This document shows, piece by piece, positions 1 to 64,000 of a stretch of 64,000 bases of DNA (the stretch's first letter is position 1; each line of letters starts with the position of its first letter). The DNA lies in the NCBI GenBank assembly GCA_021161255.1, contig JAGHAZ010000056.1, positions 862 through 64,861 on the forward strand. Reading direction: 5' to 3'. This DNA comes from Candidatus Bathyarchaeota archaeon (lineage in GTDB: Archaea > Thermoproteota > CALKCG01 > B24). The notes below the pieces were generated by a model. It was given only the letters and a program-made list of their open reading frames with translations, had not been told where the DNA came from and ran no database searches. The position numbers and the translations under genes were made by a program.

Positions 1-2
1 CC

Positions 3-410
3 GAAGACCTGGACGAGGAATGCCGTAGATACGAGGAGGCTATAAAGAGGGCTGGGGGTATAGACCTTCAGCTTCTAGGCATAGGAAGGAACGGCCACAT
101 AGGTTTCAACGAGCCCGGCTCCCCCTTCGACTCTAGGACAAGGGTGGTTAAGCTCAGCGAGCAGACGAGGAAGGACAACGCCAGGTTCTTCAACTCGATA
201 GACGAGGTGCCGACCCATGCGATAACGATGGGTATAGGCACGATAATGGAGGCTAGACGCATAATCCTCATAGCCAGCGGAGAGGCTAAAGCCGAAGCCA
301 TAGCCAAGGCGGTTAAAGGACCCAAGACCGTGGACGTGCCGGCTTCTGTTCTTCAAGACCATCCAGACTGCCTGTTCATAGTGGACAAGGAAGCCGCCTC
401 GCTTCTCTAG
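3..410 (+). CDS. nagB: glucosamine-6-phosphate deaminase/isomerase, 5'-truncated by the window edge
   Basis: The frame is open from position 3. Translation contains [15 protein letters not shown] and [26 protein letters not shown], which are typical NagB/SOL-family motifs. Stop at 408-410. Confidence 0.75.
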
Positions 411-492
411 CCGGATTTTTAACCCTATCCATCTCCGTTCTATCTATTACCTACGAAAACAATTAAACCTACTCGAATACTGATCTTTCGAG

Positions 493-1572
493 GTGAAACT
501 TTTGCTAGCTGCGGTTCTTAAACAGCCTTTCAAGCTCGAGCTTGAAGAAGTCCCCAAACCTACGCCTAGAGAGGATGAGGTCCTGATAAAGGTGGGGGCA
601 TGCGGGATATGCGGAAGCGATGTTCGATATTTTCAAGGTAAAAACCCCTGGGCTCTACATACGCTGGGCGTGGAGAAGCCGAACCCGCCGGATATGATCC
701 TAGGCCATGAGGTCTCGGGAACCATAGTGGAGGCCGGTGACGCGAGGTTCGAAGATAGAATAGGTGAAAAGGTCGGCATTATAGCATACAAGGCCTGTGG
801 AAGGTGTAAGTTCTGTAGCGAAGGTAGGCATAACCTATGTGCAAACGTCCTGCATATAGGTCACGACGAGGCGTGGGGCTTCAAACCCTCCCCCGGCGGC
901 ATGGCCGAGTACTGTGCGGTGTGGGAGGATAAAGCCGTCAGGCTAGACTGGCCTGTAAGCTTCGAAGAGGCTTCTCAGCTAGACGGTTTAGCCGTATCTG
1001 TCCACGCGGCTTATAGGGCTCAGGTGAAGCCCGGCGATAGGGTCGCCGTGATAGGGTCAGGTCCGATAGGGCTTATGATCCTACAGACGGTCAAGGCTTT
1101 CGGGGCCTCGGAGGTCTTCGCCATAGACGTCTGGGATAAGCCCCTAGACATAGCTCAGAAGCTCGGAGCCGACCACACGGTAGACTCCTCGAAGGAAAAC
1201 CCCGTAAACTACATATTATCTAAGACCCGGGGTCGGGGGGTCGAAGCCGTCGTGAACACGGTGGGCTCGCCTGAAACGGTCGTGGACGGTTTGAAGATGC
1301 TGGCTAGAGGAGGGTGCCAGGTTCTACTCGCTGTGACGAGCGACACGGTTCAGCTGGACCTTAGGCTTCTAGCGGGTGAGAGGGTTCTAACGGTCTCGTC
1401 GAACAACCTCTACCGAGAATACTACACCGCTGTGAGCCTCTTGAAGACGGGTAGGGTTGAGATAAAACCGTTTATAACCCACGTCCTACCGCTCGAAGAA
1501 GTTAAAGAAGCCTTCCGCATAGCGTTGAACAAAGAGGAATACGGCGCCCTGAAAGTCGTGATCAAACCCTAA
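493..1572 (+). CDS. zinc-dependent alcohol/threonine/sorbitol dehydrogenase family protein (MDR superfamily)
   Basis: GACGICGSDVRYFQG and GHEVSGTIVEAG catalytic-zinc motifs, a CGRCKFC structural-zinc site, and a GSGPIGL Rossmann motif. GTG start. Confidence 0.85.
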   Translation: MKLLLAAVLKQPFKLELEEVPKPTPREDEVLIKVGACGICGSDVRYFQGKNPWALHTLGVEKPNPPDMILGHEVSGTIVEAGDARFEDRIGEKVGIIAYKACGRCKFCSEGRHNLCANVLHIGHDEAWGFKPSPGGMAEYCAVWEDKAVRLDWPVSFEEASQLDGLAVSVHAAYRAQVKPGDRVAVIGSGPIGLMILQTVKAFGASEVFAIDVWDKPLDIAQKLGADHTVDSSKENPVNYILSKTRGRGVEAVVNTVGSPETVVDGLKMLARGGCQVLLAVTSDTVQLDLRLLAGERVLTVSSNNLYREYYTAVSLLKTGRVEIKPFITHVLPLEEVKEAFRIALNKEEYGALKVVIKP

Positions 1573-1605
1573 GAAGAAGCCAAAGTTTATTAAATACTTG
1601 TATTT

Positions 1606-2406
1606 TTGTATTCTTGTATGAGTGAATTAGATGATTTTAGGAAAAGGGTGGACGACTTCAAGAGGCGTTTAAAGGAGGACTTCGAGCGTTCCCTTAAACG
1701 CTACGAGGACGCTTTGGACGAGCTTGAGAAGAGGGTTGAGACGCTTCCTGAAGATAAGCTTAGAGACGTTTATCCCACGGTCCGAGAGCTTAGGAGAGGG
1801 TTGATGTCTGAGCTTTATGGACTGCACCGTGAGTTTAGGCGTATGGTTTACGATTTGAGGAGAACGCTTAGGAGGCTTGCTCTCAGGCTACCGGAGGACT
1901 ATGGGGAAATGGTCGATGAGGTTAAGAGGGCTCTCGTAGAGGCTAGGGACGAGCTGGAGGACTACAGGGATTCATCCTTAGCCCTGGCTAAAAAGCTTAG
2001 AAACCTTGAGCTTCGCGTTAGAGAGAGGCTCGGTAGGTCGGCTGGTTTACCTGTTGAAGTGGAGCCGCTGGAAAAAGGCTTCGATAGACTCATCGTAGGC
2101 ATCGAGGAGGTGCTAGGGGAGATACTCTCCTCCGCCGGGAGGATCCTTTCTAAGACGTCTGAGGTTATATCGTCCGTTAGGATCCCCGAGTCCGACGCTA
2201 GGGTCATAAGGCTTCTGGTCGACGCGGGGATATTCAGGAGTAGGAACGACGCGTTAGCGTTCTTCGTGCATAAGGGCATAGAGGCTAGCCGGGATTGGCT
2301 TGAAAGGGTTCAGGATAGGCTTGAGAAGATCAGGGCGCTTCAGGAGGAGATGCGTAGGGAGCTTGAAAAGATATTCCATAGCGAGGAAGAATCCCCCAAG
2401 GGCTAG
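1606..2406 (+). CDS. hypothetical coiled-coil protein
   Basis: 266 aa, highly charged with heptad-like E/R/K/L-rich sequence. No recognisable catalytic motif. Confidence 0.4.
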   Translation: MYSCMSELDDFRKRVDDFKRRLKEDFERSLKRYEDALDELEKRVETLPEDKLRDVYPTVRELRRGLMSELYGLHREFRRMVYDLRRTLRRLALRLPEDYGEMVDEVKRALVEARDELEDYRDSSLALAKKLRNLELRVRERLGRSAGLPVEVEPLEKGFDRLIVGIEEVLGEILSSAGRILSKTSEVISSVRIPESDARVIRLLVDAGIFRSRNDALAFFVHKGIEASRDWLERVQDRLEKIRALQEEMRRELEKIFHSEEESPKG

Positions 2407-2471
2407 CATGCTTAAAGGTTTTTGGCGAAGCCTTTATTCCTTAGAAGAGGGTTTTAAATCGTGTTGGGAGA

Positions 2472-3563
2472 ATGGGCTGGTTTCTGATAAGACCCGATGC
2501 CTTAACCGTTTTGAGGAACGAGATGGTCGTAAAGGCGTTGAACAGGTATTTCAAGGTCGTCAAGAACAAGCTTCCGGCCAAGTTTATGATCGCTAGGAGG
2601 CTGGAGGCTGGTTTTCACGAAGACGACCCATTGGATAGGCTCTGGGCTCTACACGATAAACTGACCCAAGAATACTATCGGCTCGAATCTAAGATAGACG
2701 GCGGTGAGCTTTCGTTAGACGACTTAGGAGAACCCAAGAGAAGCTATCTAGACCTGAAGGTCGAGATCGCTAAGAGGCTTCTCAGATCGTGTTGCTTCTG
2801 CGAAAGGAGATGCGGCGTCAACAGGGCCGAGGGGGAGCTTGGATACTGTAGATGTGGAGAGACCTTCCTTCTATCCTCGGCTTTCCATCACGTAGGTGAA
2901 GAGCCTGAGCTCGTACCGAGCGGAACCATATTCTCGATAGGATGCAACCTCACCTGTCTACACTGCCAGAACTGGACGATATCCCAGCACATGGAGCCTG
3001 GTGAGCCCTTGACCCCTAGGGAGCTCGCGGCCGTCGTCACCAAGCTTAGACGGGATGGCTGTAGAAACTGTAACATGGTCGGAGGTTCTCCTACACCGTG
3101 GCTACACGCGTGGCTTGAAGCGTTCAAATACGTCGAGGTTAACGTGCCTACCGTCTGGAATAGTAACAGTTACTACAGCATCGAGGCCGCTAAGCTTCTC
3201 AGAGGGTTCATAGACGTTTATCTCCTAGACTTTAAATACGGAAGAGACGAATGCGCCGTTAGGATATCCAACGCCCCCAACTACGTCGAGGTTTGCCGGA
3301 GAAATCACTTGATGGCTCTAGAGAGCGGTGAGCTCATAATACGGATACTTCTCCTACCTGAGCATATCGAATGCTGCGGCAAGCCCATACTGAAGTGGAT
3401 CAGGGAGAACCTCGGAGACTGGGTTAGGGTTAACATAATGGACCAGTATAGGCCGCATTGGAGGGCCCACGAGGTTCCCGAACTACGTAGAAGGCTTAGG
3501 CACGAGGAGTACTTGGAAGCTGTGAGCTACGCGAAGTCGATAGGGCTTCTGAACCTAGCATAG
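2472..3563 (+). CDS. radical SAM protein, PflX-like (COG1313, pyruvate formate-lyase activase homolog)
   Basis: CNLTCLHCQNW is a CxxxCxxC radical-SAM cluster motif. An extra N-terminal Cys cluster (CCFCERRCG...C) is present, as in the PflX family. Confidence 0.7.
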   Translation: MGWFLIRPDALTVLRNEMVVKALNRYFKVVKNKLPAKFMIARRLEAGFHEDDPLDRLWALHDKLTQEYYRLESKIDGGELSLDDLGEPKRSYLDLKVEIAKRLLRSCCFCERRCGVNRAEGELGYCRCGETFLLSSAFHHVGEEPELVPSGTIFSIGCNLTCLHCQNWTISQHMEPGEPLTPRELAAVVTKLRRDGCRNCNMVGGSPTPWLHAWLEAFKYVEVNVPTVWNSNSYYSIEAAKLLRGFIDVYLLDFKYGRDECAVRISNAPNYVEVCRRNHLMALESGELIIRILLLPEHIECCGKPILKWIRENLGDWVRVNIMDQYRPHWRAHEVPELRRRLRHEEYLEAVSYAKSIGLLNLA

Positions 3564-3616
3564 CCTCATCTCAAGGAGTTTGACTCGTCTTCTAGAGCCT
3601 CCTTAGGTAGAGGATG

Positions 3617-4330
3617 TTATGGATGTTTCATCTTCTCCATGTATGTCCTCCTCTTAGCCTCGTAGTCCTTTCTCGTGTAGACGGGCTTAGCTGGTGAACC
3701 TCTGACGACGGTACCCGGTTTGACGTCTCTGGTCACTATCGACCCTGCCGCTACCATAGCCCTCTTACCTATCGTAACCCCCGCCATTATGATCGACCCT
3801 GCCCCTACAACGGCCTCCTCCTCTATACGGGCACCGACGAGTAGACCGCTGGGAGGATACTTGTCGTTCAGAACCGTCACCATCGGCCCAAGGAAAACCC
3901 TATCACCCACCACGGTTCTCGGAGGTAGATAGCAGCCGGTTTGGATCCTAACCTCCGACCCTATCGAGACATACCCGTCTACAACCGTGTGGGAGCCTAT
4001 GAGGGTCTTATCACCCACCTCTACGTTCTCCCTTATCATGACGAAGTGGCCGGTTTCGACCTCGTCGCCTAACCTCGAGTTCTCGTAGACCACCGTGTAA
4101 GGTCTTAGGATGCATCTTTCTCCTACAACGCATCCCCGGCTCTCTAAATCGTAGTTTTCTAGGCCTGAAGCCTCTTCTACGAGCTTTTTCAAAACCGCTC
4201 TAGCCGGGTAGCCTAGCACCACCCCATAGCCTAGAACCGTGCCTCTCCCCACGACGGTAGGCCCCAGTATGGTAACCAATCCCTCGGCTAAGACTCTACC
4301 TAACTTAGCTCTTCTAGATATAAAGCCCAT
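3617..4330 (-). CDS. hexapeptide-repeat (left-handed beta-helix) acyl/acetyltransferase
   Basis: Repeated [LIV]GxxxxI/V hexapeptide pattern throughout (GPTVVGRGTVLGYGVVLG...). Confidence 0.7.
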   Translation of the reverse strand: MGFISRRAKLGRVLAEGLVTILGPTVVGRGTVLGYGVVLGYPARAVLKKLVEEASGLENYDLESRGCVVGERCILRPYTVVYENSRLGDEVETGHFVMIRENVEVGDKTLIGSHTVVDGYVSIGSEVRIQTGCYLPPRTVVGDRVFLGPMVTVLNDKYPPSGLLVGARIEEEAVVGAGSIIMAGVTIGKRAMVAAGSIVTRDVKPGTVVRGSPAKPVYTRKDYEAKRRTYMEKMKHP

Positions 4331-4363
4331 AACGATACTACTTCGACGGATAGCCCTTTATCT

Positions 4364-5356
4364 TTAACCTTCCGCACCCTTGAAGTATGGGATCACCTTC
4401 TCACCGAGTAGCCTTATAACCTCTAAGCCCTCCCTAAGGTCCATCCCTGGATAATGTATCCTGAAGATCATATCTGTCACCCCGAGACGTTTCGCCACCT
4501 CCTCGATCTGAGATATACATTCATCAGGGTCTCCGACTATGAAACGGTCCCTAGCCACGTCTTCGAAGCTCTTCAGGTCTTTAACCAGCGAATGGCTCCA
4601 TGAGACATAGTCTCTGAAGTACATCGCCCCTATGTATTTCTCAGCCTTCTCACGTGCCTCGACGGGGTCTTCGGCCACGTAAACCTCCCTGACGAGCGGG
4701 ATCCTCTCAGGCTTTTTACCGAGCTCCTTCATGTAATCCATGTAGATACGGTAGCTGTTAGCGACGTCGCTTAAAGACCCCACAGGTCCTATAAACCACG
4801 CATCCCCAAGCTCAGCCGCCCTCCTCAAGGCTCTTCTACTCCATCCACCGACCCATATGGGTGGACGCGGCTTCCTGAGCGGCTTCGGATATAGCGAGAA
4901 GCCTTTAACCTCGAAGAACCTGCCCTTGAAGTCAACGGTAGGCTCTGTCCAAAGCTTCTTTATGAGGACCAGCGACTCGGTCATCCGGTCACCTCTGCCC
5001 TTCATAGGGACTTGGAAGACATCATACTCCTCTCTTCTATAGCCTAGGCCAACCCCTAGGATAAGTCTTCCACCGGATATCACGTCGACCACGGCAGCGT
5101 CTTCGGCTACGTGAACAGGGTGGTACAGCGGAAGTATGAGGATGCACGTCCCCAGCTCTATACGCTCAGTCACTGGTGCGAGTCCAGCTAAAGCCACGAG
5201 TGGAGATGGATAATACATATCTTCCCGCCCATGGTGTTCGAGTATCCAAGCCGAGTCGAAGCCGAGTTTCTCGGCAAGCTGGACCTCCTCGACCGTCCAG
5301 TTCCAATACCAGTCCCACTGAATAGGCGCCATGCCGAACCTTATAGAACGGCTCAT
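4364..5356 (-). CDS. LLM-class (luciferase-like) flavin-dependent oxidoreductase
   Basis: FGMAPIQW...LGFDSAWILEHH is an N-terminal signature of the luciferase-like monooxygenase family. Length of 330 aa is typical. Confidence 0.75.
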   Translation of the reverse strand: MSRSIRFGMAPIQWDWYWNWTVEEVQLAEKLGFDSAWILEHHGREDMYYPSPLVALAGLAPVTERIELGTCILILPLYHPVHVAEDAAVVDVISGGRLILGVGLGYRREEYDVFQVPMKGRGDRMTESLVLIKKLWTEPTVDFKGRFFEVKGFSLYPKPLRKPRPPIWVGGWSRRALRRAAELGDAWFIGPVGSLSDVANSYRIYMDYMKELGKKPERIPLVREVYVAEDPVEAREKAEKYIGAMYFRDYVSWSHSLVKDLKSFEDVARDRFIVGDPDECISQIEEVAKRLGVTDMIFRIHYPGMDLREGLEVIRLLGEKVIPYFKGAEG

Positions 5357-5393
5357 GTTATTTCATAATCTTACCGGGAAGTCTTTTTAAGCT

Positions 5394-6143
5394 TTGGGAG
5401 CTAAGGGTTTATCTATGGAAGAACCCGCAACCCAGTTAGGCTATGGCTCCACGTATAAGGAGGTAGAAGAGAGCGGCGTTAAGGGAGCCCTGCTTCCCAT
5501 AGGCTCGTTGGAGCAACATGGACCCCACCTTCCGCTGTGCACGGACACGGTCATAGCCTTCGAGCTGGCTAAAGCCGTCGCCTCGAGGCTTAACCTATTT
5601 CTCCTGCCTCCGATACCGATAAGCTGCTCGGCTGAGCATAGGGGGGTTAAGGGCACCGTATATCTCAGACCTGAAACCCTCACTTTAGTACTGAGAGACA
5701 TAGTCGAATCCCTCTCCCGAAGCGGCTTCAAGTACCTTGTGGTGCTAAGCGGCCATGGTGGAAACTGGGTATTGAAACCGGCCGTGAGGTATCTGAACCT
5801 TGATTACCCAGAGTTCAAAGTAATACTGGTCGGCGAGTCTGTCTATGGAAACCATTTGAGGGAGATATTCGAAGAGGTCGACGACCTACACGCAGGTGAG
5901 CATGAGACGTCTTTGATGCTCTACCTCAAGCCTAACATGGTTCGAGACAAGCCGGAGGGATGTCGACCGGAAGCGGGTAGGGAGATGCTGGACTACCTAC
6001 CTATATGGGAGATAACCCCTACAGGCATCTGGGGCAACCCGTCTAGGGCTAGCGTAGAAAAAGGTAGGTTGGCGTTCGAAAAAACAGTCGAGGCGATAGT
6101 CAAGTACCTCAAGACGCTACTGGCTAGGTTAAACCTTCTATAG
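5394..6143 (+). CDS. creatininase-family amidohydrolase
   Basis: LPIGSLEQHGPHLPLCTD and LSGHGGN are creatininase-family metal-binding motifs. The start may instead be the ATG at 5415. Confidence 0.75.
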   Translation: MGAKGLSMEEPATQLGYGSTYKEVEESGVKGALLPIGSLEQHGPHLPLCTDTVIAFELAKAVASRLNLFLLPPIPISCSAEHRGVKGTVYLRPETLTLVLRDIVESLSRSGFKYLVVLSGHGGNWVLKPAVRYLNLDYPEFKVILVGESVYGNHLREIFEEVDDLHAGEHETSLMLYLKPNMVRDKPEGCRPEAGREMLDYLPIWEITPTGIWGNPSRASVEKGRLAFEKTVEAIVKYLKTLLARLNLL

Positions 6144-7067
6144 CAGACCCGCTTTCTCGAGGGCCTTCCTGACTAGCTTACGCTCAGCCTCCGAGATAGG
6201 CGTCAAGGGAGGTCTAACATAGGCTTTTCTAAGCACTCCTAGCATCACCAACGCCTCTTTAAGCCTAGCCCTGTAGTTTCTAACGGGCGGAGCGAATATG
6301 GCGTCTGCTAGAGGCTGCACCACTTCGGCTATCTTGAACGCCTCCTCGTAGTCTCCGCGTTTAGCCTTCTCGATCATCTCGACCTGGAGGTCCGTAGCTA
6401 TAGTCCCGAAGCCCAGCAGAGCCCCGTCGGCACCTAGGATAAACGATTCGAGTATAAAGTTGTCGTTTCCAGTAAGGACGTAAACCTTCCTCTTGATGGA
6501 CCTGACGATTTTAACGGTCTCCAGGAACTTTCTGGCATCGAAGCTAGCCTCCTTGATCGCGGCTACCCCTTCGATTTCGAAGAGCCTCCTTAACGCAGAC
6601 GCAGAGTACTCCACACCACCTAACGCCCTCTGAAGCTGGAAGACTATCAAAGGTATCTCGACGGCGTCTGAAACAGCCTTATGGTATCCGTAGGGTATCT
6701 CAGGGTCTAGAGGCTCCCCTGCGTAAGCCGGTATCGGGAACATCAGCAACGCGTCAGCCCCCGCCTCTTCGAGCCTCTTAGCCATCCTAACCGCGGCGTC
6801 TGTGAACCTGGTCGAGAGACCTGCGACTATGGGTATACGGCCCTTAAGCTCCTCCCTGTAGACCTCGATAACCCTAACCTGTTCCTCAGGATAGAGATGC
6901 GGCCCCTCACCCGTGTCGACGTTGACCGCTACGCCGCTTATCCCGAAGCCCGATATCCAGTCTATATATCTTCTAAGCTCGTCTTCGTCGACTTTGTAGT
7001 TCTCATCCATGGGGAGAACCGTGGCTGGTATAAGCCCTTCAAACATCTCAGGTCTCAAAACTATCAC
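6138..7067 (-). CDS. DapA/NAL-family aldolase (dihydrodipicolinate synthase family, possibly KD(P)G aldolase)
   Basis: About 300 aa TIM-barrel aldolase pattern with GLIPATVLPMDE...GVAVNVDTGEGPHL. The catalytic Lys region resembles DapA/KdgA. Confidence 0.65.
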   Translation of the reverse strand: MIVLRPEMFEGLIPATVLPMDENYKVDEDELRRYIDWISGFGISGVAVNVDTGEGPHLYPEEQVRVIEVYREELKGRIPIVAGLSTRFTDAAVRMAKRLEEAGADALLMFPIPAYAGEPLDPEIPYGYHKAVSDAVEIPLIVFQLQRALGGVEYSASALRRLFEIEGVAAIKEASFDARKFLETVKIVRSIKRKVYVLTGNDNFILESFILGADGALLGFGTIATDLQVEMIEKAKRGDYEEAFKIAEVVQPLADAIFAPPVRNYRARLKEALVMLGVLRKAYVRPPLTPISEAERKLVRKALEKAGLL

Positions 7068-7098
7068 CGTCAGACAGGATCTAAACGGCTAGAGTTTC

Positions 7099-7383
7099 TT
7101 AGTCTTTATCTAGCCCCCTTGTCTTTTTAAGCTCTTCTACAAACCTCTTCAAAGCCTCTACGTTCTCCTCCCTGACGCTCCGCCTCCTGGTATCCACGTA
7201 CAAGCCGAGCATCCGAGCTCTACCGACGCTTAAACCAGCCTTCTTCAACTCACCTATACTGAATCCTCTACCGACCCTGAAACCGTAGCCAAACCTGGGG
7301 ATCTTAACTATAGGCTCAGGCACATTCCTCCTGACACCCTTCATAGAGGAGCTCCTCCTCTTGCCCCTTCTAGGGTTAGACAT
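7099..7383 (-). CDS. rpl13e: 50S ribosomal protein L13e
   Basis: [29 protein letters not shown]...YVDTRRRS matches the archaeal L13e core. The true start is probably the internal ATG (MKGVRRN...). Confidence 0.65.
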
Positions 7384-7479
7384 TTAAGACATCGTTTAAA
7401 AACGTTCGTTTTACCCGATGGCCGTGCGTCGATTAGAGTTATATGCCTCGACGTGTTTTATGAGTGAACGGCGGTCTCT

Positions 7480-8340
7480 ATGTTTCTGTCCATAAGAGAT
7501 GTCATACTACGTTATGCTGGATACGGGTCTTTATCGGAGGGCTTAAAAAGCCTCGGAATCGACAGCTTCGAGCTCTACGTGGGTAGAGACCTGAAGACTA
7601 GGCCTATAGACGGTGAACGGTTTAACCTTGCATCTAGGGACGAAGCTGCTAGGCTTAAACGCTCTTTAGAAGTCCGGGGGTTTAGAGTATGCGCCCTACT
7701 GCTCGCGAACGATTTCTCAAGCCCAGACTTGAAGCAGGAAATAGTATACGTCAAGACGGGGCTGGAGGCGGCTTATCGTCTAGAGGTACGCGTAGTTAGG
7801 ATAAACGCGTTGATGAGGGAGATACAGGGTTACGGGTTGGAGGAGTATGTCGATAGGACGGTCGAAGCCCTAGAGCCGTGCATACGGTTATGTAAAGAAA
7901 CCGGTGTCTCTCTGGCCGTGGAGAATCACGGGGTCGTAGCGAACAGAGTCGAGTTTCTGAAGGCTCTTTTCGACAGGTTTCCGGACGGCCACCTGGGGTT
8001 GACGCTCGACACCGGCAACTTCTACTGGTTCGGCTACCCGTTGAGTCGGCTTTATGAGATATACGAGACATTGGCGCCATACGTTAAACACACTCACATG
8101 AAGAACGCCGCGGCTAAACCGGGTAAAAAGGACGTGGTGAGAAAGCCTAGGGAGGTCGAGATGACACCGCTCTACGAGGGAGACATAGCTCTAGACAGGG
8201 TTATCGAGATCTTGGGGAAAACAGGGTACGACTACGACCTGACCATAGAAGACGAGTCCCTAGACCGGTTCAAGCCTGAAGAAAGGATGACGATTCTCAG
8301 GAAAGACGTCGAATACCTCAAATGTCTCCTGTCCTCCTAG
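7480..8340 (+). CDS. sugar phosphate isomerase/epimerase (xylose-isomerase-like TIM barrel)
   Basis: LAVENHG...LTLDTGNFYW metal-binding motifs of the AP-endonuclease 2 / xylose-isomerase-like fold. Confidence 0.7.
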   Translation: MFLSIRDVILRYAGYGSLSEGLKSLGIDSFELYVGRDLKTRPIDGERFNLASRDEAARLKRSLEVRGFRVCALLLANDFSSPDLKQEIVYVKTGLEAAYRLEVRVVRINALMREIQGYGLEEYVDRTVEALEPCIRLCKETGVSLAVENHGVVANRVEFLKALFDRFPDGHLGLTLDTGNFYWFGYPLSRLYEIYETLAPYVKHTHMKNAAAKPGKKDVVRKPREVEMTPLYEGDIALDRVIEILGKTGYDYDLTIEDESLDRFKPEERMTILRKDVEYLKCLLSS

Positions 8341-8382
8341 AAAAACGCCGAGAGCCTGGGGGAAGAACAAGGTTCTCTGGCT

Positions 8383-9519
8383 TTATATATAGTTCAATCC
8401 ATAGGTCGGTGTCGGCATCGGGAACACCGTTTTGAAGGGTTTGGGAACGCTGTCGGGGTCGAAGTCCGGTGTATCAGGGTTTTCCACCGTCTCAGGTCTT
8501 CCGAATACGAGTAGCGTGAACTCTCTCGGGTCGCTGAGTTCTAAACGGCTGTCTGAAAGCTGGATTCTAATACCGCCCGGTTTAGATTCCACTACGAATT
8601 CTACGTCTCCTATTCTTTCTTCGACGTATAGACGTATCTTCTCGGCGAACTTCGTGGGGTTTAGTATAGCTAGGCTCGCAGGGGCGCTGGAGGTCTGGGG
8701 TTTTAGACCCACGTCCTCTAGGAGACTAAGCATCTCCCAATCTCCGTATGGGATGTTAAGTTCAAACGTCTTTATACCGGGCGTCTTAGATAGGTCGCTT
8801 ATTATACGGAGAACGGCTCTTCTAGAGCCTGCGTACTCGACTAGGCTCCACGCTCCGTCAAACTCTAGGGCCGATATGTAGGCCATAGGTCTTCTCCTTT
8901 TATACGCTATGAGATGTCTCGCCTTCGCCACTCCTTCGCGTATTCTTCTACCTGCTAGGAGCTTAAACTCGTCTAGACTTCTCTTAAACCGAACAGGTTC
9001 CCTCTGGTATAGGGTCACAAGGTCCATGACCCTATCCTCCGTGTAAGGCTTAACTTCTACGTCTTCGAATATGGTTATTGCACTCGGCCGGGTCCTAAAC
9101 CTGTATACCTTCCCCGCCTCTACGCATCCTGCTCTGCTGTAAAGCGTTCTCTTACCTGAGATCATCACGAAGTCTACTCCGTCCTCACGCATCTTCTTGA
9201 AGGCGTCTCTAACCAAAGCAGAGGCGTATCCCCTATTCCTATACTCTGGGTGAGTGCATACGGCGCCTACGAGGCCGGCTTTAACCCAGCAACCGTATAG
9301 GTTAAGCCATCCTTCCCAGAAACCCACGTGAGACACGACCTTACCGTCTGAAACGATGACCCTGAGATTCTCGATGTTGGACTCGTTGAGAAAATGCGGA
9401 AAAGCCTCGTCCATGCGTGCTCCTCTCTTCTCGAACCCGAATATCCAGCTCGTAAGCTTAACGATCTGCGGGAGCTCCTCGACTTTAGCGGCCCTAGGTC
9501 CCTCGATCACATACAGCAC
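8383..9519 (-). CDS. GNAT-family N-acetyltransferase (Eis-like, with a C-terminal extension)
   Basis: CTHPEYRNRGYASALVRDAFKKMREDGVDFVMISG is a GNAT acetyl-CoA-binding motif. 378 aa with additional C-terminal domains. Confidence 0.65.
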   Translation of the reverse strand: MLYVIEGPRAAKVEELPQIVKLTSWIFGFEKRGARMDEAFPHFLNESNIENLRVIVSDGKVVSHVGFWEGWLNLYGCWVKAGLVGAVCTHPEYRNRGYASALVRDAFKKMREDGVDFVMISGKRTLYSRAGCVEAGKVYRFRTRPSAITIFEDVEVKPYTEDRVMDLVTLYQREPVRFKRSLDEFKLLAGRRIREGVAKARHLIAYKRRRPMAYISALEFDGAWSLVEYAGSRRAVLRIISDLSKTPGIKTFELNIPYGDWEMLSLLEDVGLKPQTSSAPASLAILNPTKFAEKIRLYVEERIGDVEFVVESKPGGIRIQLSDSRLELSDPREFTLLVFGRPETVENPDTPDFDPDSVPKPFKTVFPMPTPTYGLNYI

Positions 9520-9555
9520 CTCCCTCTAAACGGTTCTAAGGGCATACGTTGTTGA

Positions 9556-12500
9556 ATGTTCCAAAAGTATAATAACCTTTTCTTTCTCAATAGGTGTACG
9601 GTGTCTGAAACGGGTCGAGTCGTGAATCTGGAAAAAGCAGCTCTATTAGCATTCATCGTGATCCTAGCTTTACCGGTTATCGTATATGCGCAGGCACCGC
9701 AGCCGATAAGCGGTGCATCGGTCGTCGCGTTTGGTGACGCAGGGTACGGGGTAGCTGAGACAGACGCCGAAGGATTCTTCGAGATAACGGAGGGGTTGGG
9801 TGAAGGCGTCTACGACGTGAGGATAAGCGCCAAGGGCTACGTTTCCAAGGTGGTCGAAGACGTCGAAGTCGTAGCCGGGGAGGAGGTGGACATAGGCGAC
9901 GTATTCCTCAAACCATCTGCGGTGATAAAGGGTGTGGTGGAGACGCCTGACGGCGAGCCGGCTGCTAACGTCCCCGTGGCCCTAAAAGACAGTAGCGGCA
10001 AAGTACTTCAGCTAACCACCACGTCGAGCGACGGCTCCTTTGTCTTCGACACCGACGTGAGGAACGGGACCTACACGGTGGAGGCTTACGCGTTCATGTT
10101 CGAGGGGATGGAGTATCAAACGGTGACGATGGGCTTCACCCAGGTGGAGATCCCCGTTCCCAAGCCAGGCGCCTCCTACTTACAAGGTTACACCTCTGGG
10201 AGGGTCAAGAACGTCGAAGCGGTTCAAGGCGAGACGGTCGAGGACATAGTGATACGTCTCGACGTATCCGGTATAATATCCGGTAGGGTTACAGACGACC
10301 AGGGTAACCCCGTAGCCGATGTGCTAGTGGTAGCCTTCTCACCCAGCGGTGGTATATCCAAGGGGTTCTACGCCGTGACAGACGAGGACGGGCGGTATAG
10401 GATAGCCAACAACCTCGACACGGGCGACTATAACGTGACCCTGCTGTTCCCGAAGGGTTATGTATGGAACTTCATGAACGCTAAGAAGGTTCACGTCGTA
10501 GCAGGTGAGGAGACGGCTAACGTAGACTTCCAGCTTGAAAGGTCCGGCATAATATCCGGCGTAGTCGTATACAGCGACGATACCCCTGCCGCGAACGCGA
10601 CTGTCGTAGCGTTCTCGCAGGACGGCAAGTACTTCGGCTTTACCACCTCCGACATAGATGGGTCCTTCAGGATAGACTCAGGTCTCGGAACGGCTACCTA
10701 CCAGGTTATGGCGTTCGTAGGGACGACAGCTTTCTCCCAGCCCGTGACTGTTCAGGTAACAGCTGGCGAGGAGACCAAGGACGTTAAGCTCGTCGTGACC
10801 GGGACGGCTAAGGGAATGGCCGCCATAGAGGGCACCGTTACAGATATCGACGGTAACCCGCTCGTAGACGTCGAGGTGTCGGCTCTAGATGCGGTGACGT
10901 ACACAGACGAAGATGGAAGCTATAGACTCATCATAGCTCTTCCACAAGGCGTTACCTCCACCACCGTAACAGTAACCGCGTCTAAGAGAGGCTACGAGAC
11001 AGCCGTTAAAGAGGGGGTCACTGTGACGGCCGGGGAGACGACAAAGCCGGTGGACTTCACGTTGGAGAAGCTTAAGCTCGGCGTCATAAAGGGCCGTGTC
11101 CTCGCTAAGGCGCCTCCGCCGTCGGCTAAGAAGACGGCTTCTCTCTCGATATCGCTATCCTCGCAAATCGTGAGCATAGGAGAGTCTGTGACTATATCTG
11201 GAACCATAACTCCGAGCCTCACCGGAGAGGTCTCGATACTGGTGGCTTCAGATACTGTTTTCGAGGAGATCGCTAAGGTAAACCTCGAAGACGGAAGCTT
11301 CAGCTACAGCTTCACGCCGACCGCTAAGGGAGTCTATAGGATAAAAGTTTCATGGCCTGGGAACGACGAGTATAACCCGGCCGAATCCGAGATTCTAACC
11401 CTGACGGTGGTCAAGAAGACGGCCGAGCTTTCGATATCACTGTCCTCCTCGACCATAACGATAGGGGACTCCGTCACTCTTGAAGGTACGATAACACCCT
11501 CTGTGACGGGTAAAGTATTCATCCTTCTGACCCCGGACGGTAAATTTAAGAAGATAGCTGAGGTCGACTTGGAAAACGGCAGGTTCAACTTCACTCTGAA
11601 GCCTGAGGCCCTCGGCACCTACAGGGTTAAGGTTGTGTGGCCTGGAAACGCCGAGTATAAGCCCGTGGAATCCGATGTGTTAACTCTGACCGTGAAGAAG
11701 GTATCCCCGACGGTCGAGATATCGGTCTCTAAGACAACGGCTAACGTGGGTGAAACCGTCACCATATCAGGCTCGATATCTCCGTTTAAAGCTGAGACGG
11801 ATGTCGTGATAACCGTCACAAGCCCGTCGGGTGTCAGCGAGTACACGGTCACCTCGTCAGACGGTAGCTTCGAGTATGGCATAGAGCTTGACGCTCAAGG
11901 AACGTGGAGCGTCAAGGCTGAGGTTCCTGAAGGACCGGTCTATGAGTCGGCTGAGTCCAACGATGTCCAGATAACGGTTCAGGAGAAGAAGTGTATAATA
12001 GCTACCGTGACCTTCGGCTCTGAGGTCGCTCCGGAGGTCAACTTTCTAAGGTCCTTCAGAGACGGCTTGATCCTCACGACGTACGCCGGTAGACAGTTCT
12101 ACGTAGCCTTCGACGCCTTCTACTACTCGTGGAGCACACCTGTGGCGAAGTTCATAGAGTCCAACCCTGTATTGAAACCGGTCGTCAAAGCTTTACTGTA
12201 TCCGTTACTCGGAATATTGAAGTTCACGGCCTTAGCTAGTATGCCGCTCTTTGGACTGAACCCCGAGACCGCGGCCGTGTTAGCGGGTTTCATAGCATCC
12301 TCGCTCATAGGCGTCGTCTATGTCTCACCGGTTCTAATAGCCGTCTCGCTTCTGGCTAGGAAATACGGTAGAACGGTCAAGCCATCCATAGAGTTCGTGA
12401 AGGCCCTATGGGCTTCGGTAGCCGCCTCCCTAGTATTCATAGGTATAGGATTAGTCTTAGAAAGCGGTCTACTGTTGACGGCTGCGACCTCAGCTTACGT

Positions 12501-12570
12501 GTTATCCACCATAGCCTCGTCGTCGACCTCCATACTATACCTGGCGACTACGAAAGCTAAGGAAAAATAG
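9556..12570 (+). CDS. large secreted cell-surface protein with CarboxypepD_reg-like beta-sandwich repeats, three tandem Ig-like repeats and a C-terminal multi-TM anchor
   Basis: A signal-peptide-like segment (LLAFIVILALPVIVYAQA) follows a probable internal GTG start near 9622. The (I/V)SGxVxDxxGNPVAxAxV modules recur about six times. Three roughly 95-aa repeats (SISLSS...TITPSxTG...WPGNxEYxP) follow, then a Cys-containing hydrophobic C-terminus with several TM helices. Confidence 0.7.
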   Translation: MFQKYNNLFFLNRCTVSETGRVVNLEKAALLAFIVILALPVIVYAQAPQPISGASVVAFGDAGYGVAETDAEGFFEITEGLGEGVYDVRISAKGYVSKVVEDVEVVAGEEVDIGDVFLKPSAVIKGVVETPDGEPAANVPVALKDSSGKVLQLTTTSSDGSFVFDTDVRNGTYTVEAYAFMFEGMEYQTVTMGFTQVEIPVPKPGASYLQGYTSGRVKNVEAVQGETVEDIVIRLDVSGIISGRVTDDQGNPVADVLVVAFSPSGGISKGFYAVTDEDGRYRIANNLDTGDYNVTLLFPKGYVWNFMNAKKVHVVAGEETANVDFQLERSGIISGVVVYSDDTPAANATVVAFSQDGKYFGFTTSDIDGSFRIDSGLGTATYQVMAFVGTTAFSQPVTVQVTAGEETKDVKLVVTGTAKGMAAIEGTVTDIDGNPLVDVEVSALDAVTYTDEDGSYRLIIALPQGVTSTTVTVTASKRGYETAVKEGVTVTAGETTKPVDFTLEKLKLGVIKGRVLAKAPPPSAKKTASLSISLSSQIVSIGESVTISGTITPSLTGEVSILVASDTVFEEIAKVNLEDGSFSYSFTPTAKGVYRIKVSWPGNDEYNPAESEILTLTVVKKTAELSISLSSSTITIGDSVTLEGTITPSVTGKVFILLTPDGKFKKIAEVDLENGRFNFTLKPEALGTYRVKVVWPGNAEYKPVESDVLTLTVKKVSPTVEISVSKTTANVGETVTISGSISPFKAETDVVITVTSPSGVSEYTVTSSDGSFEYGIELDAQGTWSVKAEVPEGPVYESAESNDVQITVQEKKCIIATVTFGSEVAPEVNFLRSFRDGLILTTYAGRQFYVAFDAFYYSWSTPVAKFIESNPVLKPVVKALLYPLLGILKFTALASMPLFGLNPETAAVLAGFIASSLIGVVYVSPVLIAVSLLARKYGRTVKPSIEFVKALWASVAASLVFIGIGLVLESGLLLTAATSAYVLSTIASSSTSILYLATTKAKEK
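11128..11990 (+). repeat. three tandem ~285-nt intragenic repeats encoding Ig-like domains
   Basis: The repeat units begin KKTASLSISLSS..., KKTAELSISLSS... and KKVSPTVEISVS.... They are approximately 50% identical at the protein level and lie back to back. Confidence 0.7.
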
Positions 12571-12642
12571 CTCTCCTTCTTATCCAATATTTTTCTTTCT
12601 CGAATAGAGCGTGCTCCCTGAGTATGCATTTAAGTTTTAAAG

Positions 12643-13434
12643 GTGGAAACCCGCATTATCGGGTTGGATAAGATGGACCTAGCTAAGCTTGTCCACGGAT
12701 TGCCGAAGACTAGGCTAGGCTTCTGGGAGGACTCGTACAGGAAGACGTTTGAGGCTTCTGTTCTGAAAAGCCATAGGGACGGCGGTAGGCTTTACTTGGT
12801 CTTAGATGAGACGTTGTTTCACCCTAAGATGGGTGGACAACCCGCCGACACGGGTGTAATATGGTCTGAGGGGTTTAGGCTCAGGGTTAGGAAGGTCATG
12901 TACGTCTCAGGCGTTGTCGTCCACTTCGGACGCATCGAGCAGGGGACTGAGCCACCTTTGGGCGCACATGTCTCAGGCTCTATCGACTGGGATAGGCGAT
13001 ATAAGATTATGCGTAGACACACGGCGGGGCATCTTCTCGACCATTGTCTATCAGAGACCCTTGGTAGACCTGTCTACACGGTCGAAAGCTGGCTTGGTGA
13101 GCCATGCTACACGGCATACAAGGGAGCTGCGCCGGATGAGCCGGTCTTGTCTAAGGTTCAGGAGATCGCCGATAGGCTGATACATGAGGGTAGAAGGGTT
13201 TGGATAGAGTTTCTCAGCTGGAGTGAGCTCGTATCGAGGTATCCGGAGGCGCCTAACCTGTTTAGACTTCCAAAAGGTTTGCCATCTTACAGGGTTGTGG
13301 TGATAGATGGATGTAACGCCGTACCTTGTAGCGGGACCCATGTCGAAGCTCTCTCTGAGATAGGCCGTTTAAAACTGGGAGGCATAGAGGAGTCTAGGGG
13401 ATTTTTCAAGCTCTACTACGACGTCTATCCATAG
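12643..13434 (+). CDS. alaX: AlaX-M-type alanyl-tRNA editing protein (AlaRS editing-domain homolog)
   Basis: HTAGHLLDHC (HxxxH) and CSGTHV zinc motifs characteristic of AlaRS editing domains. 263 aa. Confidence 0.65.
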   Translation: METRIIGLDKMDLAKLVHGLPKTRLGFWEDSYRKTFEASVLKSHRDGGRLYLVLDETLFHPKMGGQPADTGVIWSEGFRLRVRKVMYVSGVVVHFGRIEQGTEPPLGAHVSGSIDWDRRYKIMRRHTAGHLLDHCLSETLGRPVYTVESWLGEPCYTAYKGAAPDEPVLSKVQEIADRLIHEGRRVWIEFLSWSELVSRYPEAPNLFRLPKGLPSYRVVVIDGCNAVPCSGTHVEALSEIGRLKLGGIEESRGFFKLYYDVYP

Positions 13435-13490
13435 CTTCTTCCCGGGAAAACCCTTAAAGAAAACCGTGTCTCATATATTACTGTCGGAGA

Positions 13491-13982
13491 TTGTCTAGGA
13501 GGAAGAACCTGCTTTATAGGCTCGCCGAGGCATTGGCCGGAGGAGAAGGTCTAAAGATAATCGAGTGTCTGGTTAGAAACGGCGATATGCGAGACGACGA
13601 GATCGCTTTAGAGCTCGGTTTGAAGCCCAACGTGGTCAGGAAGATACTCTACCGGTTCGCCGAAAGCTCCATAGTGACTGTTCAGAGGTTCAGGGACGAG
13701 AAGACCGGGTGGTTTTACTTCAAATGGAGGGTCCAGCTAGACCAGGTCGAGCTATACCTTGAAAACCAGAGACAACGGATCTTGAACAGGCTTATGGAGA
13801 GGCTTCGATACGAGGAGACGCATGAATTCTACTCCTGTCCCAAGGGCTGCGAGAGAGTAACCTTTGAAGAAGCTGTCGAACAGAACTTTATATGTAGCAA
13901 ATGCGGTGCACCGCTGCAGCATGAGGATAACACATACGTCATAGAAGCGTTGAAAAATAAGATAAAGGAGCTCGGAGGCTAA
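13491..13982 (+). CDS. tfe: transcription factor E (TFIIE-alpha homolog)
   Basis: N-terminal winged-helix region plus a C-terminal zinc ribbon (CPKGC...CSKCG). 163 aa. Confidence 0.7.
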   Translation: MSRRKNLLYRLAEALAGGEGLKIIECLVRNGDMRDDEIALELGLKPNVVRKILYRFAESSIVTVQRFRDEKTGWFYFKWRVQLDQVELYLENQRQRILNRLMERLRYEETHEFYSCPKGCERVTFEEAVEQNFICSKCGAPLQHEDNTYVIEALKNKIKELGG

Positions 13983-14034
13983 CGCCTGATTCTCTTCATC
14001 AACCTTTTCAACCAAGTTACCCGGCTAAATACAT

Positions 14035-14844
14035 GTGAAAATGCTGGTCGTAAGGTTGAACCAGAGGATCTACGGGCCCTACAGGTTAGACGGGTTAAAA
14101 GCCCTTAGGAACGTGGTAAAAAACATGCTAGATGGGCTTGAGGTCGACGTCTCAGAGGTCGTCGTGGGGTCTGAGGGATGGGCTGAGGTTTTCCTCGAAG
14201 GACCTGACGTCGATGTAGCTGAAAAGGTCTTGGAAGAATACATCGGGGCTCTCCCGAAGACGCCTAAAGAACTTTCGAAGGGAACTTTGCTGAAGGGTAG
14301 GGTTTTAACGTTGAAGGATGACGGGCTTTACGTAGACGTAGGGCTGGAAAACCTGGTCGTCAAAGTTCCGACTCAGACCCTTAGAGGACAGTTTTTAGAC
14401 GAGTGCTCTACGGACTTGGAAAAGGCTAGACGGATTTACATGCTCTACAGCGAGTTTCCGGTCGAGCTTTACGTTGAGAGATTTCACGGGGAGACTGTCG
14501 AGACCCGTCTATCGTGGAGATGGCTCCGCTGGGTCGAGAGTATGTCTTTCTCAGGCTTCAGCAAGATATACGTAACCGGTTTAACCCTACGCAGGATCAG
14601 GAGAGCAATCGGAAAAACCAAATATAGGATGGCCGTGCTCGGATACCGAAAACTGGGCGTCTTAGAGACTCTTATAACTTTAGATCCCCTAGTGAATGTC
14701 GAGAGGTTCTCTCTATGGCTGAAGAAGACGTTAGACCCTTTGACCTTAGAGTTTTCCGAGCCGTCTGAGAGCCTTGGGGAGCTCGCTTACGCTGTTCAAG
14801 ACGAGGTCTGGCTTATCCCCTCTCCACCTTTCCAAATCAGCTAA
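14035..14844 (+). CDS. conserved archaeal hypothetical protein
   Basis: 269 aa with no recognised catalytic motif. Its end overlaps the convergent HAD gene by 99 nt. Confidence 0.4.
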   Translation: MKMLVVRLNQRIYGPYRLDGLKALRNVVKNMLDGLEVDVSEVVVGSEGWAEVFLEGPDVDVAEKVLEEYIGALPKTPKELSKGTLLKGRVLTLKDDGLYVDVGLENLVVKVPTQTLRGQFLDECSTDLEKARRIYMLYSEFPVELYVERFHGETVETRLSWRWLRWVESMSFSGFSKIYVTGLTLRRIRRAIGKTKYRMAVLGYRKLGVLETLITLDPLVNVERFSLWLKKTLDPLTLEFSEPSESLGELAYAVQDEVWLIPSPPFQIS

Positions 14845-15546
14845 GCTCGAAGCACCTGTTAAGACTAGGACCGTGAATGCGCCTATCTTCTTACCGGCTT
14901 TCACATCTGTACTTAGTTTATCCCCGACGACTACTACCTCAGAGCCGTCCATACCCAACCTCTTGAGGGCTATATCCATGATCCTACGGGACGGCTTACC
15001 TATCACCATCGGCCTCTTACCAGTCGCCTTCGATATAGCGGCCACTATCGAACCTGCCCCCGGTAGTAACCGATCCTCGACCGGTAATGTGGGATCCGTG
15101 TTCGTGGCCACGAACCTGGCACCCTGGAATATCGCGAAGCAGGCGTTCTTAAGCTTCTCATAGCTAAACTCGAAATCTAGGCAGGCTACGACGAACTCAG
15201 GGTCTCCACCTTTCCTCCAGTCCAAGACTTCATGCCCCATCCTGAGGAGCTCCCTCTCAAGAGCCTCTCCGCCGACCGGTAGAACTTTAACCCCACCGTA
15301 TCTATCGGCTAGGTATATCGACGTGGCGTAGCCTGACGTTAAGACCTCGTCCTCACCGCATCTTATACCCATGGCGTTGAGCTTAGCGACGTAGTCCTCG
15401 ACCGTTCTAGTAGCGTTGTTTGTCAAGAAAAGTAGCTTTAACCCCATACCTCTAAGCGTATCCAGCGCCTCAACTGCTCCCTCTATAGGTTTTCTCCCCC
15501 TATAGACGCAGCCGTCTAGGTCGAGTATCACAGCTTTAAACCCCAT
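14746..15546 (-). CDS. HAD-superfamily hydrolase, subfamily IIA (NagD-like phosphatase)
   Basis: MGFKAVILDLDGCVY DxD motif. The later motifs are laid out as in HAD-IIA. Confidence 0.8.
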   Translation of the reverse strand: MGFKAVILDLDGCVYRGRKPIEGAVEALDTLRGMGLKLLFLTNNATRTVEDYVAKLNAMGIRCGEDEVLTSGYATSIYLADRYGGVKVLPVGGEALERELLRMGHEVLDWRKGGDPEFVVACLDFEFSYEKLKNACFAIFQGARFVATNTDPTLPVEDRLLPGAGSIVAAISKATGKRPMVIGKPSRRIMDIALKRLGMDGSEVVVVGDKLSTDVKAGKKIGAFTVLVLTGASSLADLERWRGDKPDLVLNSVSELPKALRRLGKL

Positions 15547-15561
15547 TTAGAACCCCCCGAT

Positions 15562-17133
15562 GTGAGTTCAAGAACGGTTAAGAAGCCGTATCGACACTTA
15601 AACCCTTCTACCGCCGTAGACGTCCTTAGGCTCCGCTACGGAGAAAAACGGTTATCTTTATCTTTTACTATTCATTTTGATAAGAGGTTGGCAGTGTGGA
15701 AGGCTTTCGAGAATAGGATGGGGTTCACGGTATATACTAGCGTCAACGAAGCATATATACCGAGGATCCTCGACTTCATCTACGATACCTATATCTTACC
15801 GCTAGGGCATAGAATACTGAGGGTCGAGAGGTTCAGGGATTTCCTGGGTGAAGCCCTAAGGTTTACTATAGCCCTTGATAGGGGCTACGTACACGTGGAG
15901 ATCAGGGCGTTTAAGATACTGGAGTTCACGATAGCTTGGGAGGGGCCTATCGACAAGCAGACGATAGACCAGATCCGGGAAGACTTGATCATAACGGTTA
16001 GGATGTTCGAGGATACCTTCAGGAAGTCCTCCGTCTTCTTCACGTTCGTCGAGAACAGTAGCCTGATCCCTGAGAGGCTGATGGCTAAACGCCGCATCGT
16101 CGAACGTATCTTCACAGACAGTATGATCACGTTCTTCGTAGCGTTCCTCATTGTCAACATGGTTATCTTCATGATAAACCCGGTGCTTGCGCCCATAGCT
16201 ATAGTTGTGCTACAGTTCTGCATCCTCCTGTTTTCGCATAAGATAATAATGAGCTTAGGCGACTGGAAGATAACCGCTAGAAACCAGCATGTGACGATAC
16301 TCCAATACTACCTGCCACCGGACGAGTATAGGATTCTCCTCGAGATGATAAAGGTCAAGGGTAGAAACTGGCTATACCAGATTAAACGTGAAATATACGA
16401 GAAAACCCTCGCCTTAGACGGAAGAATAGACCCTAACGTTGTCGGAGAGGTCCTATCAAGACATGGAATACTGTTCAGGCCGGAAAACCTCAGGGTCAAG
16501 ACGTTCAACGTTTATCGTCTCGTCAAGGAGGCGGTTGAAGAATACGGGCTTCCCATGCCGAATATAGTTCTCTCAAACATAATCATACCAAACGCCTCGG
16601 CCTCCGGTATAGGGCCTAGGTTTGGAACGGTTATGGTGACTGCGGGTCTTTTAGCCACCCTAGAGGAGGGGGAGGTCTACGCGGTTTTGAACCACGAGCT
16701 CAGCCACCTCAAGGGTAGGGACCCGGTTTTTCTATTCACCCTATCCACGCTCGAATACCTCTTCAGGCTCTACATTCTACTCCCCATGATGCCGTTCATC
16801 CTGTTCCTACCTTACGTATACTTCTTCTTCGTTATGGGGCTGATATACTTCATAGGAAAGTTCTTTGAGGCTAAGTCGGACCTAGAGGCTGCTATAAAGA
16901 CTAGACAGCCTCAGCTCTTAGCGGAGGCATTGAGAAAGATAGGGTATTACCGGCTTAGGTTGGAGAGGTCGCCTGGCTATAGGCTTCAATCCTGGATAGG
17001 ATGGGATCCCCACCCGCCGATATCGTTCAGGATCAAGCGGCTGGAGAACCTTAAAGACCTCGACAGAATCAAGCATCCGTTTCTAAGGTCCGTGGTCGAC
17101 GTCTTAAAAGGCTTCTTCGAAGCCATAATGTAG
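15562..17133 (+). CDS. M48-family zinc metallopeptidase (HtpX-like) with an unusual ~180-aa N-terminal soluble domain
   Basis: NHELSHLKGRD carries the HExxH motif. TM helices flank it, and the topology is HtpX-like after residue ~180. Confidence 0.6.
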   Translation: MSSRTVKKPYRHLNPSTAVDVLRLRYGEKRLSLSFTIHFDKRLAVWKAFENRMGFTVYTSVNEAYIPRILDFIYDTYILPLGHRILRVERFRDFLGEALRFTIALDRGYVHVEIRAFKILEFTIAWEGPIDKQTIDQIREDLIITVRMFEDTFRKSSVFFTFVENSSLIPERLMAKRRIVERIFTDSMITFFVAFLIVNMVIFMINPVLAPIAIVVLQFCILLFSHKIIMSLGDWKITARNQHVTILQYYLPPDEYRILLEMIKVKGRNWLYQIKREIYEKTLALDGRIDPNVVGEVLSRHGILFRPENLRVKTFNVYRLVKEAVEEYGLPMPNIVLSNIIIPNASASGIGPRFGTVMVTAGLLATLEEGEVYAVLNHELSHLKGRDPVFLFTLSTLEYLFRLYILLPMMPFILFLPYVYFFFVMGLIYFIGKFFEAKSDLEAAIKTRQPQLLAEALRKIGYYRLRLERSPGYRLQSWIGWDPHPPISFRIKRLENLKDLDRIKHPFLRSVVDVLKGFFEAIM

Positions 17134-17210
17134 CCTCATGCGGCGACTGTTTGACCGGAAGCTGAATCCTTAAATACCTCGATATAGGGGTTTAAAGATG
17201 TGCTTAAAGG

Positions 17211-19670
17211 GTGATGCGTGTGTCTAAAGATAAGGCTACGGCTTTGATACTCTGGTTTGAGGAGCTCAGGAAAGACGATGTGCCGCTGGTCGGCGGTAAA
17301 TGCGCGAACCTCGGTGAGATGATAAATGCCGGGATACCGGTTCCACCTGGGTTTGCCGTTTCGGCGTATGCGTATAAGCGTTTTCTAGAGTTGACCGGTA
17401 TAGCGGAGAAGGTCTACACGATCATACGGGAGACCGTTAAGGACGTGAACGACCCTCAGCAGTACCAGGAGGCCTCTAAGAAGATCAGGCAGCTTATCGA
17501 GTCTACCCCGATACCCGAGGAGATCGAGAAAGCGATCAGGGAGGCCTATAGGAAGCTCAACGCTAAGCTAGGGATGGCTGAGGCGTTTGTAGCGGTCAGG
17601 TCTTCCGCCACAGCCGAGGACCTACCCGGTTCCTCGTTCGCCGGTCAGCAGGAGACGTTCTTAAACGTCAGGGGTGAGGATGACCTTATCCACTATGTGC
17701 GTAGATGCTGGTCTAGCCTATTCACGCCTAGGGCGATATTCTACAGGACGCAGAGAGGTTTCCCGCATGAGAAGGTTCTGATAAGCGTAGCCGTCCAGAA
17801 GATGGTTAACAGTAAAGCCGCAGGGGTTATGTTCACGCTCCACCCCGTTACCGGCGATAGGTCGAAGATAGTCATCGAGGCTAGCTGGGGCCTAGGTGAA
17901 GCTGTCGTCTCTGGGTCTGTGACGCCTGACAGGTTTGTCGTCGATAAGAATACGCTGGAGATTTTAAGCAAGGAGATCGCCGATAAGACGGTCGAATACA
18001 TCAGAGACCCCGAGACCGGTAAAACCATACACGCCGAGGTTCCTCCTGAACGTCGTAAGATACCCTGCTTGACAGACGAGGAGATCAAGAGGCTTGCCGA
18101 GCTTGCTAAGCGTATAGAGCAGCACTACGGCACGCCGCAGGACATAGAGTTCGCCGTAGACAAGGACCTACCGTTCCCCGAGAACGTGTTCATAGTCCAG
18201 TCTAGACCTGAAACCGTTTGGAGCGTCAAAGCCGAGGAGAAGCCCGTAGAGAAGGCTCCGGCTCCGACCGAGGAGCTTGTACCGGTCATCAAGGGTCTCC
18301 CCGCTAGCCCGGGCATATACGCCGGTAGGGTTAAGGTCGTCTTAAACCATGAAGAGGCTGCTAAGCTGATGGAGGAAGGCGACATACTCGTCACGAAGAT
18401 GACGAACCCAGACTGGGTCCCATACATGAGGATAGCTGGAGCCATAGTCACCGACGACGGAGGTATGACGTGTCACGCCGCGATAGTCTCCAGGGAGCTC
18501 GGTATACCATGTATAGTCGGGACCCGGGAGGCTACTAAGGTCCTCAAGACCGGGACCTACTATACGGTGGACGCTACCTCGGGGGTGGTCTACGAGGGTA
18601 TCGTAGAGTCGCTGGTTAAGCCTAAGCGTGAAGCCGTGGCGGCTGCTCCAGGCGCCGTAGCCGCCTTGCCGCAGTGGGCTGTCTATCCGCCCGTGACGGC
18701 TACGAAGATCTACGTGAACCTCTCTATACCCGACGTGGCGGAGAAGGTTTTCAACGAAAGCCACCCCGACGGTGTAGGCTTGTTGAGGGCGGAGCACCTG
18801 ATGCTCAGCGTCGGTAAACACCCGAGGCTCCTGATCGAGGAAGGCGGAGCAGAGAAGATGGTTAACGCCTTCGCCGAGGGCATCAGAAAGGTCGCGCAGG
18901 CATTCTTCCCGAGGCCGGTCGTCTATAGGTTCTTGGACTTCAAGCCTGACGAATTCCTCTCGCTACCTGGTGGAGAGAAGTACGAGGAGGAGGCCGGGCA
19001 CGTCGGGCCTAACCCGCTGATAGGCTATAGAGGCGCCTTCAGGTATATCAAAGAGCCTGATATATTCAGGCTTGAGTGCCGCGCTATACGGAAGGTTAGG
19101 GAAGAATATGGCTTGAAGAACGTCTGGGTCATGGTTCCGTTCGTCAGGAGGGTCGAGGAGTTCAAGCACTGCTTGAAGATAATGGAGGAGGAGGGTCTGA
19201 GGAAGGGTCCTGACTTCAAGGTCTGGATAATGGTCGAGGTTCCGAGTACGGTGCTCCTCATAGATAAGTTCATCGAGGCAGGTATCGACGGTGTGAGCTT
19301 CGGCACGAACGACTTGACGATGCTTATACTCGGGATAGACCGTGACGACGCCTCGGTTCAGGAGATATACGACGAGAGAAACCTCGCAGTACTCAGAGCC
19401 TTAAGCCACGTTATAAGGATATGCCGTGAACACGGTGTTACGACGAGCATATGCGGCCAGGCACCTTCGAACTACCCGGAGATCGTGGAGTTCCTCGTCA
19501 AGGAGGGTGTGACAAGCCTCTCGGTGAACCCTGATAAGGTCATGGAGACCAGGATGCTCGTAGCGTCTATAGAGCGGAAGGTCCTCTTGGAGAGACTGGC
19601 TAGGGTTGAAGAGCAGGGTAAGACTCAGAAACGTTTCTTCCAACCCAGGTGGGCTGAGGAGCTAGGCTAG
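17211..19670 (+). CDS. ppsA: phosphoenolpyruvate synthase (pyruvate, water dikinase)
   Basis: N-terminal ATP-grasp region, GGMTCHAAIVSRELGIPCIVG phosphohistidine motif, and a C-terminal PEP-utilising TIM-barrel domain. 819 aa. Confidence 0.9.
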   Translation: MMRVSKDKATALILWFEELRKDDVPLVGGKCANLGEMINAGIPVPPGFAVSAYAYKRFLELTGIAEKVYTIIRETVKDVNDPQQYQEASKKIRQLIESTPIPEEIEKAIREAYRKLNAKLGMAEAFVAVRSSATAEDLPGSSFAGQQETFLNVRGEDDLIHYVRRCWSSLFTPRAIFYRTQRGFPHEKVLISVAVQKMVNSKAAGVMFTLHPVTGDRSKIVIEASWGLGEAVVSGSVTPDRFVVDKNTLEILSKEIADKTVEYIRDPETGKTIHAEVPPERRKIPCLTDEEIKRLAELAKRIEQHYGTPQDIEFAVDKDLPFPENVFIVQSRPETVWSVKAEEKPVEKAPAPTEELVPVIKGLPASPGIYAGRVKVVLNHEEAAKLMEEGDILVTKMTNPDWVPYMRIAGAIVTDDGGMTCHAAIVSRELGIPCIVGTREATKVLKTGTYYTVDATSGVVYEGIVESLVKPKREAVAAAPGAVAALPQWAVYPPVTATKIYVNLSIPDVAEKVFNESHPDGVGLLRAEHLMLSVGKHPRLLIEEGGAEKMVNAFAEGIRKVAQAFFPRPVVYRFLDFKPDEFLSLPGGEKYEEEAGHVGPNPLIGYRGAFRYIKEPDIFRLECRAIRKVREEYGLKNVWVMVPFVRRVEEFKHCLKIMEEEGLRKGPDFKVWIMVEVPSTVLLIDKFIEAGIDGVSFGTNDLTMLILGIDRDDASVQEIYDERNLAVLRALSHVIRICREHGVTTSICGQAPSNYPEIVEFLVKEGVTSLSVNPDKVMETRMLVASIERKVLLERLARVEEQGKTQKRFFQPRWAEELG

Positions 19671-19785
19671 ACGACGGATATCGGAGCGTCTTTCTTCATA
19701 TTTTCTTTTCCAACTGTTTAGCGTTTCATATCTGCCTGTCCTCAAGTTTTATAATTCTGAACGTTTTTCATTATCCAGTCGAGAT

Positions 19786-20202
19786 TTGGGTCATAGAGGT
19801 TTCAGAGAGGAGAGAGAACTCGTCAATAGGCTTGAGAGGCTAGGGTTTGCTGTGTTGAGGGCTCCTGCATCGGGGGCTGGGACGAAGCTGGATAGGCCTG
19901 ACATCGTAGCCGGTAGGAGAGGCTTCTGCATAGCGGTCGAGGTTAAGACGACGAGGCGGAGGATTCTATACGTCAGAGCCGAGAGCCTAGAGCAGCTCAT
20001 AAGGTTCGCCGAAAGGTTCGGTGCGGAACCATACCTAGCCGTTAAGTTTAAACGGTCCGGATACGGCTGGCTTCTGCTTAAGCCGGGTTATATGGAGAAG
20101 ACGGGTAAGGGCTATAAGATAACTCTCGAAGAGGCCTCTAGAAAGGGTATGCCTCTCGAAGCACTCACATCGGCTAGGCTTGACGACTACCAGGGAGGCT
20201 GA
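19786..20202 (+). CDS. hjc: Holliday junction resolvase Hjc
   Basis: ERELVNRLERLGFAVLRAPASGAG...DIVAGR...IAVEVK gives the catalytic E/D/K constellation of archaeal Hjc. 138 aa. Confidence 0.85.
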   Translation: MGHRGFREERELVNRLERLGFAVLRAPASGAGTKLDRPDIVAGRRGFCIAVEVKTTRRRILYVRAESLEQLIRFAERFGAEPYLAVKFKRSGYGWLLLKPGYMEKTGKGYKITLEEASRKGMPLEALTSARLDDYQGG

Positions 20203-20209
20203 CCTCTCG

Positions 20210-20644
20210 ATGCCCCTGTTAGACGCAGATGACCTTGCGGATTTCATCGCTTCGAGATATCGCTACGCCTCTAAGATAGTAGAGGTGGGCGTAGGCTTCC
20301 AGTTCGACACGGCGCTGGCCTTGAAAAGAAAGCGACCCGAGCTTAGGCTTGTAGTGGTCGACAAAAATCCCGAATCCGTAGAGGAGGCTAGACGCCTAGG
20401 CTTAGAGGCTTACGTGGACGACGTTTGGAACCCGGACATGGGGATATACCGCAGCTCCTCGCTGATATACTCGGTCAGACCTCCACCCGAGCTCTTGGAG
20501 CCTATCCACAGAATAGCCAAAGCCGTAGGATGTAGCCTCCTGATACGTCCACTTTCGGGGGAATACCTTAGCCTTCCAGATGAGGCTAAGTGGCTCCGTA
20601 TAACCCATGGTAGAGCTAGGCTCCTCCTATATCCCCAGCGTTAG
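20210..20644 (+). CDS. UPF0146-family protein
   Basis: VEVGVGFQ...DKNPESV...DDVWNP...SLIYSVRPPPEL. I prefer the ATG at 20210 over 20180, which overlaps hjc. Confidence 0.5.
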   Translation: MPLLDADDLADFIASRYRYASKIVEVGVGFQFDTALALKRKRPELRLVVVDKNPESVEEARRLGLEAYVDDVWNPDMGIYRSSSLIYSVRPPPELLEPIHRIAKAVGCSLLIRPLSGEYLSLPDEAKWLRITHGRARLLLYPQR

Positions 20645-20717
20645 TCGATGTGTTCGAGACGGCGAAGGGTCAAATCTTTTATAGAGTTATAGGTTTTCAG
20701 TAGGTTTAGGTGTCTTT

Positions 20718-21614
20718 ATGGTTAGGATAAACTGTTGTTGGCTTTATGCTATAAGCAAGTACGGCTATCCGCCGCCTCTGGATAAGATGTTCACGGCTCT
20801 CGAAGAGATGGCTGACATGGGTTTCGAATACGTCGAGATCGAGGCCGTCGGCGAGGAAAACCTCAGAGAGATCCTCGCGAACAGGCAGAGACTCAGGGAG
20901 CACGTCGACTCGCTTAACCTCAAGGTCATAAACGTGTGCCCCATATTCACCGACCTAGTATCACCCGATAAATCGGCTAGGCGGAAAGCCCTCGAGCTCT
21001 TCAGGGAGACCTGTGAGCTGGCCACGTACTTCGACGCCGTTATGGTTCAAACGGATACGTTCTTCCCACCGCTCAAATTCGTAGGAGAAGTCCCCTACAA
21101 AGAGGCCATAAGCTTCGGTAAACCCTACAAGGTCGAGGTCGACCCGGAGTTCAGCTGGGAACGGTTCTGGAGGCTCCTCGTAGACAGTATGAGGAAATGC
21201 AACTGGATAGCCGAGGACTATGGTCTAAGGTTCTGCCTAGAGCCTAGGGTCGGTGAGACGGTCTCCAACACAGACGCGATGCTCAGGCTTGCGGAGGCTA
21301 TAGACAGCGAAAACTTCGGCGTCGTGCTGGATACGGGGCATCTCCACGCCCAGAAGGAGATACTTCCCCTGTCGGTCGAGAAGCTCGGGGAGCTCATAAT
21401 ATACGTGCATGCCTCGGACAACGACGGTAGAGACAACTACCACCTAGGCATAGGGAAGGGAACCGTGGACTGGATAGGGGTGCTTAAAGCCTTGAAGAAG
21501 CACGGCTTCGACGGCTTCATAGGGATCGACGTGGGAAACGTACCCGATATCGAACGTGAATACGTCGAAAGCAAGGCCAAGCTCGAACAGCTCATAAAAG
21601 AAGTCGGGCTTTAA
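20718..21614 (+). CDS. sugar phosphate isomerase/epimerase (xylose-isomerase-like TIM barrel), second paralog
   Basis: VLDTGHLH and IYVHASDND motifs of the same fold as 7480-8340. Confidence 0.65.
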   Translation: MVRINCCWLYAISKYGYPPPLDKMFTALEEMADMGFEYVEIEAVGEENLREILANRQRLREHVDSLNLKVINVCPIFTDLVSPDKSARRKALELFRETCELATYFDAVMVQTDTFFPPLKFVGEVPYKEAISFGKPYKVEVDPEFSWERFWRLLVDSMRKCNWIAEDYGLRFCLEPRVGETVSNTDAMLRLAEAIDSENFGVVLDTGHLHAQKEILPLSVEKLGELIIYVHASDNDGRDNYHLGIGKGTVDWIGVLKALKKHGFDGFIGIDVGNVPDIEREYVESKAKLEQLIKEVGL

Positions 21615-21713
21615 CAACGCAGCTATTTTTACTATTTTATTTTTAAGGCAAATATACAGGTTGGATGCGACCCTATGTTTTCAGGTCTCTGTGATAGACG
21701 AAAAATTAATTCT

Positions 21714-22091
21714 TTAAAACGACAGGCCCACTGGGAGTCTTTTACCGTCTTTGGAGTAGGCGGCTAGGTTTTCCAACCCTCTATAGGGGTATGCTATTAT
21801 CATCACTATCCTTCCGTATGCGTTGTTGAGGTCTTCCGCCGACGGGTTCAGGCTTCCGGATGGGTGGCTGTGTACGGTTCCGACTATCGAGAAGTCTATC
21901 GGTAGGTAGAAGAGCGGAATAGCCGAAAAACCTCTGCCCCTAGTCGCGAAGGGGGGTATGAGGAGATCCTCGACTTTTATCGAATCCCTTTCGACTTTCC
22001 CCCTTAACAGTAGAACACCCTCTCTAGGGTGTAGGGTTAAGGCATATGTTATTATGCTGTCTAAGACTTCTCTTGAGACCTCCACCCTCAA
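21714..22091 (-). CDS. JAMM/MPN+ metalloprotease (archaeal JAMM1-like desampylase candidate)
   Basis: E...HSHPSGSLNPSAEDL is the JAMM motif (HxHx7Sx2D). 125 aa. Confidence 0.75.
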   Translation of the reverse strand: MRVEVSREVLDSIITYALTLHPREGVLLLRGKVERDSIKVEDLLIPPFATRGRGFSAIPLFYLPIDFSIVGTVHSHPSGSLNPSAEDLNNAYGRIVMIIAYPYRGLENLAAYSKDGKRLPVGLSF

Positions 22092-22095
22092 CCGT

Positions 22096-23289
22096 TTAAC
22101 CAGCCTCTTGAAGCTTTTCGATAGCTACCTTGATCCTCTCTAGCCCCGCCTTTATCAAGTCTATCGACGTCGCATATGAGAACCTCAGATACCCCTCACC
22201 ACCAGGTCCGAACGCGGAACCGTGTAGGGTTGCTACCTTAGCCTCTTTTAGAAGGTATTCCACAAGCTCCCTCTCATCCATCCCCACGCCTTTTATGTTC
22301 GGGAACGCGTAGAAGGCGCCTAGAGGCTTCTTACATTTGAACCCTCTGATCCTATTCAGCCCGTCGACTATGACATCTCTTCTACGCCTATACTCGTCGA
22401 TCATCTTCTTAACGAAGTCCTGAGGCCCCCTAAGAGCCGCCACCGTAGCCTTCTGGACGAAGGCCGGTAGACACGAGACCAAGTTGTTCTGAAGCACCAC
22501 CATACGCTCTATGAACCTTCTATCGGCCGCTATATACCCTATCCTCCAACCGGTCATCGCGTAGGTTTTCGATAAGCTGTTAAGCAGGAGAACCCTGTCC
22601 CTGACTTCGGGTATCGAAACCACAGACTCGTGCTCGAACCCGTCGTAGATTATCTTATGGTATACGTCGTCCGTGATCAACACGAGGTTATGTCTCAAAG
22701 CTATCTCCGCTAACCCTTCGACATCACTCTTGGTGAGGACCGAGCCGCATGGGTTGTGGGGGCTGTTGATCACCACAGCCTTCGTCTTATCGGTGACCTT
22801 CGCCTCCACGTCTTCAGGGATCATCCTGAAGTCGTTCTCCTCCTTAAGCCTCACGAAGACGGGTTTGGCGTTCAGAAACCTTATAACCGACTCGTAGGCT
22901 GGGAAGGCTGGGTCCGGTATTATGACCTCATCACCCTCCTCGACCACGGTCGTCAAGGCGTAGAATATGGCGGCTTTACCCCCAGGTGTGGCGATTATCT
23001 CGTCGGGGCTATATTCTACCTTAAACTCCTCCTCGAGGTATTCGGATATGGCCTCTCTAAGCTCCAGTATACCAGGCGACGGTGTGTAGTGGGTGTACCC
23101 CTCCCTCAAAGCCTTTATAGCAGCCTCCTTTATGTGCTCCGGAGTGTCGAAGTCTGGCTCTCCGATCTCGAAATGTATAACGTCGTACCCCTCCCTCTCG
23201 AGCATCTTAGCCTTCTGGAGGATCACAAACGCAAATTCACCCTTCAACCTAAACATCCTGCTAGCCATAAACTTCTCCAACAGAAACAC
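22096..23289 (-). CDS. class I/II pyridoxal-phosphate aminotransferase (aspartate aminotransferase family)
   Basis: SLSKTYAMTGWRIGY PLP-lysine motif. About 390 aa. Confidence 0.85.
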   Translation of the reverse strand: MFLLEKFMASRMFRLKGEFAFVILQKAKMLEREGYDVIHFEIGEPDFDTPEHIKEAAIKALREGYTHYTPSPGILELREAISEYLEEEFKVEYSPDEIIATPGGKAAIFYALTTVVEEGDEVIIPDPAFPAYESVIRFLNAKPVFVRLKEENDFRMIPEDVEAKVTDKTKAVVINSPHNPCGSVLTKSDVEGLAEIALRHNLVLITDDVYHKIIYDGFEHESVVSIPEVRDRVLLLNSLSKTYAMTGWRIGYIAADRRFIERMVVLQNNLVSCLPAFVQKATVAALRGPQDFVKKMIDEYRRRRDVIVDGLNRIRGFKCKKPLGAFYAFPNIKGVGMDERELVEYLLKEAKVATLHGSAFGPGGEGYLRFSYATSIDLIKAGLERIKVAIEKLQEAG

Positions 23290-23412
23290 CTAAACTTCAT
23301 TTAAGGATGCTGAAGATACTTATAAAATTTAAGACCGAGATAGTTTAAAACGCTACTACCTATAGGAAAAGTTAAATTTGCCTCTGCTTTTTTCTCTGGA
23401 GGGTGTATCCTT

Positions 23413-23775
23413 ATGGCTACGGAGATGACGCTTAAGGAGTTGAAGAAGAAGGAGGAAGAGTACTCTGAACAGCTTAAGAAGCTTGAGGAGAAGAGGGCTC
23501 AACTGGAGAAGCGTATCTCGGAGCTTAAGAAGAAGCTGGACGAGCTTAGAGGTCAATATCGGAAAGCCCGGGATATGTATGAAGCCTACCGGATCGAGAA
23601 GGACATGTACGACCTATCCAGACGTATCTCCCCCTTGGAGAACGAGCTGTCTGAACTCGATAGGCGGATAAAGGGTCTTAAGACGTCGCTTGAGAAGGTT
23701 AGAAAAGACATCAAGTTTCTCGAGTTTCAGAAGAGGAGCGTCTGGGTTAGGGAGGAGGGTGGCTCCCAGACATAG
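23413..23775 (+). CDS. hypothetical coiled-coil protein
   Basis: 120 aa of K/E/L heptads. Confidence 0.35.
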   Translation: MATEMTLKELKKKEEEYSEQLKKLEEKRAQLEKRISELKKKLDELRGQYRKARDMYEAYRIEKDMYDLSRRISPLENELSELDRRIKGLKTSLEKVRKDIKFLEFQKRSVWVREEGGSQT

Positions 23776-23779
23776 ATAC

Positions 23780-24590
23780 CGGGCTAAGAGGCTAAGGTCT
23801 CCTTACTGGAGACCGGGCTTCGACTACGTAGACTTCATCGTCTCGAAAGTCAAGAATGTGGTCGAAAACAGAGATGTATTAGTGATATCTGAAAAGGCCA
23901 TATCGGCGGCCTCTGGAAACATGATCGACGAAGCTTTTTTTAAACCAAGTCTAACCGCGGGATTTCTGGCTCGTTTTTGGATGAGAATCGTATAGGGCTA
24001 TTTTTAGCACCCCTCTGTAGGCTTAAACCTGAAACCATAGCTAAGCTTAGGAACTATCCCTTAGAGGAGGGGTCCAGGCATAAGGAGGCGGCTCTGAGAG
24101 CCTCAGGTCTTCTACAGGCTTTAAGGGCGTTTTCAGAGGGCGGTTTAGACGTGGTGAACCTTCCCTACTCTTATGCCGCTCTCCCGCTTAGGAATGCGTC
24201 TAAGATAGCCGAGCATATAAGACGCAGGATACTAGAGGCGACCGGTAAGAGGGTTGCTGTAGTCATATCTGACAGCGATAAAACGTTCTCGATAGGGCCT
24301 ATACACTTATGCTCGAGACCTAACACATGAAGGGTCTCGTGGGGCTAGGTTTACTGGCCTACATCATAGGTGCGTCGCTCAGGTTTAAAGCCAGAGCCAC
24401 TCCTGTGGCGGCGTCGGGATGGACAGGCTTCTAGATATCTGCGAGGCTGCCGATAGGTTTAGAGGTTATGGAGCGGGTAGAAACATCTGGGAGGCTGCGA
24501 GAAGGTTTGGCGTAAGCTTAACCTCCATAAGCTGGGAGCTACTCGGTGAAATACCTCACTACCCGGTCGTTCTCATACGTAGAATCGACT
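23780..24590 (+). pseudogene. CofE-like (F420-0:gamma-glutamyl ligase family) gene broken into at least three reading frames
   Basis: Frame 2 reads ...RDVLVISEKAISAASGNMIDEAFF, frame 1 reads ...PLRNASKIAEHIRRRILEATGKRVAVVISDSDKTFSIG, and later frames read MKGLVGLGLLAY... and ...GEIPHYPVVLIRRID. Taken in order these resemble CofE motifs, including the PVVxVRG C-terminus. Frame changes fall near a T7AAA homopolymer (23935-23944), near 24330, and near 24420. Confidence 0.4.
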
Positions 24591-24649
24591 GAACCGGAGC
24601 AACATATTTTTAAATACATGTTGTCTTCTGAATTATCGGCTTGTAAACC

Positions 24650-25867
24650 ATGCCGGTCAGGATAGGGATAATCGGGAAGACGAACACCGGTAAGACTACG
24701 TTCTTCAACGCGGCGACCCTGTTGAGTGCGCGTATAGGGAAGTTTCCGTTCACAACCAAGACTCCTCAACGCGGCATCGGGTATGCTAAGACCCTATGCG
24801 TATGTAGAGAGCTCGGAGTCAAAGATAACCCTCAGAACTCCGTCTGCATAGAGGGCTGGAGGTTTATACCGGTCGAGCTCGTAGACCTGCCGGGTCTCAT
24901 AGAGGGAGCTTGGAAAGGCCGTGGTCTCGGGAACGAGTTTCTATCGGTGGCTGCGCAGGCTGATGCGCTCATCCACATGGTAGATGCCTCAGGAAGCATA
25001 GACTCCGAGGGCCGTATAGCCGAGCCCGGCACAGGAGACCCTGTTCGAGACTTCTACGACATCGAGAGGGAGATAGTTCTCTGGATGGCTAAGATAATCG
25101 AGAGTAAGAGAAAGTATATAGAGAAGACTATCGAGAGCCGTAGGGATACGCTTAAAGGAGCTCTAGCATCCGTCTTGACGGGGCTTAGGGTCAATGAGGG
25201 CCACGTCGCCCAGGCCCTGGAGATGTCAGGCATGGCTTCGAAGGCTTTTCACGACTGGTCCCGGGAAGACCTTTTAACGTTCTCGACCGTTCTCAGGAAG
25301 GTAGCTAAACCGACTATAGTCGTAGCTAATAAGATGGATATACCGTTGGCCGAGGATAACTACAAGAGGCTTGTAGACGAGCTTTCACCCATACCGGTCG
25401 TACCTGCCTCGGCCGAGGCCGAGCTAATCTTAAGGAGAGCCGAGCGGAGGGGGTTGATAAGGTACATACCCGGCGAAGAGATATTCGAAGTCAAAGACCC
25501 TTCGAAGCTTAACGAGAAGCAGAAGTGGGCTTTAGACTACATCCAGGAGAGGGTTTTAAACAAGTGGTGGAGGACAGGGGTTCAATTCGCCGTGAACGTC
25601 GTGGTGTTTAAGCTTCTCAGGATGAACGCCGTGTATCCGGTCGAAGATGAGAAGAAGCTTACAGACCACCATGGGAACGTGCTTCCCGATGTATACCTCA
25701 TGCCTCCGGATGCGACGGTTCTAGACCTCGCGGCTGAAATACATACAGAACTTGCTAAGACGATGATATATGCTATCGATGCGCGTACAGGTCTGAGATT
25801 GCCTAAAGATTATAAGCTCAGAGATAGGGATATCATAAAAATAGTGGCTGCGGCACGTAGAGGATAG
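24650..25867 (+). CDS. Obg/YchF-like P-loop GTPase with a C-terminal TGS domain
   Basis: GIIGKTNTGKTTFFNA P-loop, PFTTKTP G2 region, a coiled-coil insert, and a TGS-like C-terminus. Confidence 0.7.
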   Translation: MPVRIGIIGKTNTGKTTFFNAATLLSARIGKFPFTTKTPQRGIGYAKTLCVCRELGVKDNPQNSVCIEGWRFIPVELVDLPGLIEGAWKGRGLGNEFLSVAAQADALIHMVDASGSIDSEGRIAEPGTGDPVRDFYDIEREIVLWMAKIIESKRKYIEKTIESRRDTLKGALASVLTGLRVNEGHVAQALEMSGMASKAFHDWSREDLLTFSTVLRKVAKPTIVVANKMDIPLAEDNYKRLVDELSPIPVVPASAEAELILRRAERRGLIRYIPGEEIFEVKDPSKLNEKQKWALDYIQERVLNKWWRTGVQFAVNVVVFKLLRMNAVYPVEDEKKLTDHHGNVLPDVYLMPPDATVLDLAAEIHTELAKTMIYAIDARTGLRLPKDYKLRDRDIIKIVAAARRG

Positions 25868-25947
25868 CACTATCTGTGTAAAAATTTGTCTCAAACATTT
25901 CGTTTAGAAACTTCTTAATGGTTTAATTAGTTTTATTTAGGTTTAAC

Positions 25948-26724
25948 GTGTATTTTTGTGACGTGGTTTTTACAGAAAATAGAGTGAGGACCGGCATATC
26001 AGGTCTCGATGAGCTCATAGAAGGGGGTCTGCCCAGAGGGTTCTGCTATACGGTTATGGGCGGCCCCGGCTCGGGGAAAACCCTCTTCGGTGTTCAATTC
26101 CTCTACAACGGAGCTACCCTATATGGTGAAAACGGGATATACGTCACCCTCGAGGAGCCTCCGTATTCGATAGCGAACAACGCCCGTAGGTTTGGTTGGG
26201 ACCTCTATAGGCTTGAGACGGCGAGGAAGCTGGTCTTTGTAGATGCTTCTCCCATAAGGGGGTTAGGTAGAGCCGCTCCGTTGTATACGCTTAGAGCCCC
26301 TATAGGCTCCCACGAGTTCAGCATAGACGACATCATAGGTCTCATCGGCGAGGCTAAGCGAAGCATAGACGCTAAACGATGTGTCATAGACTCACTAACC
26401 GCCTTAACGGTTCAGTACGATAGCCCGTTTGAGGTCCGGTATAGCGTGCTCAGGCTTGTCAAGGCCTTGACAGAGACCGGTCTCACAACCTTGTTGCTTT
26501 CAGAGCTTAGCGAGGAGAGGGTGGATGCTCAACGGTTCGGATTCGAGGCTTTCATAGCTCAAGGCGTAATCGTACTGCACATGATCCGTATCGGCGACTC
26601 CATAAGCCGGGCTTTAGAGGTGCGTAAGATGAGGGGGGTAAAACACCTCCAGAGACTGTGCCCCATGAGGATCACGGATAAGGGCATAGAGGTGTTCCCC
26701 GAGGAGAAGATCTTCGGTCTCTAA
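25948..26724 (+). CDS. KaiC/RadA-like RecA-superfamily ATPase (single KaiC domain)
   Basis: GISGLDELIEGGLPRG...GGPGSGKT Walker A in the KaiC arrangement. 258 aa. Confidence 0.75.
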   Translation: MYFCDVVFTENRVRTGISGLDELIEGGLPRGFCYTVMGGPGSGKTLFGVQFLYNGATLYGENGIYVTLEEPPYSIANNARRFGWDLYRLETARKLVFVDASPIRGLGRAAPLYTLRAPIGSHEFSIDDIIGLIGEAKRSIDAKRCVIDSLTALTVQYDSPFEVRYSVLRLVKALTETGLTTLLLSELSEERVDAQRFGFEAFIAQGVIVLHMIRIGDSISRALEVRKMRGVKHLQRLCPMRITDKGIEVFPEEKIFGL

Positions 26725-26742
26725 CCTCTAGGAGGTGAAACG

Positions 26743-27672
26743 GTGAGACCCCAGAGTTTCGTGAAGCTTCTCGAGAGCTTCTATGTAGTTAAGCCTCTTA
26801 ATCCGTTCAAATCGCGGGTTAAATACATGACCAGTTTTAAGCTTGCTATAAACCCGTATAGAGGCTGTCCGTATAAATGTCTGTACTGCTACATATACGG
26901 CTATACTAGGCTGTCTGATATCAAGCATCCTGCTACTAGGAAACTCTTTAAAAGGAGGCTTAGACGGGATATCAAGGAATACGCTAGGCTCGGTCTTCCG
27001 AAGTACCCTGTCTATCTGTCCCCGAGCTGCGAGCCTCTACATCCCTTCCTAGAAAGTAGATATGGGAACACACTCTACGCGTTGAAGACCCTTAAAGAAG
27101 AGGGTTTCCCCGTGATCATCTCGACCAAGAATCCGTCTCAGCTTCTTAAAGAGGAGTACCTGGAGGCTTTGGATAAGGACTCGACCACTATACATATCTC
27201 GATACCTTTCCTAGACAACCGTTTCGAACCCAATACCTCGTTACCTATAGGCAGGATCTGGGCCGCATCTAAACTGGTAAAGGAGGGGTTAAACGTTTAC
27301 ATTAGGGTTGAACCTGTAATACCGTCCTACGGTGCTGTAGCAGGGCAGTCGAAGATGGAGCTTAAGACGATAGTTAAAGAGGCTAGGAAGGCGGGTGTGT
27401 ACGATATAATCTCCAAGTGTCTTCTACTCTCGATAGGGGTTAGCAAGGTTTACCCCAGCTTCTATAAGGAGCTTAAGCCTTATTATCTCAGGCATGGCTA
27501 CTGCGACGGAACATACTACATGCTAGACTACAATACAAGGATCAAGTTACTTATGCCGCTATACGAGGCTTGTAGAAGAAACAACGTCCGGCTCTGGACG
27601 CAGGTGAACGACCTACCTTTCTCCGAAGCTCCATCCTGCAACGAGTTCGAAGGTCTTATGTATCTAAGATGA
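26743..27672 (+). CDS. radical SAM protein, SPL/DNA-repair-photolyase-like family (COG1533-like)
   Basis: AINPYRGCPYKCLYCY is the CxxxxCxxC cluster motif used by the SplB-like group. GTG start 19 nt after the KaiC-like stop. Confidence 0.55.
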   Translation: MRPQSFVKLLESFYVVKPLNPFKSRVKYMTSFKLAINPYRGCPYKCLYCYIYGYTRLSDIKHPATRKLFKRRLRRDIKEYARLGLPKYPVYLSPSCEPLHPFLESRYGNTLYALKTLKEEGFPVIISTKNPSQLLKEEYLEALDKDSTTIHISIPFLDNRFEPNTSLPIGRIWAASKLVKEGLNVYIRVEPVIPSYGAVAGQSKMELKTIVKEARKAGVYDIISKCLLLSIGVSKVYPSFYKELKPYYLRHGYCDGTYYMLDYNTRIKLLMPLYEACRRNNVRLWTQVNDLPFSEAPSCNEFEGLMYLR

Positions 27673-27683
27673 CGACTTCATAG

Positions 27684-28064
<381 letters not shown>

Positions 28065-28086
28065 GTCATGCCGGGAGCCCCTTCAC

Positions 28087-28330
28087 TCTAGGAGCTTGGT
28101 GAGGGCTTCCACCAGCTTCTCCTTCTCCCGGTATATTTCCGCTTCTCTCGATTTTATGAGGAGGTTTATGAGGTCTACTATGGGCTTGACGAGGCTTGAA
28201 GTTATCAGGTAGTCTAGGAGTTCGTGTCTCAGAGCTTGAACCGCCCTATCCTCATCAGCCTCGTATATGCGGATCGTTCTGCCCTCAACCTCGCCGGAGA
28301 GACCTGCCGAGCGTCTTAGGCTCAGACTTC
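28087..28330 (-). pseudogene. start-less ORF fragment, possibly PaREP1-related
   Basis: An open frame of about 80 codons with no start codon (...ALRHELLDYLITSSLVKPIVDLINLL...KEKLVEALTKLLE*). It is not in the ORF track because it lacks an initiation codon. Confidence 0.2.
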
Positions 28331-28546
28331 ATGGTCGCGGGCGGGTTCGCCCTATACTTCAACCCAGCCAGCCGAACAGCATATCTTGAGAGACCTCTCA
28401 ATACTGGAGAATACCATTAAGTAAACGGACAGCATAATGGATATGCTTATAAGTTTACCGCAAGAAAGCTCCCCCATCTTTAGCGGGGGGTAGGTTACAG
28501 CTAAAAAGATAAGGGAGCTTGGGTTGATTAATGATGGGGTGTAGCC

Positions 28547-28925
28547 GTGTCTGAGACGCGCGTTAAGCTTATGGAGAGGTTTTTAGAGGAGGGTAAGCGG
28601 CTGGTCGACGAGGATCCTGTTCAAGCTTCCGAGAAGCTCTATAAGGCTGCTGAGAAGGCTGTTAAGCAGCTCGCCCGCTCCCTCGGGGTGGAGGATGTGC
28701 TTAAGCTCGTCGAGGAGAGGGGGTAGGTGGACCGTGACAGACCTGGAGAAGGTTGTTAGGAGGCTCAGGAGCCTAGAGCCGGGCGTGGTAGGCTGGTGGG
28801 ATAACGCAAACTACCTACACGTGTGGGGTTTCCACGAAGCCAAGCTCGACAGCGAGTCCGTGAAGATTAGATTGCCGAGCGTGGAGAAAATCGTTAAGCT
28901 TGCCCTACTCCACACCACCACGTAA
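28547..28925 (+). pseudogene. PaREP1-family gene with an internal frameshift
   Basis: Frame A reads VSETRVKLMERFLEEGKRLVDEDPVQASEKLYKAAEKAVKQLARSLGVEDVLKLVEERG*. Frame B continues RWTVTDLEKVVRRL...WWDNANYLHVWGFHEAKLD. Together these give the PaREP1 signature (KLYKAAE...A..LHV.GFHE), split near 28728. Confidence 0.5.
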
Positions 28926-29439
28926 GACGGATGGCGAGAGGGTTGTCGATACATGCTTCATAGAGCTCAAATTCGTTCAAGGAGCCGGATGCGGGCAATC
29001 ACTGAAGCCATCCATAGAGGTTTTAACGTATACCTAGTTATGCTCGTATATCTTCCAGGTCGGAGGATTAAGATATTAGTTTATAAGGCATTTGGTTAAG
29101 CGGGGGAGGCGAAGATTTTAATGACACCCTACTCCCAACATCTCGGCTTCCAGCATCTTGGGCACCTCCCTCACCCAGTACGGCAGCTTCTCTAGAATAG
29201 TGGGCTTTTCTCGTTGACGTCTTTCTGCGGTAGGCCTAGATAGTCTACCCGGTTTGTTCAATCTCTTGTGGTGTACCCTGCCGGTGGAAGGAGACGCTCA
29301 GCTCGACGGCTGTCGACTGGGACGACGTTCGAGCGCTCTAGACCCTGGGGGGCGGAGCGCGTGCCGGCCGCCATATAGCGGCCGGGAGACTGGAGCGTAC
29401 GTGGTCCACACCCTCTCCCTATCAAGCTTGATAAGCTCG

Positions 29440-29759
29440 TCAGGTGAAAGCCCAGACCACTCGACAAACCAAGCCAACGCCTTCAAGTAGAGCTTAACCG
29501 TGCCGACAGAACCCCTCCTCCAAAGCCTCCTAAGAAACCTATCCACCGAGCCATACTCAGACCTCTTAAGAGCCCGGTCAATCTTCAGCACATCGACGTA
29601 AAACGGCCTACCCATACCTGTCGAGCAATAGGGGATGGTAGAATAAAGAGTTACCCTCATTAGGGGGTGGGTATGCCGGCCGTAACCCTCCTTCTGTTTT
29701 AGGTGGGATTCGACTAACGCGGCATACCGGAGCCTCGGGCGGAGGCTCATAGGCTCCAT
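29440..29759 (-). mobile_element. orphan N-terminal (SAM-like, core-binding) fragment of a tyrosine integrase
   Basis: TVKLYLKALAWFVEWSGLSPDELIKLDRERV is a phage-integrase N-terminal SAM-like motif, and no catalytic domain follows. The ORF nominally runs to 29298 through a GC-rich non-protein-like block. This is the pattern expected for the int(N) half of an SSV-type partitioned integrase. Confidence 0.35.
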
Positions 29760-29779
29760 TCGCCTTGACGCCCGCAGGT

Positions 29780-29990
29780 CGGCAGTTTCACCCTCACACC
29801 CCGGTATAGTCAGCGGTTGAGCCGCATATCATCCACATCCACCGGGGGGAGGTGTCTTTTCTGCGCCGGAGCCGAGGCTCTCGCCTCCCACGTCGCCGTG
29901 GTGCGGCTCCGCCTGCGTGGAGGAGTTTCCTCCAGACACCTGGGTCAAACCCAGATGTCCGGAAACCCACCCACCGGCTTACCCACCCCG
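29780..29990 (-). ncRNA. GC-rich structured RNA candidate (unknown class) downstream of an archaeal TATA box
   Basis: About 210 nt at roughly 68% GC, well above the flanking regions. It holds several perfect hairpins (ctggg-tttga-cccag, tggagg-agttt-cctcca, ccgg-aaacccaccca-ccgg, ggagccg...cggctcc). No ORF covers it on the minus strand. A TATA box sits at 30012-30021. Confidence 0.25.
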
Positions 29991-30011
29991 TTATCGATAG
30001 GTGTCGCTGGG

Positions 30012-30021
30012 TTATATAAAG
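30012..30021 (-). promoter_or_regulatory. archaeal TATA box (CTTTATATAA on the minus strand)
   Basis: Near-consensus TTTAWATA, directly downstream of the PfpI stop and about 25 nt upstream of the GC-rich block. Confidence 0.4.
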
Positions 30022-30061
30022 ATAGAGAAATTGGAAAAATAGGGTTTGGAGAAGTATGTGG

Positions 30062-30613
30062 CTACTTCTTGAGTAGCTTGATGAACTCTCTCATGAAAGC
30101 CGGTAGGTCTGGCCATGCCCTGCTTGTCACGAGGTTTCCGTCTACGACTACCTCCTGGTCGAGGTATACTCCACCCGCGGATTCGATGTCCGGCTTGAGA
30201 ACTCCATATGCCGTGAGTCTCCTACCCTTGACAAGCCCATACGCTGTTAGGACTAGGGGGCCGTGGCATATGGCGGCTACGGGTTTACCGGTATCGAAGA
30301 AATGTCTCACTATAGGCTCAAGCTCGGCATATGTCCTTATATACTCAGGCGCCCTCCCGCCTGGAATTATTAAGCCGTCGTAATCCTCAGGTTTAACCTC
30401 TTTAAAACTTAGGTCGACCCAGATAAATCTGTAGCCTGGCTTCTCGGTGTATGTTTCCACTCCGGTTTCAAAATCGTGGACGACCGTGAACAAAGGCTTC
30501 TTACTCGGAGCCGCCACGTGTACCTCAAACCCCTCCTCCTTCAGCCTCCAGTAGGGGTAAAATATCTCCTGAGCCTCGACCGCGTCACCCACCACTACTA
30601 GGACTTTAACCAA
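30062..30613 (-). CDS. pfpI: DJ-1/PfpI-family intracellular protease/deglycase
   Basis: AAICHGPLVL nucleophile-elbow motif. 183 aa. Confidence 0.85.
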   Translation of the reverse strand: MVKVLVVVGDAVEAQEIFYPYWRLKEEGFEVHVAAPSKKPLFTVVHDFETGVETYTEKPGYRFIWVDLSFKEVKPEDYDGLIIPGGRAPEYIRTYAELEPIVRHFFDTGKPVAAICHGPLVLTAYGLVKGRRLTAYGVLKPDIESAGGVYLDQEVVVDGNLVTSRAWPDLPAFMREFIKLLKK

Positions 30614-30666
30614 TAAACTTCACCTGTGAAAAATACTATACGTTTATTTGTTAAATTTTTAGCTGT

Positions 30667-32043
30667 CTACGGTAAGACTTTACCTGGATTTAGTATACCG
30701 TTGGGGTCGAATAGCCGTTTGATCTCCCTCATGAGTGCTATATGGATTTGGCTCATGTACTTCGCGGCGCTACCTATCCTAACGGCTCCTATACCGTGCT
30801 CACCTGTTATCGTCCCACCCAACCTGACGGCCACATCGTATATCTCCTGTCTGACCCTATCATAGTCCTCCATGCTCCACCCCTCCTCCTTCATTATGTG
30901 GACGTGTATGTTTCCGTCACCAGCGTGGCCGTAGGCCGGTAGATAGGTTCCGTAACGCTCGGCTATACGCTCCACCTCATCCATGAAAGCCCCTATGGAG
31001 GCCGGTGGAACCGTTGCGTCTAGGATATCCACCATATCCGGCTTAAGCGCCGTATAGATCTCGCTACGGATTTTAAGGATCCTATCCTGCTCCTCCCTGC
31101 TTTCGGCCAGCAACGGTTCGAGAGAGCCTAAATCCTCGCAAAGGGACAGAATCCTCTCGCACTGGGCGTAGAGGGAATCCTCAGACGGTTCGGCTAGAAC
31201 GAGTATAAGAAAGCTTTCTCCGACTTTACACGGCCACTCCAGGCCCAAGTGTTGCGCAGACCTCTCTATAGGAGCCTTCTCGACATATTCGAGAGCCAGC
31301 GGTAGTATGCCTGCCTGGAGGATCCTCGGAACCGCTTTCACGGCGGTACTTCGCTTTTCGAACGGTATTATCAAGGTCGCCATAGCCGGAAGCCTCGGAT
31401 AAAGCCTTATCCAAGCCTTCGTTATGACGGCTAACGTCCCCTCACTCCCGATAATAAGCTGCATCAGGTCGTAGCCTAGGTTATCCTTCATAAGCTTCCC
31501 TCCGAGCCTCAAGACCTCACCCGTCGCCAAGACAGCCTCCAACCCCCTTACGTAGTTCCTGATAACCCCCGTCTTAACAGCCCTAGCTCCACCCGCGTTA
31601 CATGCTATGAGACCACCTATCTGAGCCCCCTCATCTCCTGGATGGGGTGGAAAGAAGAGTCCAGCCTCTTCCGAAGCCTTTATCAGGTCTCCTAGAGTTG
31701 CGCCAGCCTCAGCCTCAGCCATAAGGTTCTCCCGGTCGACCGTTATCTTGTTCATCCTCTCCAGGGATAAGACTATACCGTTACGGGTGGGTATGCATCC
31801 TCCCACGAGACCGGTTCCTCCCCCTCTGGGAAACACGGGTATCCTATGTTCATTCGCATACCTTAAGACCTCTGAGACCTCCTCCACCGAACCTGGTTTG
31901 ACGACGACCACGTCTTTGGATGGAACTGGCCTTATAGGCGGAGGCGTCTCATCTAAGAGATACCCGGCCACTAGGTCTCTACCGTAGATAACCCAGTCAT
32001 ACCCGACGATCTCCCTAAGCTTACCAACAGTTTCTTCATTCAT
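30667..32043 (-). CDS. FAD-linked oxidase (GlcD / D-lactate dehydrogenase family)
   Basis: N-terminal FAD-binding PCMH domain (VVKPGSVEEVSEVLRYANEHRIPVFPRGGGTGLVGG) and a C-terminal FAD-oxidase_C domain. Confidence 0.8.
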   Translation of the reverse strand: MNEETVGKLREIVGYDWVIYGRDLVAGYLLDETPPPIRPVPSKDVVVVKPGSVEEVSEVLRYANEHRIPVFPRGGGTGLVGGCIPTRNGIVLSLERMNKITVDRENLMAEAEAGATLGDLIKASEEAGLFFPPHPGDEGAQIGGLIACNAGGARAVKTGVIRNYVRGLEAVLATGEVLRLGGKLMKDNLGYDLMQLIIGSEGTLAVITKAWIRLYPRLPAMATLIIPFEKRSTAVKAVPRILQAGILPLALEYVEKAPIERSAQHLGLEWPCKVGESFLILVLAEPSEDSLYAQCERILSLCEDLGSLEPLLAESREEQDRILKIRSEIYTALKPDMVDILDATVPPASIGAFMDEVERIAERYGTYLPAYGHAGDGNIHVHIMKEEGWSMEDYDRVRQEIYDVAVRLGGTITGEHGIGAVRIGSAAKYMSQIHIALMREIKRLFDPNGILNPGKVLP

Positions 32044-33040
32044 CCGCTAATCCTCCTTTAATCCTCTTCAATGCCTCGATAAGTTTTGGCACGACCTCGT
32101 ATAAATCCCCTACTACTCCATAGTCCGCGACCCTGAATATGGGGGCCGAGGGGTCTATGTTTATAGCTACTATCACGTCAGACCCCCTCATACCCGCTAA
32201 GTGCTGAGGTGAGCCTGAGATACCGCAGGCCACGTAGAGCCTAGGCTTCACCGTGTTACCGCTGAAACCCACTTGGTAATCCTTAGATATCCATCCCTCA
32301 TCCACCAGAGGTCTACTCACCCCTAGGACACCGCCTAACAATGATGCAAGCTCCTCGAGCATCTTCAAGTCTTCCTTACGCTTTAATCCCCTACCCCCGG
32401 CGACGATCACGTCTGCGTCTGCGAGGTTCACCCTTCTAGCGGAGACCTTACCTAGAAACCTCAACCCGGTCTCCGGGACTTTGCTAAGCTTTTTCTCCAC
32501 GATCACACCCTTTCTCGAAGTGTCTCTCTGGAGCGCTTTCATGACCCTATATCTGACGGTGGCCATGACGGGCCTGCTTCTCGTCTTGATATGTGCTAGT
32601 ATGTTGCCTGTGAAGGCCGGTCTTATCTGGACGAGTTCCCCATCCTTGTCGACCTGAAGGTCTATACAGTCCGCCGTAAGCCCCGTATTCAAAGCCGCGG
32701 CCACTCTGGGGGCTAGGCTTCTACCGAGTGGAGTAGCACCGACTAGGAAAACCGACGGTTCGATCTCCTCGGCCAACTCCACGAGCACATGCTTATATCT
32801 GACGACGTCGAACACCTCAAGCGACGGATGGTCGTATAGGAATACCCTATCGGCTCCGTAGTATATGAGCTCCTTAGCCTGCTCCTTGACGCGATGTCCT
32901 AGAAGTACGCTCCAAAGCTCCACCCCTAGTCCATCGGCTATCTCCCTGCCCTTCCCTAAAAGCTCGAACGAAACCGGGTGTATGACTCTGTTCTCATGCT
33001 CGGCGTATACAAGCACTCCTCCCTTAGCCGGCTGGCTCAA
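32036..33040 (-). CDS. etfA: electron transfer flavoprotein alpha subunit (EtfA/FixB)
   Basis: C-terminal FAD-binding region IVAGGRG...LGGVLGVSRPLVDEGW. Overlaps etfB by 4 nt. Confidence 0.8.
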   Translation of the reverse strand: MSQPAKGGVLVYAEHENRVIHPVSFELLGKGREIADGLGVELWSVLLGHRVKEQAKELIYYGADRVFLYDHPSLEVFDVVRYKHVLVELAEEIEPSVFLVGATPLGRSLAPRVAAALNTGLTADCIDLQVDKDGELVQIRPAFTGNILAHIKTRSRPVMATVRYRVMKALQRDTSRKGVIVEKKLSKVPETGLRFLGKVSARRVNLADADVIVAGGRGLKRKEDLKMLEELASLLGGVLGVSRPLVDEGWISKDYQVGFSGNTVKPRLYVACGISGSPQHLAGMRGSDVIVAINIDPSAPIFRVADYGVVGDLYEVVPKLIEALKRIKGGLADE

Positions 33041-33813
33041 CGTACGAACCCCTCCCTACGTAAAGCATCTATAAGCCTCTCGACGGCGTCTTCACCCCTG
33101 AATATGAGACCCTTCCTCTCCTCCTCCGAGGGTATAGTTATCCTAGTGACCAGCGTCATCGAGCCTTGAAGCCCAAACCTACAAGCCTCACCGTACTCTG
33201 CCAAACTATCGGCATTCCAAACCTCCACCTTAGCTCTCCTAGCTTTGAGCACGTCCCGGAGGGTCGGTAGACGAGGGGTATTTATATCCTTAGTTACCGT
33301 TATCAGCGCCGGGAGCCTAGCCTCGAAGAGATATTTATCACCCATATCCGAGACCACGAGAATCTTATCGTCTGAGACCTCCCTGACCTCGCATACATAG
33401 GCCACGTGGGGGATCCCAAGGTGCTCGGCTACCTCTGGGCCCACCTGACCTGTATCTCCGTCGACGGTTTTCTCACCGCACACTATGAGGTCGAACGAGC
33501 CGAGCTTCCTTATGGCGGTCGCCAGGGTGTAGGAGGTGGCTAAGGTGTCGGCTCCGGCGAACCGTTTATCGGTTAAGAGTATAGTCCTATCGGCTCCTCT
33601 AGCTAGGGCATCTCTCAGGCTCGACTCTGCTTGAGGCGGTCCCATGCTTATGACGGTTACTCGACCGCCTAACTTCTCTTTAAGCCGGACGGCCGTTTCC
33701 AACGCGTTCAGGTCAAACGGGTTTGTCTCGGCAGGTGCTGAGCTCCGGTCGACTCTACCCGTCTCTACGTCGAATCTAACCTTCTGGATATCTGGAACCT
33801 GTTTGATGAGCAC
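33037..33813 (-). CDS. etfB: electron transfer flavoprotein beta subunit (EtfB/FixA)
   Basis: MLIKQVPD...NPFDLNALE...VISMGP, typical EtfB. Confidence 0.8.
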   Translation of the reverse strand: MLIKQVPDIQKVRFDVETGRVDRSSAPAETNPFDLNALETAVRLKEKLGGRVTVISMGPPQAESSLRDALARGADRTILLTDKRFAGADTLATSYTLATAIRKLGSFDLIVCGEKTVDGDTGQVGPEVAEHLGIPHVAYVCEVREVSDDKILVVSDMGDKYLFEARLPALITVTKDINTPRLPTLRDVLKARRAKVEVWNADSLAEYGEACRFGLQGSMTLVTRITIPSEEERKGLIFRGEDAVERLIDALRREGFVR

Positions 33814-33947
33814 GACTATGTGCAGACCTTAACCCTCCCAGTAGCATAAGGGTTAAACGTTAGAGAGTTCAAAAATCTATCTCTCTTATTGGGAAGCCTA
33901 ATCTTTTATGTGTAAGCGGTGGTTAAGTATAGGCTAGGTAGGTTTGA

Positions 33948-35279
33948 TTGCCAGGTTTATGGGTTCCAAGCTTAGACGAATTCAGGAGCTTACTTAAACT
34001 CGAACTTACCCAGATGTATGAGGAAGGCTTCGACGTAGGAGAGTTCTTGGAAAACCCGGGAGTCATCGACGAGATGAGGTTGAACGAGCTAAACGAGCTT
34101 TACCAGAAGCTTAAACATGCTCCGGTTAAGAGAGGCTATCCCTACACCGAACCTTCAGACCTAGACGGCATAAGAGATCTGAGACCCAGAGGACCTAGGG
34201 GGCTCGAGCTAGGCTATCCCAGGGAGAGGCTTGAAGACCGTATAGTCGGGGCTTGGTTCGGCAGGTGCATCGGCTGTCTTATAGGTAAACCCGTCGAAGG
34301 CTTCGACAGAGACCTGATAGAGAGGTATCTTAAATCGGCTGGCGAGTATCCTCCGAGAGGATATCTACCGGCTTTAGATAAGGCGGTCGAAGGGTTGCCA
34401 AGTGATTTCTCAGAAAGCAGGAGAGGAATGCTGAGGGGGAGTATAGAGTGTATGCCTAGAGACGACGATATAGACTACGCGATCCTTAACCTGCACGTGC
34501 TAGAGACCCACGGCTTCGATTTCACGACGGAGGACGTCGGGGTTGAATGGCTCAGCCATCTACCGTATAAAGCCACCTACACAGCCGAGAGAGCGGCGTA
34601 TAGAAACCTTGTCCTAGGTCTAAAGCCTCCTGAAACAGCCGTCTACATGAACCCATACCGGGAGTGGATAGGCGCCCAGATCAGGGCTGACCTTTGGGGT
34701 TACGTCGCACCTGGTCTTATCGAGTATGCGGCCGATATGGCTTATAGAGACGCAACGCTAAGTCATGTGAAAAACGGTGTATACGGAGAAATGTTTATAG
34801 CGGCTACTGTTTCAGCAGCCTTCGCGGTGAACGGTGTCGAAGAGGCCTTAAGGATAGGATTGACGGAGATTCCGAGGTCTTCGAGATTCGCCGAGGTTGT
34901 GGAAAACGTTATGAAATGGTCCAAAGTCGACGGATGTTGGGTTGACACATGGAAGCGGGTTATGAACACTTATGGTAGATACCATAGGGTTCACGTGCTA
35001 AACAACGCTGCTATAGTCGTCTTATCGCTGATGCATGGTGAGGAAGACTTCGTGAAATCGGTCGGCATATCTGTCATGTGCGGCTTAGACACCGACTGCA
35101 ATTGTGCAACGGTCGGCTCGATACTAGGGGCTTTAAAGGGGTTGAAGAGCATACCCGATAGGCTTGTTAAGCCTCTGAACGATAGGGTTAGAAGCATGGT
35201 CGCTGGCTTCGACGGTTCAAGCATAACCGAGCTAGCCCGCAGGACCCTAAAATTGGCCATTAAAAAGTTGAGTACATAA
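33948..35279 (+). CDS. ADP-ribosylglycohydrolase family protein (DraG/ARH-like)
   Basis: RIVGAWFGRCIGCLIGKPVEG and GLDTDCNCATVGSILGA metal-binding motifs of the ARH family. Confidence 0.7.
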   Translation: MPGLWVPSLDEFRSLLKLELTQMYEEGFDVGEFLENPGVIDEMRLNELNELYQKLKHAPVKRGYPYTEPSDLDGIRDLRPRGPRGLELGYPRERLEDRIVGAWFGRCIGCLIGKPVEGFDRDLIERYLKSAGEYPPRGYLPALDKAVEGLPSDFSESRRGMLRGSIECMPRDDDIDYAILNLHVLETHGFDFTTEDVGVEWLSHLPYKATYTAERAAYRNLVLGLKPPETAVYMNPYREWIGAQIRADLWGYVAPGLIEYAADMAYRDATLSHVKNGVYGEMFIAATVSAAFAVNGVEEALRIGLTEIPRSSRFAEVVENVMKWSKVDGCWVDTWKRVMNTYGRYHRVHVLNNAAIVVLSLMHGEEDFVKSVGISVMCGLDTDCNCATVGSILGALKGLKSIPDRLVKPLNDRVRSMVAGFDGSSITELARRTLKLAIKKLST

Positions 35280-35295
35280 AAGATTCCTTGAAAGT

Positions 35296-35559
35296 CTAAA
35301 CGAGCTCTAGGGTCTTCTGGATGGCTGAAAACCACCTGAGATAGGAGTTTAAAGCCGCCCTGAAAGCGGTTAAATCTTTGGCTTTAAACGTCAGAACTAG
35401 CTTATCCTCAACCCTATCTATAGTCACCGCTACCCTCTTAGACGGTAGGCTCAGCGTTTCAGGCCTCAAAGCCTTAAGAATAGGCTCCAATAGACCAGGT
35501 TTAACCTCTAGCTTGACCGAGCATTCGACCCTAAGAGACCGCTTACTGGGCTCTATCAA
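35296..35559 (-). CDS. pcc1: KEOPS complex subunit Pcc1-like
   Basis: 87 aa with a DLTAFRAALNSYLRWFSAIQKTLE Pcc1-type C-terminal motif. Sits in the expected superoperon position next to L37Ae. Confidence 0.5.
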   Translation of the reverse strand: MIEPSKRSLRVECSVKLEVKPGLLEPILKALRPETLSLPSKRVAVTIDRVEDKLVLTFKAKDLTAFRAALNSYLRWFSAIQKTLELV

Positions 35560-35813
35560 CCTCTGATCCTCGCAGCCACCCTACCCATCTCGGTGGTAGG
35601 CTGGTAGGCTCCTCCGGCGAACTTATAGCCGCACTTGAAGCACTTCCACACCCCTACACTCACTCGCTTAACCCTACGCATGCCGCACTTAGGGCAGACG
35701 TAGACGCTTTTAGCAGCCCGCATAACCCGAGCATACCGTTTCCTAAGAGGAGCCCCGTATTTCGCCTTAAGACTGCCTACCCCCGCGTTCTTAGGACCCG
35801 GCATCCAGGCCAC
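35556..35813 (-). CDS. rpl37ae: 50S ribosomal protein L37Ae
   Basis: CPKCG...CFKCG zinc ribbon and an AKYGAPLRKR N-terminus. Confidence 0.85.
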   Translation of the reverse strand: MAWMPGPKNAGVGSLKAKYGAPLRKRYARVMRAAKSVYVCPKCGMRRVKRVSVGVWKCFKCGYKFAGGAYQPTTEMGRVAARIRG

Positions 35814-36621
35814 TCTCCCTCCTGACGATTTCTATGAGCTTGGGAGCGGTTTTACACGCTATGGAAACCACCTCGAATACCTCGTCGACGGATAAGCTTC
35901 CGTCGAGCTTCTGAATAGCGCATACCCTCCCCAGCTCGTCGACGGATATACACACTCTATTATCTAAACTTAACTCCTCTTCGAGGTTGGGGTCGACTAT
36001 GAACGGCCCGTCGTCCGGCTTAGCGAGGGTTACGGTCACAGGTGTATGCAACACGGGTAGCGGTATATACTCTTCTTCGTATCTAAGCTCCCCCTCGTCT
36101 ACGCTGAACTTCCTGATCCTAGTATTCAGTAGGGCAAGTATCGAAGCCAACGCGGATGCGTCTATGAAGTTTCCATCGTGGTCTAAGACGTATATGTCTA
36201 GGAAGACCACGAAGACCCTCCTACCCGGCTCTATACATAGGCTCTTCAAATCTATAGTCTTGGTCTCCCTCAAGGTTCGGTCGATAACCCTAGCAAGCTC
36301 TATAGCCGTCTCGTCAGGTGGTCCTGGTTCAAAAGCAGGTGACGCAAGGGGGACAAGCTCCGCGTTAACCGTTAGGACACCTTGGTCTGGAACGTCTGAA
36401 AACGGCTCACCTATCCCGACCTTAACTCCGGCTAGGACTTTCGTGGAGCCTATCGAGACCTGAGCCGAGCCGTTAGCCCTACTTATTAAGCCGCATTTAA
36501 CGTCTATCGGCCTGTAGTCTAATAGTCCTCTGTCGTCTATCCTAGAGCCCTCTCTAAGCATGCTTATTATCCTATTCCTCACAAGTTGGGATACCACTCT
36601 AAACGTCTTCATCCTCCTCAC
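35791..36621 (-). CDS. rrp42: exosome complex component Rrp42 (RNase PH-like, non-catalytic)
   Basis: RNase PH fold. Lies downstream of Rrp41 in the conserved order. Confidence 0.8.
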
Positions 36622-37318
36622 CTTTAATGGAGAGATACCTCTTCCTAAGCGTCTCCCTCTGAATCCTATTTATCTCCATACACCCCTTTACCGCCAGGTC
36701 GAAGGCCTGCTTAAACTCCTCCTCTGTAAGCACTCCGTTAAGCTGTAGAAGTACGACCTTGTTAAAACTAGGCATTATTGCGACAGGCATATCGGCCTCC
36801 GCCGCCTCATCCTCCTCATCGTTAAGGTCCAATATTATATGACCGTTATACTTACCCACCGCCACGGCCGATATAAGGTCCCTAATCGGGATACCGGCGT
36901 TAGCCAAGGCGAGGGAACACGCATTTATACTCGCGCACCTCGTCCCGCCGTCTGCTTCAAGAACTTCGATGAAAACGTCTATGGAGGTTCTCGGAAATCT
37001 CTCGAGAAATATCGTCTGGGATAATGCATCTTTTATGACCTTAGATAACTCGATTTCTCTACGCGACGGGTTTGGGCTCTTTCGTTCTCTAGTCGAGAAC
37101 GGAGCCATATGATACCTACACCTGACCACGGCGGCCTCCGGAGAAGCTTTATGTCTGGGGTGAAGCTCCCTAGGGCCGTAGACGGCTACTATGACCTTTG
37201 TATTTCCCTGCTCTACGTATGCAGAGCCGTCTGCCCTATCTAAAACGTCCACGGCCATCTTTATCGGCCTAAGCTGGTCCGGAAGCCTACCGTCTGGTCT
37301 CACAAACTCGCTAGACAT
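36599..37318 (-). CDS. rrp41: exosome complex exonuclease Rrp41 (RNase PH)
   Basis: RPDGR...LRPI and GTRCASINA catalytic-region motifs. Confidence 0.85.
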
Positions 37319-37994
37319 CTAAACCCCGACTCCTCCTTAAAAACTTCATAATTCTATCTGTTAAACCTGTTGTATGAGCCTCCCGCTCGATCTTCTCTAT
37401 AGCCTGGGCGACGAGCTCCTCGTCTTTAACGGTCTCGCCGACTATGTGGATCAAACCGTTTTTACCTATGGTTATCTGGCACCTCCCCTCCTTCTTAAGG
37501 AGGTTTATCATAGAGCCCTTCCTACCTATGAGCCTCGGTATCTTCGAAGGCGTCAATTCAACGACCATTCCCTTGGTTATCTTACCGAGGCCATGTCCCT
37601 GAACCGTTAGAACAGGGTTCCTAGTTCTGTCGAACTCGACTATCTGGGCTATTATCATGTCGCCTGGAGCTAAGGCGTCTCTGAGGGAGTTCCTAAGCGG
37701 GTTAAACCTACCCTTAAAGTAGTCTGAAGCGTTTAGGATAGCCGTATAAGGCGACCGTATATCTATCGTCCAGCTGAAGGTCCCCACGTCTATTACCTTA
37801 CCGATGACGAGGTCTCCTATTTTAGGCTCATAGACCCCGTGTAAGGCGATCACAGATACGACCTTCTTATCTATGGACAAGAGCCCTATCTTGGACGAGT
37901 AAAACCTCTTACCCTGTCTGAAGACGTTCAAACCAGCCTGATAATCGCCCTCTACGAGAAACTCTCCCGGCAAAACGATCCTACGTTCATTCAT
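37311..37994 (-). CDS. rrp4: exosome RNA-binding cap subunit Rrp4 (S1 + KH)
   Basis: S1 then KH-like ([11 protein letters not shown]) arrangement. 227 aa. Confidence 0.8.
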
Positions 37995-38006
37995 CTACCT
38001 ATCCTC

Positions 38007-38696
38007 CTACTTGAGTATCTTAGCTTGGGCGGAGCCCTTTGTAAACCTGCTGAGTTTATCTAGAAACTCCGCCTGAACCCCGGCGGGCATATCTATCAGA
38101 GCCGCCCAGGAGCCGTCGCTAAGCCACTCTTCCCTCTCAAGATAACCGTAGCTTCTGATGAAGCTATACATCTTAGGCGCGTATTGAGGCGGCACCTTAA
38201 TAGCCAGCTTAACCCTCTCGACCCGGAGCGGAAGTATAGGCCTTAAGGCTTCTATAACCTTAACCGCCTGGGCATCCGCGTCTTTAAACGGGTCTATCGA
38301 AACCCTGGCCTGTTGCATAGCCTGCTCGACCCTGATAGCCGGTATCGGAAGCCCGGTTCTAGGGTCTATACAGTTTTTAGTTATGAACGCTATTATTTGC
38401 TTCCTCTTCTCCTCGATAAGCCTCCTCCTCTGCTCGGCGGTTATCTGAAGCTCACCCTGTTTGAGAATCGTCTCCGCGATCTTCTTGATATCCGTCGTCC
38501 CGAAGCACTTTCTAAGCTTCTCCGACGAAGCCCTCAGCCCCTTCCGAGCATCGGTATAAACCTCGTAGTCCGCTAGAACGTTCTCGACATCCTTTAGTTT
38601 GCCAAGCCTATAGTTCAACGCCGGGTCAGGCTTGACCAGTATCTCGAACTTCTCACCGGATATATGTATCCTAGCTAGAACATAGCGTTCAGGCAT
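38007..38696 (-). CDS. sdo1: ribosome maturation protein SBDS/Sdo1
   Basis: ARIHISGEKFEILVKPD FYSH-domain start. 229 aa. Confidence 0.85.
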   Translation of the reverse strand: MPERYVLARIHISGEKFEILVKPDPALNYRLGKLKDVENVLADYEVYTDARKGLRASSEKLRKCFGTTDIKKIAETILKQGELQITAEQRRRLIEEKRKQIIAFITKNCIDPRTGLPIPAIRVEQAMQQARVSIDPFKDADAQAVKVIEALRPILPLRVERVKLAIKVPPQYAPKMYSFIRSYGYLEREEWLSDGSWAALIDMPAGVQAEFLDKLSRFTKGSAQAKILK

Positions 38697-38710
38697 AATT
38701 ATTCCCCATA

Positions 38711-39430
38711 CTACACGTTTTCAAGGTATTTAGCAACCTCCTCATCGGGTAAAACCCTGAAACGCTTAGTCTCCACAGGTATGACAGCTACTTTAAACCG
38801 TTTACCCCCATCTTTGCCACCGCTAGCCCTGACTATAGCCCTGAGGGCGGTCACTATGGCCTCCTCGACCGTCAGATCGGGATTATAGTTTTCCTCGAAA
38901 AACTCTATAGCCGCTTCGCTTCCCATACCTAGGGCCGCCGCCTTATAGCTCCAATAGTCTCCCCCGGGTAGTGTAGCGAAGAGTCTAGCCCCGTATCGGT
39001 CTACTCCTCCGAAGAGCATGGCTACGCCGAACGGTCTGACACCTGCGTGCTGAGTGTATAACTGTTTAATGTCGGCTATACGTTTAGCTAGGACCTCTAT
39101 GTCTATCGGCTCGTCGTACATGAGTCTATTACTCTGGGCGTATATCCTAGCCTGGTCTACTAGAACCCTAGCGTCCGGTCCGAAGCCGGCTATAGCTACA
39201 CCCACGTGGTCATCTATCTGGAATATCTTCCACGTGAAGTTATCGTCCAGAAGCCTAGAAGGAGGTCTCTCCTCTGCGGCTAGAATCGAGCAACTTTTAC
39301 AGGCTAGACCCACGATCGAAGCTCCTCTCTTAACAGCCTCTACGGCATACTCTACTTGGTAGAGCCTACCCTCGGGTGAGAATATCGTAATAACCCTATC
39401 ATATGCACCTGGTGCTGTAAACATATCCAC
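38711..39430 (-). CDS. psmA: proteasome subunit alpha
   Basis: YDRVITIFSPEGRLYQVEYA N-terminal signature. Confidence 0.9.
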   Translation of the reverse strand: MDMFTAPGAYDRVITIFSPEGRLYQVEYAVEAVKRGASIVGLACKSCSILAAEERPPSRLLDDNFTWKIFQIDDHVGVAIAGFGPDARVLVDQARIYAQSNRLMYDEPIDIEVLAKRIADIKQLYTQHAGVRPFGVAMLFGGVDRYGARLFATLPGGDYWSYKAAALGMGSEAAIEFFEENYNPDLTVEEAIVTALRAIVRASGGKDGGKRFKVAVIPVETKRFRVLPDEEVAKYLENV

Positions 39431-39562
39431 ACACTCCTTTACCTTATCTCATAAATTTTAGATAAACCAAGCCTTAAGCATTTCACATGTCTCGGCTGAA
39501 GCCCGTAGACTTCACCTTAAGGGGGAGGGGTATACTCTTAAAAAGTTTATGATTTCTACCCT

Positions 39563-39886
39563 TCAGTTTTTGAGAAATTTTCTTCTAAGCCTCTTCAAGG
39601 TTCCTGAAACACCTAAAACCTGTATGATAACTTTCTTTCCATCGACCTCTCTTAAGAGGCTTAAGGCCGCCCTTAGATACGGTAGAGAGCGGTGGTTCAC
39701 AGATATTATAGCCACCCCTTGGTCTTCGTTAAACTCTATAAGCCTCAAACCAGCTTTGCTGAGACCGTACTCTCCATAGAGGCGGAGGTAAATGTCGATT
39801 ACGCTGGACCATAGGCTCGTTTTAAAAACACGACCTCCCATAAGCTTCAGGGCGAGGTATCTCCGCTTAAACTCCCTCCTAGACAA
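39563..39886 (-). CDS. rnp2: RNase P protein component Pop5 (Rnp2)
   Basis: KRRYLALKL start and a VSGTLKRL C-terminal motif of the Pop5/Rpp14 family. Sits in the superoperon position. Confidence 0.6.
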   Translation of the reverse strand: MSRREFKRRYLALKLMGGRVFKTSLWSSVIDIYLRLYGEYGLSKAGLRLIEFNEDQGVAIISVNHRSLPYLRAALSLLREVDGKKVIIQVLGVSGTLKRLRRKFLKN

Positions 39887-39892
39887 GGATAG

Positions 39893-40507
39893 CTACACCT
39901 CGAGTATTCTCACACCGTCTGGAAGACCCATCCTTCTAGACTCGCAGAGCTCCAATAGTTTAGCCGGGTTTTCAGAGACCCATCCATAGCATTCGTGAGG
40001 GTTAACGTCGACGAGAGCTAAGTGCTGAGGTAGCTCTAGAGGTGCGGTAAGTTCATGCGGCTCCGAAGCCCAGCTTGAGACGGTCACAGGTATGTCCAGC
40101 TTCCTAAGTAGTCTCACGTTACGTCTAATGTGTTTAAGGAGACGCGCCATCTCGATTCCTTCGACGTACATTAGCGGCTTAAGGTTAAGCTCGAAAAACT
40201 TTCCTGATAACGATAAAACCCTGACATCGGATAGGTTCATCGTGAACGGTCTACTCTGGAAGACTAGGTCTACCCGGGTTCTCAAGGCTCTTCTAAATTC
40301 TCGTCTAGAGCTGCAGGAGACGGCTATGACCGTAAACCTCCTCCTAAGCCTAGCTAGGAGACTGGGCTGGGCTTCTTCTGGTTTAAGGTCTATCCTCCAA
40401 ACTACTCGGAGACCGTCAGGGGATACGGCTTCTGGAGGAGATGCTCTGACGTCTTGAATAGTCAGAGCTACCGTGGAGAATCCCAGCTCTTTAGCTGTAT
40501 CCAACAT
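39893..40507 (-). CDS. rnp3: RNase P protein component Rpp30 (Rnp3)
   Basis: About 200-aa TIM-barrel-sized protein adjacent to Pop5 with an SSWASEP...LALVDVNPH pattern. The assignment rests on position and weak motifs. Confidence 0.5.
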   Translation of the reverse strand: MLDTAKELGFSTVALTIQDVRASPPEAVSPDGLRVVWRIDLKPEEAQPSLLARLRRRFTVIAVSCSSRREFRRALRTRVDLVFQSRPFTMNLSDVRVLSLSGKFFELNLKPLMYVEGIEMARLLKHIRRNVRLLRKLDIPVTVSSWASEPHELTAPLELPQHLALVDVNPHECYGWVSENPAKLLELCESRRMGLPDGVRILEV

Positions 40508-40567
40508 GTGCTTAACCGTATCGTCGTTATAGACGAGATGAAGGTCGTAGAACGTTCTCTTGAAGAG

Positions 40568-41002
40568 CTATCCCCCCTCAGGCTCTAAGAGGCTCGGAAG
40601 CTTTTTGAAGACATGGGGTTTAAGCTTTAGCCTGACGCAGATCGGGTCGCTATAGCCGGCTCTTAAACGTCCAAGATATGCCTCCTGCTTGTCGAACCTG
40701 AGATAAAGAATCTTATGCCGCCCTATATGCATGTCCAGGTTCCTCCTAAGGGACACTTTATCCTCCCAGCTCATCCGCTCTAGAAGGCTTAGGAGGAACT
40801 CCTCACTAGCGTTTTCGACGTTAACCCTGTAGACTATTATCGGGTTCCCATAGTGTCCCTCAAGCTTCTCCCTGATGTATACGACGTTTCCCTTAAACCT
40901 CTCGGGCAGGATGTTCTCGATAGCGGCCTTAACCCTATCAGGGTCTTCGGTAGCATGAGCGTAAGCCTCTATCTCCACAAGGTCCCTGGGATTTCTAGGC
41001 AT
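40568..41002 (-). CDS. conserved archaeal protein, possibly the COG1325/UPF0201 RNA-binding family
   Basis: 144 aa. Its position in the superoperon matches where a predicted RNA-binding partner is often found. Confidence 0.3.
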   Translation of the reverse strand: MPRNPRDLVEIEAYAHATEDPDRVKAAIENILPERFKGNVVYIREKLEGHYGNPIIVYRVNVENASEEFLLSLLERMSWEDKVSLRRNLDMHIGRHKILYLRFDKQEAYLGRLRAGYSDPICVRLKLKPHVFKKLPSLLEPEGG

Positions 41003-41055
41003 GGGCTATCAAAAGCTAACCGGTCGACGAAGCCATATAGGTTTTTCCCTAACCC

Positions 41056-41562
41056 TTAAACGCGTTCAAACCCGGCTATGGCACGCCATTTATTTCTCCA
41101 GCTTCTCCAACCGGTTTTCACATATTTCTCCCTGGCAGGGTCTTCGCTAACCCACTCCAAGAGGCTTCGAAACCGTCTCTTAGGTTTCTCCTCATCCAGG
41201 ATTAACCCGAGTTTTCTGAGAGATTTCAGAAACGTCTGCTCGGCTAGTCTCTGCGTCTCCCCGGTTATCTTGGTCGGTTTAACATTATAGCCCCTCTCAG
41301 AGAGCCGTTTCCTAGCCTTGGATAAGACGTATCCCGTGCATATCCTGACCTCTTCCTCGCGGCTTACGCCAAGGCTTCTCATAGCGTCTTCGACTATTTT
41401 AGCGGCTTCGTCTAGGTACTTCTTCCTTCTGAAGAGTTCCCCTTGGAAAAATTCGACGGGGATCTCTCCGACGTAGTGTTCCCCGGTCTCCACCCGCCTA
41501 GCCACTATTACGCATCCGCCTACTAAGTCTCCCCAGCCGGCGTCGTCGACCTCGACAGTCAT
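41056..41562 (-). CDS. hypothetical protein
   Basis: 168 aa, basic C-terminus, no recognised motif. Confidence 0.35.
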   Translation of the reverse strand: MTVEVDDAGWGDLVGGCVIVARRVETGEHYVGEIPVEFFQGELFRRKKYLDEAAKIVEDAMRSLGVSREEEVRICTGYVLSKARKRLSERGYNVKPTKITGETQRLAEQTFLKSLRKLGLILDEEKPKRRFRSLLEWVSEDPAREKYVKTGWRSWRNKWRAIAGFERV

Positions 41563-41575
41563 AGAAGCGTTCTCC

Positions 41576-42196
41576 CTAAACCGTGACCTCTTCGCCTATC
41601 TTGAGAACCCTAACCTCGTACCCCTTCGCCTCCGCCCTTCTCCTGAACTCTTCAGGATCCGCCTTTATCTGGGGGAAAGTGTCGTAGTGCATGGGTATCG
41701 CGAGCTTAGGCCTTATGATGTCTAACGCCTTCAAGGCCTCGTCTATGTTCATCGTATAGGTTCCGCCTATAGGTATGAGCAATACGTCTATGTCGGCTAG
41801 GGGTTTGACCCCGTCCAGATAGCAATCCCCGAGATGTGCTATCCTCTTACCCTCGAAGCCTATGATATACCCGGTCGGATATTTGCTCTGATGATGGCTT
41901 GCAGGTATCATCTCGACCTCGACGCCGTCTATCTCCCTCTTATCACCTACACGCATAACTATGGCCCCTGGGTAATCGCAAACAGGTGGGACGACGACTT
42001 TAGCCCCTGGGTAGCGGTCTATGAAGGCCTTATCGAAGTGGTCAAAGTGTTCATGGGTTACGAGAATTATGTCAGGCTTTCCCTCATACCTAGGGGCTAA
42101 GCTGTTACCTGTAAAGTATGGATCTATCAGTATGGTTTTGCCGTTTGAGATTTCGAAGCATGCGTGGCTCAGATACTTAATCTTCACCGCGGTCAC
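41576..42196 (-). CDS. MBL-fold metal-dependent hydrolase (UPF0173-like)
   Basis: VTHEHFDHFD is an HxHxDH motif. 206 aa. Confidence 0.7.
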   Translation of the reverse strand: MTAVKIKYLSHACFEISNGKTILIDPYFTGNSLAPRYEGKPDIILVTHEHFDHFDKAFIDRYPGAKVVVPPVCDYPGAIVMRVGDKREIDGVEVEMIPASHHQSKYPTGYIIGFEGKRIAHLGDCYLDGVKPLADIDVLLIPIGGTYTMNIDEALKALDIIRPKLAIPMHYDTFPQIKADPEEFRRRAEAKGYEVRVLKIGEEVTV

Positions 42197-42321
42197 CCGA
42201 TTTCAGATATACGGGGTCGCAGAAGATATATCTTTACCTCCACCATCGGATAGTAAGGTTAAAATATAGGCGATGCTCCCTTGAAATATGAGCCTTTTCT
42301 CCTGAATAAGGTAGTTAACCG

Positions 42322-42969
42322 TTGGGGGAACTAAATTTGCACGAGAATTTTCGAGTGTTGAAGACCGGCACTACAACCATAGGGTTGGTATGTAAAGACG
42401 GTATAGTCTTAGCCTCTGATACGAGGGTCACGATGGGTTTCATGGTGGCTCATAAGAAAGGCCGTAAGATATACCGTATAGACGACCATCTGGCGATAAC
42501 CATCGCCGGCACTGTCGCCGAAGGTCAGAACGTGGTAGACCTTCTGAAGATCTATGCTAAGCTCTACAAGATGGAGCATGGTAGACCTATACCCATAAAC
42601 TCGGCGGCTAAAATAGCCTCCCGCATACTGTATAGCAATAGACTGATCCCCTTAGCTGTTCAAGCCATAGTAGGCGGCGTCGACGACGATGGCCCTCACC
42701 TCTATGCCTTAGACCCCTTCGGAGGAATTACAGAGGAGAAGTGCTTCTCGACAGGCTCAGGCTCACCGATAGCCATAGGCGAGCTTGAGACGAGTTTCAA
42801 AGACGGTATAAGCGTCGAGGAGGCTATTCCCATAGCCGTCAGAGCCTTACGTGCCGCTATGCGTAGAGACATCGCAAGCGGAGACAGCTTCGACGTGGTC
42901 GTAATAGATTCCAAAGGTTATAGAGAGTTGTCTGAAGATGAGAAGGCGAAATTTGCGTCTCATGCCTAA
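42322..42969 (+). CDS. psmB: proteasome subunit beta (with propeptide)
   Basis: Thr-1 motif GTTTIGLVCKDGIVLASDTR after a short propeptide. TTG start. Confidence 0.85.
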   Translation: MGELNLHENFRVLKTGTTTIGLVCKDGIVLASDTRVTMGFMVAHKKGRKIYRIDDHLAITIAGTVAEGQNVVDLLKIYAKLYKMEHGRPIPINSAAKIASRILYSNRLIPLAVQAIVGGVDDDGPHLYALDPFGGITEEKCFSTGSGSPIAIGELETSFKDGISVEEAIPIAVRALRAAMRRDIASGDSFDVVVIDSKGYRELSEDEKAKFASHA

Positions 42970-43011
42970 AGCGTCGTCCACGTCTCCGATTAGCCGGGTT
43001 GGTGTTAAGAA

Positions 43012-44934
43012 GTGAGGAGACAGTTCCACGACCCTCTAACCAAGATAAGGGAGATAATCCTAGCCAAGATACCGAAGGAGGTCGGGGTTACTAGGATAAA
43101 CTTCGAAGGCTCTAGATTAGCCATCTACGTGAAGAGGCCTGAAATCCTACTTATCGAGAAAAGCTACATAATCTCCGATATCGTCGAAACGATGAGGCGG
43201 AGGATAGTCGTGAGGTCGGACCCCTCTGTCCGGGTTCCCGAGGAACAGGTCAAGTCGATCGTCGGTCAGGTCGTCCCCAAGGAGGCGGGTGTCGAGAACA
43301 TAATATTCAACGATGTTCTAGGCGAGGTCGTTATAGAGGCCAGGAAAACCGGCTTAGCCATAGGTAAAGACGGCTCCGTTCTTCAAGAAGTTCTTAAGAG
43401 GACTAGATGGATACCTAGGGTCGTCAGGGTGCCTACTATACCTTCGAAGATAATAGCCAACGTCAGACACGTTCTCTACAGCGAGCCTAGGGAGAGGGAG
43501 CGGATCTTAAGGGCGGAGGGAGAGAGGATATTCAGACCTATAACGTTCTCATCCGACGAGGTTCTTCTGATACCCCTCGGAGGGTTTAGGGAAGTCGGTA
43601 GGTCTGCGCTTCTCATAAAGACGAAGGAAAGCTCTATACTCATCGACTGTGGTATAAACCCCGGTGCCTCTAGGCCAAGTCAGATGTTTCCGTATCTGGA
43701 CTTTGAAGGCTTGGACTTAGATACGCTCGACGCGGTCGTGGTAACCCACAGCCACCTAGACCACTGCGGAGCGGTGCCGCTACTCTATAAATACGGGTAT
43801 AAGGGGCTTGTATACTGCTCAGAGCCTACGCTCAGTCTCATGACCCTAACCCAGCTGGACTATCTGGACGTCGCCGCTAGGGGAGGCATGATACCCCCAT
43901 ATACGCAGAGGGATGTCCGAGAGATGATACTGCATACCGTGACTCTTAGATACGGATACGTCGTCGATATAGCCCCTGAGGTCAAGCTTACGCTTTGGAA
44001 CGCAGGTCACATACTAGGCTCCTCGATAGTTCACATACACATAGGCGAGGGGCACCATAACATAGTGGTGACTGGCGACTTTAAAAACGGTAGAACTATG
44101 CTTCTCGACCCTTCGGTCACGGCTTTCCCGAGAGTCGAAACGCTTGTCATAGAGTCCACATACGGCGGTGAGAAGGATGTGATGCCGCCTAGACCTGAAG
44201 TCGAGGCTATGTTCATCTCGACGATAAATAAGACGGTGGAGCGTGGAGGTAAGGTCCTTATACCGACGCCGGCTGTAGGGAGAGGACAGGAGATAATGAT
44301 GGTCATAGACTCCTACATGAGACGGGGTTTGCTCAAAGAGGTCCCTGTGTATCTTGATGGGATGCTCAACGAGGCTACAGCCATACATACGGCCTATCCG
44401 GAGTACTTATCTAGAGGGCTTAGGGATAAGATTCTACGCGAAGACGTCAACGTCTTTCAATCCGAGTACTTCACACCCGTCACTGGTCAGGACCAGAGGG
44501 AAGAGATAGCCGAGGATGGCCCGGCTATAGTGCTAGCTACGTCGGGTATGATGGAGGGCGGCCCGGTTCTTGAGTATTTCAAGCTCATGGCTGGAGACCC
44601 TAGAAACTCGCTCATATTTGTCAGCTACCAGATCGAAGGTACTCTCGGACGTAGGATAAAGAACGGCTTGAAAGAGGTGCCCTTACCTACCAGAGACGGT
44701 AGGATAAATATCACAGAGGTTAAGATGGAGGTGACGGCCATCGAAGGCTTCAGCGGGCACTCAGACAGGAGACAGCTTCTCTCCTATGTAAGAAGGATCA
44801 CTCCAAGGCCTAAAATGGTCATCGTCTGCCACGGAGAGGCTCAAAAGACCCTGCAACTATCCTCGTCTATATCGCGTATATACCGTATCCCAGCGACGGC
44901 TCCCCAAAACCTGGAGAGCGTGAGGCTCAGATAG
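43012..44934 (+). CDS. aCPSF1 KH-domain beta-CASP ribonuclease (archaeal transcription termination/3'-end factor)
   Basis: Two N-terminal KH domains, an MBL motif VVTHSHLDHCGAVP, and a beta-CASP domain. 640 aa. Confidence 0.85.
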   Translation: MRRQFHDPLTKIREIILAKIPKEVGVTRINFEGSRLAIYVKRPEILLIEKSYIISDIVETMRRRIVVRSDPSVRVPEEQVKSIVGQVVPKEAGVENIIFNDVLGEVVIEARKTGLAIGKDGSVLQEVLKRTRWIPRVVRVPTIPSKIIANVRHVLYSEPRERERILRAEGERIFRPITFSSDEVLLIPLGGFREVGRSALLIKTKESSILIDCGINPGASRPSQMFPYLDFEGLDLDTLDAVVVTHSHLDHCGAVPLLYKYGYKGLVYCSEPTLSLMTLTQLDYLDVAARGGMIPPYTQRDVREMILHTVTLRYGYVVDIAPEVKLTLWNAGHILGSSIVHIHIGEGHHNIVVTGDFKNGRTMLLDPSVTAFPRVETLVIESTYGGEKDVMPPRPEVEAMFISTINKTVERGGKVLIPTPAVGRGQEIMMVIDSYMRRGLLKEVPVYLDGMLNEATAIHTAYPEYLSRGLRDKILREDVNVFQSEYFTPVTGQDQREEIAEDGPAIVLATSGMMEGGPVLEYFKLMAGDPRNSLIFVSYQIEGTLGRRIKNGLKEVPLPTRDGRINITEVKMEVTAIEGFSGHSDRRQLLSYVRRITPRPKMVIVCHGEAQKTLQLSSSISRIYRIPATAPQNLESVRLR

Positions 44935-44980
44935 GGTTGGCGGAGTTAAAGATATTAGGGGCCTAACGTTACATAGGCTC

Positions 44981-45049
44981 GGGGATGATGAGCGACACTG
45001 TCTAAGGACATCCCGAGATGGATGATCTGAGCGAGCAGACTCTGAACCC
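44981..45049 (+). ncRNA. C/D box sRNA candidate 1
   Basis: gggg-ATGATGA (C box) then a 10-12 nt spacer, CTAA (degenerate D'), a GATGA-like C', and CTGA (D box) followed by accc pairing with the 5' gggg. T5 follows. The internal boxes are imperfect. Confidence 0.35.
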
Positions 45050-45129
45050 ATTTTTGGAAAAATCTCTTCGGCCTCGTCGAGATGAGGGAAGAGAAAAGTT
45101 AACTACTAAGGCGTTCAGATTCCTATGTT

Positions 45130-45189
45130 TGGGGCTGTGATGAATTCAGCCTTGGCGGAGTGGTGAAGACGGATCGACCGTCTGAGCCC
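45130..45189 (+). ncRNA. C/D box sRNA candidate 2
   Basis: ggggc-GTGATGA (C), 12 nt, CGGA (D'), 3 nt, TGAAGA (C'), 12 nt, CTGA (D), gcccc. This is the textbook 60-nt archaeal C/D sRNA architecture with a 5-bp terminal stem. Confidence 0.55.
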
Positions 45190-45284
45190 CTTTTGTAGGC
45201 ATGGTTCTCTATATTGAGCGAAATATATTTATGCGGTAGGCTCTTTTAGAGAATGGATAGGTGAGAAGGGCAGGGTAGATAGCG

Positions 45285-45866
45285 GTGGTTAAGACCCCAA
45301 TATGTCTATTCGACCTCAAAACGGGCATATTATGTTCAAGCTGTGAAGAAAAGCTTAGGATGGGCATTATCTCAGAGCTCGATATAGAGGTTGCTAAGGC
45401 TCTTTTAAAGCTCGAGGAGACGAAATATCGACATCTTCTTCAAGACGTAAGATTTCACAAAGCCTATGTAGTCGACGACGTGTTAGCCATCCTCGTCGAC
45501 CAGAAGGATGTGGTTAAGCTTGTGTCTAAGGGCGGTAGGCTCCTTAAGGAGCTCGGAGACATGTTCGGTAAAAAAGTTAGAGTTCTAAGCTATAGATGCG
45601 ACTTGAAGGAGTTTCTTGAAGAGCTTCTAGCACCTGCGAGTATACTGGCGCTTAATAGGGTCTGGCTACCAGATGGTAGTACTGAGGTTAAAGTGGTCGT
45701 ATCCTATACGGGTAGGAGACCTCCGATAAACTTCGAAACGGCTAAAAGCCTCTCCATGACTATACGAGGGGTTCCGCTGAGGATCGAGGTTGATAAGAGC
45801 AGAAGGGTTTTTCGACTGTCGAAATCTAAGAAACTCCTTAAGGGTCGGGAATCTGATCGAAAGTAG
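45285..45866 (+). CDS. putative KH-domain RNA-binding protein with an N-terminal Cys cluster (NusA-like)
   Basis: PICLFDLKTGILCSSC Cys cluster, then a KH-like GxxG region (LVSKGGRLLKELG). Confidence 0.35.
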   Translation: MVKTPICLFDLKTGILCSSCEEKLRMGIISELDIEVAKALLKLEETKYRHLLQDVRFHKAYVVDDVLAILVDQKDVVKLVSKGGRLLKELGDMFGKKVRVLSYRCDLKEFLEELLAPASILALNRVWLPDGSTEVKVVVSYTGRRPPINFETAKSLSMTIRGVPLRIEVDKSRRVFRLSKSKKLLKGRESDRK

Positions 45867-46006
45867 AGTTCAGCAGTAAGACGGAAATACGGCCTAAGAA
45901 AGCCTTTTTCACAGGTTTAGAAGCTTTTTAAGCGTTTAAACAACCGGCGACTAGGTAAACGTTTATATTCCTCGTTTAGATTTTCTGAAGTCTGGGTGAT
46001 GAACTT

Positions 46007-47686
46007 ATGGCGGCTATGGAAGCTATACCTGTCGTTACCGAAAGCGGTCAACCCATCCTGATACTCAAGGAGGGGACATCTAGGACTAGGGGTAAAGACG
46101 CTCTAAGAGCCAACATAATGGCCGCTAGGATAATCGCTGAGATGATCAAGACTTCACTGGGTCCTAGAGGTATGGATAAGATGCTCGTCGATAGCTTAGG
46201 CGACGTGACGATCACGAACGACGGCGCTACGATACTCAAGGAGATGGATGTACAACATCCGGCTGCTAAGATGATGGTTGAGATAGCTAAGGCCACCGAC
46301 AACGAGGTCGGTGATGGAACGACCTCTGTGGTGGTCTTAGCCGGTGAACTCCTAGCTAAGGCTCAAGACCTTTTGGACTTAAATATCCATCCGTCGGTCA
46401 TAGTGGAGGGCTATGAGGCCGCGGCTAGTAAGGCTCTCGAAATCTTAAGGGAGATCGCGGTTAAAGTGAACCCCGATGATAGAGAGATTCTCAAGAAGAT
46501 AGCTAAAACCTCTATGAGCACCAAGTCTGTTGCCGAGAGTAAGGAGTTCCTAGCGGATCTTGTCGTCGACGCTGTTCTACAAGTCGCTGAGAAAACCGAA
46601 GAGGGCTATAAGGTCGACTTAGATGATATTAAAGTCGAGAAGAAGGCTGGTGAGGATATAACCGCTACGAAGCTTATCCAGGGTATAGCCTTGGATAAGG
46701 AGGTCGTGCACCCAGGTATGCCTAAGACCGTTAAGGAGGCTAAGATCGCGTTGCTTAACTGCCCGCTTGAGATCGAGAAGACCGAGATCGACGCTAAGAT
46801 ACGCATCGAAACGCCTGAGCAGATAAGGGCTTTCCTAGAAGAGGAGACCAGGATGCTTAGAGAGATGGTCGATAAGATCGTTAATACCGGTGCTAACGTG
46901 GTGATATGTCAGAAGGGTATCGACGACATGGCTCAGCACTTCCTGGCTAAACGGGGTGTGCTAGCCGTTAGGAGAGTAAAAGAATCCGACATGAGAAAGC
47001 TTGCTAAGGCAACCGGGGCTAGGATAGTCACCAATATAGACGACTTGAGGTCTGAAGACTTAGGCTACGCTAAGCTTGTCGAGGAGCGTAAGGTCGGGGA
47101 GGATAAATGGGTCTTCATAGAGGGTTGTAAGAACCCGAGAAGCGTGACCCTGTTGATAAGGGGCGGTGCCGATAAGGTGGTCGAGGAGGCTGAGAGAAGC
47201 GTCCACGATGCATTATGTGTGGTCAGAGACGTGGTCCAGAACCCGGCGATCGTGGCTGGTGGAGGCGCTCCCGAGACCGAGGTTGCTTTGAGGATAAGGA
47301 AGTGGGCTGAAGGCTTATCGGGTAAGGAGCAGCTGGCTGTTCTGAAGTTCGCCGAGGCCATAGAGATAGTACCGACGGTTCTGTCCGAGAACGCTGGTCT
47401 AGAGCCCATCGACACGATCGTGGAGCTTAGGGCTTCGCATGAGAAGGGTAGCCTATGGGCTGGCGTAGACGTTTTAAACGGTAAGGTCGCGGACATGTAC
47501 AAGCTTGAGGTCCTAGAGCCTCTGGCGGTTAAGGAGCAGATAATAAAGTCGGCGGTGGAGGCTGCGTCTACGATACTCAGGATCGACGATATCATAGCGG
47601 CTGGTAAGCTCAAGGAAGAGGAGAAACCCTCAAAGCCTTCAGAAAAAGAGGAAGAGGAAAGTTTCTCGTCGAGTAGCAGCTTCTAA
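46007..47686 (+). CDS. ths: thermosome subunit (group II chaperonin)
   Basis: [15 protein letters not shown] and VAGGGA motifs. 559 aa with an acidic tail. Confidence 0.9.
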
Positions 47687-47692
47687 TCCTGT

Positions 47693-48616
47693 TTAACTTT
47701 TTAGACCGCAAAGTTTTAGCAGTCTTTCCCAGCCTTCATCTATATTTTTCTGGATCCTTTCGATTATATGCTTGTTCTCTGGCGTAAATAGGTGTCTGAA
47801 CCTACGCTGGGGTCTAAGAAACTCCTCCACAGGCTTAGGTTTACTTACTTTGACGCTGAGCTTGTAGACTCCGTTTTCGACTTCGTAGAGCGGGAAGTAT
47901 CTCGTCTGAACCGCGAGCCTAGATATCTCAACGGTCTTCGACGGGTCGAATCTCCATCCAAGCGGGCATGGGGCTAATACATGCAACACAGTCGGACCCT
48001 CTACCTCCAACGCTTTACGGACCTTCGTGATCAGGTCGTTCCAATACGCTATCGTAGCCGTGGCAGCGTAGGGTATGCCATGAGCTACAGCTATGCCTAT
48101 AAGGTCTTTCTTCCATTCAGGCTTCCCGGGTATAACCTTCCCGGCGGGGCTGGTGGTCGTCCAGGCTCCTCTAGGAGTCGCGCTTGACCTCTGGATGCCC
48201 GTGTTCATATACGCCTCGTTATCGTAGCATATGTACAGGAAGTCATGCCACCTCTCTAAGGCTCCTGATAGGGCCTGCAACCCTATATCGAACGTTCCCC
48301 CGTCACCAGCTATGACGACTATGTCGGGTTTTTCGTCCACGATTCCTTTCTTAACCATGTATTTATAGGCGGCTTCTATCCCTGAGGCTACCGCGGCGGC
48401 GTTCTCGAAGAGAACGTGAACCCAGGGTACTCCCCATGCCGTCTGCGGGTAGGAGCTCGAGACAACTTCCATGCATCCTGTAGGCGATACGACGACCGTC
48501 GGTCCTCTTAAGGCTTTGAGTATCATCTTTACAGCTATCGAGGGGCCGCATCCCGCGCATGCGTTATGCCCAGGCCCCCAAAGATCCTCCACGGGTAGTT
48601 GTTTAAGAGTAACCAT
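47693..48616 (-). CDS. porB: 2-oxoacid (pyruvate):ferredoxin oxidoreductase beta subunit
   Basis: TPP-binding GDGGTFDIG and a CxxC near the N-terminus. Confidence 0.85.
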   Translation of the reverse strand: MVTLKQLPVEDLWGPGHNACAGCGPSIAVKMILKALRGPTVVVSPTGCMEVVSSSYPQTAWGVPWVHVLFENAAAVASGIEAAYKYMVKKGIVDEKPDIVVIAGDGGTFDIGLQALSGALERWHDFLYICYDNEAYMNTGIQRSSATPRGAWTTTSPAGKVIPGKPEWKKDLIGIAVAHGIPYAATATIAYWNDLITKVRKALEVEGPTVLHVLAPCPLGWRFDPSKTVEISRLAVQTRYFPLYEVENGVYKLSVKVSKPKPVEEFLRPQRRFRHLFTPENKHIIERIQKNIDEGWERLLKLCGLKS

Positions 48617-48617
48617 C

Positions 48618-49799
48618 TTACACCACCTCCCTCACGTAACCTGTTAGGCTCGGAGGCTTAGCCCCCTCCGCGACCTTTAGACCAAGCTTGAACAGTTTCT
48701 CAGCCATCTCAGGCGTTACCTCGTCTCCACCCAGCCCATATGTGTAGTTCAGAAGCTTGAAGTCTAAGCCGTGTTTAACCATCAGCGACGCTATATCGCT
48801 TCCGAGAGGACCGAAGACCGCTCCAGGGCTTAAGGCTCTATCCAACACTATGAGGACCTTAACCTTCTCAAGAGCCGATACTAGGTCTTCCTCAGGGAAC
48901 GGCCTGAACAACCAGAGCTTCAAAGCTCCGACCTTTAACCCATCTCTCTCTCTAAGCCTTCTAGCCATGTACCTTATGGTTCCAGCGGTGCTTCCCATCG
49001 ATAATACAGCCACCTCTGCGTCTTCAAGTCCATAGCCGTAGAGAGTATCATACCTCCTACCGGTGAGCTTACCGAACTCCTCACCGACCTCTTTAACGAC
49101 CTTCAGAGACCTCATAATAGCCTCCTGCTGCTGTAGTTTAAACTTATAGTAGTAGTTAGGCATAGCCCATGCGCCGAAGGTCATGGGCTGCTTAGGGTCG
49201 ACCCAGTAGATGGGTTTCCTAGGCGGTAGGAACTTCTTAACATCCTCGTCTTCTAAAACCTCTACGTCTTCCATACAGTGCGTGAGCGTGAAGCCGTCTA
49301 GGTTCACAACTGTGGGTAGCTGGACATCGGGGTGCTCGGCTATCTTAAACGCCTGTATAACCCAGTCGTAGGCCTCCTGGACGTTCTCAGCGAACACCTG
49401 AACCCAGCCGCAGTCTCTAGAGCCCATCATGTCTGAGTGGTCGCAGTGGATGTTCAGCGGAGCCGATAAGGCCCTGTTAGCGACGGCCATGACTATAGGG
49501 CATCTCAGGCCTGAAGCTGCGTAGAGAACTTCGTGCATCAGGGCTAGTCCCTGGCTAGCCGTGGCCGTGAAAACCCTTAAGCCTGAAAGGCTTGCTCCGA
49601 CGCATACCGAGAGGGCTGAGTGCTCCGACTCGACGCATACGAACTCGGTGTCTATCTCGCCGTTTGCGACGTATTCGCTGATCCTCTCGACTATTATGGT
49701 CTGAGGGGTTATCGGATAGGCCGACACAAGTCCCACGTCGCACTGTTTAACCGCGTAAGCTACTGCCTCGTCTCCCATTAAACCTATACGCTTGCCCAT
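48618..49799 (-). CDS. porA: 2-oxoacid:ferredoxin oxidoreductase alpha subunit
   Basis: About 390-aa POR alpha domain architecture, immediately upstream of porB. Confidence 0.85.
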   Translation of the reverse strand: MGKRIGLMGDEAVAYAVKQCDVGLVSAYPITPQTIIVERISEYVANGEIDTEFVCVESEHSALSVCVGASLSGLRVFTATASQGLALMHEVLYAASGLRCPIVMAVANRALSAPLNIHCDHSDMMGSRDCGWVQVFAENVQEAYDWVIQAFKIAEHPDVQLPTVVNLDGFTLTHCMEDVEVLEDEDVKKFLPPRKPIYWVDPKQPMTFGAWAMPNYYYKFKLQQQEAIMRSLKVVKEVGEEFGKLTGRRYDTLYGYGLEDAEVAVLSMGSTAGTIRYMARRLRERDGLKVGALKLWLFRPFPEEDLVSALEKVKVLIVLDRALSPGAVFGPLGSDIASLMVKHGLDFKLLNYTYGLGGDEVTPEMAEKLFKLGLKVAEGAKPPSLTGYVREVV

Positions 49800-49802
49800 A
49801 GT

Positions 49803-50069
49803 CTACTCCTCCTCCACCATTGTTATGGCTTTCCTAGGGCATTCTTCTGCGCATATACCGCAACCTTTACAATAATCGTAGTTTATAGCTATGTGGTCTT
49901 CAAGCCTTATTATCGCTGAGTCTGGGCAATATATCCAGCATAGCAGACAGTTTACGCACTTCTCGACATCTACCACCGGCTTTTTAGTCCTCCAGCTCCC
50001 GGTCTTATTCTCAAGAGAGGTTCTAGGCTTGGTTATGACAGCGCCCATAACCACGTCATACTTGCTCAT
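49803..50069 (-). CDS. porD: 2-oxoacid:ferredoxin oxidoreductase delta subunit (2x[4Fe-4S] ferredoxin)
   Basis: CVNCLLCWIYCP and CKGCGICAEECP. Confidence 0.85.
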   Translation of the reverse strand: MSKYDVVMGAVITKPRTSLENKTGSWRTKKPVVDVEKCVNCLLCWIYCPDSAIIRLEDHIAINYDYCKGCGICAEECPRKAITMVEEE

Positions 50070-50623
50070 GAAACCACCTCCTTAGCGGATTCATACGCCT
50101 TACGTACGGCCTCGACGTTTTTCTCTCCTAAGGCTCCTGGAAACCTGTTTAATACAGCCTTCTCGATCGACTCGAGCGAGACTATCGGCATGGCTTTGAT
50201 AAGCGCTCCGACCATCGGGGTATTCAGTATGACTCTTTGGAAGATGCTCATGGATATCCCGGTCGCGTTGACGGCCCAAACCTTAGGGTTTACACGCTTA
50301 ACCGCCTTAGCAAGCTCCTCATCTCCACCATGGTTCACCACAGTGAGCTTGGCCTTCGGCAGGTTTCCGCTTTGAACAAGTCCTCTGAGGAGGCTTACGT
50401 CCATAATGATGGCTGCGTCTGGCTTAGATATGGCGCTGTGTATCTCGATGGGGGTCTCGCTTATCCTCGTGTATCCTCTGACAGGTGCTCCAAGCCTCTC
50501 CGCGCCGAACTGCGGAAACGCTTGCACGTGCTTTCCCTCAAGCAACGCCGCGGACGCTAGAAGACGGCTTGCGGTGATTACTCCTTGGCCAGCTCTACCG
50601 AGCCAAAATATCTCCCACATCAA
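50066..50623 (-). CDS. porG: 2-oxoacid:ferredoxin oxidoreductase gamma subunit
   Basis: GRAGQGVITASRLLA motif. Overlaps porD by 4 nt. Confidence 0.8.
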   Translation of the reverse strand: MMWEIFWLGRAGQGVITASRLLASAALLEGKHVQAFPQFGAERLGAPVRGYTRISETPIEIHSAISKPDAAIIMDVSLLRGLVQSGNLPKAKLTVVNHGGDEELAKAVKRVNPKVWAVNATGISMSIFQRVILNTPMVGALIKAMPIVSLESIEKAVLNRFPGALGEKNVEAVRKAYESAKEVVS

Positions 50624-50749
50624 ACTCTAACCTCCTTAAGCCATTATTAAGGAAAGGCCGACCTATACTTAAACACTTTCCACCACCTTCGAATCGCTAT
50701 TTAAGTCTAACCGCCCAGTGCGACCGTGAAAACCGTTAAACCAGTTTCA

Positions 50750-52636
50750 TCATCCACAGGATTTCTGAAACGTATTCACGGCATCGTTTAACGCTCCGAT
50801 TATCGATGGAAGGTTTTCCTTGATAAAGTAGACTGCTATGGGGCATTTCTCCAGGCATACCCCGCATCTGGTACATAACTCTTGGTCTACATAAACCGTT
50901 TCTCCATCCCACCTAACGGCGTCTTTAACACACCAAAATACACAGGAGAGACATCCGGTGCATAAGATTGCCCTGGCTACGGTTCCTAAGACTTTATACA
51001 ACAGCTTAAACCCTGGATAAGTGAGGTTTTCGACTGTTATCAACCCATCCCAGCGTATTATGACCCGTGCATCTCCGTCTCGGTGTTCAATCATCCCATT
51101 GCCCACCTCGTTTACACCGCCGATCGTCGGAGCTAGTTTGAGAACTCTCTCTATGTCTATATGCTTGTTCAACCTAAGTCTCATAGAGACCTTTCCATCG
51201 TCCACCTGAGCGTCTTCTACATAAGCCTTCAAAGCCATCCTCTTATCAGCCTCAGCCTTTGCACCCACGACTCTTTCGACCCTCTTAGGCGTCCTACGCC
51301 ACCTCCAAAGAGCCAGCTTCACGTAGTCTTCGCTGTATCCCATTCCACTAGCCCATCTCCTAAGCCAGCTTTCCCAACGGCTCCAAAGCTCAGGGTGAAG
51401 ACGCTTTACCTCTTGGAACTCGGCTAGGTTACAGTATGGACATGTATAGCACCCTATCCTATCGAATCCTTCGAAGTATAGAGGATTAACCAGAGCTTCG
51501 AGCTTCTCCATCCACAGATACAGCCACACATGGAGCATACTCCAACTACCTATAGGAGTCATATTCATGCTACCGGTTATCCAGTAGTTCTCCCACACAT
51601 TCCCCCTCTTCCTCCTAGCCCTCGACTCGGCGGCTCTCTGCCCCACGACGGTTAGAACCCTACCGCTGAGGAAATTCTTGTACAACCTGAGCGTAGGTAT
51701 AAGCTTGCAGGTTTTGCAACACCATCTATAACCCCTCGCAGGTGGACCATAAGACTCCAACCCCTTCCAGAAAGCCTCGCCTGCTTGAGCTTCCAAAACC
51801 TCTATCCCGAGCTTTGATGAAACCTTCTGAACGTTCGAAACGGTTTCAGGAAGCTCTATCCCGGTGTCTGTGAACAAGAGCATCGGCTCTAAACCGGCTT
51901 TGAGGGTCAAGCTTAAGACGGCTAAGCTATCCTTTCCTCCCGAGTATGAGACGACCAGTTCTCCTCCGAATCTACTGTAGATCCTATATACGGTTTTAGC
52001 GGCTCTCGAAGCCTCAGCCCGTATAGCGTTCTCGTTAGCTCTCAAAACGTCATCTATAGACGCGCCTCTCCTCACGGGTTCGACCTTAGATATGGGCTTC
52101 CAGACGTTCAATACCTTCAAACCATCCCTTGTCTGCTCCGCGATCCCTAAGGCCTCCCCGTAACTATCCGTTAACGCGACATATCCACGGTCGACTTTCT
52201 TCAACCGTAGAACCTGGCCTTTAACAGGCTTCTGGTCGACCTTCACGCTTTCTATCATTCCATCCTCCAAAAGCCTCATACATCCCATCCTTAGGGGTTT
52301 AAATCGCCATTCGAGTAGAAGCATATCGTAGAATAAGTGACCGAGTAATAGACCGTCTCCGACTACCTCATACCCGGCGTCCGCGTAAGGAACCCTGTTG
52401 AGGAGTATAATTCCGTCGCCTATAACCCGCTTAAACGCCTGGGCTCCAAACTCTTTTTCGACAGCATCCCTAAGGGTTTCTATATCGGCCTCTAAGGCCG
52501 GTCTAGGGTCCTGAGGCCTAAATAGCTTAACCTCTGCCCCTTCACGTCCACATGTACCGCATCTCTCCTCTATAAGAGGAACGTTGCAGGTCAAGCACCA
52601 GTAGACCAATGCCTCAACCTGAAACCGGCTAGACAT
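50750..52636 (-). CDS. PAPS-reductase-like PP-loop ATP pyrophosphatase fused to an N-terminal Zn ribbon and a C-terminal 2x[4Fe-4S] ferredoxin domain
   Basis: CLTCN...CGTCG N-terminal ribbon, SYSGGKDS PP-loop, and CTGCLSC...CTRCGVCLEKCP C-terminus. 628 aa. Confidence 0.65.
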   Translation of the reverse strand: MSSRFQVEALVYWCLTCNVPLIEERCGTCGREGAEVKLFRPQDPRPALEADIETLRDAVEKEFGAQAFKRVIGDGIILLNRVPYADAGYEVVGDGLLLGHLFYDMLLLEWRFKPLRMGCMRLLEDGMIESVKVDQKPVKGQVLRLKKVDRGYVALTDSYGEALGIAEQTRDGLKVLNVWKPISKVEPVRRGASIDDVLRANENAIRAEASRAAKTVYRIYSRFGGELVVSYSGGKDSLAVLSLTLKAGLEPMLLFTDTGIELPETVSNVQKVSSKLGIEVLEAQAGEAFWKGLESYGPPARGYRWCCKTCKLIPTLRLYKNFLSGRVLTVVGQRAAESRARRKRGNVWENYWITGSMNMTPIGSWSMLHVWLYLWMEKLEALVNPLYFEGFDRIGCYTCPYCNLAEFQEVKRLHPELWSRWESWLRRWASGMGYSEDYVKLALWRWRRTPKRVERVVGAKAEADKRMALKAYVEDAQVDDGKVSMRLRLNKHIDIERVLKLAPTIGGVNEVGNGMIEHRDGDARVIIRWDGLITVENLTYPGFKLLYKVLGTVARAILCTGCLSCVFWCVKDAVRWDGETVYVDQELCTRCGVCLEKCPIAVYFIKENLPSIIGALNDAVNTFQKSCG

Positions 52637-52784
52637 CGATTTAAGGTTTCATCCGGGATATTCGACTTGACAAGGGAGTATAGGCCCAACGTTCTCATAA
52701 CGCATTGGAGAGGGAGTACAAGTACGCCAAACCTTGATATGTCTCTGGTCAGAGGAGGATCAGGGTTCGATGGCTTCCGGAGGG

Positions 52785-53945
52785 CTAGTAGAGGAAATAC
52801 TTTCTCCTGAGTTTCTCGAAGGAACTTATGTCCTCGCATAGCTTTGCCAGCTCTTCAAATCCTCGGTTCTCCATTATCAACCTACGAGGCTTATCTGAGC
52901 CCACGAGGAGGTCGAAGTAGTACCTGCCGTCGCTCTTCGTAAACCGGAAGCTCTCGGCGAAAAGACGTCTGATAACCCAGATAACCGCCATACCAAACTT
53001 AACAGGCTTAAACTCATCTCTGTCGGTGACGTATATCTGAAACCCATGGCAAAGCTCACCTTCATACTTACCAAACCTAGGGGTAAACGCTGAAGGACGT
53101 AGCCTGAAGCCTCTAAGGGGGAGGGATTCAAGCTCCTCGATAACCCTATATTCGTCGACCCAGGGTGCGCCTACGACCTCGAAGGGTTTGGCGGTGCCCC
53201 TACCCTCAGAGACGTTGGTTCCCTCGAGGAGGCAGGTGCCTGGGTAGACCGTGGCCGTGCTCAGGGATGGCATGTTCGGCGAGGGGGGAACCCAGGGTAG
53301 ACCCGTCTCGTCGAACCACATTCCACGTCTCCAGCCATTCATCTTCAAGACCTCGACGCAGGCTCTAAGCTCAGCCTCCTCGTTGAACAGGTTCGCAAGC
53401 TCTCCAGCGGTTAAGCCGTACCTGACCGGGACCGTCCATATGCCTACGAAAGACCTGAAGCTCGGCTCCAGCATAGGTCCTTCAACGTGAACGCCGGTGA
53501 CCGGGTTCGGTCTATCCAAGACGAGGACCCTAACACCTACCTTCCCCGCCGATTTCAGGACGTGGAAGAGGGTCGAAATATAGGTGTAGAACCTAACCCC
53601 TACGTCCTGTATATCGTAGATGATGAGGTCGAGCTTCTCCAAGACCTTCCTCGGCGGCTCGAGGCGGGGGCCGTAGAGGCTGTAGATGGGAATTCCGGTT
53701 TTCACGTCGACGGAGTTCTTCACGGAAGCCCCGTCTGCTACGCTCCCCCTGAACCCATGCTCTGGGCTGAAGATCGCTTTGACGTCTAGTCCGAAGCGCT
53801 TGTAGAGGAGGTCGACTACGTGCCTGAAATCCGCCGTGACACCGGTGTGGTTCGTGACGACCCCTATACGCTTACCGGCTACGCGTTGGAACCCCTCTTC
53901 TACCAGAAGCTGAAGCCCGGTTTTAACCCTGGGTTTGAAAACCAC
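52785..53945 (-). CDS. DUF1343-family protein (NamZ-like exo-beta-N-acetylmuramidase homolog)
   Basis: RIGVVTNHTG...IFSPEHGFRG...IIYDIQDVGVRFYTYISTL...VLDRPNP are DUF1343 signature blocks. Confidence 0.6.
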   Translation of the reverse strand: MVFKPRVKTGLQLLVEEGFQRVAGKRIGVVTNHTGVTADFRHVVDLLYKRFGLDVKAIFSPEHGFRGSVADGASVKNSVDVKTGIPIYSLYGPRLEPPRKVLEKLDLIIYDIQDVGVRFYTYISTLFHVLKSAGKVGVRVLVLDRPNPVTGVHVEGPMLEPSFRSFVGIWTVPVRYGLTAGELANLFNEEAELRACVEVLKMNGWRRGMWFDETGLPWVPPSPNMPSLSTATVYPGTCLLEGTNVSEGRGTAKPFEVVGAPWVDEYRVIEELESLPLRGFRLRPSAFTPRFGKYEGELCHGFQIYVTDRDEFKPVKFGMAVIWVIRRLFAESFRFTKSDGRYYFDLLVGSDKPRRLIMENRGFEELAKLCEDISSFEKLRRKYFLY

Positions 53946-53985
53946 GAAGAAATATTAGCTGGAACACCCTTTATGATTTTAGTTA

Positions 53986-54972
53986 ATGACCGAGGAGTAC
54001 TTCTGCGGAGTCGACGGTGGCGGGAGTAAAACCCTATGCGTCTTAGCGGATGGAGATGGACGTGTGCTGGGTTTAGGTAGGTCGGGCTCGTCTAACATAT
54101 CCGTAGTCGGTGTAGACGCTGCATGTAGAAACATCAAAGAGGCCTTTGAAAAAGCAACGGCAAGCTCCGTCGGGAAAGTCGACTATATGGCTTTGGCCAT
54201 CGCTGGGATGGGTAGTAGGCTTAGAAGAGACATATTGAAGCGGGAGGTCGAGGCTATGGGTCTATCGAGAGCCGTTTTTATAGAAAGCGACGCAGCCGCC
54301 GCCTTGATGGCCACCACCCTAGGTAAACCGGGTGTCGTAGTCGTCTCAGGCACCGGTTCCATAGTTTTGGCGCTGGATTCTGAGGGCCGCTTTCATAGGG
54401 CGCTTGGGTGGGGATACCTGCTAGACGACGAGGGAAGCGGCTTCTACATCGGCAGAGAAGCCTTGAGGCGGGCTCTCTCAGCCTATGACGGAAGGGGAAC
54501 GGCTACCGTTTTAACGGAGCAGATACCTAGGTATTTCGGCGTAGGCTCTCTAGCAGACGTAGTCGACCTCGTCTCGCTTAGGAGGATCGGTGTGAGGGAG
54601 ATAGCGGATTTAGCGCCCTTGGTCGTTAAACTCGCGAAGGCCGGGGATAGGGTGGCTTGCGACATACTGCGGCAAGCGTGTCTTGAGCTCTTAAACGCCA
54701 CCTTAGCGGTTATCGATAAGGCTGGTTTAAAAGACGGAGCCTCTATCGGTGTGTGCGGAGGGGTCTTCGAGAACTGCGTCGAGTTCGTCGAAGAATTCTC
54801 ATCCTTCTTAAGGGAGAAAGCTCCGTCGGCTAGGGTCGTTAGACCCTTGTTTAAACCCGTCGTAGGGGCGCTGCTTATGGCTTATAGATATGCCGGAAAG
54901 GAGCTGGATGACGGGTTGATGAGAAACCTCTTGGAGACGTCTTCTAGGTTTGGTTTGAGGTGGCGGTTATGA
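53986..54972 (+). CDS. BadF/BadG/BcrA/BcrD-type ATPase-fold sugar kinase (GlcNAc/MurNAc kinase-like, MurK/NagK type)
   Basis: FCGVDGGGSKT is the phosphate-1 motif of the ASKHA fold, with BadF-type spacing of later motifs. Confidence 0.65.
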   Translation: MTEEYFCGVDGGGSKTLCVLADGDGRVLGLGRSGSSNISVVGVDAACRNIKEAFEKATASSVGKVDYMALAIAGMGSRLRRDILKREVEAMGLSRAVFIESDAAAALMATTLGKPGVVVVSGTGSIVLALDSEGRFHRALGWGYLLDDEGSGFYIGREALRRALSAYDGRGTATVLTEQIPRYFGVGSLADVVDLVSLRRIGVREIADLAPLVVKLAKAGDRVACDILRQACLELLNATLAVIDKAGLKDGASIGVCGGVFENCVEFVEEFSSFLREKAPSARVVRPLFKPVVGALLMAYRYAGKELDDGLMRNLLETSSRFGLRWRL

Positions 54973-55913
54973 ATAGAATCGAGGACTTGGAGAAGCTCAT
55001 ATCCGAGCAGAGGAACGTGAAAACCGTAGACATAGATAGGCTTAGCATGGAGGAGATACTCAGGGTTATAAACGAGGAGGATAAGAAGGTCGCCTACGCG
55101 GTCGAGAGGGAGATACCGAACATAGCTAAGGCCGCTCACGCCTACCTACGCAGTCTTAAAAACGGGGGTAGGGTCTTCTACGTAGGAGCCGGGACGAGCG
55201 GCCGGATGGGTGTGATAGATAGGGCCGAGCTCATATCGACGTTCAAGATGGACCCAAAGGCCATTATACCGATACTCGCCGGCGGGGTTAAAGCCATGTA
55301 TGGCCCCTCTGAGATGGCTGAGGATAAGGAGGAGAACGGTAGGAGAGTTATCTCGAAGTATAGGGTCGATGAGAGGGATTCTGTGATCGGGATATCGGCT
55401 AGCGGACGTACACCCTACGTCGTGGGGGCTTTGAAAGAGGCTAAGCGCAGGGGAGCCACTACGATAGCTATCACAGTAAACCCAGACGCCGAGATATCCC
55501 GCTACGCGGACATAGTCATCTGCCCGCTCGTAGGTCCTGAGGTCATAGCAGGGTCTACCCGCATGAAGGCGGGTACGGCTCAGAAGATGATACTGACCAT
55601 GCTCAGCACAGCCGTCATGGTCAAGCTCGGGAGGGTCTACAGCAACCTTATGGTGAGCCTTCTTCCGATAAGCTCGAAGCTACGTGAAAGGGCGAGGCGT
55701 ATAGTGATGACCGAGGCCGGTGTCGACTACGAAACAGCCGCTAAGACCCTGGAAGAGACGGGATACGATATTAAGGCCGCGATAATCATGCTTAAGGCCA
55801 AGGTCGACTACGGGAAAGCCCTAAAGGCCCTTAGAGAGGCGGAGGGAAACCTAGAGAAGGCTTTAAACCTAGCCCTAAACAGCTCCTCGTCCTCTAAGCC
55901 TAGGCGGGGCTAG
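54960..55913 (+). CDS. murQ: N-acetylmuramic acid 6-phosphate etherase (MurQ-like SIS protein)
   Basis: VGAGTSGRMGVIDRAEL and SASGRTPYV SIS motifs. About 300 aa with a MurQ-like C-terminal UBA-like tail. Confidence 0.65.
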   Translation: MAVMNRIEDLEKLISEQRNVKTVDIDRLSMEEILRVINEEDKKVAYAVEREIPNIAKAAHAYLRSLKNGGRVFYVGAGTSGRMGVIDRAELISTFKMDPKAIIPILAGGVKAMYGPSEMAEDKEENGRRVISKYRVDERDSVIGISASGRTPYVVGALKEAKRRGATTIAITVNPDAEISRYADIVICPLVGPEVIAGSTRMKAGTAQKMILTMLSTAVMVKLGRVYSNLMVSLLPISSKLRERARRIVMTEAGVDYETAAKTLEETGYDIKAAIIMLKAKVDYGKALKALREAEGNLEKALNLALNSSSSSKPRRG

Positions 55914-55978
55914 GAAGGCCTTTGTGGAATACGCTCGGCTCTTGGAAAGGGTTTAAACCCTAGCTTAGGTATATTGCC

Positions 55979-57262
55979 ATGGGTCAGGCGTCTATGCGGG
56001 TTAAGATGTCTGGGTTCAAGGGGCTTATGAAGGTGGAAGATGCCCTAGCTAGGCTTCTTGAAGCCATCAGGGGTTATAGGCTCGACGTCGAGGAGGTTCC
56101 CGTGGAGGAGGAGGCTGTCGGTAGGGTTTGCGCCGAGGATTTGAAGGCGCCGGTGGACGTGCCTCCGTTCGACAGGTCCGCGGTAGACGGGTACGCCGTC
56201 AGATACCTCGACGTCTTAAGCGCGTCTGAGAGCAGCCCGGTCGAGCTTAGGATAGTAGGCGTCTCCAAGACCGGGTCGAGACCGGATACGCTACCTGAGG
56301 TTAAGCCGGGAGAAGCCGTCGAAATATATACGGGAGCCCCCTTGCCTAGGGGTGCAGACTCGGTCGTGATGGTCGAGTACACGAAGAGGGAGGAGGATAG
56401 GCTATGGGTCTACAGGCCCGTGGCCTACATGCAGAACGTCTCCAAGAGAGGTGAAGACTTCTCGGCCGGAGAACCGGTCGTCTCCGTAGGGGTTAAGCTT
56501 AAGCCCTGGCACGTCGGGGCTTTGGCGTCCCTAGGTGTAACGTCCGTGAAGGTCTACCGTAGGCCTACCGTCGCCGTAGCCTCGACCGGCTCCGAGCTTA
56601 AGCCCCTAGGCTCCAAGATATCCCCAGGTGAGGTCGTAGACTCGACCAGGCCGATGATCAAGGCGTTTTTGAGGAACCTAGGCTGCGACGTGTTGGACCT
56701 AGGGATACTCGAGGACGACCCGGCGGTCATCTCGGAAGCCGTTTCGAAGGGCTTGAAAACCTCAGACCTCATGGTTCTCACAGGCGGAACGAGCCTAGGT
56801 TTGAAAGACGCTACACCGGATGGCTTAAGCATGGTCGAGGGTTCTAGACTGATCTTCCACGGCGTCCGTATGAGACCTGGGAAGCCCACGGGAGCCTACC
56901 TGGTAAACGGTAAACCGGTGTTCATGCTCTCAGGTTTCCCAGTCGCCGCTTTCGTAGGGTTCATGGTCTTCGTGGAGCCGGCTATACGTGGTATGATGAA
57001 GTGTAGACCAGACCCGCAGCCCGTAGTGAAGGCTCAGGTCGCGAGGAGAGTGGCTAAGCCTCCCGGCGTCAGAGCCTACGTCAGGGTGAGGGTCTACTCG
57101 AGAGACGGTGTTCTATACGCCGAGCCGCTTAGGCTCACGGGTTCGGGGATAATCTCGACCCTGACGAGGGGGAACGGCTTATTGATCCTCAGAGAGGAGG
57201 CTGAAGGGGTCGAGGAGGGGGAGGAGGTCGAGGTTCTACTCACCCAGCCGGTGGAGGTGTAG
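55979..57262 (+). CDS. moeA: molybdopterin molybdenumtransferase MoeA
   Basis: PFDRSAVDGYA, GAPLPRGADSVVMVEYT, and a GGTSLGxKD MogA-like domain. Confidence 0.8.
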   Translation: MGQASMRVKMSGFKGLMKVEDALARLLEAIRGYRLDVEEVPVEEEAVGRVCAEDLKAPVDVPPFDRSAVDGYAVRYLDVLSASESSPVELRIVGVSKTGSRPDTLPEVKPGEAVEIYTGAPLPRGADSVVMVEYTKREEDRLWVYRPVAYMQNVSKRGEDFSAGEPVVSVGVKLKPWHVGALASLGVTSVKVYRRPTVAVASTGSELKPLGSKISPGEVVDSTRPMIKAFLRNLGCDVLDLGILEDDPAVISEAVSKGLKTSDLMVLTGGTSLGLKDATPDGLSMVEGSRLIFHGVRMRPGKPTGAYLVNGKPVFMLSGFPVAAFVGFMVFVEPAIRGMMKCRPDPQPVVKAQVARRVAKPPGVRAYVRVRVYSRDGVLYAEPLRLTGSGIISTLTRGNGLLILREEAEGVEEGEEVEVLLTQPVEV

Positions 57263-57268
57263 AGGCGG

Positions 57269-59254
57269 ATGGCTAAGGTCTTCCATAGGCTCATGAAGGT
57301 CGAGGAGGCGATAGAGCTCGTCAAAAAGCACCTTAAACCCCTAGAGTTAGATGTCGAATACGTGTCTCTCACCGACGCTCTAGGGAGGGTGTTGGCCGAG
57401 TCTATAACCGCGCCGATAGACTCTCCGCCTTTCGACAGGTCTAGGGTCGACGGGTACGCCGTCTACAGCGGAAGCCTCGCAGACGTCGATGAGGAGCATC
57501 CCGCGAGGCTTAAGCTGGTAGGTGTGGTCGAGACGGGGGAGTTGCCGAGGCTTGAGGTTAAGCCTGGGGAGGCTGCGGAGATACGTACTGGAGCCCCCTT
57601 GCCTAGGGGTGCAGACTCGGTCGTGATGGTCGAGTACACGAGAAGCCTTGACGGCGAGGTTCTAGTCTACAGGCCGACCTACCCGGGTGAGAACATATCC
57701 CAGGCCGGTACCGACGTAATGGTCGGGGAAGTCGTACTCAGGAGGAACACGGTTCTAACCCCTAGGGAGATAGGTGTGTTAGCGGCTTTAGGCTTGGATA
57801 AGGTGCCGGTTTACAGACGACTTAGGGTCGCCGTCGTCTCGACCGGTGTCGAGGTTCAGCCCCCGGGTAAGCCTCTAGAGCCGGGTAAGATATACGACGT
57901 CAACAGCTACACGATCTCCTGTATGGCTAGGGAGCTCGGATGCGAGCCCCGTATACTCGGAACATACCCAGACGACTTCGAGCTTCTCAGGAAGGTCATC
58001 GGCGAGGCGGTCGAGGAATACGACGTCGTCCTATCCTCCGGAAGCACGTCGGCCGGCTTCGGAGACATAATCTACAGGGTTTTCGACAGCCTAGGCGAGC
58101 CGGGGGTGTTGGTTCACGGTCTCCTCATGAGACCTGGAAAACCCACGGTCGCGGCGGTCGTCGGAGGTAAGCTTCTGGTGGGGCTTCCAGGGTTCCCGGT
58201 CTCGGCGATGATGGCCTTCCACGTGTTCGTCAAACCCCTCATATCGCATCTTACAGGCGTCCCGGTCGAGGAGGAGGCGAGGGTCTTAGCCGAGCTGCCG
58301 CTCAGGGTTCAGGCCGGCGGCGGTAGGAGGGTTCTGATACCGGTGAGCCTCGTATCGAACCCCTCTGGAGGTTTATCGGCCTACCCCATCTCAGGGGATT
58401 CAGGCGCCATCTCTAGACTCGCCCTTGCAGACGGGTTTATAGAATGCCCAGAGGACAGGGAGTTTCTGGACGAGGGTGAGAGGGTTTACGTGACGTTGTT
58501 CTCCAAGGCCGTTGAACCGGCGGACCTAGCTGTGATCGGAAGCCACTGCCCGGGCTTAGACCTCCTCCTAGAGCTTCTCGGGAGAACTCTGAGGGTTAAG
58601 ACTGTTAACGTCGGCTCTCTAGGAGGATTTCTAGCCGTCAGGAGGGGGGAGGCCGACGTGGCGGGTACGCACCTGCTAGACCCGGAGACTATGCGGTATA
58701 ATATTCCTTTTATATCTAAATATGGGCTAGAGGGGCGGGTTGTCCTGGTCAGGGGATACGCTAGGATGCAGGGCTTCATCGTCAGGAAGGGGAACCCTAA
58801 GCGCATCAGGGGGTTCGAGGACCTGTTCAGGGAGGACGTGATCATGGTTAACCGTAACAGGGGCTCCGGGACCAGAGTCTTGATCGACCTGGGGTTGAGG
58901 AAGGCGGCTGAGAGGATTGGGCTAGACTTCGACGACGCTGTTAAAAGGATCAGGGGGTACGGTTTGGAGGCTAGGACCCACTCGGCGGTCGCGGCGGCCG
59001 TGGCCCAGGGTAGGTGCGACGTAGGCGTGGGCGTGGAGGCTATCGCCCACATATACGGGCTGGACTTCATACCGATAGCCGAGGAGGTATACGACTTCCT
59101 GATACCGAGGGATAGGCTCAGTAAACCTTCCGTCAAACTATTCATCAAGGCCTTGAGGTCTGAGGGGTTTAAGCAGATGCTTAGGGATAGGCTTAAGGGG
59201 TATAGGGCTCTCGAAGAGACAGGAGCCGTCATATATGGCGGGAGTAACCTTTAA
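57269..59254 (+). CDS. moeA: MoeA paralog with a C-terminal PBP-like (solute-binding-like) domain
   Basis: MoeA core (PFDRSRVDGYA, GAPLPRGADSVVMVEYT) plus a ~250-aa PBP-like extension. Confidence 0.8.
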   Translation: MAKVFHRLMKVEEAIELVKKHLKPLELDVEYVSLTDALGRVLAESITAPIDSPPFDRSRVDGYAVYSGSLADVDEEHPARLKLVGVVETGELPRLEVKPGEAAEIRTGAPLPRGADSVVMVEYTRSLDGEVLVYRPTYPGENISQAGTDVMVGEVVLRRNTVLTPREIGVLAALGLDKVPVYRRLRVAVVSTGVEVQPPGKPLEPGKIYDVNSYTISCMARELGCEPRILGTYPDDFELLRKVIGEAVEEYDVVLSSGSTSAGFGDIIYRVFDSLGEPGVLVHGLLMRPGKPTVAAVVGGKLLVGLPGFPVSAMMAFHVFVKPLISHLTGVPVEEEARVLAELPLRVQAGGGRRVLIPVSLVSNPSGGLSAYPISGDSGAISRLALADGFIECPEDREFLDEGERVYVTLFSKAVEPADLAVIGSHCPGLDLLLELLGRTLRVKTVNVGSLGGFLAVRRGEADVAGTHLLDPETMRYNIPFISKYGLEGRVVLVRGYARMQGFIVRKGNPKRIRGFEDLFREDVIMVNRNRGSGTRVLIDLGLRKAAERIGLDFDDAVKRIRGYGLEARTHSAVAAAVAQGRCDVGVGVEAIAHIYGLDFIPIAEEVYDFLIPRDRLSKPSVKLFIKALRSEGFKQMLRDRLKGYRALEETGAVIYGGSNL

Positions 59255-59526
59255 CTGGTTTCTCGCCACGCTTCTTTATGTGTGCCTGCTTAAAGCTTAC
59301 CTGGAAGAGGGTGGGGTTAGAAAGCTGGTGGCTGTGGACGTGGCCTTTATACAGTCTGAAGAGGGGGTTTAAGGCTTAAATCGGTCGAGCAGGGTGGAGA
59401 GGTTTTCTTGGAAAACGTCGAACTCCTCATGCTAGACGCCTTGAACTCGGTCGTCATACTGAAACCTAAACGTAGCTAAAATAATTTAGAGGCTTGACGG
59501 CTTAGACCCCCCTTATCCTATTTGGC

Positions 59527-59769
59527 TTAAAGGGTCTCCTCTATAGCCTTGTAGAAAACACGTCTAACGTAGGGAGGTAGCTTCTCAGGTATAATCTCGA
59601 ACTCGTCCAGTATGGATTGAAGCTTCTTGTAGTCTTCGCTCAGAGACCACACATACTCCTCAAAACCGCAGAGGGGGCAGTAATACCATAGTCCGCCTTC
59701 TCTCAATTCAAGCCTTAGGGAGCCCTCCACACCACACTCGTTACACCTTTTGGCGCCTAAAACAAGCAT
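59527..59769 (-). CDS. small zinc-ribbon protein (CxxC...CxxC)
   Basis: CNECG...CPLCG. 80 aa. Confidence 0.4.
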   Translation of the reverse strand: MLVLGAKRCNECGVEGSLRLELREGGLWYYCPLCGFEEYVWSLSEDYKKLQSILDEFEIIPEKLPPYVRRVFYKAIEETL

Positions 59770-59852
59770 ACCAGTAGTATGGTTGCTTCCCGAGTTTTTA
59801 AGGTTAACCGTTTAAACCTGCTCGATGGAGCGTTTTAGCGTAAACTTTATAG

Positions 59853-59874
59853 TGTATACAGAAATTTGTATACA
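59853..59874 (+). promoter_or_regulatory. duplicated 8-bp palindrome TGTATACA-N6-TGTATACA overlapping the antitoxin start (putative autoregulatory operator)
   Basis: A perfect palindrome occurs twice 14 bp apart, sits between a TTTATAG TATA-like element (59845-59851) and the ATG at 59874, and implies a leaderless transcript. Confidence 0.45.
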
Positions 59875-60104
59875 TGATGTCCGCCGTCGTGAGCGTTAGG
59901 GTCAAGAGGGAGTTGAAGGAGGAGGCTGAGAGGCTGGGGATAGACCTACGTAGGCTTGTGGAGAAGACGCTTGAGGAGGAGGTCGAGCGTAGGAAGAGGG
60001 CTAGGTTTGAGGAGGCTATCGATACGATAGTCCAAGGGATGAACGCGGTATCCGAGGAGGAGTTCGTAAGGGTGGTGAAGGAGTGGAGGAGAAAGAGGAT
60101 GTAA
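59874..60104 (+). CDS. vapB: antitoxin of a type II TA pair (VapB-like, basic and coiled)
   Basis: 76 aa. Its 3' end overlaps the PIN gene by 22 nt. Confidence 0.5.
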   Translation: MMSAVVSVRVKRELKEEAERLGIDLRRLVEKTLEEEVERRKRARFEEAIDTIVQGMNAVSEEEFVRVVKEWRRKRM

Positions 60105-60526
60105 GGTATCTTCTAGACGCATCGGCTTTGTACCCGCTTCTCAGAAGACTTGGAAAAAGCCTCTATAGGCACCTTAAGACGTTAGCAGTTCTGGACCTGA
60201 CTAAGTACGAGGTCGGTAACGCCTTATGGGTCGAGGTTAAACATGGGCTCGTCGTAGACTGGCTGCCTGTGGTAAAGGCTTGGATTGAGGTCTTCAGAGG
60301 GCTTAAGGAGCTTAAGGTGGAAGACTTGGTAGACGTGGAGGAGCTGGCTACTAGGCTTGACGTGACCTTCTACGACGCCGCTTACATCTTCACGGCTAAC
60401 CGGATGGGGCTAATCTTGGTTACTGAGGATGAGGAGATGCGGGATAAGGCATCTACCATAGAGGTCGATGTGGCTTCCGTAGACGAGCTTGTCGAGCGGC
60501 TACAGGGGAATACAGCTAAGCCATAA
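60083..60526 (+). CDS. vapC: PIN-domain toxin VapC
   Basis: LLDASALYPLL at the N-terminus (first acidic residue) and a DAAYIFTANRMGLILVTED region. 147 aa. Confidence 0.75.
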   Translation: MEEKEDVRYLLDASALYPLLRRLGKSLYRHLKTLAVLDLTKYEVGNALWVEVKHGLVVDWLPVVKAWIEVFRGLKELKVEDLVDVEELATRLDVTFYDAAYIFTANRMGLILVTEDEEMRDKASTIEVDVASVDELVERLQGNTAKP

Positions 60527-60533
60527 GGACGGT

Positions 60534-60995
60534 TTAGACATATTTCAAGAGGATTACGATACCTAGGGCTGTTATCAAGAGGAATATGAGGAGCTTCAGC
60601 GTGAAGCCTATCCATGCAAGCTGTAGGATGGAACCCGGTATGGCCGCGATGTTCCAGCCCACCGTGATGAGCGTCGTGAATAATCCCCCCAAGCCGACTA
60701 TGAGCGCTATGATGCCTAGTATGAGCAGTAGGTTTTCCGAAGGCGGTGGAGCGGGGGGAGGGGCTGGTCCTTGGTAGATAGGCTCCTCCGGGATTATCAG
60801 TGCGGCGATTATGTATAGAAGAAGACCTGCACCCCAGACGAGTATCAAGGCCGCCCATAGAAGCCTTATGATAACTGGGTCTACGTTCAGGTACTCACCT
60901 ATCCCGCCACATACGCCTGCGATCACACGGTTTCTACGAGACCTATACAGCTGTCGGACCTGAGTGTTTGACTGAGCCATCGTATCGACGATCAT
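60534..60995 (-). CDS. PspC-domain membrane protein with a proline-rich linker
   Basis: VIAGVCGGIGEYLNVDPVIIRLLWA PspC motif, a PAPPPAPPP linker, and two C-terminal TM helices. Confidence 0.65.
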   Translation of the reverse strand: MIVDTMAQSNTQVRQLYRSRRNRVIAGVCGGIGEYLNVDPVIIRLLWAALILVWGAGLLLYIIAALIIPEEPIYQGPAPPPAPPPSENLLLILGIIALIVGLGGLFTTLITVGWNIAAIPGSILQLAWIGFTLKLLIFLLITALGIVILLKYV

Positions 60996-61114
60996 TTTAT
61001 CGACACGGCTCTTTTAAACTATTCTTATCCGAGATAAACCGACGTGATTTTTCCTTCTACAGAACGAAATCTTTTTATCTACATGCCTTATGCATGTTTA
61101 AGGGTGTATCGACC

Positions 61115-62473
61115 ATGACTTGTTCAGACGGGAAGTTCGACGTGGTTATAGTCGGCGGTGGGGCTGGAGGGTATACGGCTGCTTTAACCGTGAAGAAGCT
61201 TTACCCAGACATCTCGGTTCTCCTCGTCAGGAAGGACAGCTATGCCCTGATCCCATGCGCCATACCGTATCTCTGCGCGACGATAGAGGCTTGCAATAGG
61301 AACCTTCTCCCAGACGCGCCTTTGAAGAAGGCGGGTGTGGAGATTCTCATAGACGAGGTCGTCGACATAGACTTGACGAACAAGCTTGTGAAGACCGCCG
61401 AGGGCAGGGAGATAGGCTATGGGAAGCTCATACTCGCGACCGGCTCCTCCCCAGTCGTCCCCAGGAGTATAAAGGGTACAGACCTCGAAGGCGTCTACAC
61501 GGTTGTTAAGAGCTTCAAAGCCATGGAGAGGCTTCAAGACGCCGTCCGGAAGGCTGAGCGTATAACGATCGTGGGCGGAGGGTTTATAGGCGTCGAGTTC
61601 GCAGACGACTTGGCTAACCTCAAGAAGAAGATAACGATCGTAGAGCTCCTGCCGCACTGTCTCATGCTGAACTTCGATGAGGAGTTCGCCGTAGAGGCTG
61701 AGGACGAGCTGAGGGCTAAGGGCGTCGACGTGGTTACGAACGCTAGGGTGGAAAGCATAGTCGGCGATGGAAAGGTGGAGGCGGTTAGGCTCGCCGATGG
61801 TAGGGAGATACCCTCAGACGTGGTCATCATGGCTGTGGGGGCTAGGCCTAACTCCGAGCTGGCTAAGAAGGCCGGTTTGAAGATAGGTGAGAGGGGGGCT
61901 ATAGTGGTTGACGAGTACATGCGCACCAGCAACCCTGACGTGCTGGCGGTGGGAGACTGCGCCGAGAAGAGGAGCTTCTTCACAGGGAAGCCTGTAAACC
62001 TCATGTTGGCGTCTATAGCGTGCTACGAGGCTAGGGTCGCCGGGATAAACCTGTTCGACATAAGGATCCCGAAGCCTATCAGGGGGGTCGTAGGGATCTT
62101 CCTGACCTACATCAACGGTAAGGCCTTCGGAACGGCTGGGTTGACCGAGAGCATGGCTAGGAGAGAGGGGTTCCAGGTGGAATCCTCTGTCGTGAAGGTT
62201 CCCAACAGGCATCCAGGGGTCCTTCCTGGAGCCAGGGAGACGAAGCTGAAGCTGGTGTTCTCTAAGCAATCAGGCCTCCTCCTAGGCGCTGAGGCCAGCG
62301 GAGGCGGAGACGTAGCCGAGCTTGTGAACTTCCTAGGGCTAGCCATCCAGAACAGGATGAACGCCAAGGAGATATCTATCCTACAGTACGGGACACAGCC
62401 ATTCTTAACCCCGTCGCCCGTAGGTTACCCGCCGGTAGTGGCGGCGCTAAACACCGTCAAGTTCGAGCGATAG
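61115..62473 (+). CDS. pyridine nucleotide-disulfide oxidoreductase (NADH oxidase / CoA-disulfide reductase family)
   Basis: VVIVGGGAGG FAD motif, IVGGGFIGVE NAD motif and AVGDCA. I chose the ATG at 61115 rather than 60968 to avoid overlap with the PspC gene. Confidence 0.8.
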   Translation: MTCSDGKFDVVIVGGGAGGYTAALTVKKLYPDISVLLVRKDSYALIPCAIPYLCATIEACNRNLLPDAPLKKAGVEILIDEVVDIDLTNKLVKTAEGREIGYGKLILATGSSPVVPRSIKGTDLEGVYTVVKSFKAMERLQDAVRKAERITIVGGGFIGVEFADDLANLKKKITIVELLPHCLMLNFDEEFAVEAEDELRAKGVDVVTNARVESIVGDGKVEAVRLADGREIPSDVVIMAVGARPNSELAKKAGLKIGERGAIVVDEYMRTSNPDVLAVGDCAEKRSFFTGKPVNLMLASIACYEARVAGINLFDIRIPKPIRGVVGIFLTYINGKAFGTAGLTESMARREGFQVESSVVKVPNRHPGVLPGARETKLKLVFSKQSGLLLGAEASGGGDVAELVNFLGLAIQNRMNAKEISILQYGTQPFLTPSPVGYPPVVAALNTVKFER

Positions 62474-62524
62474 ACCCCTAGGTTTCTCCTACCAACGTTC
62501 TCCAAATTTTTACCCGGTTTGTTT

Positions 62525-63037
62525 TTAACGTTTAAACCCCCTCAGCCAGGAGACTAGCTCCATAATCATCCATACGACCGTGCTCCAGTAGGCGAAGTCT
62601 ACGAGGAAACATGCCGCTACTACACCCATCACCGGCGGGGGAGAGGGAGGAGGCGGCGGAGGGGAGATTATATATACTAGAAAACCTAGGGGGAAGCCGA
62701 ATTTAATCGTGTGGAAAAACACGTAGCTTGGCGGTAATACGGCTGTCAGCCAGGTTAGGATGAGACCTAGGGATATGGGGGCTAGCGAAGGTATGAGACG
62801 TGAATCTTTGACGGCTAAGACTAGGGTCGAGAGGCCGAAGATTACCAGAGCCGCCGGTAGAACCGGAAGCCTTGTTATGCAGCTTGTCGAAATGATGTAG
62901 CGCATAGGATAACGCGTCCAGCTCTCCGTCAACAGGGGATAGCCTCCCACCGCATACAGATAACAGCCTACAGCAGCTATGGCTACCCCTGAAGCAGAGA
63001 CCAACAGCCTAAAACTGCTCGATGATCGACCTGGCAA
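62525..63037 (-). CDS. hypothetical polytopic membrane protein with a Pro-rich tract
   Basis: Five to six TM helices and a PPPPPPSPPPV tract. Confidence 0.35.
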   Translation of the reverse strand: MPGRSSSSFRLLVSASGVAIAAVGCYLYAVGGYPLLTESWTRYPMRYIISTSCITRLPVLPAALVIFGLSTLVLAVKDSRLIPSLAPISLGLILTWLTAVLPPSYVFFHTIKFGFPLGFLVYIISPPPPPPSPPPVMGVVAACFLVDFAYWSTVVWMIMELVSWLRGFKR

Positions 63038-63689
63038 TTTCCACAGCCTCCTCGTAGGAGAGATGGCTTCTGATCTGGTAGACTAGGTCGTCTACGTAGA
63101 AGTGGACCGTGCCTATCGGCTCGCTCCAGAGTTCGCACTCCACAGGGTCGTAGCCGAATACCGCTATCCCATCGACCATCCGATATGTCAGGTTAAACTG
63201 TTCAGCCCGTTCTCTAGCAACCTCCTCGGTGTTTATGTCGCTACACAAGGCCACGGCTTCGGGGTCTAGCCGGTGTATGATTATCATCATATCTGGAGCA
63301 CCTCCCTCTACGTCGAACGTCCATCCCTCGAGCATGTGCATGAGTACGAACGGGTTATCCTCCTCCGCTATGGGCTCGTCTGCGTAGAAGACGTATATCG
63401 TGTCCGAGTCGCTCGAGTATATCATCCTCACGTAGGTCATGTTAGCAGGTATCCTGGTCGGCAGCCTAACCGGACCGGAGGCGTTCAGAGCCCTAGCAGC
63501 CTCCTCTATCGACGGAACGACATCCGAGCTAACAGGTAGGATAGCCCCGCCACCCGTAGACCCACCGGTCGAGGAGCCTGTAGAAGTCTCCGTATCCGGT
63601 TCAGGAGCTGTCTGCATCACCGTGTAAACCGTTACCAGAGCAGCGGCGGCTAACATTAGTAGGGCTAAAGCAACTTCCCTACCTAGCAT
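63009..63689 (-). CDS. hypothetical secreted protein
   Basis: N-terminal signal/anchor (LALLMLAAAALVTVYTV) then a TG/S-rich linker. Confidence 0.4.
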   Translation of the reverse strand: MLGREVALALLMLAAAALVTVYTVMQTAPEPDTETSTGSSTGGSTGGGAILPVSSDVVPSIEEAARALNASGPVRLPTRIPANMTYVRMIYSSDSDTIYVFYADEPIAEEDNPFVLMHMLEGWTFDVEGGAPDMMIIIHRLDPEAVALCSDINTEEVARERAEQFNLTYRMVDGIAVFGYDPVECELWSEPIGTVHFYVDDLVYQIRSHLSYEEAVEIARSIIEQF

Positions 63690-63823
63690 TCTTCAATAAA
63701 ACCCTTCACCTGAAGCCATTTAAACTTTTAACGAGATCCCTGGCTCTAAGCAACTACCTGCTAGCCCTGAAAGGTAGTGGATAGGAGAGAAGCTTATATC
63801 AGAGAACATCCGTATATTCATGT

Positions 63824-64000
63824 ATGACAGTAATTACTGTAAGGATAGATGAGGAGACGAAGAGGATGATGAAGGCGATTAAGATCAACTGGAGCGAGTT
63901 CATCAGAAACGCTATAAGAACCAAGGTGATGGAGGAGAGGAGGAGGAATTTGGCGAAAGCCGTCTTGATCAACGAGAGGATAAGGAGAAAGAGCGTCGGC
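63824..64000 (+). CDS. second VapB-like antitoxin, 3'-truncated by the window edge
   Basis: MTVITVRIDEETKRMMKAIKINWSEFIRNAI parallels the 59874 antitoxin (VSVRVKRELKEEAERLGIDLRRLVEKTL). Confidence 0.4.
   Translation, partial: MTVITVRIDEETKRMMKAIKINWSEFIRNAIRTKVMEERRRNLAKAVLINERIRRKSVG

Follow-up and report, generated by a model that had tools for sequence, protein, structure and literature searches.

An RNase P RNA gene of a Bathyarchaeota archaeon beside an integrase remnant, with a probable element attachment site at its 3′ end

Introduction

Some tyrosine integrases insert their elements at the 3′ ends of genes for tRNA or tmRNA, as in bacterial P4-type islands at ssrA. Among the archaeal enzymes, integrases of the pNOB8 type stay intact on integration. 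RNase P RNA of type T is a form without the specificity domain, and this minimal type was reportedly described by Lai et al. in PNAS in 2010 for Pyrobaculum, Caldivirga, and Vulcanisaeta. For SSV-type (suicidal) archaeal tyrosine integrases, the att site is located inside the int open reading frame and integration splits the gene (PMC7253208).

Here we describe a locus in which the remnant of a tyrosine integrase gene lies directly behind a gene for RNase P RNA. The whole stretch of DNA that was analyzed, 64 kb in length, is referred to as the window; its proteins exactly match a Candidatus Bathyarchaeota MAG (MCD6444676.1), and Bathyarchaeota B24 is among its close relatives. As reconstructed from this locus and its homologs, the arrangement is like the tRNA- and tmRNA-targeting systems in that the integrase gene adjoins attL, the predicted att core consists of a stable RNA's 3′ end, which the element would bring in anew, a partial direct repeat is found on the far side at some loci (L143, L071, and L036), and the cargo is rich in defense and toxin-antitoxin genes. 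It is unlike them in its probable target, the RNase P RNA gene, and the integrases associated with this site belong to two Bathyarchaeia/Thermoprotei clades that are mutually only 24% identical. These are archaeal tyrosine integrases, as are those of the SSV type, but their genes, which encode about 400 amino acids, are intact when integrated next to the RNA. In the full-text literature searched, no paper was found that reports integrases targeting RNase P RNA genes, which is not proof of novelty, and we regard the observation as a modestly novel variant of a known mechanism.

Identity and extent of the RNA

In a scan of the whole window, there was a single Rfam hit at gathering level. This was RF00373 (RNaseP_arch), which scored 195.5 bits at minus-strand positions 29671-29982 (cut-off 84, E 1e-56), in an untruncated alignment that covers model positions 1-288 of 288. 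A preliminary description of the locus had proposed that the minus strand encodes a structured ncRNA preceded by a TATA box of its own, and this much holds. It had also left the RNA as an uncharacterised sRNA that was not assignable to RNase P RNA, and neither point survives the full-length match, in which CR-I to CR-V were all aligned. We are highly confident that the GC-rich block at 29989..29664 (minus strand) is a chromosomal RNase P RNA gene of archaeal type A from Bathyarchaeota. The RNA is an ordinary RF00373 member and in itself already known.

The gene appears to be slightly longer than the model. P1 runs 7 bp past it, with GGGGUGG at 29989-29983 pairing with CCACCCC at 29670-29664, and this extended P1 is also formed in the minimum free energy fold, where GGGGUGGGUA pairs with UACCCACCCC. 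Because of this extension, the RNA is predicted to be about 326 nt in length (29664..29989, minus strand), made up of the Rfam core (29671-29982) and the additional 7-bp P1 strand at each end. In 100-nt windows across 29750-29999 the GC content was 0.62-0.66, compared to 0.39 and 0.49 in the flanks (30000-30099 and 29550-29649, respectively), and the block had a minimum free energy of -178.9 kcal/mol (z = -7.4 vs. shuffles), in agreement with the GC-rich, hairpin-dense block first reported. That block had been drawn to end at 29780; the RNA runs to about 29664 (29671 by Rfam), and the interval originally noted contains only its 5′ two-thirds.

By our own reading of the RF00373 alignment, the conserved regions follow one another in order as GAGGAAACUCC (CR-I), AGAAAAGACAC (CR-II/III region), GGGUGAAAC (CR-IV), and ACAGAAGGAGGGUUAC (CR-V). 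CR-I (GAGGAAACUCCUCC; 29919..29932, minus strand, placed by the consensus alignment) contains the 5′ strand of the P4 pseudoknot (AACUCCUCC; 29927-29919, minus strand), and CR-V (29682..29697, minus strand) contains its 3′ strand (29691-29684, minus strand). The partner motifs had seemed to be missing because the true CR-V, at 29697-29682, is outside the interval first considered, with CR-IV and CR-V at or beyond its edge. Two strings had been likened to CR-V and to helix 8 of SRP RNA, respectively, and both CCGGCTTAC (29974-29982) and GTCCGGAAAC (29957-29966) exist, on the plus strand. The transcribed strand reads GUAAGCCGG, the 5′ strand of P1/P2, and GUUUCCGGAC, the 5′ strand of P3, so neither motif assignment can be kept. 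Motifs read on the wrong strand, together with an interval that stopped short of CR-V, are the reason that the RNase P identity had been dropped.

The helix-8-like appearance of GTCCGGAAAC was the basis for considering SRP (7S) RNA, or another known structured RNA. This string belongs to the strand that is not transcribed, and when both strands of 29400-30300 were compared permissively with Rfam (E up to 1), the RNase P clan was the only one matched. An Rfam scan had been proposed in the preliminary description, and it gave the RNase P RNA match and no SRP match even at E up to 1; an SRP identity is thus already refuted and its probability is effectively negligible.

Nothing essential differs between the RNA in the window and RF00373 (clan CL00002), which share CR-I to CR-V, the P4 pseudoknot, and both domains. 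The P3 hairpin is somewhat long owing to an insertion relative to the model, CR-I reads GAGGAAACUCC where the consensus has ...AAAGUCC, and P1 is longer by the 7 bp given above. Model positions 60-200 all aligned and no large deletion relative to the model was present, meaning that the specificity domain is there, and on this overall extent the RNA is placed in type A rather than type T or M. Like type T, it is an RNase P RNA from the TACK group of archaea, with PaREP1-family genes nearby as in Thermoproteales, but it is not of type T because the specificity domain is present.

Genes for two RNase P protein subunits, the predicted trans-acting partners of the RNA, are located about 10 kb from the RNA gene in an exosome/proteasome cluster. 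These are Pop5/Rpp14 (39563..39886, minus strand; PF01900, E 1.3e-17) and Rpp30 (39893..40507, minus strand; PF01876, E 7.8e-17). The exosome-type superoperon that contains them (35296-41002, minus strand) also encodes Pcc1, L37Ae-like and Rrp42/41/4-like ORFs, SBDS, proteasome alpha, and a PF01877 RNA-binding protein, with a subset of these ORFs checked against Pfam. The RNA would be transcribed from the TATA box at 30020-30013, fold into both canonical domains (catalytic and specificity), P4 pseudoknot included, assemble with Pop5, Rpp30, and other subunits, and cut the 5′ leaders off pre-tRNAs.

Conservation of the RNA structure

In order to examine structure across homologs, an alignment of 12 sequences was used, comprising the window, four loci with related integrases or synteny (L006, L009, L010, and L012), and seven metagenome loci, each with an Rfam match of its own at 180-212 bits. 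RNAalifold predicted 80 pairs, of which 47, extended P1 included, were compensatory with changes on both sides. Within the extended P1, columns 7/350 were CG in six sequences and UA in five, and columns 11/346 were UA in seven and CG in four.

The P4 helix was tested on its own because the pseudoknot is absent from the nested model. Eight P4 pairs are possible in the window, and one of these positions is variable among 94 distinct RNAs, with G-C in 54, A-U in 24, and U-A in 11, the last being the pair in the window. One of these three pairs is thus found in 89/94 RNAs, and the position is paired in 90/94 relative to a shuffle mean of 57, a value reached by none of 2000 shuffles. P4 therefore covaries, and the conservation of structure in related genomes anticipated in the preliminary description is borne out.

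Candidate promoter

The TATA box reported upstream of the RNA, CTTTATATAA on the minus strand, is present at 30021..30012. Read as an octamer (30013..30020, minus strand), it is centered about 27 nt upstream of the RNA, with 23 nt between the last TATA base and the first base of P1, and it is a candidate promoter. It is identical in L001 and L006, two close relatives of the window, and across six loci TTAT does not vary at the equivalent place in the alignment. The octamer itself (TTTATATA) occurs twice in 64 kb vs. 1.87 expected, i.e., it is not rarer than chance, and its weight is derived from position and conservation rather than from frequency. On these features of the sequence, the box at 30020-30013 may well function as the promoter of the RNA gene.

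Integrase remnant downstream of the RNA gene

The ORF behind the RNA had been described as an integrase fragment, and this was confirmed. From the ATG at 29615, the deduced protein is 49% identical (E 2e-13) to residues 1-69 of an intact 400-aa integrase (P0003), and the homology stops at 29409, which defines a tyrosine integrase remnant of 69 codons (29409..29615, minus strand). The mechanical ORF, 29759-29298, is longer at both ends. Its ATG at 29759, at which the GC-rich block had been thought to end, is inside the RNA gene and represents a spurious extension, and after the remnant it continues through unrelated sequence to the stop at 29298. By itself, the 105-aa ORF had no match in Pfam, PHROG, NCBIfam, or PDB sequences, and a first homology search with it returned two near-identical fragments only. 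It was recognized as an integrase only because of a longer copy in L006, which continues, frameshifted, into box-I-like and later catalytic-domain sequence. A frame-corrected composite of the L006 copy had a weak match to PF00589 and was up to 62-66% identical to intact integrases of about 400 aa. These intact homologs carry PF00589 with invariant R155, H277, R280, H308, and Y317. The catalytic motif R..K..HxxR..H/W..Y is absent from the ORF in the window, which holds residues 1-69 only, and this N-terminal extent together with the lack of a Pfam match identifies it as a fragment.

Identity between the window and L006 is 96% for the remnant and 88% for the flanks, a difference that is expected of recently shared mobile DNA. 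In L006, a 134-nt deletion at 3297-3320 took the T-rich tract and the integrase start, leaving the 3′ end of the RNA fused to about integrase codon 33.

Between the RNA and the remnant is an element-derived junction (29616..29663, minus strand) with a motif conserved directly after the RNA. It contains GAGGGTAAC (29658-29650, minus strand), the conserved junction motif, followed by TCTTTATTC (29649-29641, minus strand), a T-rich TATA-like box that is probably both the integrase promoter and a de facto terminator for the RNA. The pattern GAGG(T)GGGTAAC followed by TTTA(T/A)AT was found directly after the RNA in the window and in L009, L010, L012, L013, and L014, and it is conserved though the RNAs of those loci are only about 65-70% identical. 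With its position about 28 nt before the integrase ATG, the TATA-like box could serve as an element-borne promoter for a leaderless integrase mRNA.

These features bear on the suggestion that a mobile element carries the block, either as an sRNA not characterized before or as a long, structured riboregulatory leader to the integrase fragment. The RNA does have structure and a TATA box of its own, and an integrase fragment follows it on the same strand, with the mechanical ORF running from inside the RNA into the integrase frame. The full-length RNase P RNA match and the covariation already refute this suggestion. In addition, intact integrases begin after the RNA and not within it, the integrase has a conserved TATA-like box of its own, and among 120 sampled loci with the RNA 3′-end motif only about four integrases or remnants are downstream, with more than 100 homologous RNA genes followed by no integrase. 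We consider an sRNA or leader scarcely credible, and the RNA is treated in what follows as that of RNase P.

Where the integrase homology stops, a segment of 70% GC begins exactly (29298-29410). It includes a perfect 8-bp hairpin at 29364-29385 (CCGGCCGC-TATATG-GCGGCCGG), matched neither an Rfam family nor a tRNA, occurs only once in the window, and is possibly the other GC-rich block mentioned in the preliminary description.

Chromosomal setting of the RNA gene

The gene order in the window is FAD oxidase, DJ-1/PfpI, RNA, and this order is kept in L001 (99.6% identical) and in L006/L007 (~88% identical). On the far side, the window, L001, and L006/L007 all have radical-SAM, KaiC, and YchF genes. 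The stretch between the RNA and the radical-SAM gene had different content in every genome compared. Conserved flanking genes with a variable stretch between them place the RNA gene on the chromosome, at the border of a variable segment. An exact look-up of the PfpI protein, which has a TTG start, returned no match, and neighbors with ATG starts were matched; in L006 the PfpI gene (2362-2914) is frameshifted.

The preliminary description had the RNA carried on the element, which is contradicted by this host synteny of FAD oxidase, PfpI, and RNA shared with the ~88%-identical relative. A more specific form of the idea, that the RNase P RNA gene is mobile-element cargo and an element-borne second copy, is very unlikely. 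The RNA-integrase pair does recur in many genomes with differing upstream neighbors, and the count of rnpB genes rests on this window, leaving room for a second rnpB elsewhere in the genome. These upstream neighbors, however, are directly adjacent core host genes, including a 23S rRNA gene 126 nt away in L012, and the adjacency to PfpI is syntenic in the 88%-identical relative. Furthermore, the integrase is absent from most RNase P genes of the type found in the window, and the P4 pair of CR-I and CR-V covaries between the 5′ part of the RNA and the att region. Two further points against cargo, from the integrase clades and from the repeats, are given below with those data, and we keep to a chromosomal RNA gene.

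The variable segment in the window is decayed. A PaREP1/PaREP8-family gene at 28547-28925 (plus strand) is split by a frameshift into ORFs of 59 and 76 aa (Pfam E 7.5e-11 and 2e-11, respectively), and this pseudogene is part of the segment between the RNA and radical-SAM genes. A weak match to the C/D-box sRNA-like family sn3060 was seen at 28955-29008 (minus strand; 25.6 bits vs. a cut-off of 45, E 0.015) and may be due to chance. Three near-identical metagenome contigs end or diverge within window positions 28410-29599: L003 ends at 28410, L004 ends at 28654, and L001 switches at 29599 to an unrelated convergent gene of 432 aa without a Pfam match. Contig ends around the element remnant point to strain-level heterogeneity or assembly breaks. 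L001 was considered as an empty site and rejected; the first 65 nt behind its RNA are still element-type junction sequence, with divergence beginning only after them, which makes it a deletion variant rather than a clean empty site. Elsewhere in the window, two segments of about 90 nt recur ~1260 nt apart (56111-56384 and 57374-57641; 73-89% identity) and look like tandem paralogous genes.

Recurrence of the RNA-integrase arrangement

RNase P RNA, for which an nhmmer profile of alignment A3 served as one of the search profiles, was found directly upstream of the integrases related to the remnant (clade A), on the same strand, at all eight loci, and the upstream host genes differ among them. 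Full-length RNase P RNA precedes the integrase in L009 (62-nt gap), L010 (194-nt gap), L012 (170-nt gap, with the 23S rRNA just upstream of the RNA), L138, L141, and L142; the contigs of L013 and L014 begin inside the 3′ end of the RNA, ahead of the integrase. More distant integrases (43-50% identity) had no upstream RNase P RNA in any of seven cases. The fact that intact int genes occur when integrated means that the fragment in the window is a product of decay and not of partition, and the SSV-type split-integrase model (Int(N)/Int(C)), which the earlier term "integrase fragment" suggests, was rejected on these intact genes.

A second clade (B) shows the same arrangement in L061, L089/L143, and L026. 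Clade-B elements have a different sequence directly after the RNA, and the 271 homologs of this clade are named Bathyarchaeia or MCG where a name is given. The upstream host synteny of L143, which carries clade B, is that of L010 and L142, which carry clade A, indicating that two integrase clades use the same site. That two unrelated-looking clades stand behind the same upstream host order (L010/L142 vs. L143) is also at odds with the RNA being element cargo.

A metagenome scan with the RNA 3′-end motif returned at least 120 loci, most of them plain RNase P genes without an integrase. In related RNase P genes that lack the integrase, homology is lost exactly at the 3′ end of the RNA, and it is exactly there that homology switches between related empty sites and element-specific sequence.

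Attachment-site repeats and delimited elements

The 3′-terminal ~34 nt of the RNA (29664..29697, minus strand) correspond to sequence that is duplicated as attL/attR in other genomes and are a putative attB equivalent. The clearest case is L143, a contig of 139.7 kb in which the RNA (9808-10129) is followed by a clade-B integrase, small ORFs, two TIR-domain genes, and then a partial copy of the RNA at 18646-18681, which reads ACTAAAGACGGGTTACGGCCAACACGCCAGCC vs. ACAAAAGGCGGGTTACGGCCAACACGCCAGCCC in the RNA and is followed by TTTTT. The repeat is 34 nt with a 25-nt exact core and its copies are 8.55 kb apart, so that the 3′ end of the RNA and the partial copy delimit a complete integrated element of 8.55 kb. 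Two proteins encoded at 12900-15419 of L143 contain TIR effector domains of the CAP12/Pycsar type, one fused to a DnaJ-type zinc finger, and are probably anti-virus defense cargo. L071 has a full RNA and, 1.5 kb downstream, 46 nt that repeat its 3′ end exactly, and in L036 a 30-nt exact repeat is located 424 nt downstream. Isolated 3′ fragments of the RNA, 40-85 nt in length and joined to unrelated DNA, were found in L050, L053, L130, and L139. That only the last 30-46 nt of the RNA are duplicated on the far side of insertions is the other point against an element-borne RNA gene.

Recurrent adjacency and att repeats together indicate that the 3′ end of the RNA gene behaves as an integration site in the manner of a tRNA gene, and we consider it likely that the RNase P RNA gene's last ~35 nt form a chromosomal attachment site for tyrosine-integrase elements. 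Clade A would use the same att core. Searches with blastn-short and with 3-mismatch patterns found no second att copy in the 64-kb window, and no attR was found in about 10 kb of flank searched in L009, L010, and L012; as there is no second att copy, the evidence for clade A consists of recurrent adjacency and not of a delimited element. Among viral contigs there were no relatives of the clade-A integrase and no RNase P 3′-end motif, so that neither a free circular form of the element nor an attP came to light. The possibility that the true att site is a tRNA, or part of one, was considered and dismissed, with none detected by ARAGORN in the window or the loci and none by permissive Rfam search at 27600-29700.

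The lack of an attR in the window or in the clade-A flanks searched, and of a free element in viral contigs, would fit an integrase that is a coincidental or domesticated neighbor, such as a Xer-like host recombinase, next to an RNA gene that is not an integration site. Several observations make this unlikely: close relatives differ in whether they have the integrase, lack it, or have it in decayed form, the DNA that follows it varies, resembles cargo, and is rich in defense genes (MmeI-type R-M, toxin-antitoxin, TIR), two genomes with flanks of 88% identity share a remnant of 96% identity, and clear attL/attR repeats are seen in L143, L071, and L036. Under the preferred reading, that of an attachment site at the RNA 3′ end, a clade-A-type element would once have integrated at the RNA gene in the window and re-supplied the RNA 3′ end, with its integrase gene beginning 48 nt after the RNA. 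It would then have decayed to 69 integrase codons and junk (the PaREP1 pseudogene and similar), with loss of the distal att copy, and the remnant is accordingly best described as a presumed former element with its distal end (attR) deleted. A broader generalization, that at least two tyrosine-integrase clades (24% identical) insert defense-rich elements of ~8 kb or more at RNase P RNA and that the window is a decayed example, is one that we favor only slightly.

The element in L009 carries an MmeI-type R-M enzyme and toxin-antitoxin pairs. Eight independent metagenome contigs (L024, L030, L031, L055, L100, L110, L114, and L129) start about 90-125 nt before the RNA 3′ end, and such shared starts inside the RNA would arise where an assembler breaks at the edge of a repeated (att) segment or from occupied/empty polymorphism. 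L099 (1563 and 3836, motif oriented plus) and L087 (2881 and 3648) each contain two RNase P 3′-end copies and had no full RNase P RNA at Rfam gathering level; the second copy in L099 has CR-IV upstream yet fails the model. Tandem or nested insertion, or disruption of the gene, may explain these copies.

Implications

For the RNA, the outcome is a clean negative, in that a candidate novel sRNA or leader is housekeeping RNase P RNA. The reading of its 3′ end as an att site would account for the frequent metagenome assembly breaks inside the RNase P RNA gene and, if true, RNase P RNA joins tRNA and tmRNA as stable-RNA targets of integration. Pipelines that delimit integrated elements in archaea usually restrict themselves to tRNA genes. 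If genes for RNase P RNA are also att sites in Bathyarchaeia/Thermoprotei, islands of R-M, toxin-antitoxin, and TIR genes are missed by such tRNA-only pipelines, and the attB/integrase pair could become a genetic tool for this uncultivated lineage.

Follow-up and report, generated by a model that had tools for sequence, protein, structure and literature searches.

Genes and organisation of the locus

The 64-kb stretch of archaeal DNA analysed here (the window) carries three adjacent genes encoding homologues of enzymes of N-acetylmuramic acid (MurNAc) catabolism. All three are real open reading frames and lie where the preliminary description had placed them, with namZ on the minus strand and, divergently, a sugar kinase gene and murQ on the plus strand. 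The features of the locus, together with a distant nagB fragment, are:

3-410, plus strand (frame +3): nagB, glucosamine-6-phosphate deaminase, C-terminal 135 codons, the 5' part being truncated by the window edge
52719-52807, plus strand: relic of a PIG-L family deacetylase gene (3' end), convergent with namZ and overlapping its end
52785-53945, minus strand: namZ, GH171/DUF1343 exo-beta-N-acetylmuramidase homologue, 386 aa
53946-53985, no strand assigned: divergent intergenic region of 40 bp, read from the sequence
53950-53957, within the namZ/kinase intergenic region: TATA-like A/T-rich element AAATATTA
53970-53981, within the namZ/kinase intergenic region: TATA-like A/T-rich element TTTATGATTTTA
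53986-54972, plus strand: BadF/ASKHA-type sugar kinase, candidate MurNAc/GlcNAc 6-kinase, 328 aa
54969-55913, plus strand: murQ, MurNAc-6-phosphate etherase, 314 aa from the ATG (the open reading frame with a GTG start is 54960-55913)

There is one TATA-like element for each of the two divergent start codons, each approximately 25-36 nt upstream, and the 40-bp region may represent back-to-back archaeal promoters giving near-leaderless transcripts. The kinase and murQ genes do overlap, as first described, but the 13 nt originally given requires initiation at the GTG at 54960. In independent assemblies, gene callers place the murQ start at the ATG at 54969, in agreement with where bacterial MurQ proteins of known structure begin; an exact-sequence look-up of MurQ with the GTG start returned no match, the ATG-start protein being the version on record. 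The overlap is therefore most likely 4 nt (ATGA), and the two genes are predicted to be translationally coupled through this overlap onto the kinase stop codon. The G+C content of the cluster (0.53-0.54) is no outlier relative to the window average of about 0.52, and it is flanked by a PAPS-reductase-like gene, POR subunits and two moeA genes.

The nagB gene at the start of the window, which had been seen as part of the same pathway, is real though 5'-truncated: the 135 residues present score 183 bits against TIGR00502 and 213 bits against PRK00443.1-4, and the fragment carries a 15-residue motif. Treating nagB and the cluster as one unit was rejected because about 52 kb and unrelated housekeeping genes separate them. 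No transporter, NagA or PIG-L (GlcNAc-6-P) deacetylase, amidase or NagZ was found within the window, and neither a PTS transporter MurP nor an RpiR-type regulator MurR occurs among its annotated open reading frames, which are most but not all of those it contains. The MurNAc pathway is incomplete within the window.

Family assignment of the encoded proteins

Profile searches uphold the three family assignments of the preliminary description. MurQ passes the equivalog model TIGR00274 (329 bits, cutoff 302) as well as PRK05441 (386 bits, cutoff 168) and PRK12570 (365 bits, cutoff 255), in addition to several SIS domain matches, and it aligns with the solved structures 4s12, 4lzj and 1nri at E values of about 1e-70. 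The possibility raised at the outset, that the protein might lack the MurQ active-site residues, can be set aside: in an ungapped alignment with E. coli MurQ (42% identity), Glu83 and Glu114, which we take to be the two catalytic glutamates, correspond to Glu87 and Glu118. Both are invariant across 197 MurQ sequences, and all other family-invariant residues are retained. MurQ is also linked to enzymes that make MurNAc-6-P, in this locus through the overlapping BadF-type kinase gene and in the related archaeal loci L091 and L095 through AnmK.

NamZ matches both domains of its family far above the Pfam gathering scores (NamZ_N, 277.8 bits, E 5e-83, gathering score 26.9; NamZ_C, 170.7 bits, E 5e-50, gathering score 25), and among PDB structures it matches 4k05 (E 7e-78) and 4jja (E 7e-61). 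Mapping by a constant offset of 30 plus motifs equates Glu62 (PEHG) with Glu92, the putative catalytic residue of B. subtilis NamZ, and Arg249 (GRGT) with Arg279 in the active site of that enzyme. Glu62 is kept in 122 of 122 homologues and Arg249 in 121, its equivalent missing solely in the uncharacterised paralogue 4k05. No N-terminal extension or signal peptide was found in the archaeal protein, and just five of 122 close homologues carry more than 25 extra residues; NamZ is therefore predicted to be cytoplasmic. The secretion signal of the founding B. subtilis NamZ, a property of that enzyme and not of the family, is absent here.

The kinase belongs to the BadF family (PF01869, BcrAD_BadFG, E 1e-40), and its Asp102 falls at the position of the catalytic Asp in both S. 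tokodaii hexokinase (2e2n) and the Clostridium-type MurK, a MurNAc/GlcNAc kinase (8zo3), as expected of the BadF/ASKHA fold. At this level the original assignment as a MurK/NagK-type kinase stands, but the MurK label is not specific: the hexokinase is narrowly the best solved relative (135.6 bits versus 123.6 bits for 8zo3), and the protein is neither closer to a characterised MurK nor does it pass a curated model, its sole NCBIfam match being NagK_SO3507 at 113.7 bits, far under the cutoff of 370. According to the TfMurK paper, named pocket positions decide tolerance of the lactyl ether, although sequence by itself does not suffice to predict MurNAc binding. The criteria applied were a small residue before the catalytic Asp, a non-acidic residue at the position of TfMurK Ile69, and positions 133-135 without bulky Glu or His. 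By these criteria the pocket of the window kinase (Ser101-Asp102, Gly76 and GWG) is permissive, and the Ser and Gly pair is common to 13 of its 14 closest relatives; yet in the Clostridium MurNAc/GlcNAc kinase the corresponding residues are Asn-Asp and Asp. S. tokodaii hexokinase has His-Asp and Asp, which are said to exclude MurNAc. Substrate specificity of the kinase is not readable from sequence, and its best solved relative is a hexokinase of broad specificity.

Related archaeal loci and comparison with known systems

In archaea, six different gene contexts tie MurQ, NamZ and the kinase to AnmK, NagZ, a PBP4B/YfeW-like hydrolase, PIG-L and transporters. AnmK in L091 and L095 scores 481-491 bits (cutoff 387), and NagZ in sister archaeal loci scores 221-226 bits (cutoff 207). 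Beside the cluster in L083, L086, L091 and L093 lies a gene for a PBP4B/YfeW-like hydrolase that shares 36% identity with E. coli YfeW; this hydrolase (PF00144) is absent from the window. Transporters adjoin the genes in some lineages (MFS in L095, Opp/Dpp-type ABC in L092), and overlapping kinase-murQ pairs recur in L086, L093 and L095. AnmK is specific for 1,6-anhydro-MurNAc, and the known substrates of AnmK, NagZ and PBP4B-like hydrolases are murein turnover products.

The muropeptide rescue operon of B. subtilis has the order murQ-murR-murP-amiE-nagZ-namZ(ybbC) (PMC8054146). The archaeal cluster resembles it in combining a GH171 NamZ, with equivalents of Glu92 and Arg279 conserved, with MurQ, and sister archaeal loci likewise have NagZ and a class-C beta-lactamase-fold PF00144 hydrolase. 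In contrast, the archaeal locus lacks the PTS transporter MurP and the regulator MurR, so that MurNAc-6-P, which B. subtilis obtains by PTS uptake, must come from an ATP-dependent kinase; and while B. subtilis NamZ is secreted, the archaeal protein is predicted to be cytoplasmic. B. subtilis AmiE/YbbE is presumably a member of the same PF00144 family. In E. coli, yfeW follows murQ-murP, and the AnmK route of this species has its counterpart in the archaeal loci with AnmK, whereas the window itself has no yfeW, anmK or murP. To our knowledge, E. coli has neither NamZ nor a MurK-type kinase.

A functional parallel for the kinase step is the MurK-MurQ pair of Clostridium acetobutylicum and Tannerella forsythia, in which an ATP-dependent BadF-type kinase likewise feeds MurQ. 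Clostridial loci (L021 and L031, Anaerocolumna) contain AnmK, a GNAT-like gene, PIG-L (45% identical), GH3, kinase and NamZ, all parts of the island of the B24 lineage, and the kinase-murQ pairs of Sporomusa (L036) and Thermotogae (L066) overlap as they do here. However, the window kinase is just 27-38% identical to the bacterial kinases of these clusters, and its score against S. tokodaii hexokinase lies slightly above that against Clostridium MurK. T. forsythia is a MurNAc auxotroph that uses the pathway partly for anabolic salvage, a role that makes no sense in an archaeon. Bacterivorous anaerobic ciliates, which have no murein, have laterally acquired pbp4b, NamZ, anmK, nagB-PIGL and murQ from prokaryotes, a gene set interpreted as serving bacterial cell-wall digestion and peptidoglycan degradation (PMC13198582). 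These ciliates are phagotrophic eukaryotes, whereas an archaeon must import soluble fragments; unlike theirs, the archaeal genes are still clustered, appear translationally coupled and group in a separate archaeal clade.

Proposed pathway and alternative explanations

We consider it probable, at roughly 0.7, that the cluster is the core of a cytoplasmic pathway for the catabolism of MurNAc scavenged from bacterial peptidoglycan. This agrees with the salvage proposed in the preliminary description, to which the AnmK, NagZ and PBP4B/YfeW-type genes of the sister loci lend further support. The analysis establishes the gene identities, the catalytic residues, the linkage of the genes, their conservation in several archaeal lineages and purifying selection on them; for the substrates, kinase specificity, uptake and physiological role we propose the following. 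Peptide-free MurNAc saccharides (e.g. MurNAc-GlcNAc) would be imported by a transporter encoded outside the window, and NamZ, having no signal peptide, would hydrolyse the terminal non-reducing beta-1,4-linked MurNAc inside the cell. The BadF-type kinase would phosphorylate MurNAc, and probably GlcNAc too, at O6 with ATP, after which MurQ, by means of Glu87 and Glu118, would remove the D-lactyl ether by elimination and hydration, yielding D-lactate and GlcNAc-6-P. From GlcNAc-6-P, the successive action of a deacetylase and NagB would lead to fructose-6-P and ammonia; in sister genomes the deacetylase may be the product of the PIG-L gene next to the cluster, a gene that this locus has lost. This would be a known pathway in an unexpected domain, and the genes are already auto-annotated in GenBank. 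The literature searched held nothing relevant on archaeal MurQ, NamZ, AnmK or use of MurNAc, or on Bathyarchaeota and muramic acid.

The three proteins might instead have been repurposed for an endogenous or environmental glycan other than murein, in the organism's own envelope or another polymer, with a hexosamine bearing a 3-O-lactyl or another ether substituent. Several features point in this direction. Beside the catalytic Glu, the archaeal MurQ clade has a motif of its own, E-L-[IL]-[SP]-T, compared with E-C-P-P-T in bacteria, and the predicted location of NamZ in the cytoplasm differs from that of the characterised enzyme. In the cultured Caldivirga, moreover, NamZ adjoins a different SIS protein, of the PRK02947 type, and a heparinase II/III-like gene, with no MurQ beside it, so MurNAc may not be the substrate of every archaeal NamZ homologue. 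On the other hand, Leu follows the catalytic Glu in six of 85 bacterial MurQ proteins as well, and every family-invariant MurQ residue is kept. The AnmK, NagZ and PBP4B/YfeW genes of sister clusters make another lactyl-ether sugar less likely still, and we regard repurposing of this kind as unlikely. Its most specific form, in which the clade turns over an undescribed muramic acid-like lactyl-ether sugar of the cell's own envelope or glycans and has nothing to do with eating bacteria, could fit the E-L-x-S/P-T motif and the cytoplasmic NamZ as a self-recycling role, but seems very improbable. We know of no archaeal lactyl-ether sugar.

Another explanation is that the genes serve general amino-sugar metabolism (GlcNAc, chitin or N-glycans), with a broad hexose/GlcNAc kinase, NamZ acting as some other exo-hexosaminidase, and MurQ contributing little. 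The relationship of the kinase to S. tokodaii hexokinase, with which it shares the ASKHA/BadF fold and catalytic Asp (PDB 2E2N), and its sub-threshold NagK match would accord with this, as would NagB in the window and the PIG-L deacetylases of sister loci; enzymes of this family are characteristic of GlcNAc and chitobiose pathways in archaea. However, the kinase gene, unlike that of the hexokinase, is joined in an operon-like manner to murQ, with which coupled translation is predicted. MurQ, which passes the equivalog model, is the best conserved of the three cluster genes (100% protein identity to L083 at a dS of 0.04, dN/dS 0.00). In addition, exo-muramidase is the sole GH171 activity described in the literature searched, and AnmK co-occurs in relatives. 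A purely amino-sugar role is on these grounds improbable.

It could also be asked whether the three genes are functionless passengers, left after loss of PIG-L, GNAT and PBP4B-like genes. Collinearity with L083 and L084 begins at 52719, where the relic starts; its 26 codons are 65% identical to the C-terminus of L083 PIG-L, and an intact PIG-L gene occupies its position in L083, L084, L086 and L087. A search of the 64-kb window for PIG-L, GNAT and PF00144 genes found nothing beyond this relic. Of a larger island, only the core remains in the window, and the relic marks a synteny breakpoint at which the left arm was lost. That decay can occur is suggested by the L088/L089 lineage, where two independent assemblies show NamZ, PF00144 and PIG-L each broken into two open reading frames. 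Here, by contrast, the three open reading frames are intact with their catalytic residues in place, and two independent samples, L001 and L002, show the same truncated arrangement at 99.5% identity. Their dN/dS values of 0-0.14 (0.12 for namZ and 0.14 for the kinase, versus L083) are similar to the 0.08-0.10 of the neighbouring moeA genes. The three genes remain under purifying selection, and we think it decidedly unlikely that they are a decaying remnant.

An assembly or binning artefact joining bacterial DNA to an archaeal contig can practically be dismissed: the proteins are ultimately of bacterial origin, and among the matches listed in a MurQ scan of species-representative genomes there are only bacteria, at 52% identity or less, but both junctions are reproduced in at least five independently assembled metagenome contigs from different projects (L001, L002, L083, L084 and L085), G+C is not anomalous, and the closed genome of Caldivirga maquilingensis also carries NamZ. 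The window further encodes archaeal exosome, proteasome, SBDS, RNase P p30, TFE, thermosome and aCPSF1 components, and the contig is therefore genuinely archaeal.

Host and origin of the module

The host had been placed in Thermoproteales, an attribution that we correct: it is an uncultured metagenome-assembled genome labelled Candidatus Bathyarchaeota archaeon by NCBI. It is a close relative of B24 and comes from hydrothermal sediment. This archaeon should have no murein wall of its own.

In a neighbour-joining tree of MurQ (corrected p-distance, without support values, bacteria represented by 85 labelled sequences), 15 of the 16 archaeal-labelled proteins fall in one clade of 89 sequences that contains no labelled bacteria. 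Labelled bacterial loci from the MurQ scan of species-representative genomes served both for this tree and for the synteny comparisons. The cluster is found in several archaeal lineages and independent assemblies, and is not confined to a single strain as the preliminary description had allowed. A recent transfer into a single strain was rejected on the basis of the unremarkable G+C content, the neighbour-joining clade and the dN/dS values. Clostridia and Acidobacteria carry the same gene sets. In the explanation favoured here, the module came from bacteria long ago and, once acquired, was retained and rearranged in archaea of the Thermoproteota/Bathyarchaeia type.

Implications

As the three proteins are small and soluble and have clear substrates, the proposal is directly testable by heterologous expression, and peptidoglycan analysis may gain thermostable tools from these enzymes. 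In sediments, peptidoglycan makes up a large, relatively recalcitrant store of carbon and nitrogen, and Bathyarchaeia-type archaea, still uncultured, are among the most abundant microbes there. If the proposed function is true, a conserved archaeal MurNAc-catabolic clade, whose gene set in some lineages includes AnmK, NagZ and a PBP4B-like hydrolase, would give these organisms a concrete route to bacterial necromass or to the turnover products of living neighbours. It would also mean that an entire catabolic module passed from one domain to another long ago, an event paralleled in the bacterivorous ciliates.

Gene content of the cluster

The three open reading frames of the preliminary description lie on the strands and at the positions it gave, and match the NamZ, BadF-type sugar kinase and MurQ families.

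52785-53945, minus strand: namZ, matching both halves of the family (NamZ_N, E 5e-83; NamZ_C, 5e-50)
53986-54972, plus strand: BadF/BcrAD ATPase-type sugar kinase (family match, 1e-40)
54960-55913 from GTG, or 54969-55913 from ATG, plus strand: murQ (TIGR00274, PRK05441)
3-410, at the window edge: nagB, C-terminal fragment

MurQ scores above the NCBIfam equivalog cutoff for MurNAc-6-phosphate etherase (TIGR00274, 329 bits vs 302), and its match to PRK05441 is 386 bits. The 13-nt overlap previously described between kinase and murQ requires the GTG as start codon. In independent metagenome assemblies, gene callers begin murQ at the ATG at 54969 instead; this codon shares an ATGA with the stop of the kinase gene, and the resulting N-terminus agrees with solved bacterial MurQ proteins. 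A kinase-murQ overlap is also found in Sporomusa and one Thermotogae MAG. NagB is indeed encoded at the window start, 52 kb away from the cluster, although just its C-terminal part is present.

Proposed pathway

We read the cluster as a MurNAc catabolic pathway, with a probability of about 0.7. Soluble, peptide-free MurNAc-containing saccharides would be imported by a transporter encoded outside the window (relatives carry MFS or Opp-type candidates), MurNAc would be released by cytoplasmic NamZ and phosphorylated to MurNAc-6-P by the kinase, and MurQ would yield GlcNAc-6-P and D-lactate. A deacetylase followed by NagB would then deliver fructose-6-P to glycolysis. The analysis shows the identity, linkage, conservation and selection of the genes as well as their catalytic residues; physiology, uptake, substrates and the specificity of the kinase are inferred. 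The D-lactate could be oxidised by the product of a GlcD-like oxidase gene 20 kb away, the first of the two loci listed here:

30667-33813, minus strand: GlcD-like FAD-linked oxidase locus (314 bits, under the glcD cutoff of 568)
33948-35279, plus strand: ADP-ribosylglycohydrolase family protein, 443 aa, divergent from the Etf operon

The oxidase gene directly follows those for EtfB and EtfA, as is typical for lactate or glycolate dehydrogenase complexes that bifurcate electrons.

Active sites and kinase specificity

The alignment of MurQ with E. coli MurQ is free of gaps (42% identity) and puts Glu87 and Glu118 opposite Glu83 and Glu114 of the E. coli enzyme, residues that we take from the mechanistic literature to be the two catalytic acids. 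Both are invariant across 197 aligned archaeal and bacterial homologues. At the first catalytic Glu (residues 87-91), the archaeal clade has E-L-[IL]-[SP]-T, versus the near-universal bacterial E-C-P-P-T.

Glu62 and Arg249 of the window NamZ correspond, with a constant offset of 30, to Glu92 and Arg279, the proposed active-site residues of B. subtilis NamZ (PMC8054146). The Glu is kept in 122 of 122 homologues and the Arg in 121, the single exception being an uncharacterised Bacteroides paralogue, 4K05. Whereas B. subtilis NamZ is secreted, an N-terminal extension is missing from the window protein and from nearly all of its close relatives, and we predict that the window protein acts in the cytoplasm.

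The kinase is the weakest of the three assignments. The only NCBIfam model that it matches scores under its cutoff. Among solved structures, the Sulfolobus tokodaii hexokinase, an enzyme of broad specificity, is the best match (136 bits), with a MurNAc/GlcNAc kinase just behind (124 bits). That relationship to a hexokinase favours a rival reading in which a promiscuous kinase serves GlcNAc catabolism in general, an alternative that we nevertheless consider unlikely. Of the positions named in the Tannerella MurK structure paper as deciding the fit of the lactyl ether, the one preceding the catalytic Asp is Ser in the window kinase and the Ile69 position is Gly, a combination common to 13 of its 14 closest relatives, whereas the S. 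tokodaii hexokinase has His and Asp. Since the Clostridium MurNAc/GlcNAc kinase has Asn and Asp there, Ser and Gly are no proof of MurNAc phosphorylation, with which the pocket residues are compatible.

Distribution and archaeal gene contexts

Archaeal relatives of MurQ are many, at 53-89% identity. In a neighbour-joining tree built without support values and with limited bacterial sampling (85 labelled bacterial sequences), 15 of the 16 archaeal-labelled MurQ sequences, the window's included, fall in one clade of 89 members that contains no labelled bacteria and whose majority carries no taxonomic label. For NamZ and the kinase, archaeal relatives likewise rank before bacterial ones. The cluster is thus not confined to a single strain, given one archaeal MurQ clade and six different archaeal gene contexts (L-numbers are comparison loci from other assemblies):

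Window, L001, L002: NamZ / kinase-MurQ
L083, L084 (Guaymas B24-type); L086, L087; L088, L089: PF00144 hydrolase, GNAT, PIG-L deacetylase, NamZ / kinase-MurQ
L091 (843-kb contig): MurQ-NamZ, GH3, PF00144, AnmK
L093: NamZ-PF00144 and kinase-MurQ
L095: MFS transporter-kinase-MurQ-NamZ, GH3, S9 peptidase, AnmK
L092 (Thermofilum MAG): Opp/Dpp-type ABC transporter adjoining MurQ

In the archaeal lineage of L088 and L089 (2335-6964), two independent assemblies agree in showing three genes broken into two ORFs apiece (NamZ, PF00144 hydrolase, PIG-L) beside an intact kinase and MurQ, so part of the island could be undergoing pseudogenisation. NamZ is also encoded in the closed genome of Caldivirga maquilingensis, a cultured member of the Thermoproteales (L094 9240-11158, CP000852.1), where the preceding gene encodes, instead of MurQ, a SIS protein of 247 aa that belongs to the uncharacterised PRK02947 family (293 bits). 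Also in the vicinity are Opp-type ABC ATPases, a PGM/PMM gene and one resembling heparinase II/III, and the locus may belong to a different or non-orthologous pathway.

The accessory proteins of the archaeal loci have a murein theme. AnmK exceeds its equivalog cutoffs (481-491 bits vs 387), GH3 exceeds the NagZ model cutoff (221-226 vs 207), and the PF00144 protein is nearest PBP4B/YfeW (36% identity to E. coli YfeW), whose gene in E. coli directly follows murQ-murP. Acidobacterial homologues of this protein adjoin murQ, some of them fused to GH3; in three murQ loci (L018 2773-5712, L019 6952-9891, L046 6780-9875), ORFs of ~1000 aa match both GH3 (NagZ-like) and PBP4B-like PF00144 queries and appear to be NagZ-PF00144 fusions immediately 5' of murQ. 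Two clostridial loci (L021, L031) carry AnmK, a GNAT-like gene, PIG-L, GH3, kinase and NamZ, the same components as in the archaeal island. AnmK acts on 1,6-anhydro-MurNAc, which lytic transglycosylases make from murein. Its recurrence argues for bacterial peptidoglycan fragments as the true substrate class over other ether sugars, and makes a substrate other than murein improbable.

One further gene of the window has a relative at such a locus, a multi-Big-domain protein adjoining the AnmK cluster of L091:

9556-12570, plus strand: probable large surface or S-layer-associated protein (1004 aa), containing several bacterial Ig-like domains and five CarboxypepD_reg repeats

State of the locus and host organism

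Rightward from 52719, gene order and sequence (~96% identity) follow the Guaymas contigs; on the left the window is unrelated to them, with the breakpoint 66 nt past the namZ stop.

50750-52636, minus strand: PAPS-reductase-family protein, 628 aa, with Cys-rich (4Fe-4S-like) N- and C-terminal extensions
52719-52807: relic of a PIG-L 3' end, 26 codons, 65% identity (compare L083 7748-7820)
55979-57262 and 57269-59254, plus strand: two tandem MoeA paralogues, immediately 3' of murQ

Left of the breakpoint, the PIG-L, GNAT and PBP4B-like genes of sister genomes are replaced by POR and PAPS-reductase-like genes. The extended arrangement also occurs in more distant relatives, which indicates that the island is ancestral and that its left arm was lost or moved in the window lineage. 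The 628-aa gene is directly downstream of the breakpoint and adjoins 2-oxoacid:ferredoxin oxidoreductase subunit genes. The second MoeA carries a fused periplasmic-binding-protein-like domain (PBP_like / SBP_bac_11), and the paralogues have short 88-nt stretches in common (~87% identity).

Despite the lost left arm, a decaying relic is quite improbable, as selection on the remaining three genes is still purifying: measured against the Guaymas variant, dN/dS is 0.12 (namZ), 0.14 (kinase) and 0.00 (murQ), and the neighbouring moeA genes give 0.08-0.10. The 40-bp divergent spacer contains a pair of A/T-rich TATA-like elements that lie 25-36 nt from one start codon each, suggestive of back-to-back archaeal promoters.

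An artefact is highly improbable: the contig is unquestionably archaeal, with genes for exosome subunits, both proteasome subunits, SBDS, RNase P p30, TFE-alpha, thermosome and aCPSF1, and the G+C of the cluster is not out of the ordinary. The host is an uncultured archaeon. Its attribution to the Thermoproteales is unsupported, the cluster proteins being identical or near-identical to entries from Candidatus Bathyarchaeota archaeon MAGs at NCBI (locus tag J7L70) and from archaeon B24 (Guaymas Basin), although some submitters do label related MAGs Thermoprotei or Thermoproteales.

Comparison with known systems

The MurNAc pathway proposed here has the same chemistry as the bacterial routes of the B. 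subtilis murQ...namZ operon, of E. coli murQP-yfeW plus AnmK, and of the clostridial and Tannerella MurK-MurQ pathways. It differs from them in its archaeal host, in the predicted cytoplasmic NamZ, and in the absence of PTS uptake and MurR at the cluster. The nearest conceptual parallel is in anaerobic ciliates, which laterally acquired pbp4b, NamZ, anmK, nagB-PIGL and murQ (PMC13198582).

Archaeal MurQ and some NamZ proteins are already named by GenBank automatic annotation, and the kinase is "hypothetical". Our literature search found no paper on archaeal MurNAc catabolism; the paper describing the NamZ family presents it as bacterial, with archaea unmentioned (PMC8054146). Given the known bacterial route and this literature, the cluster is not new in mechanism, but it is ecologically interesting and easily tested.
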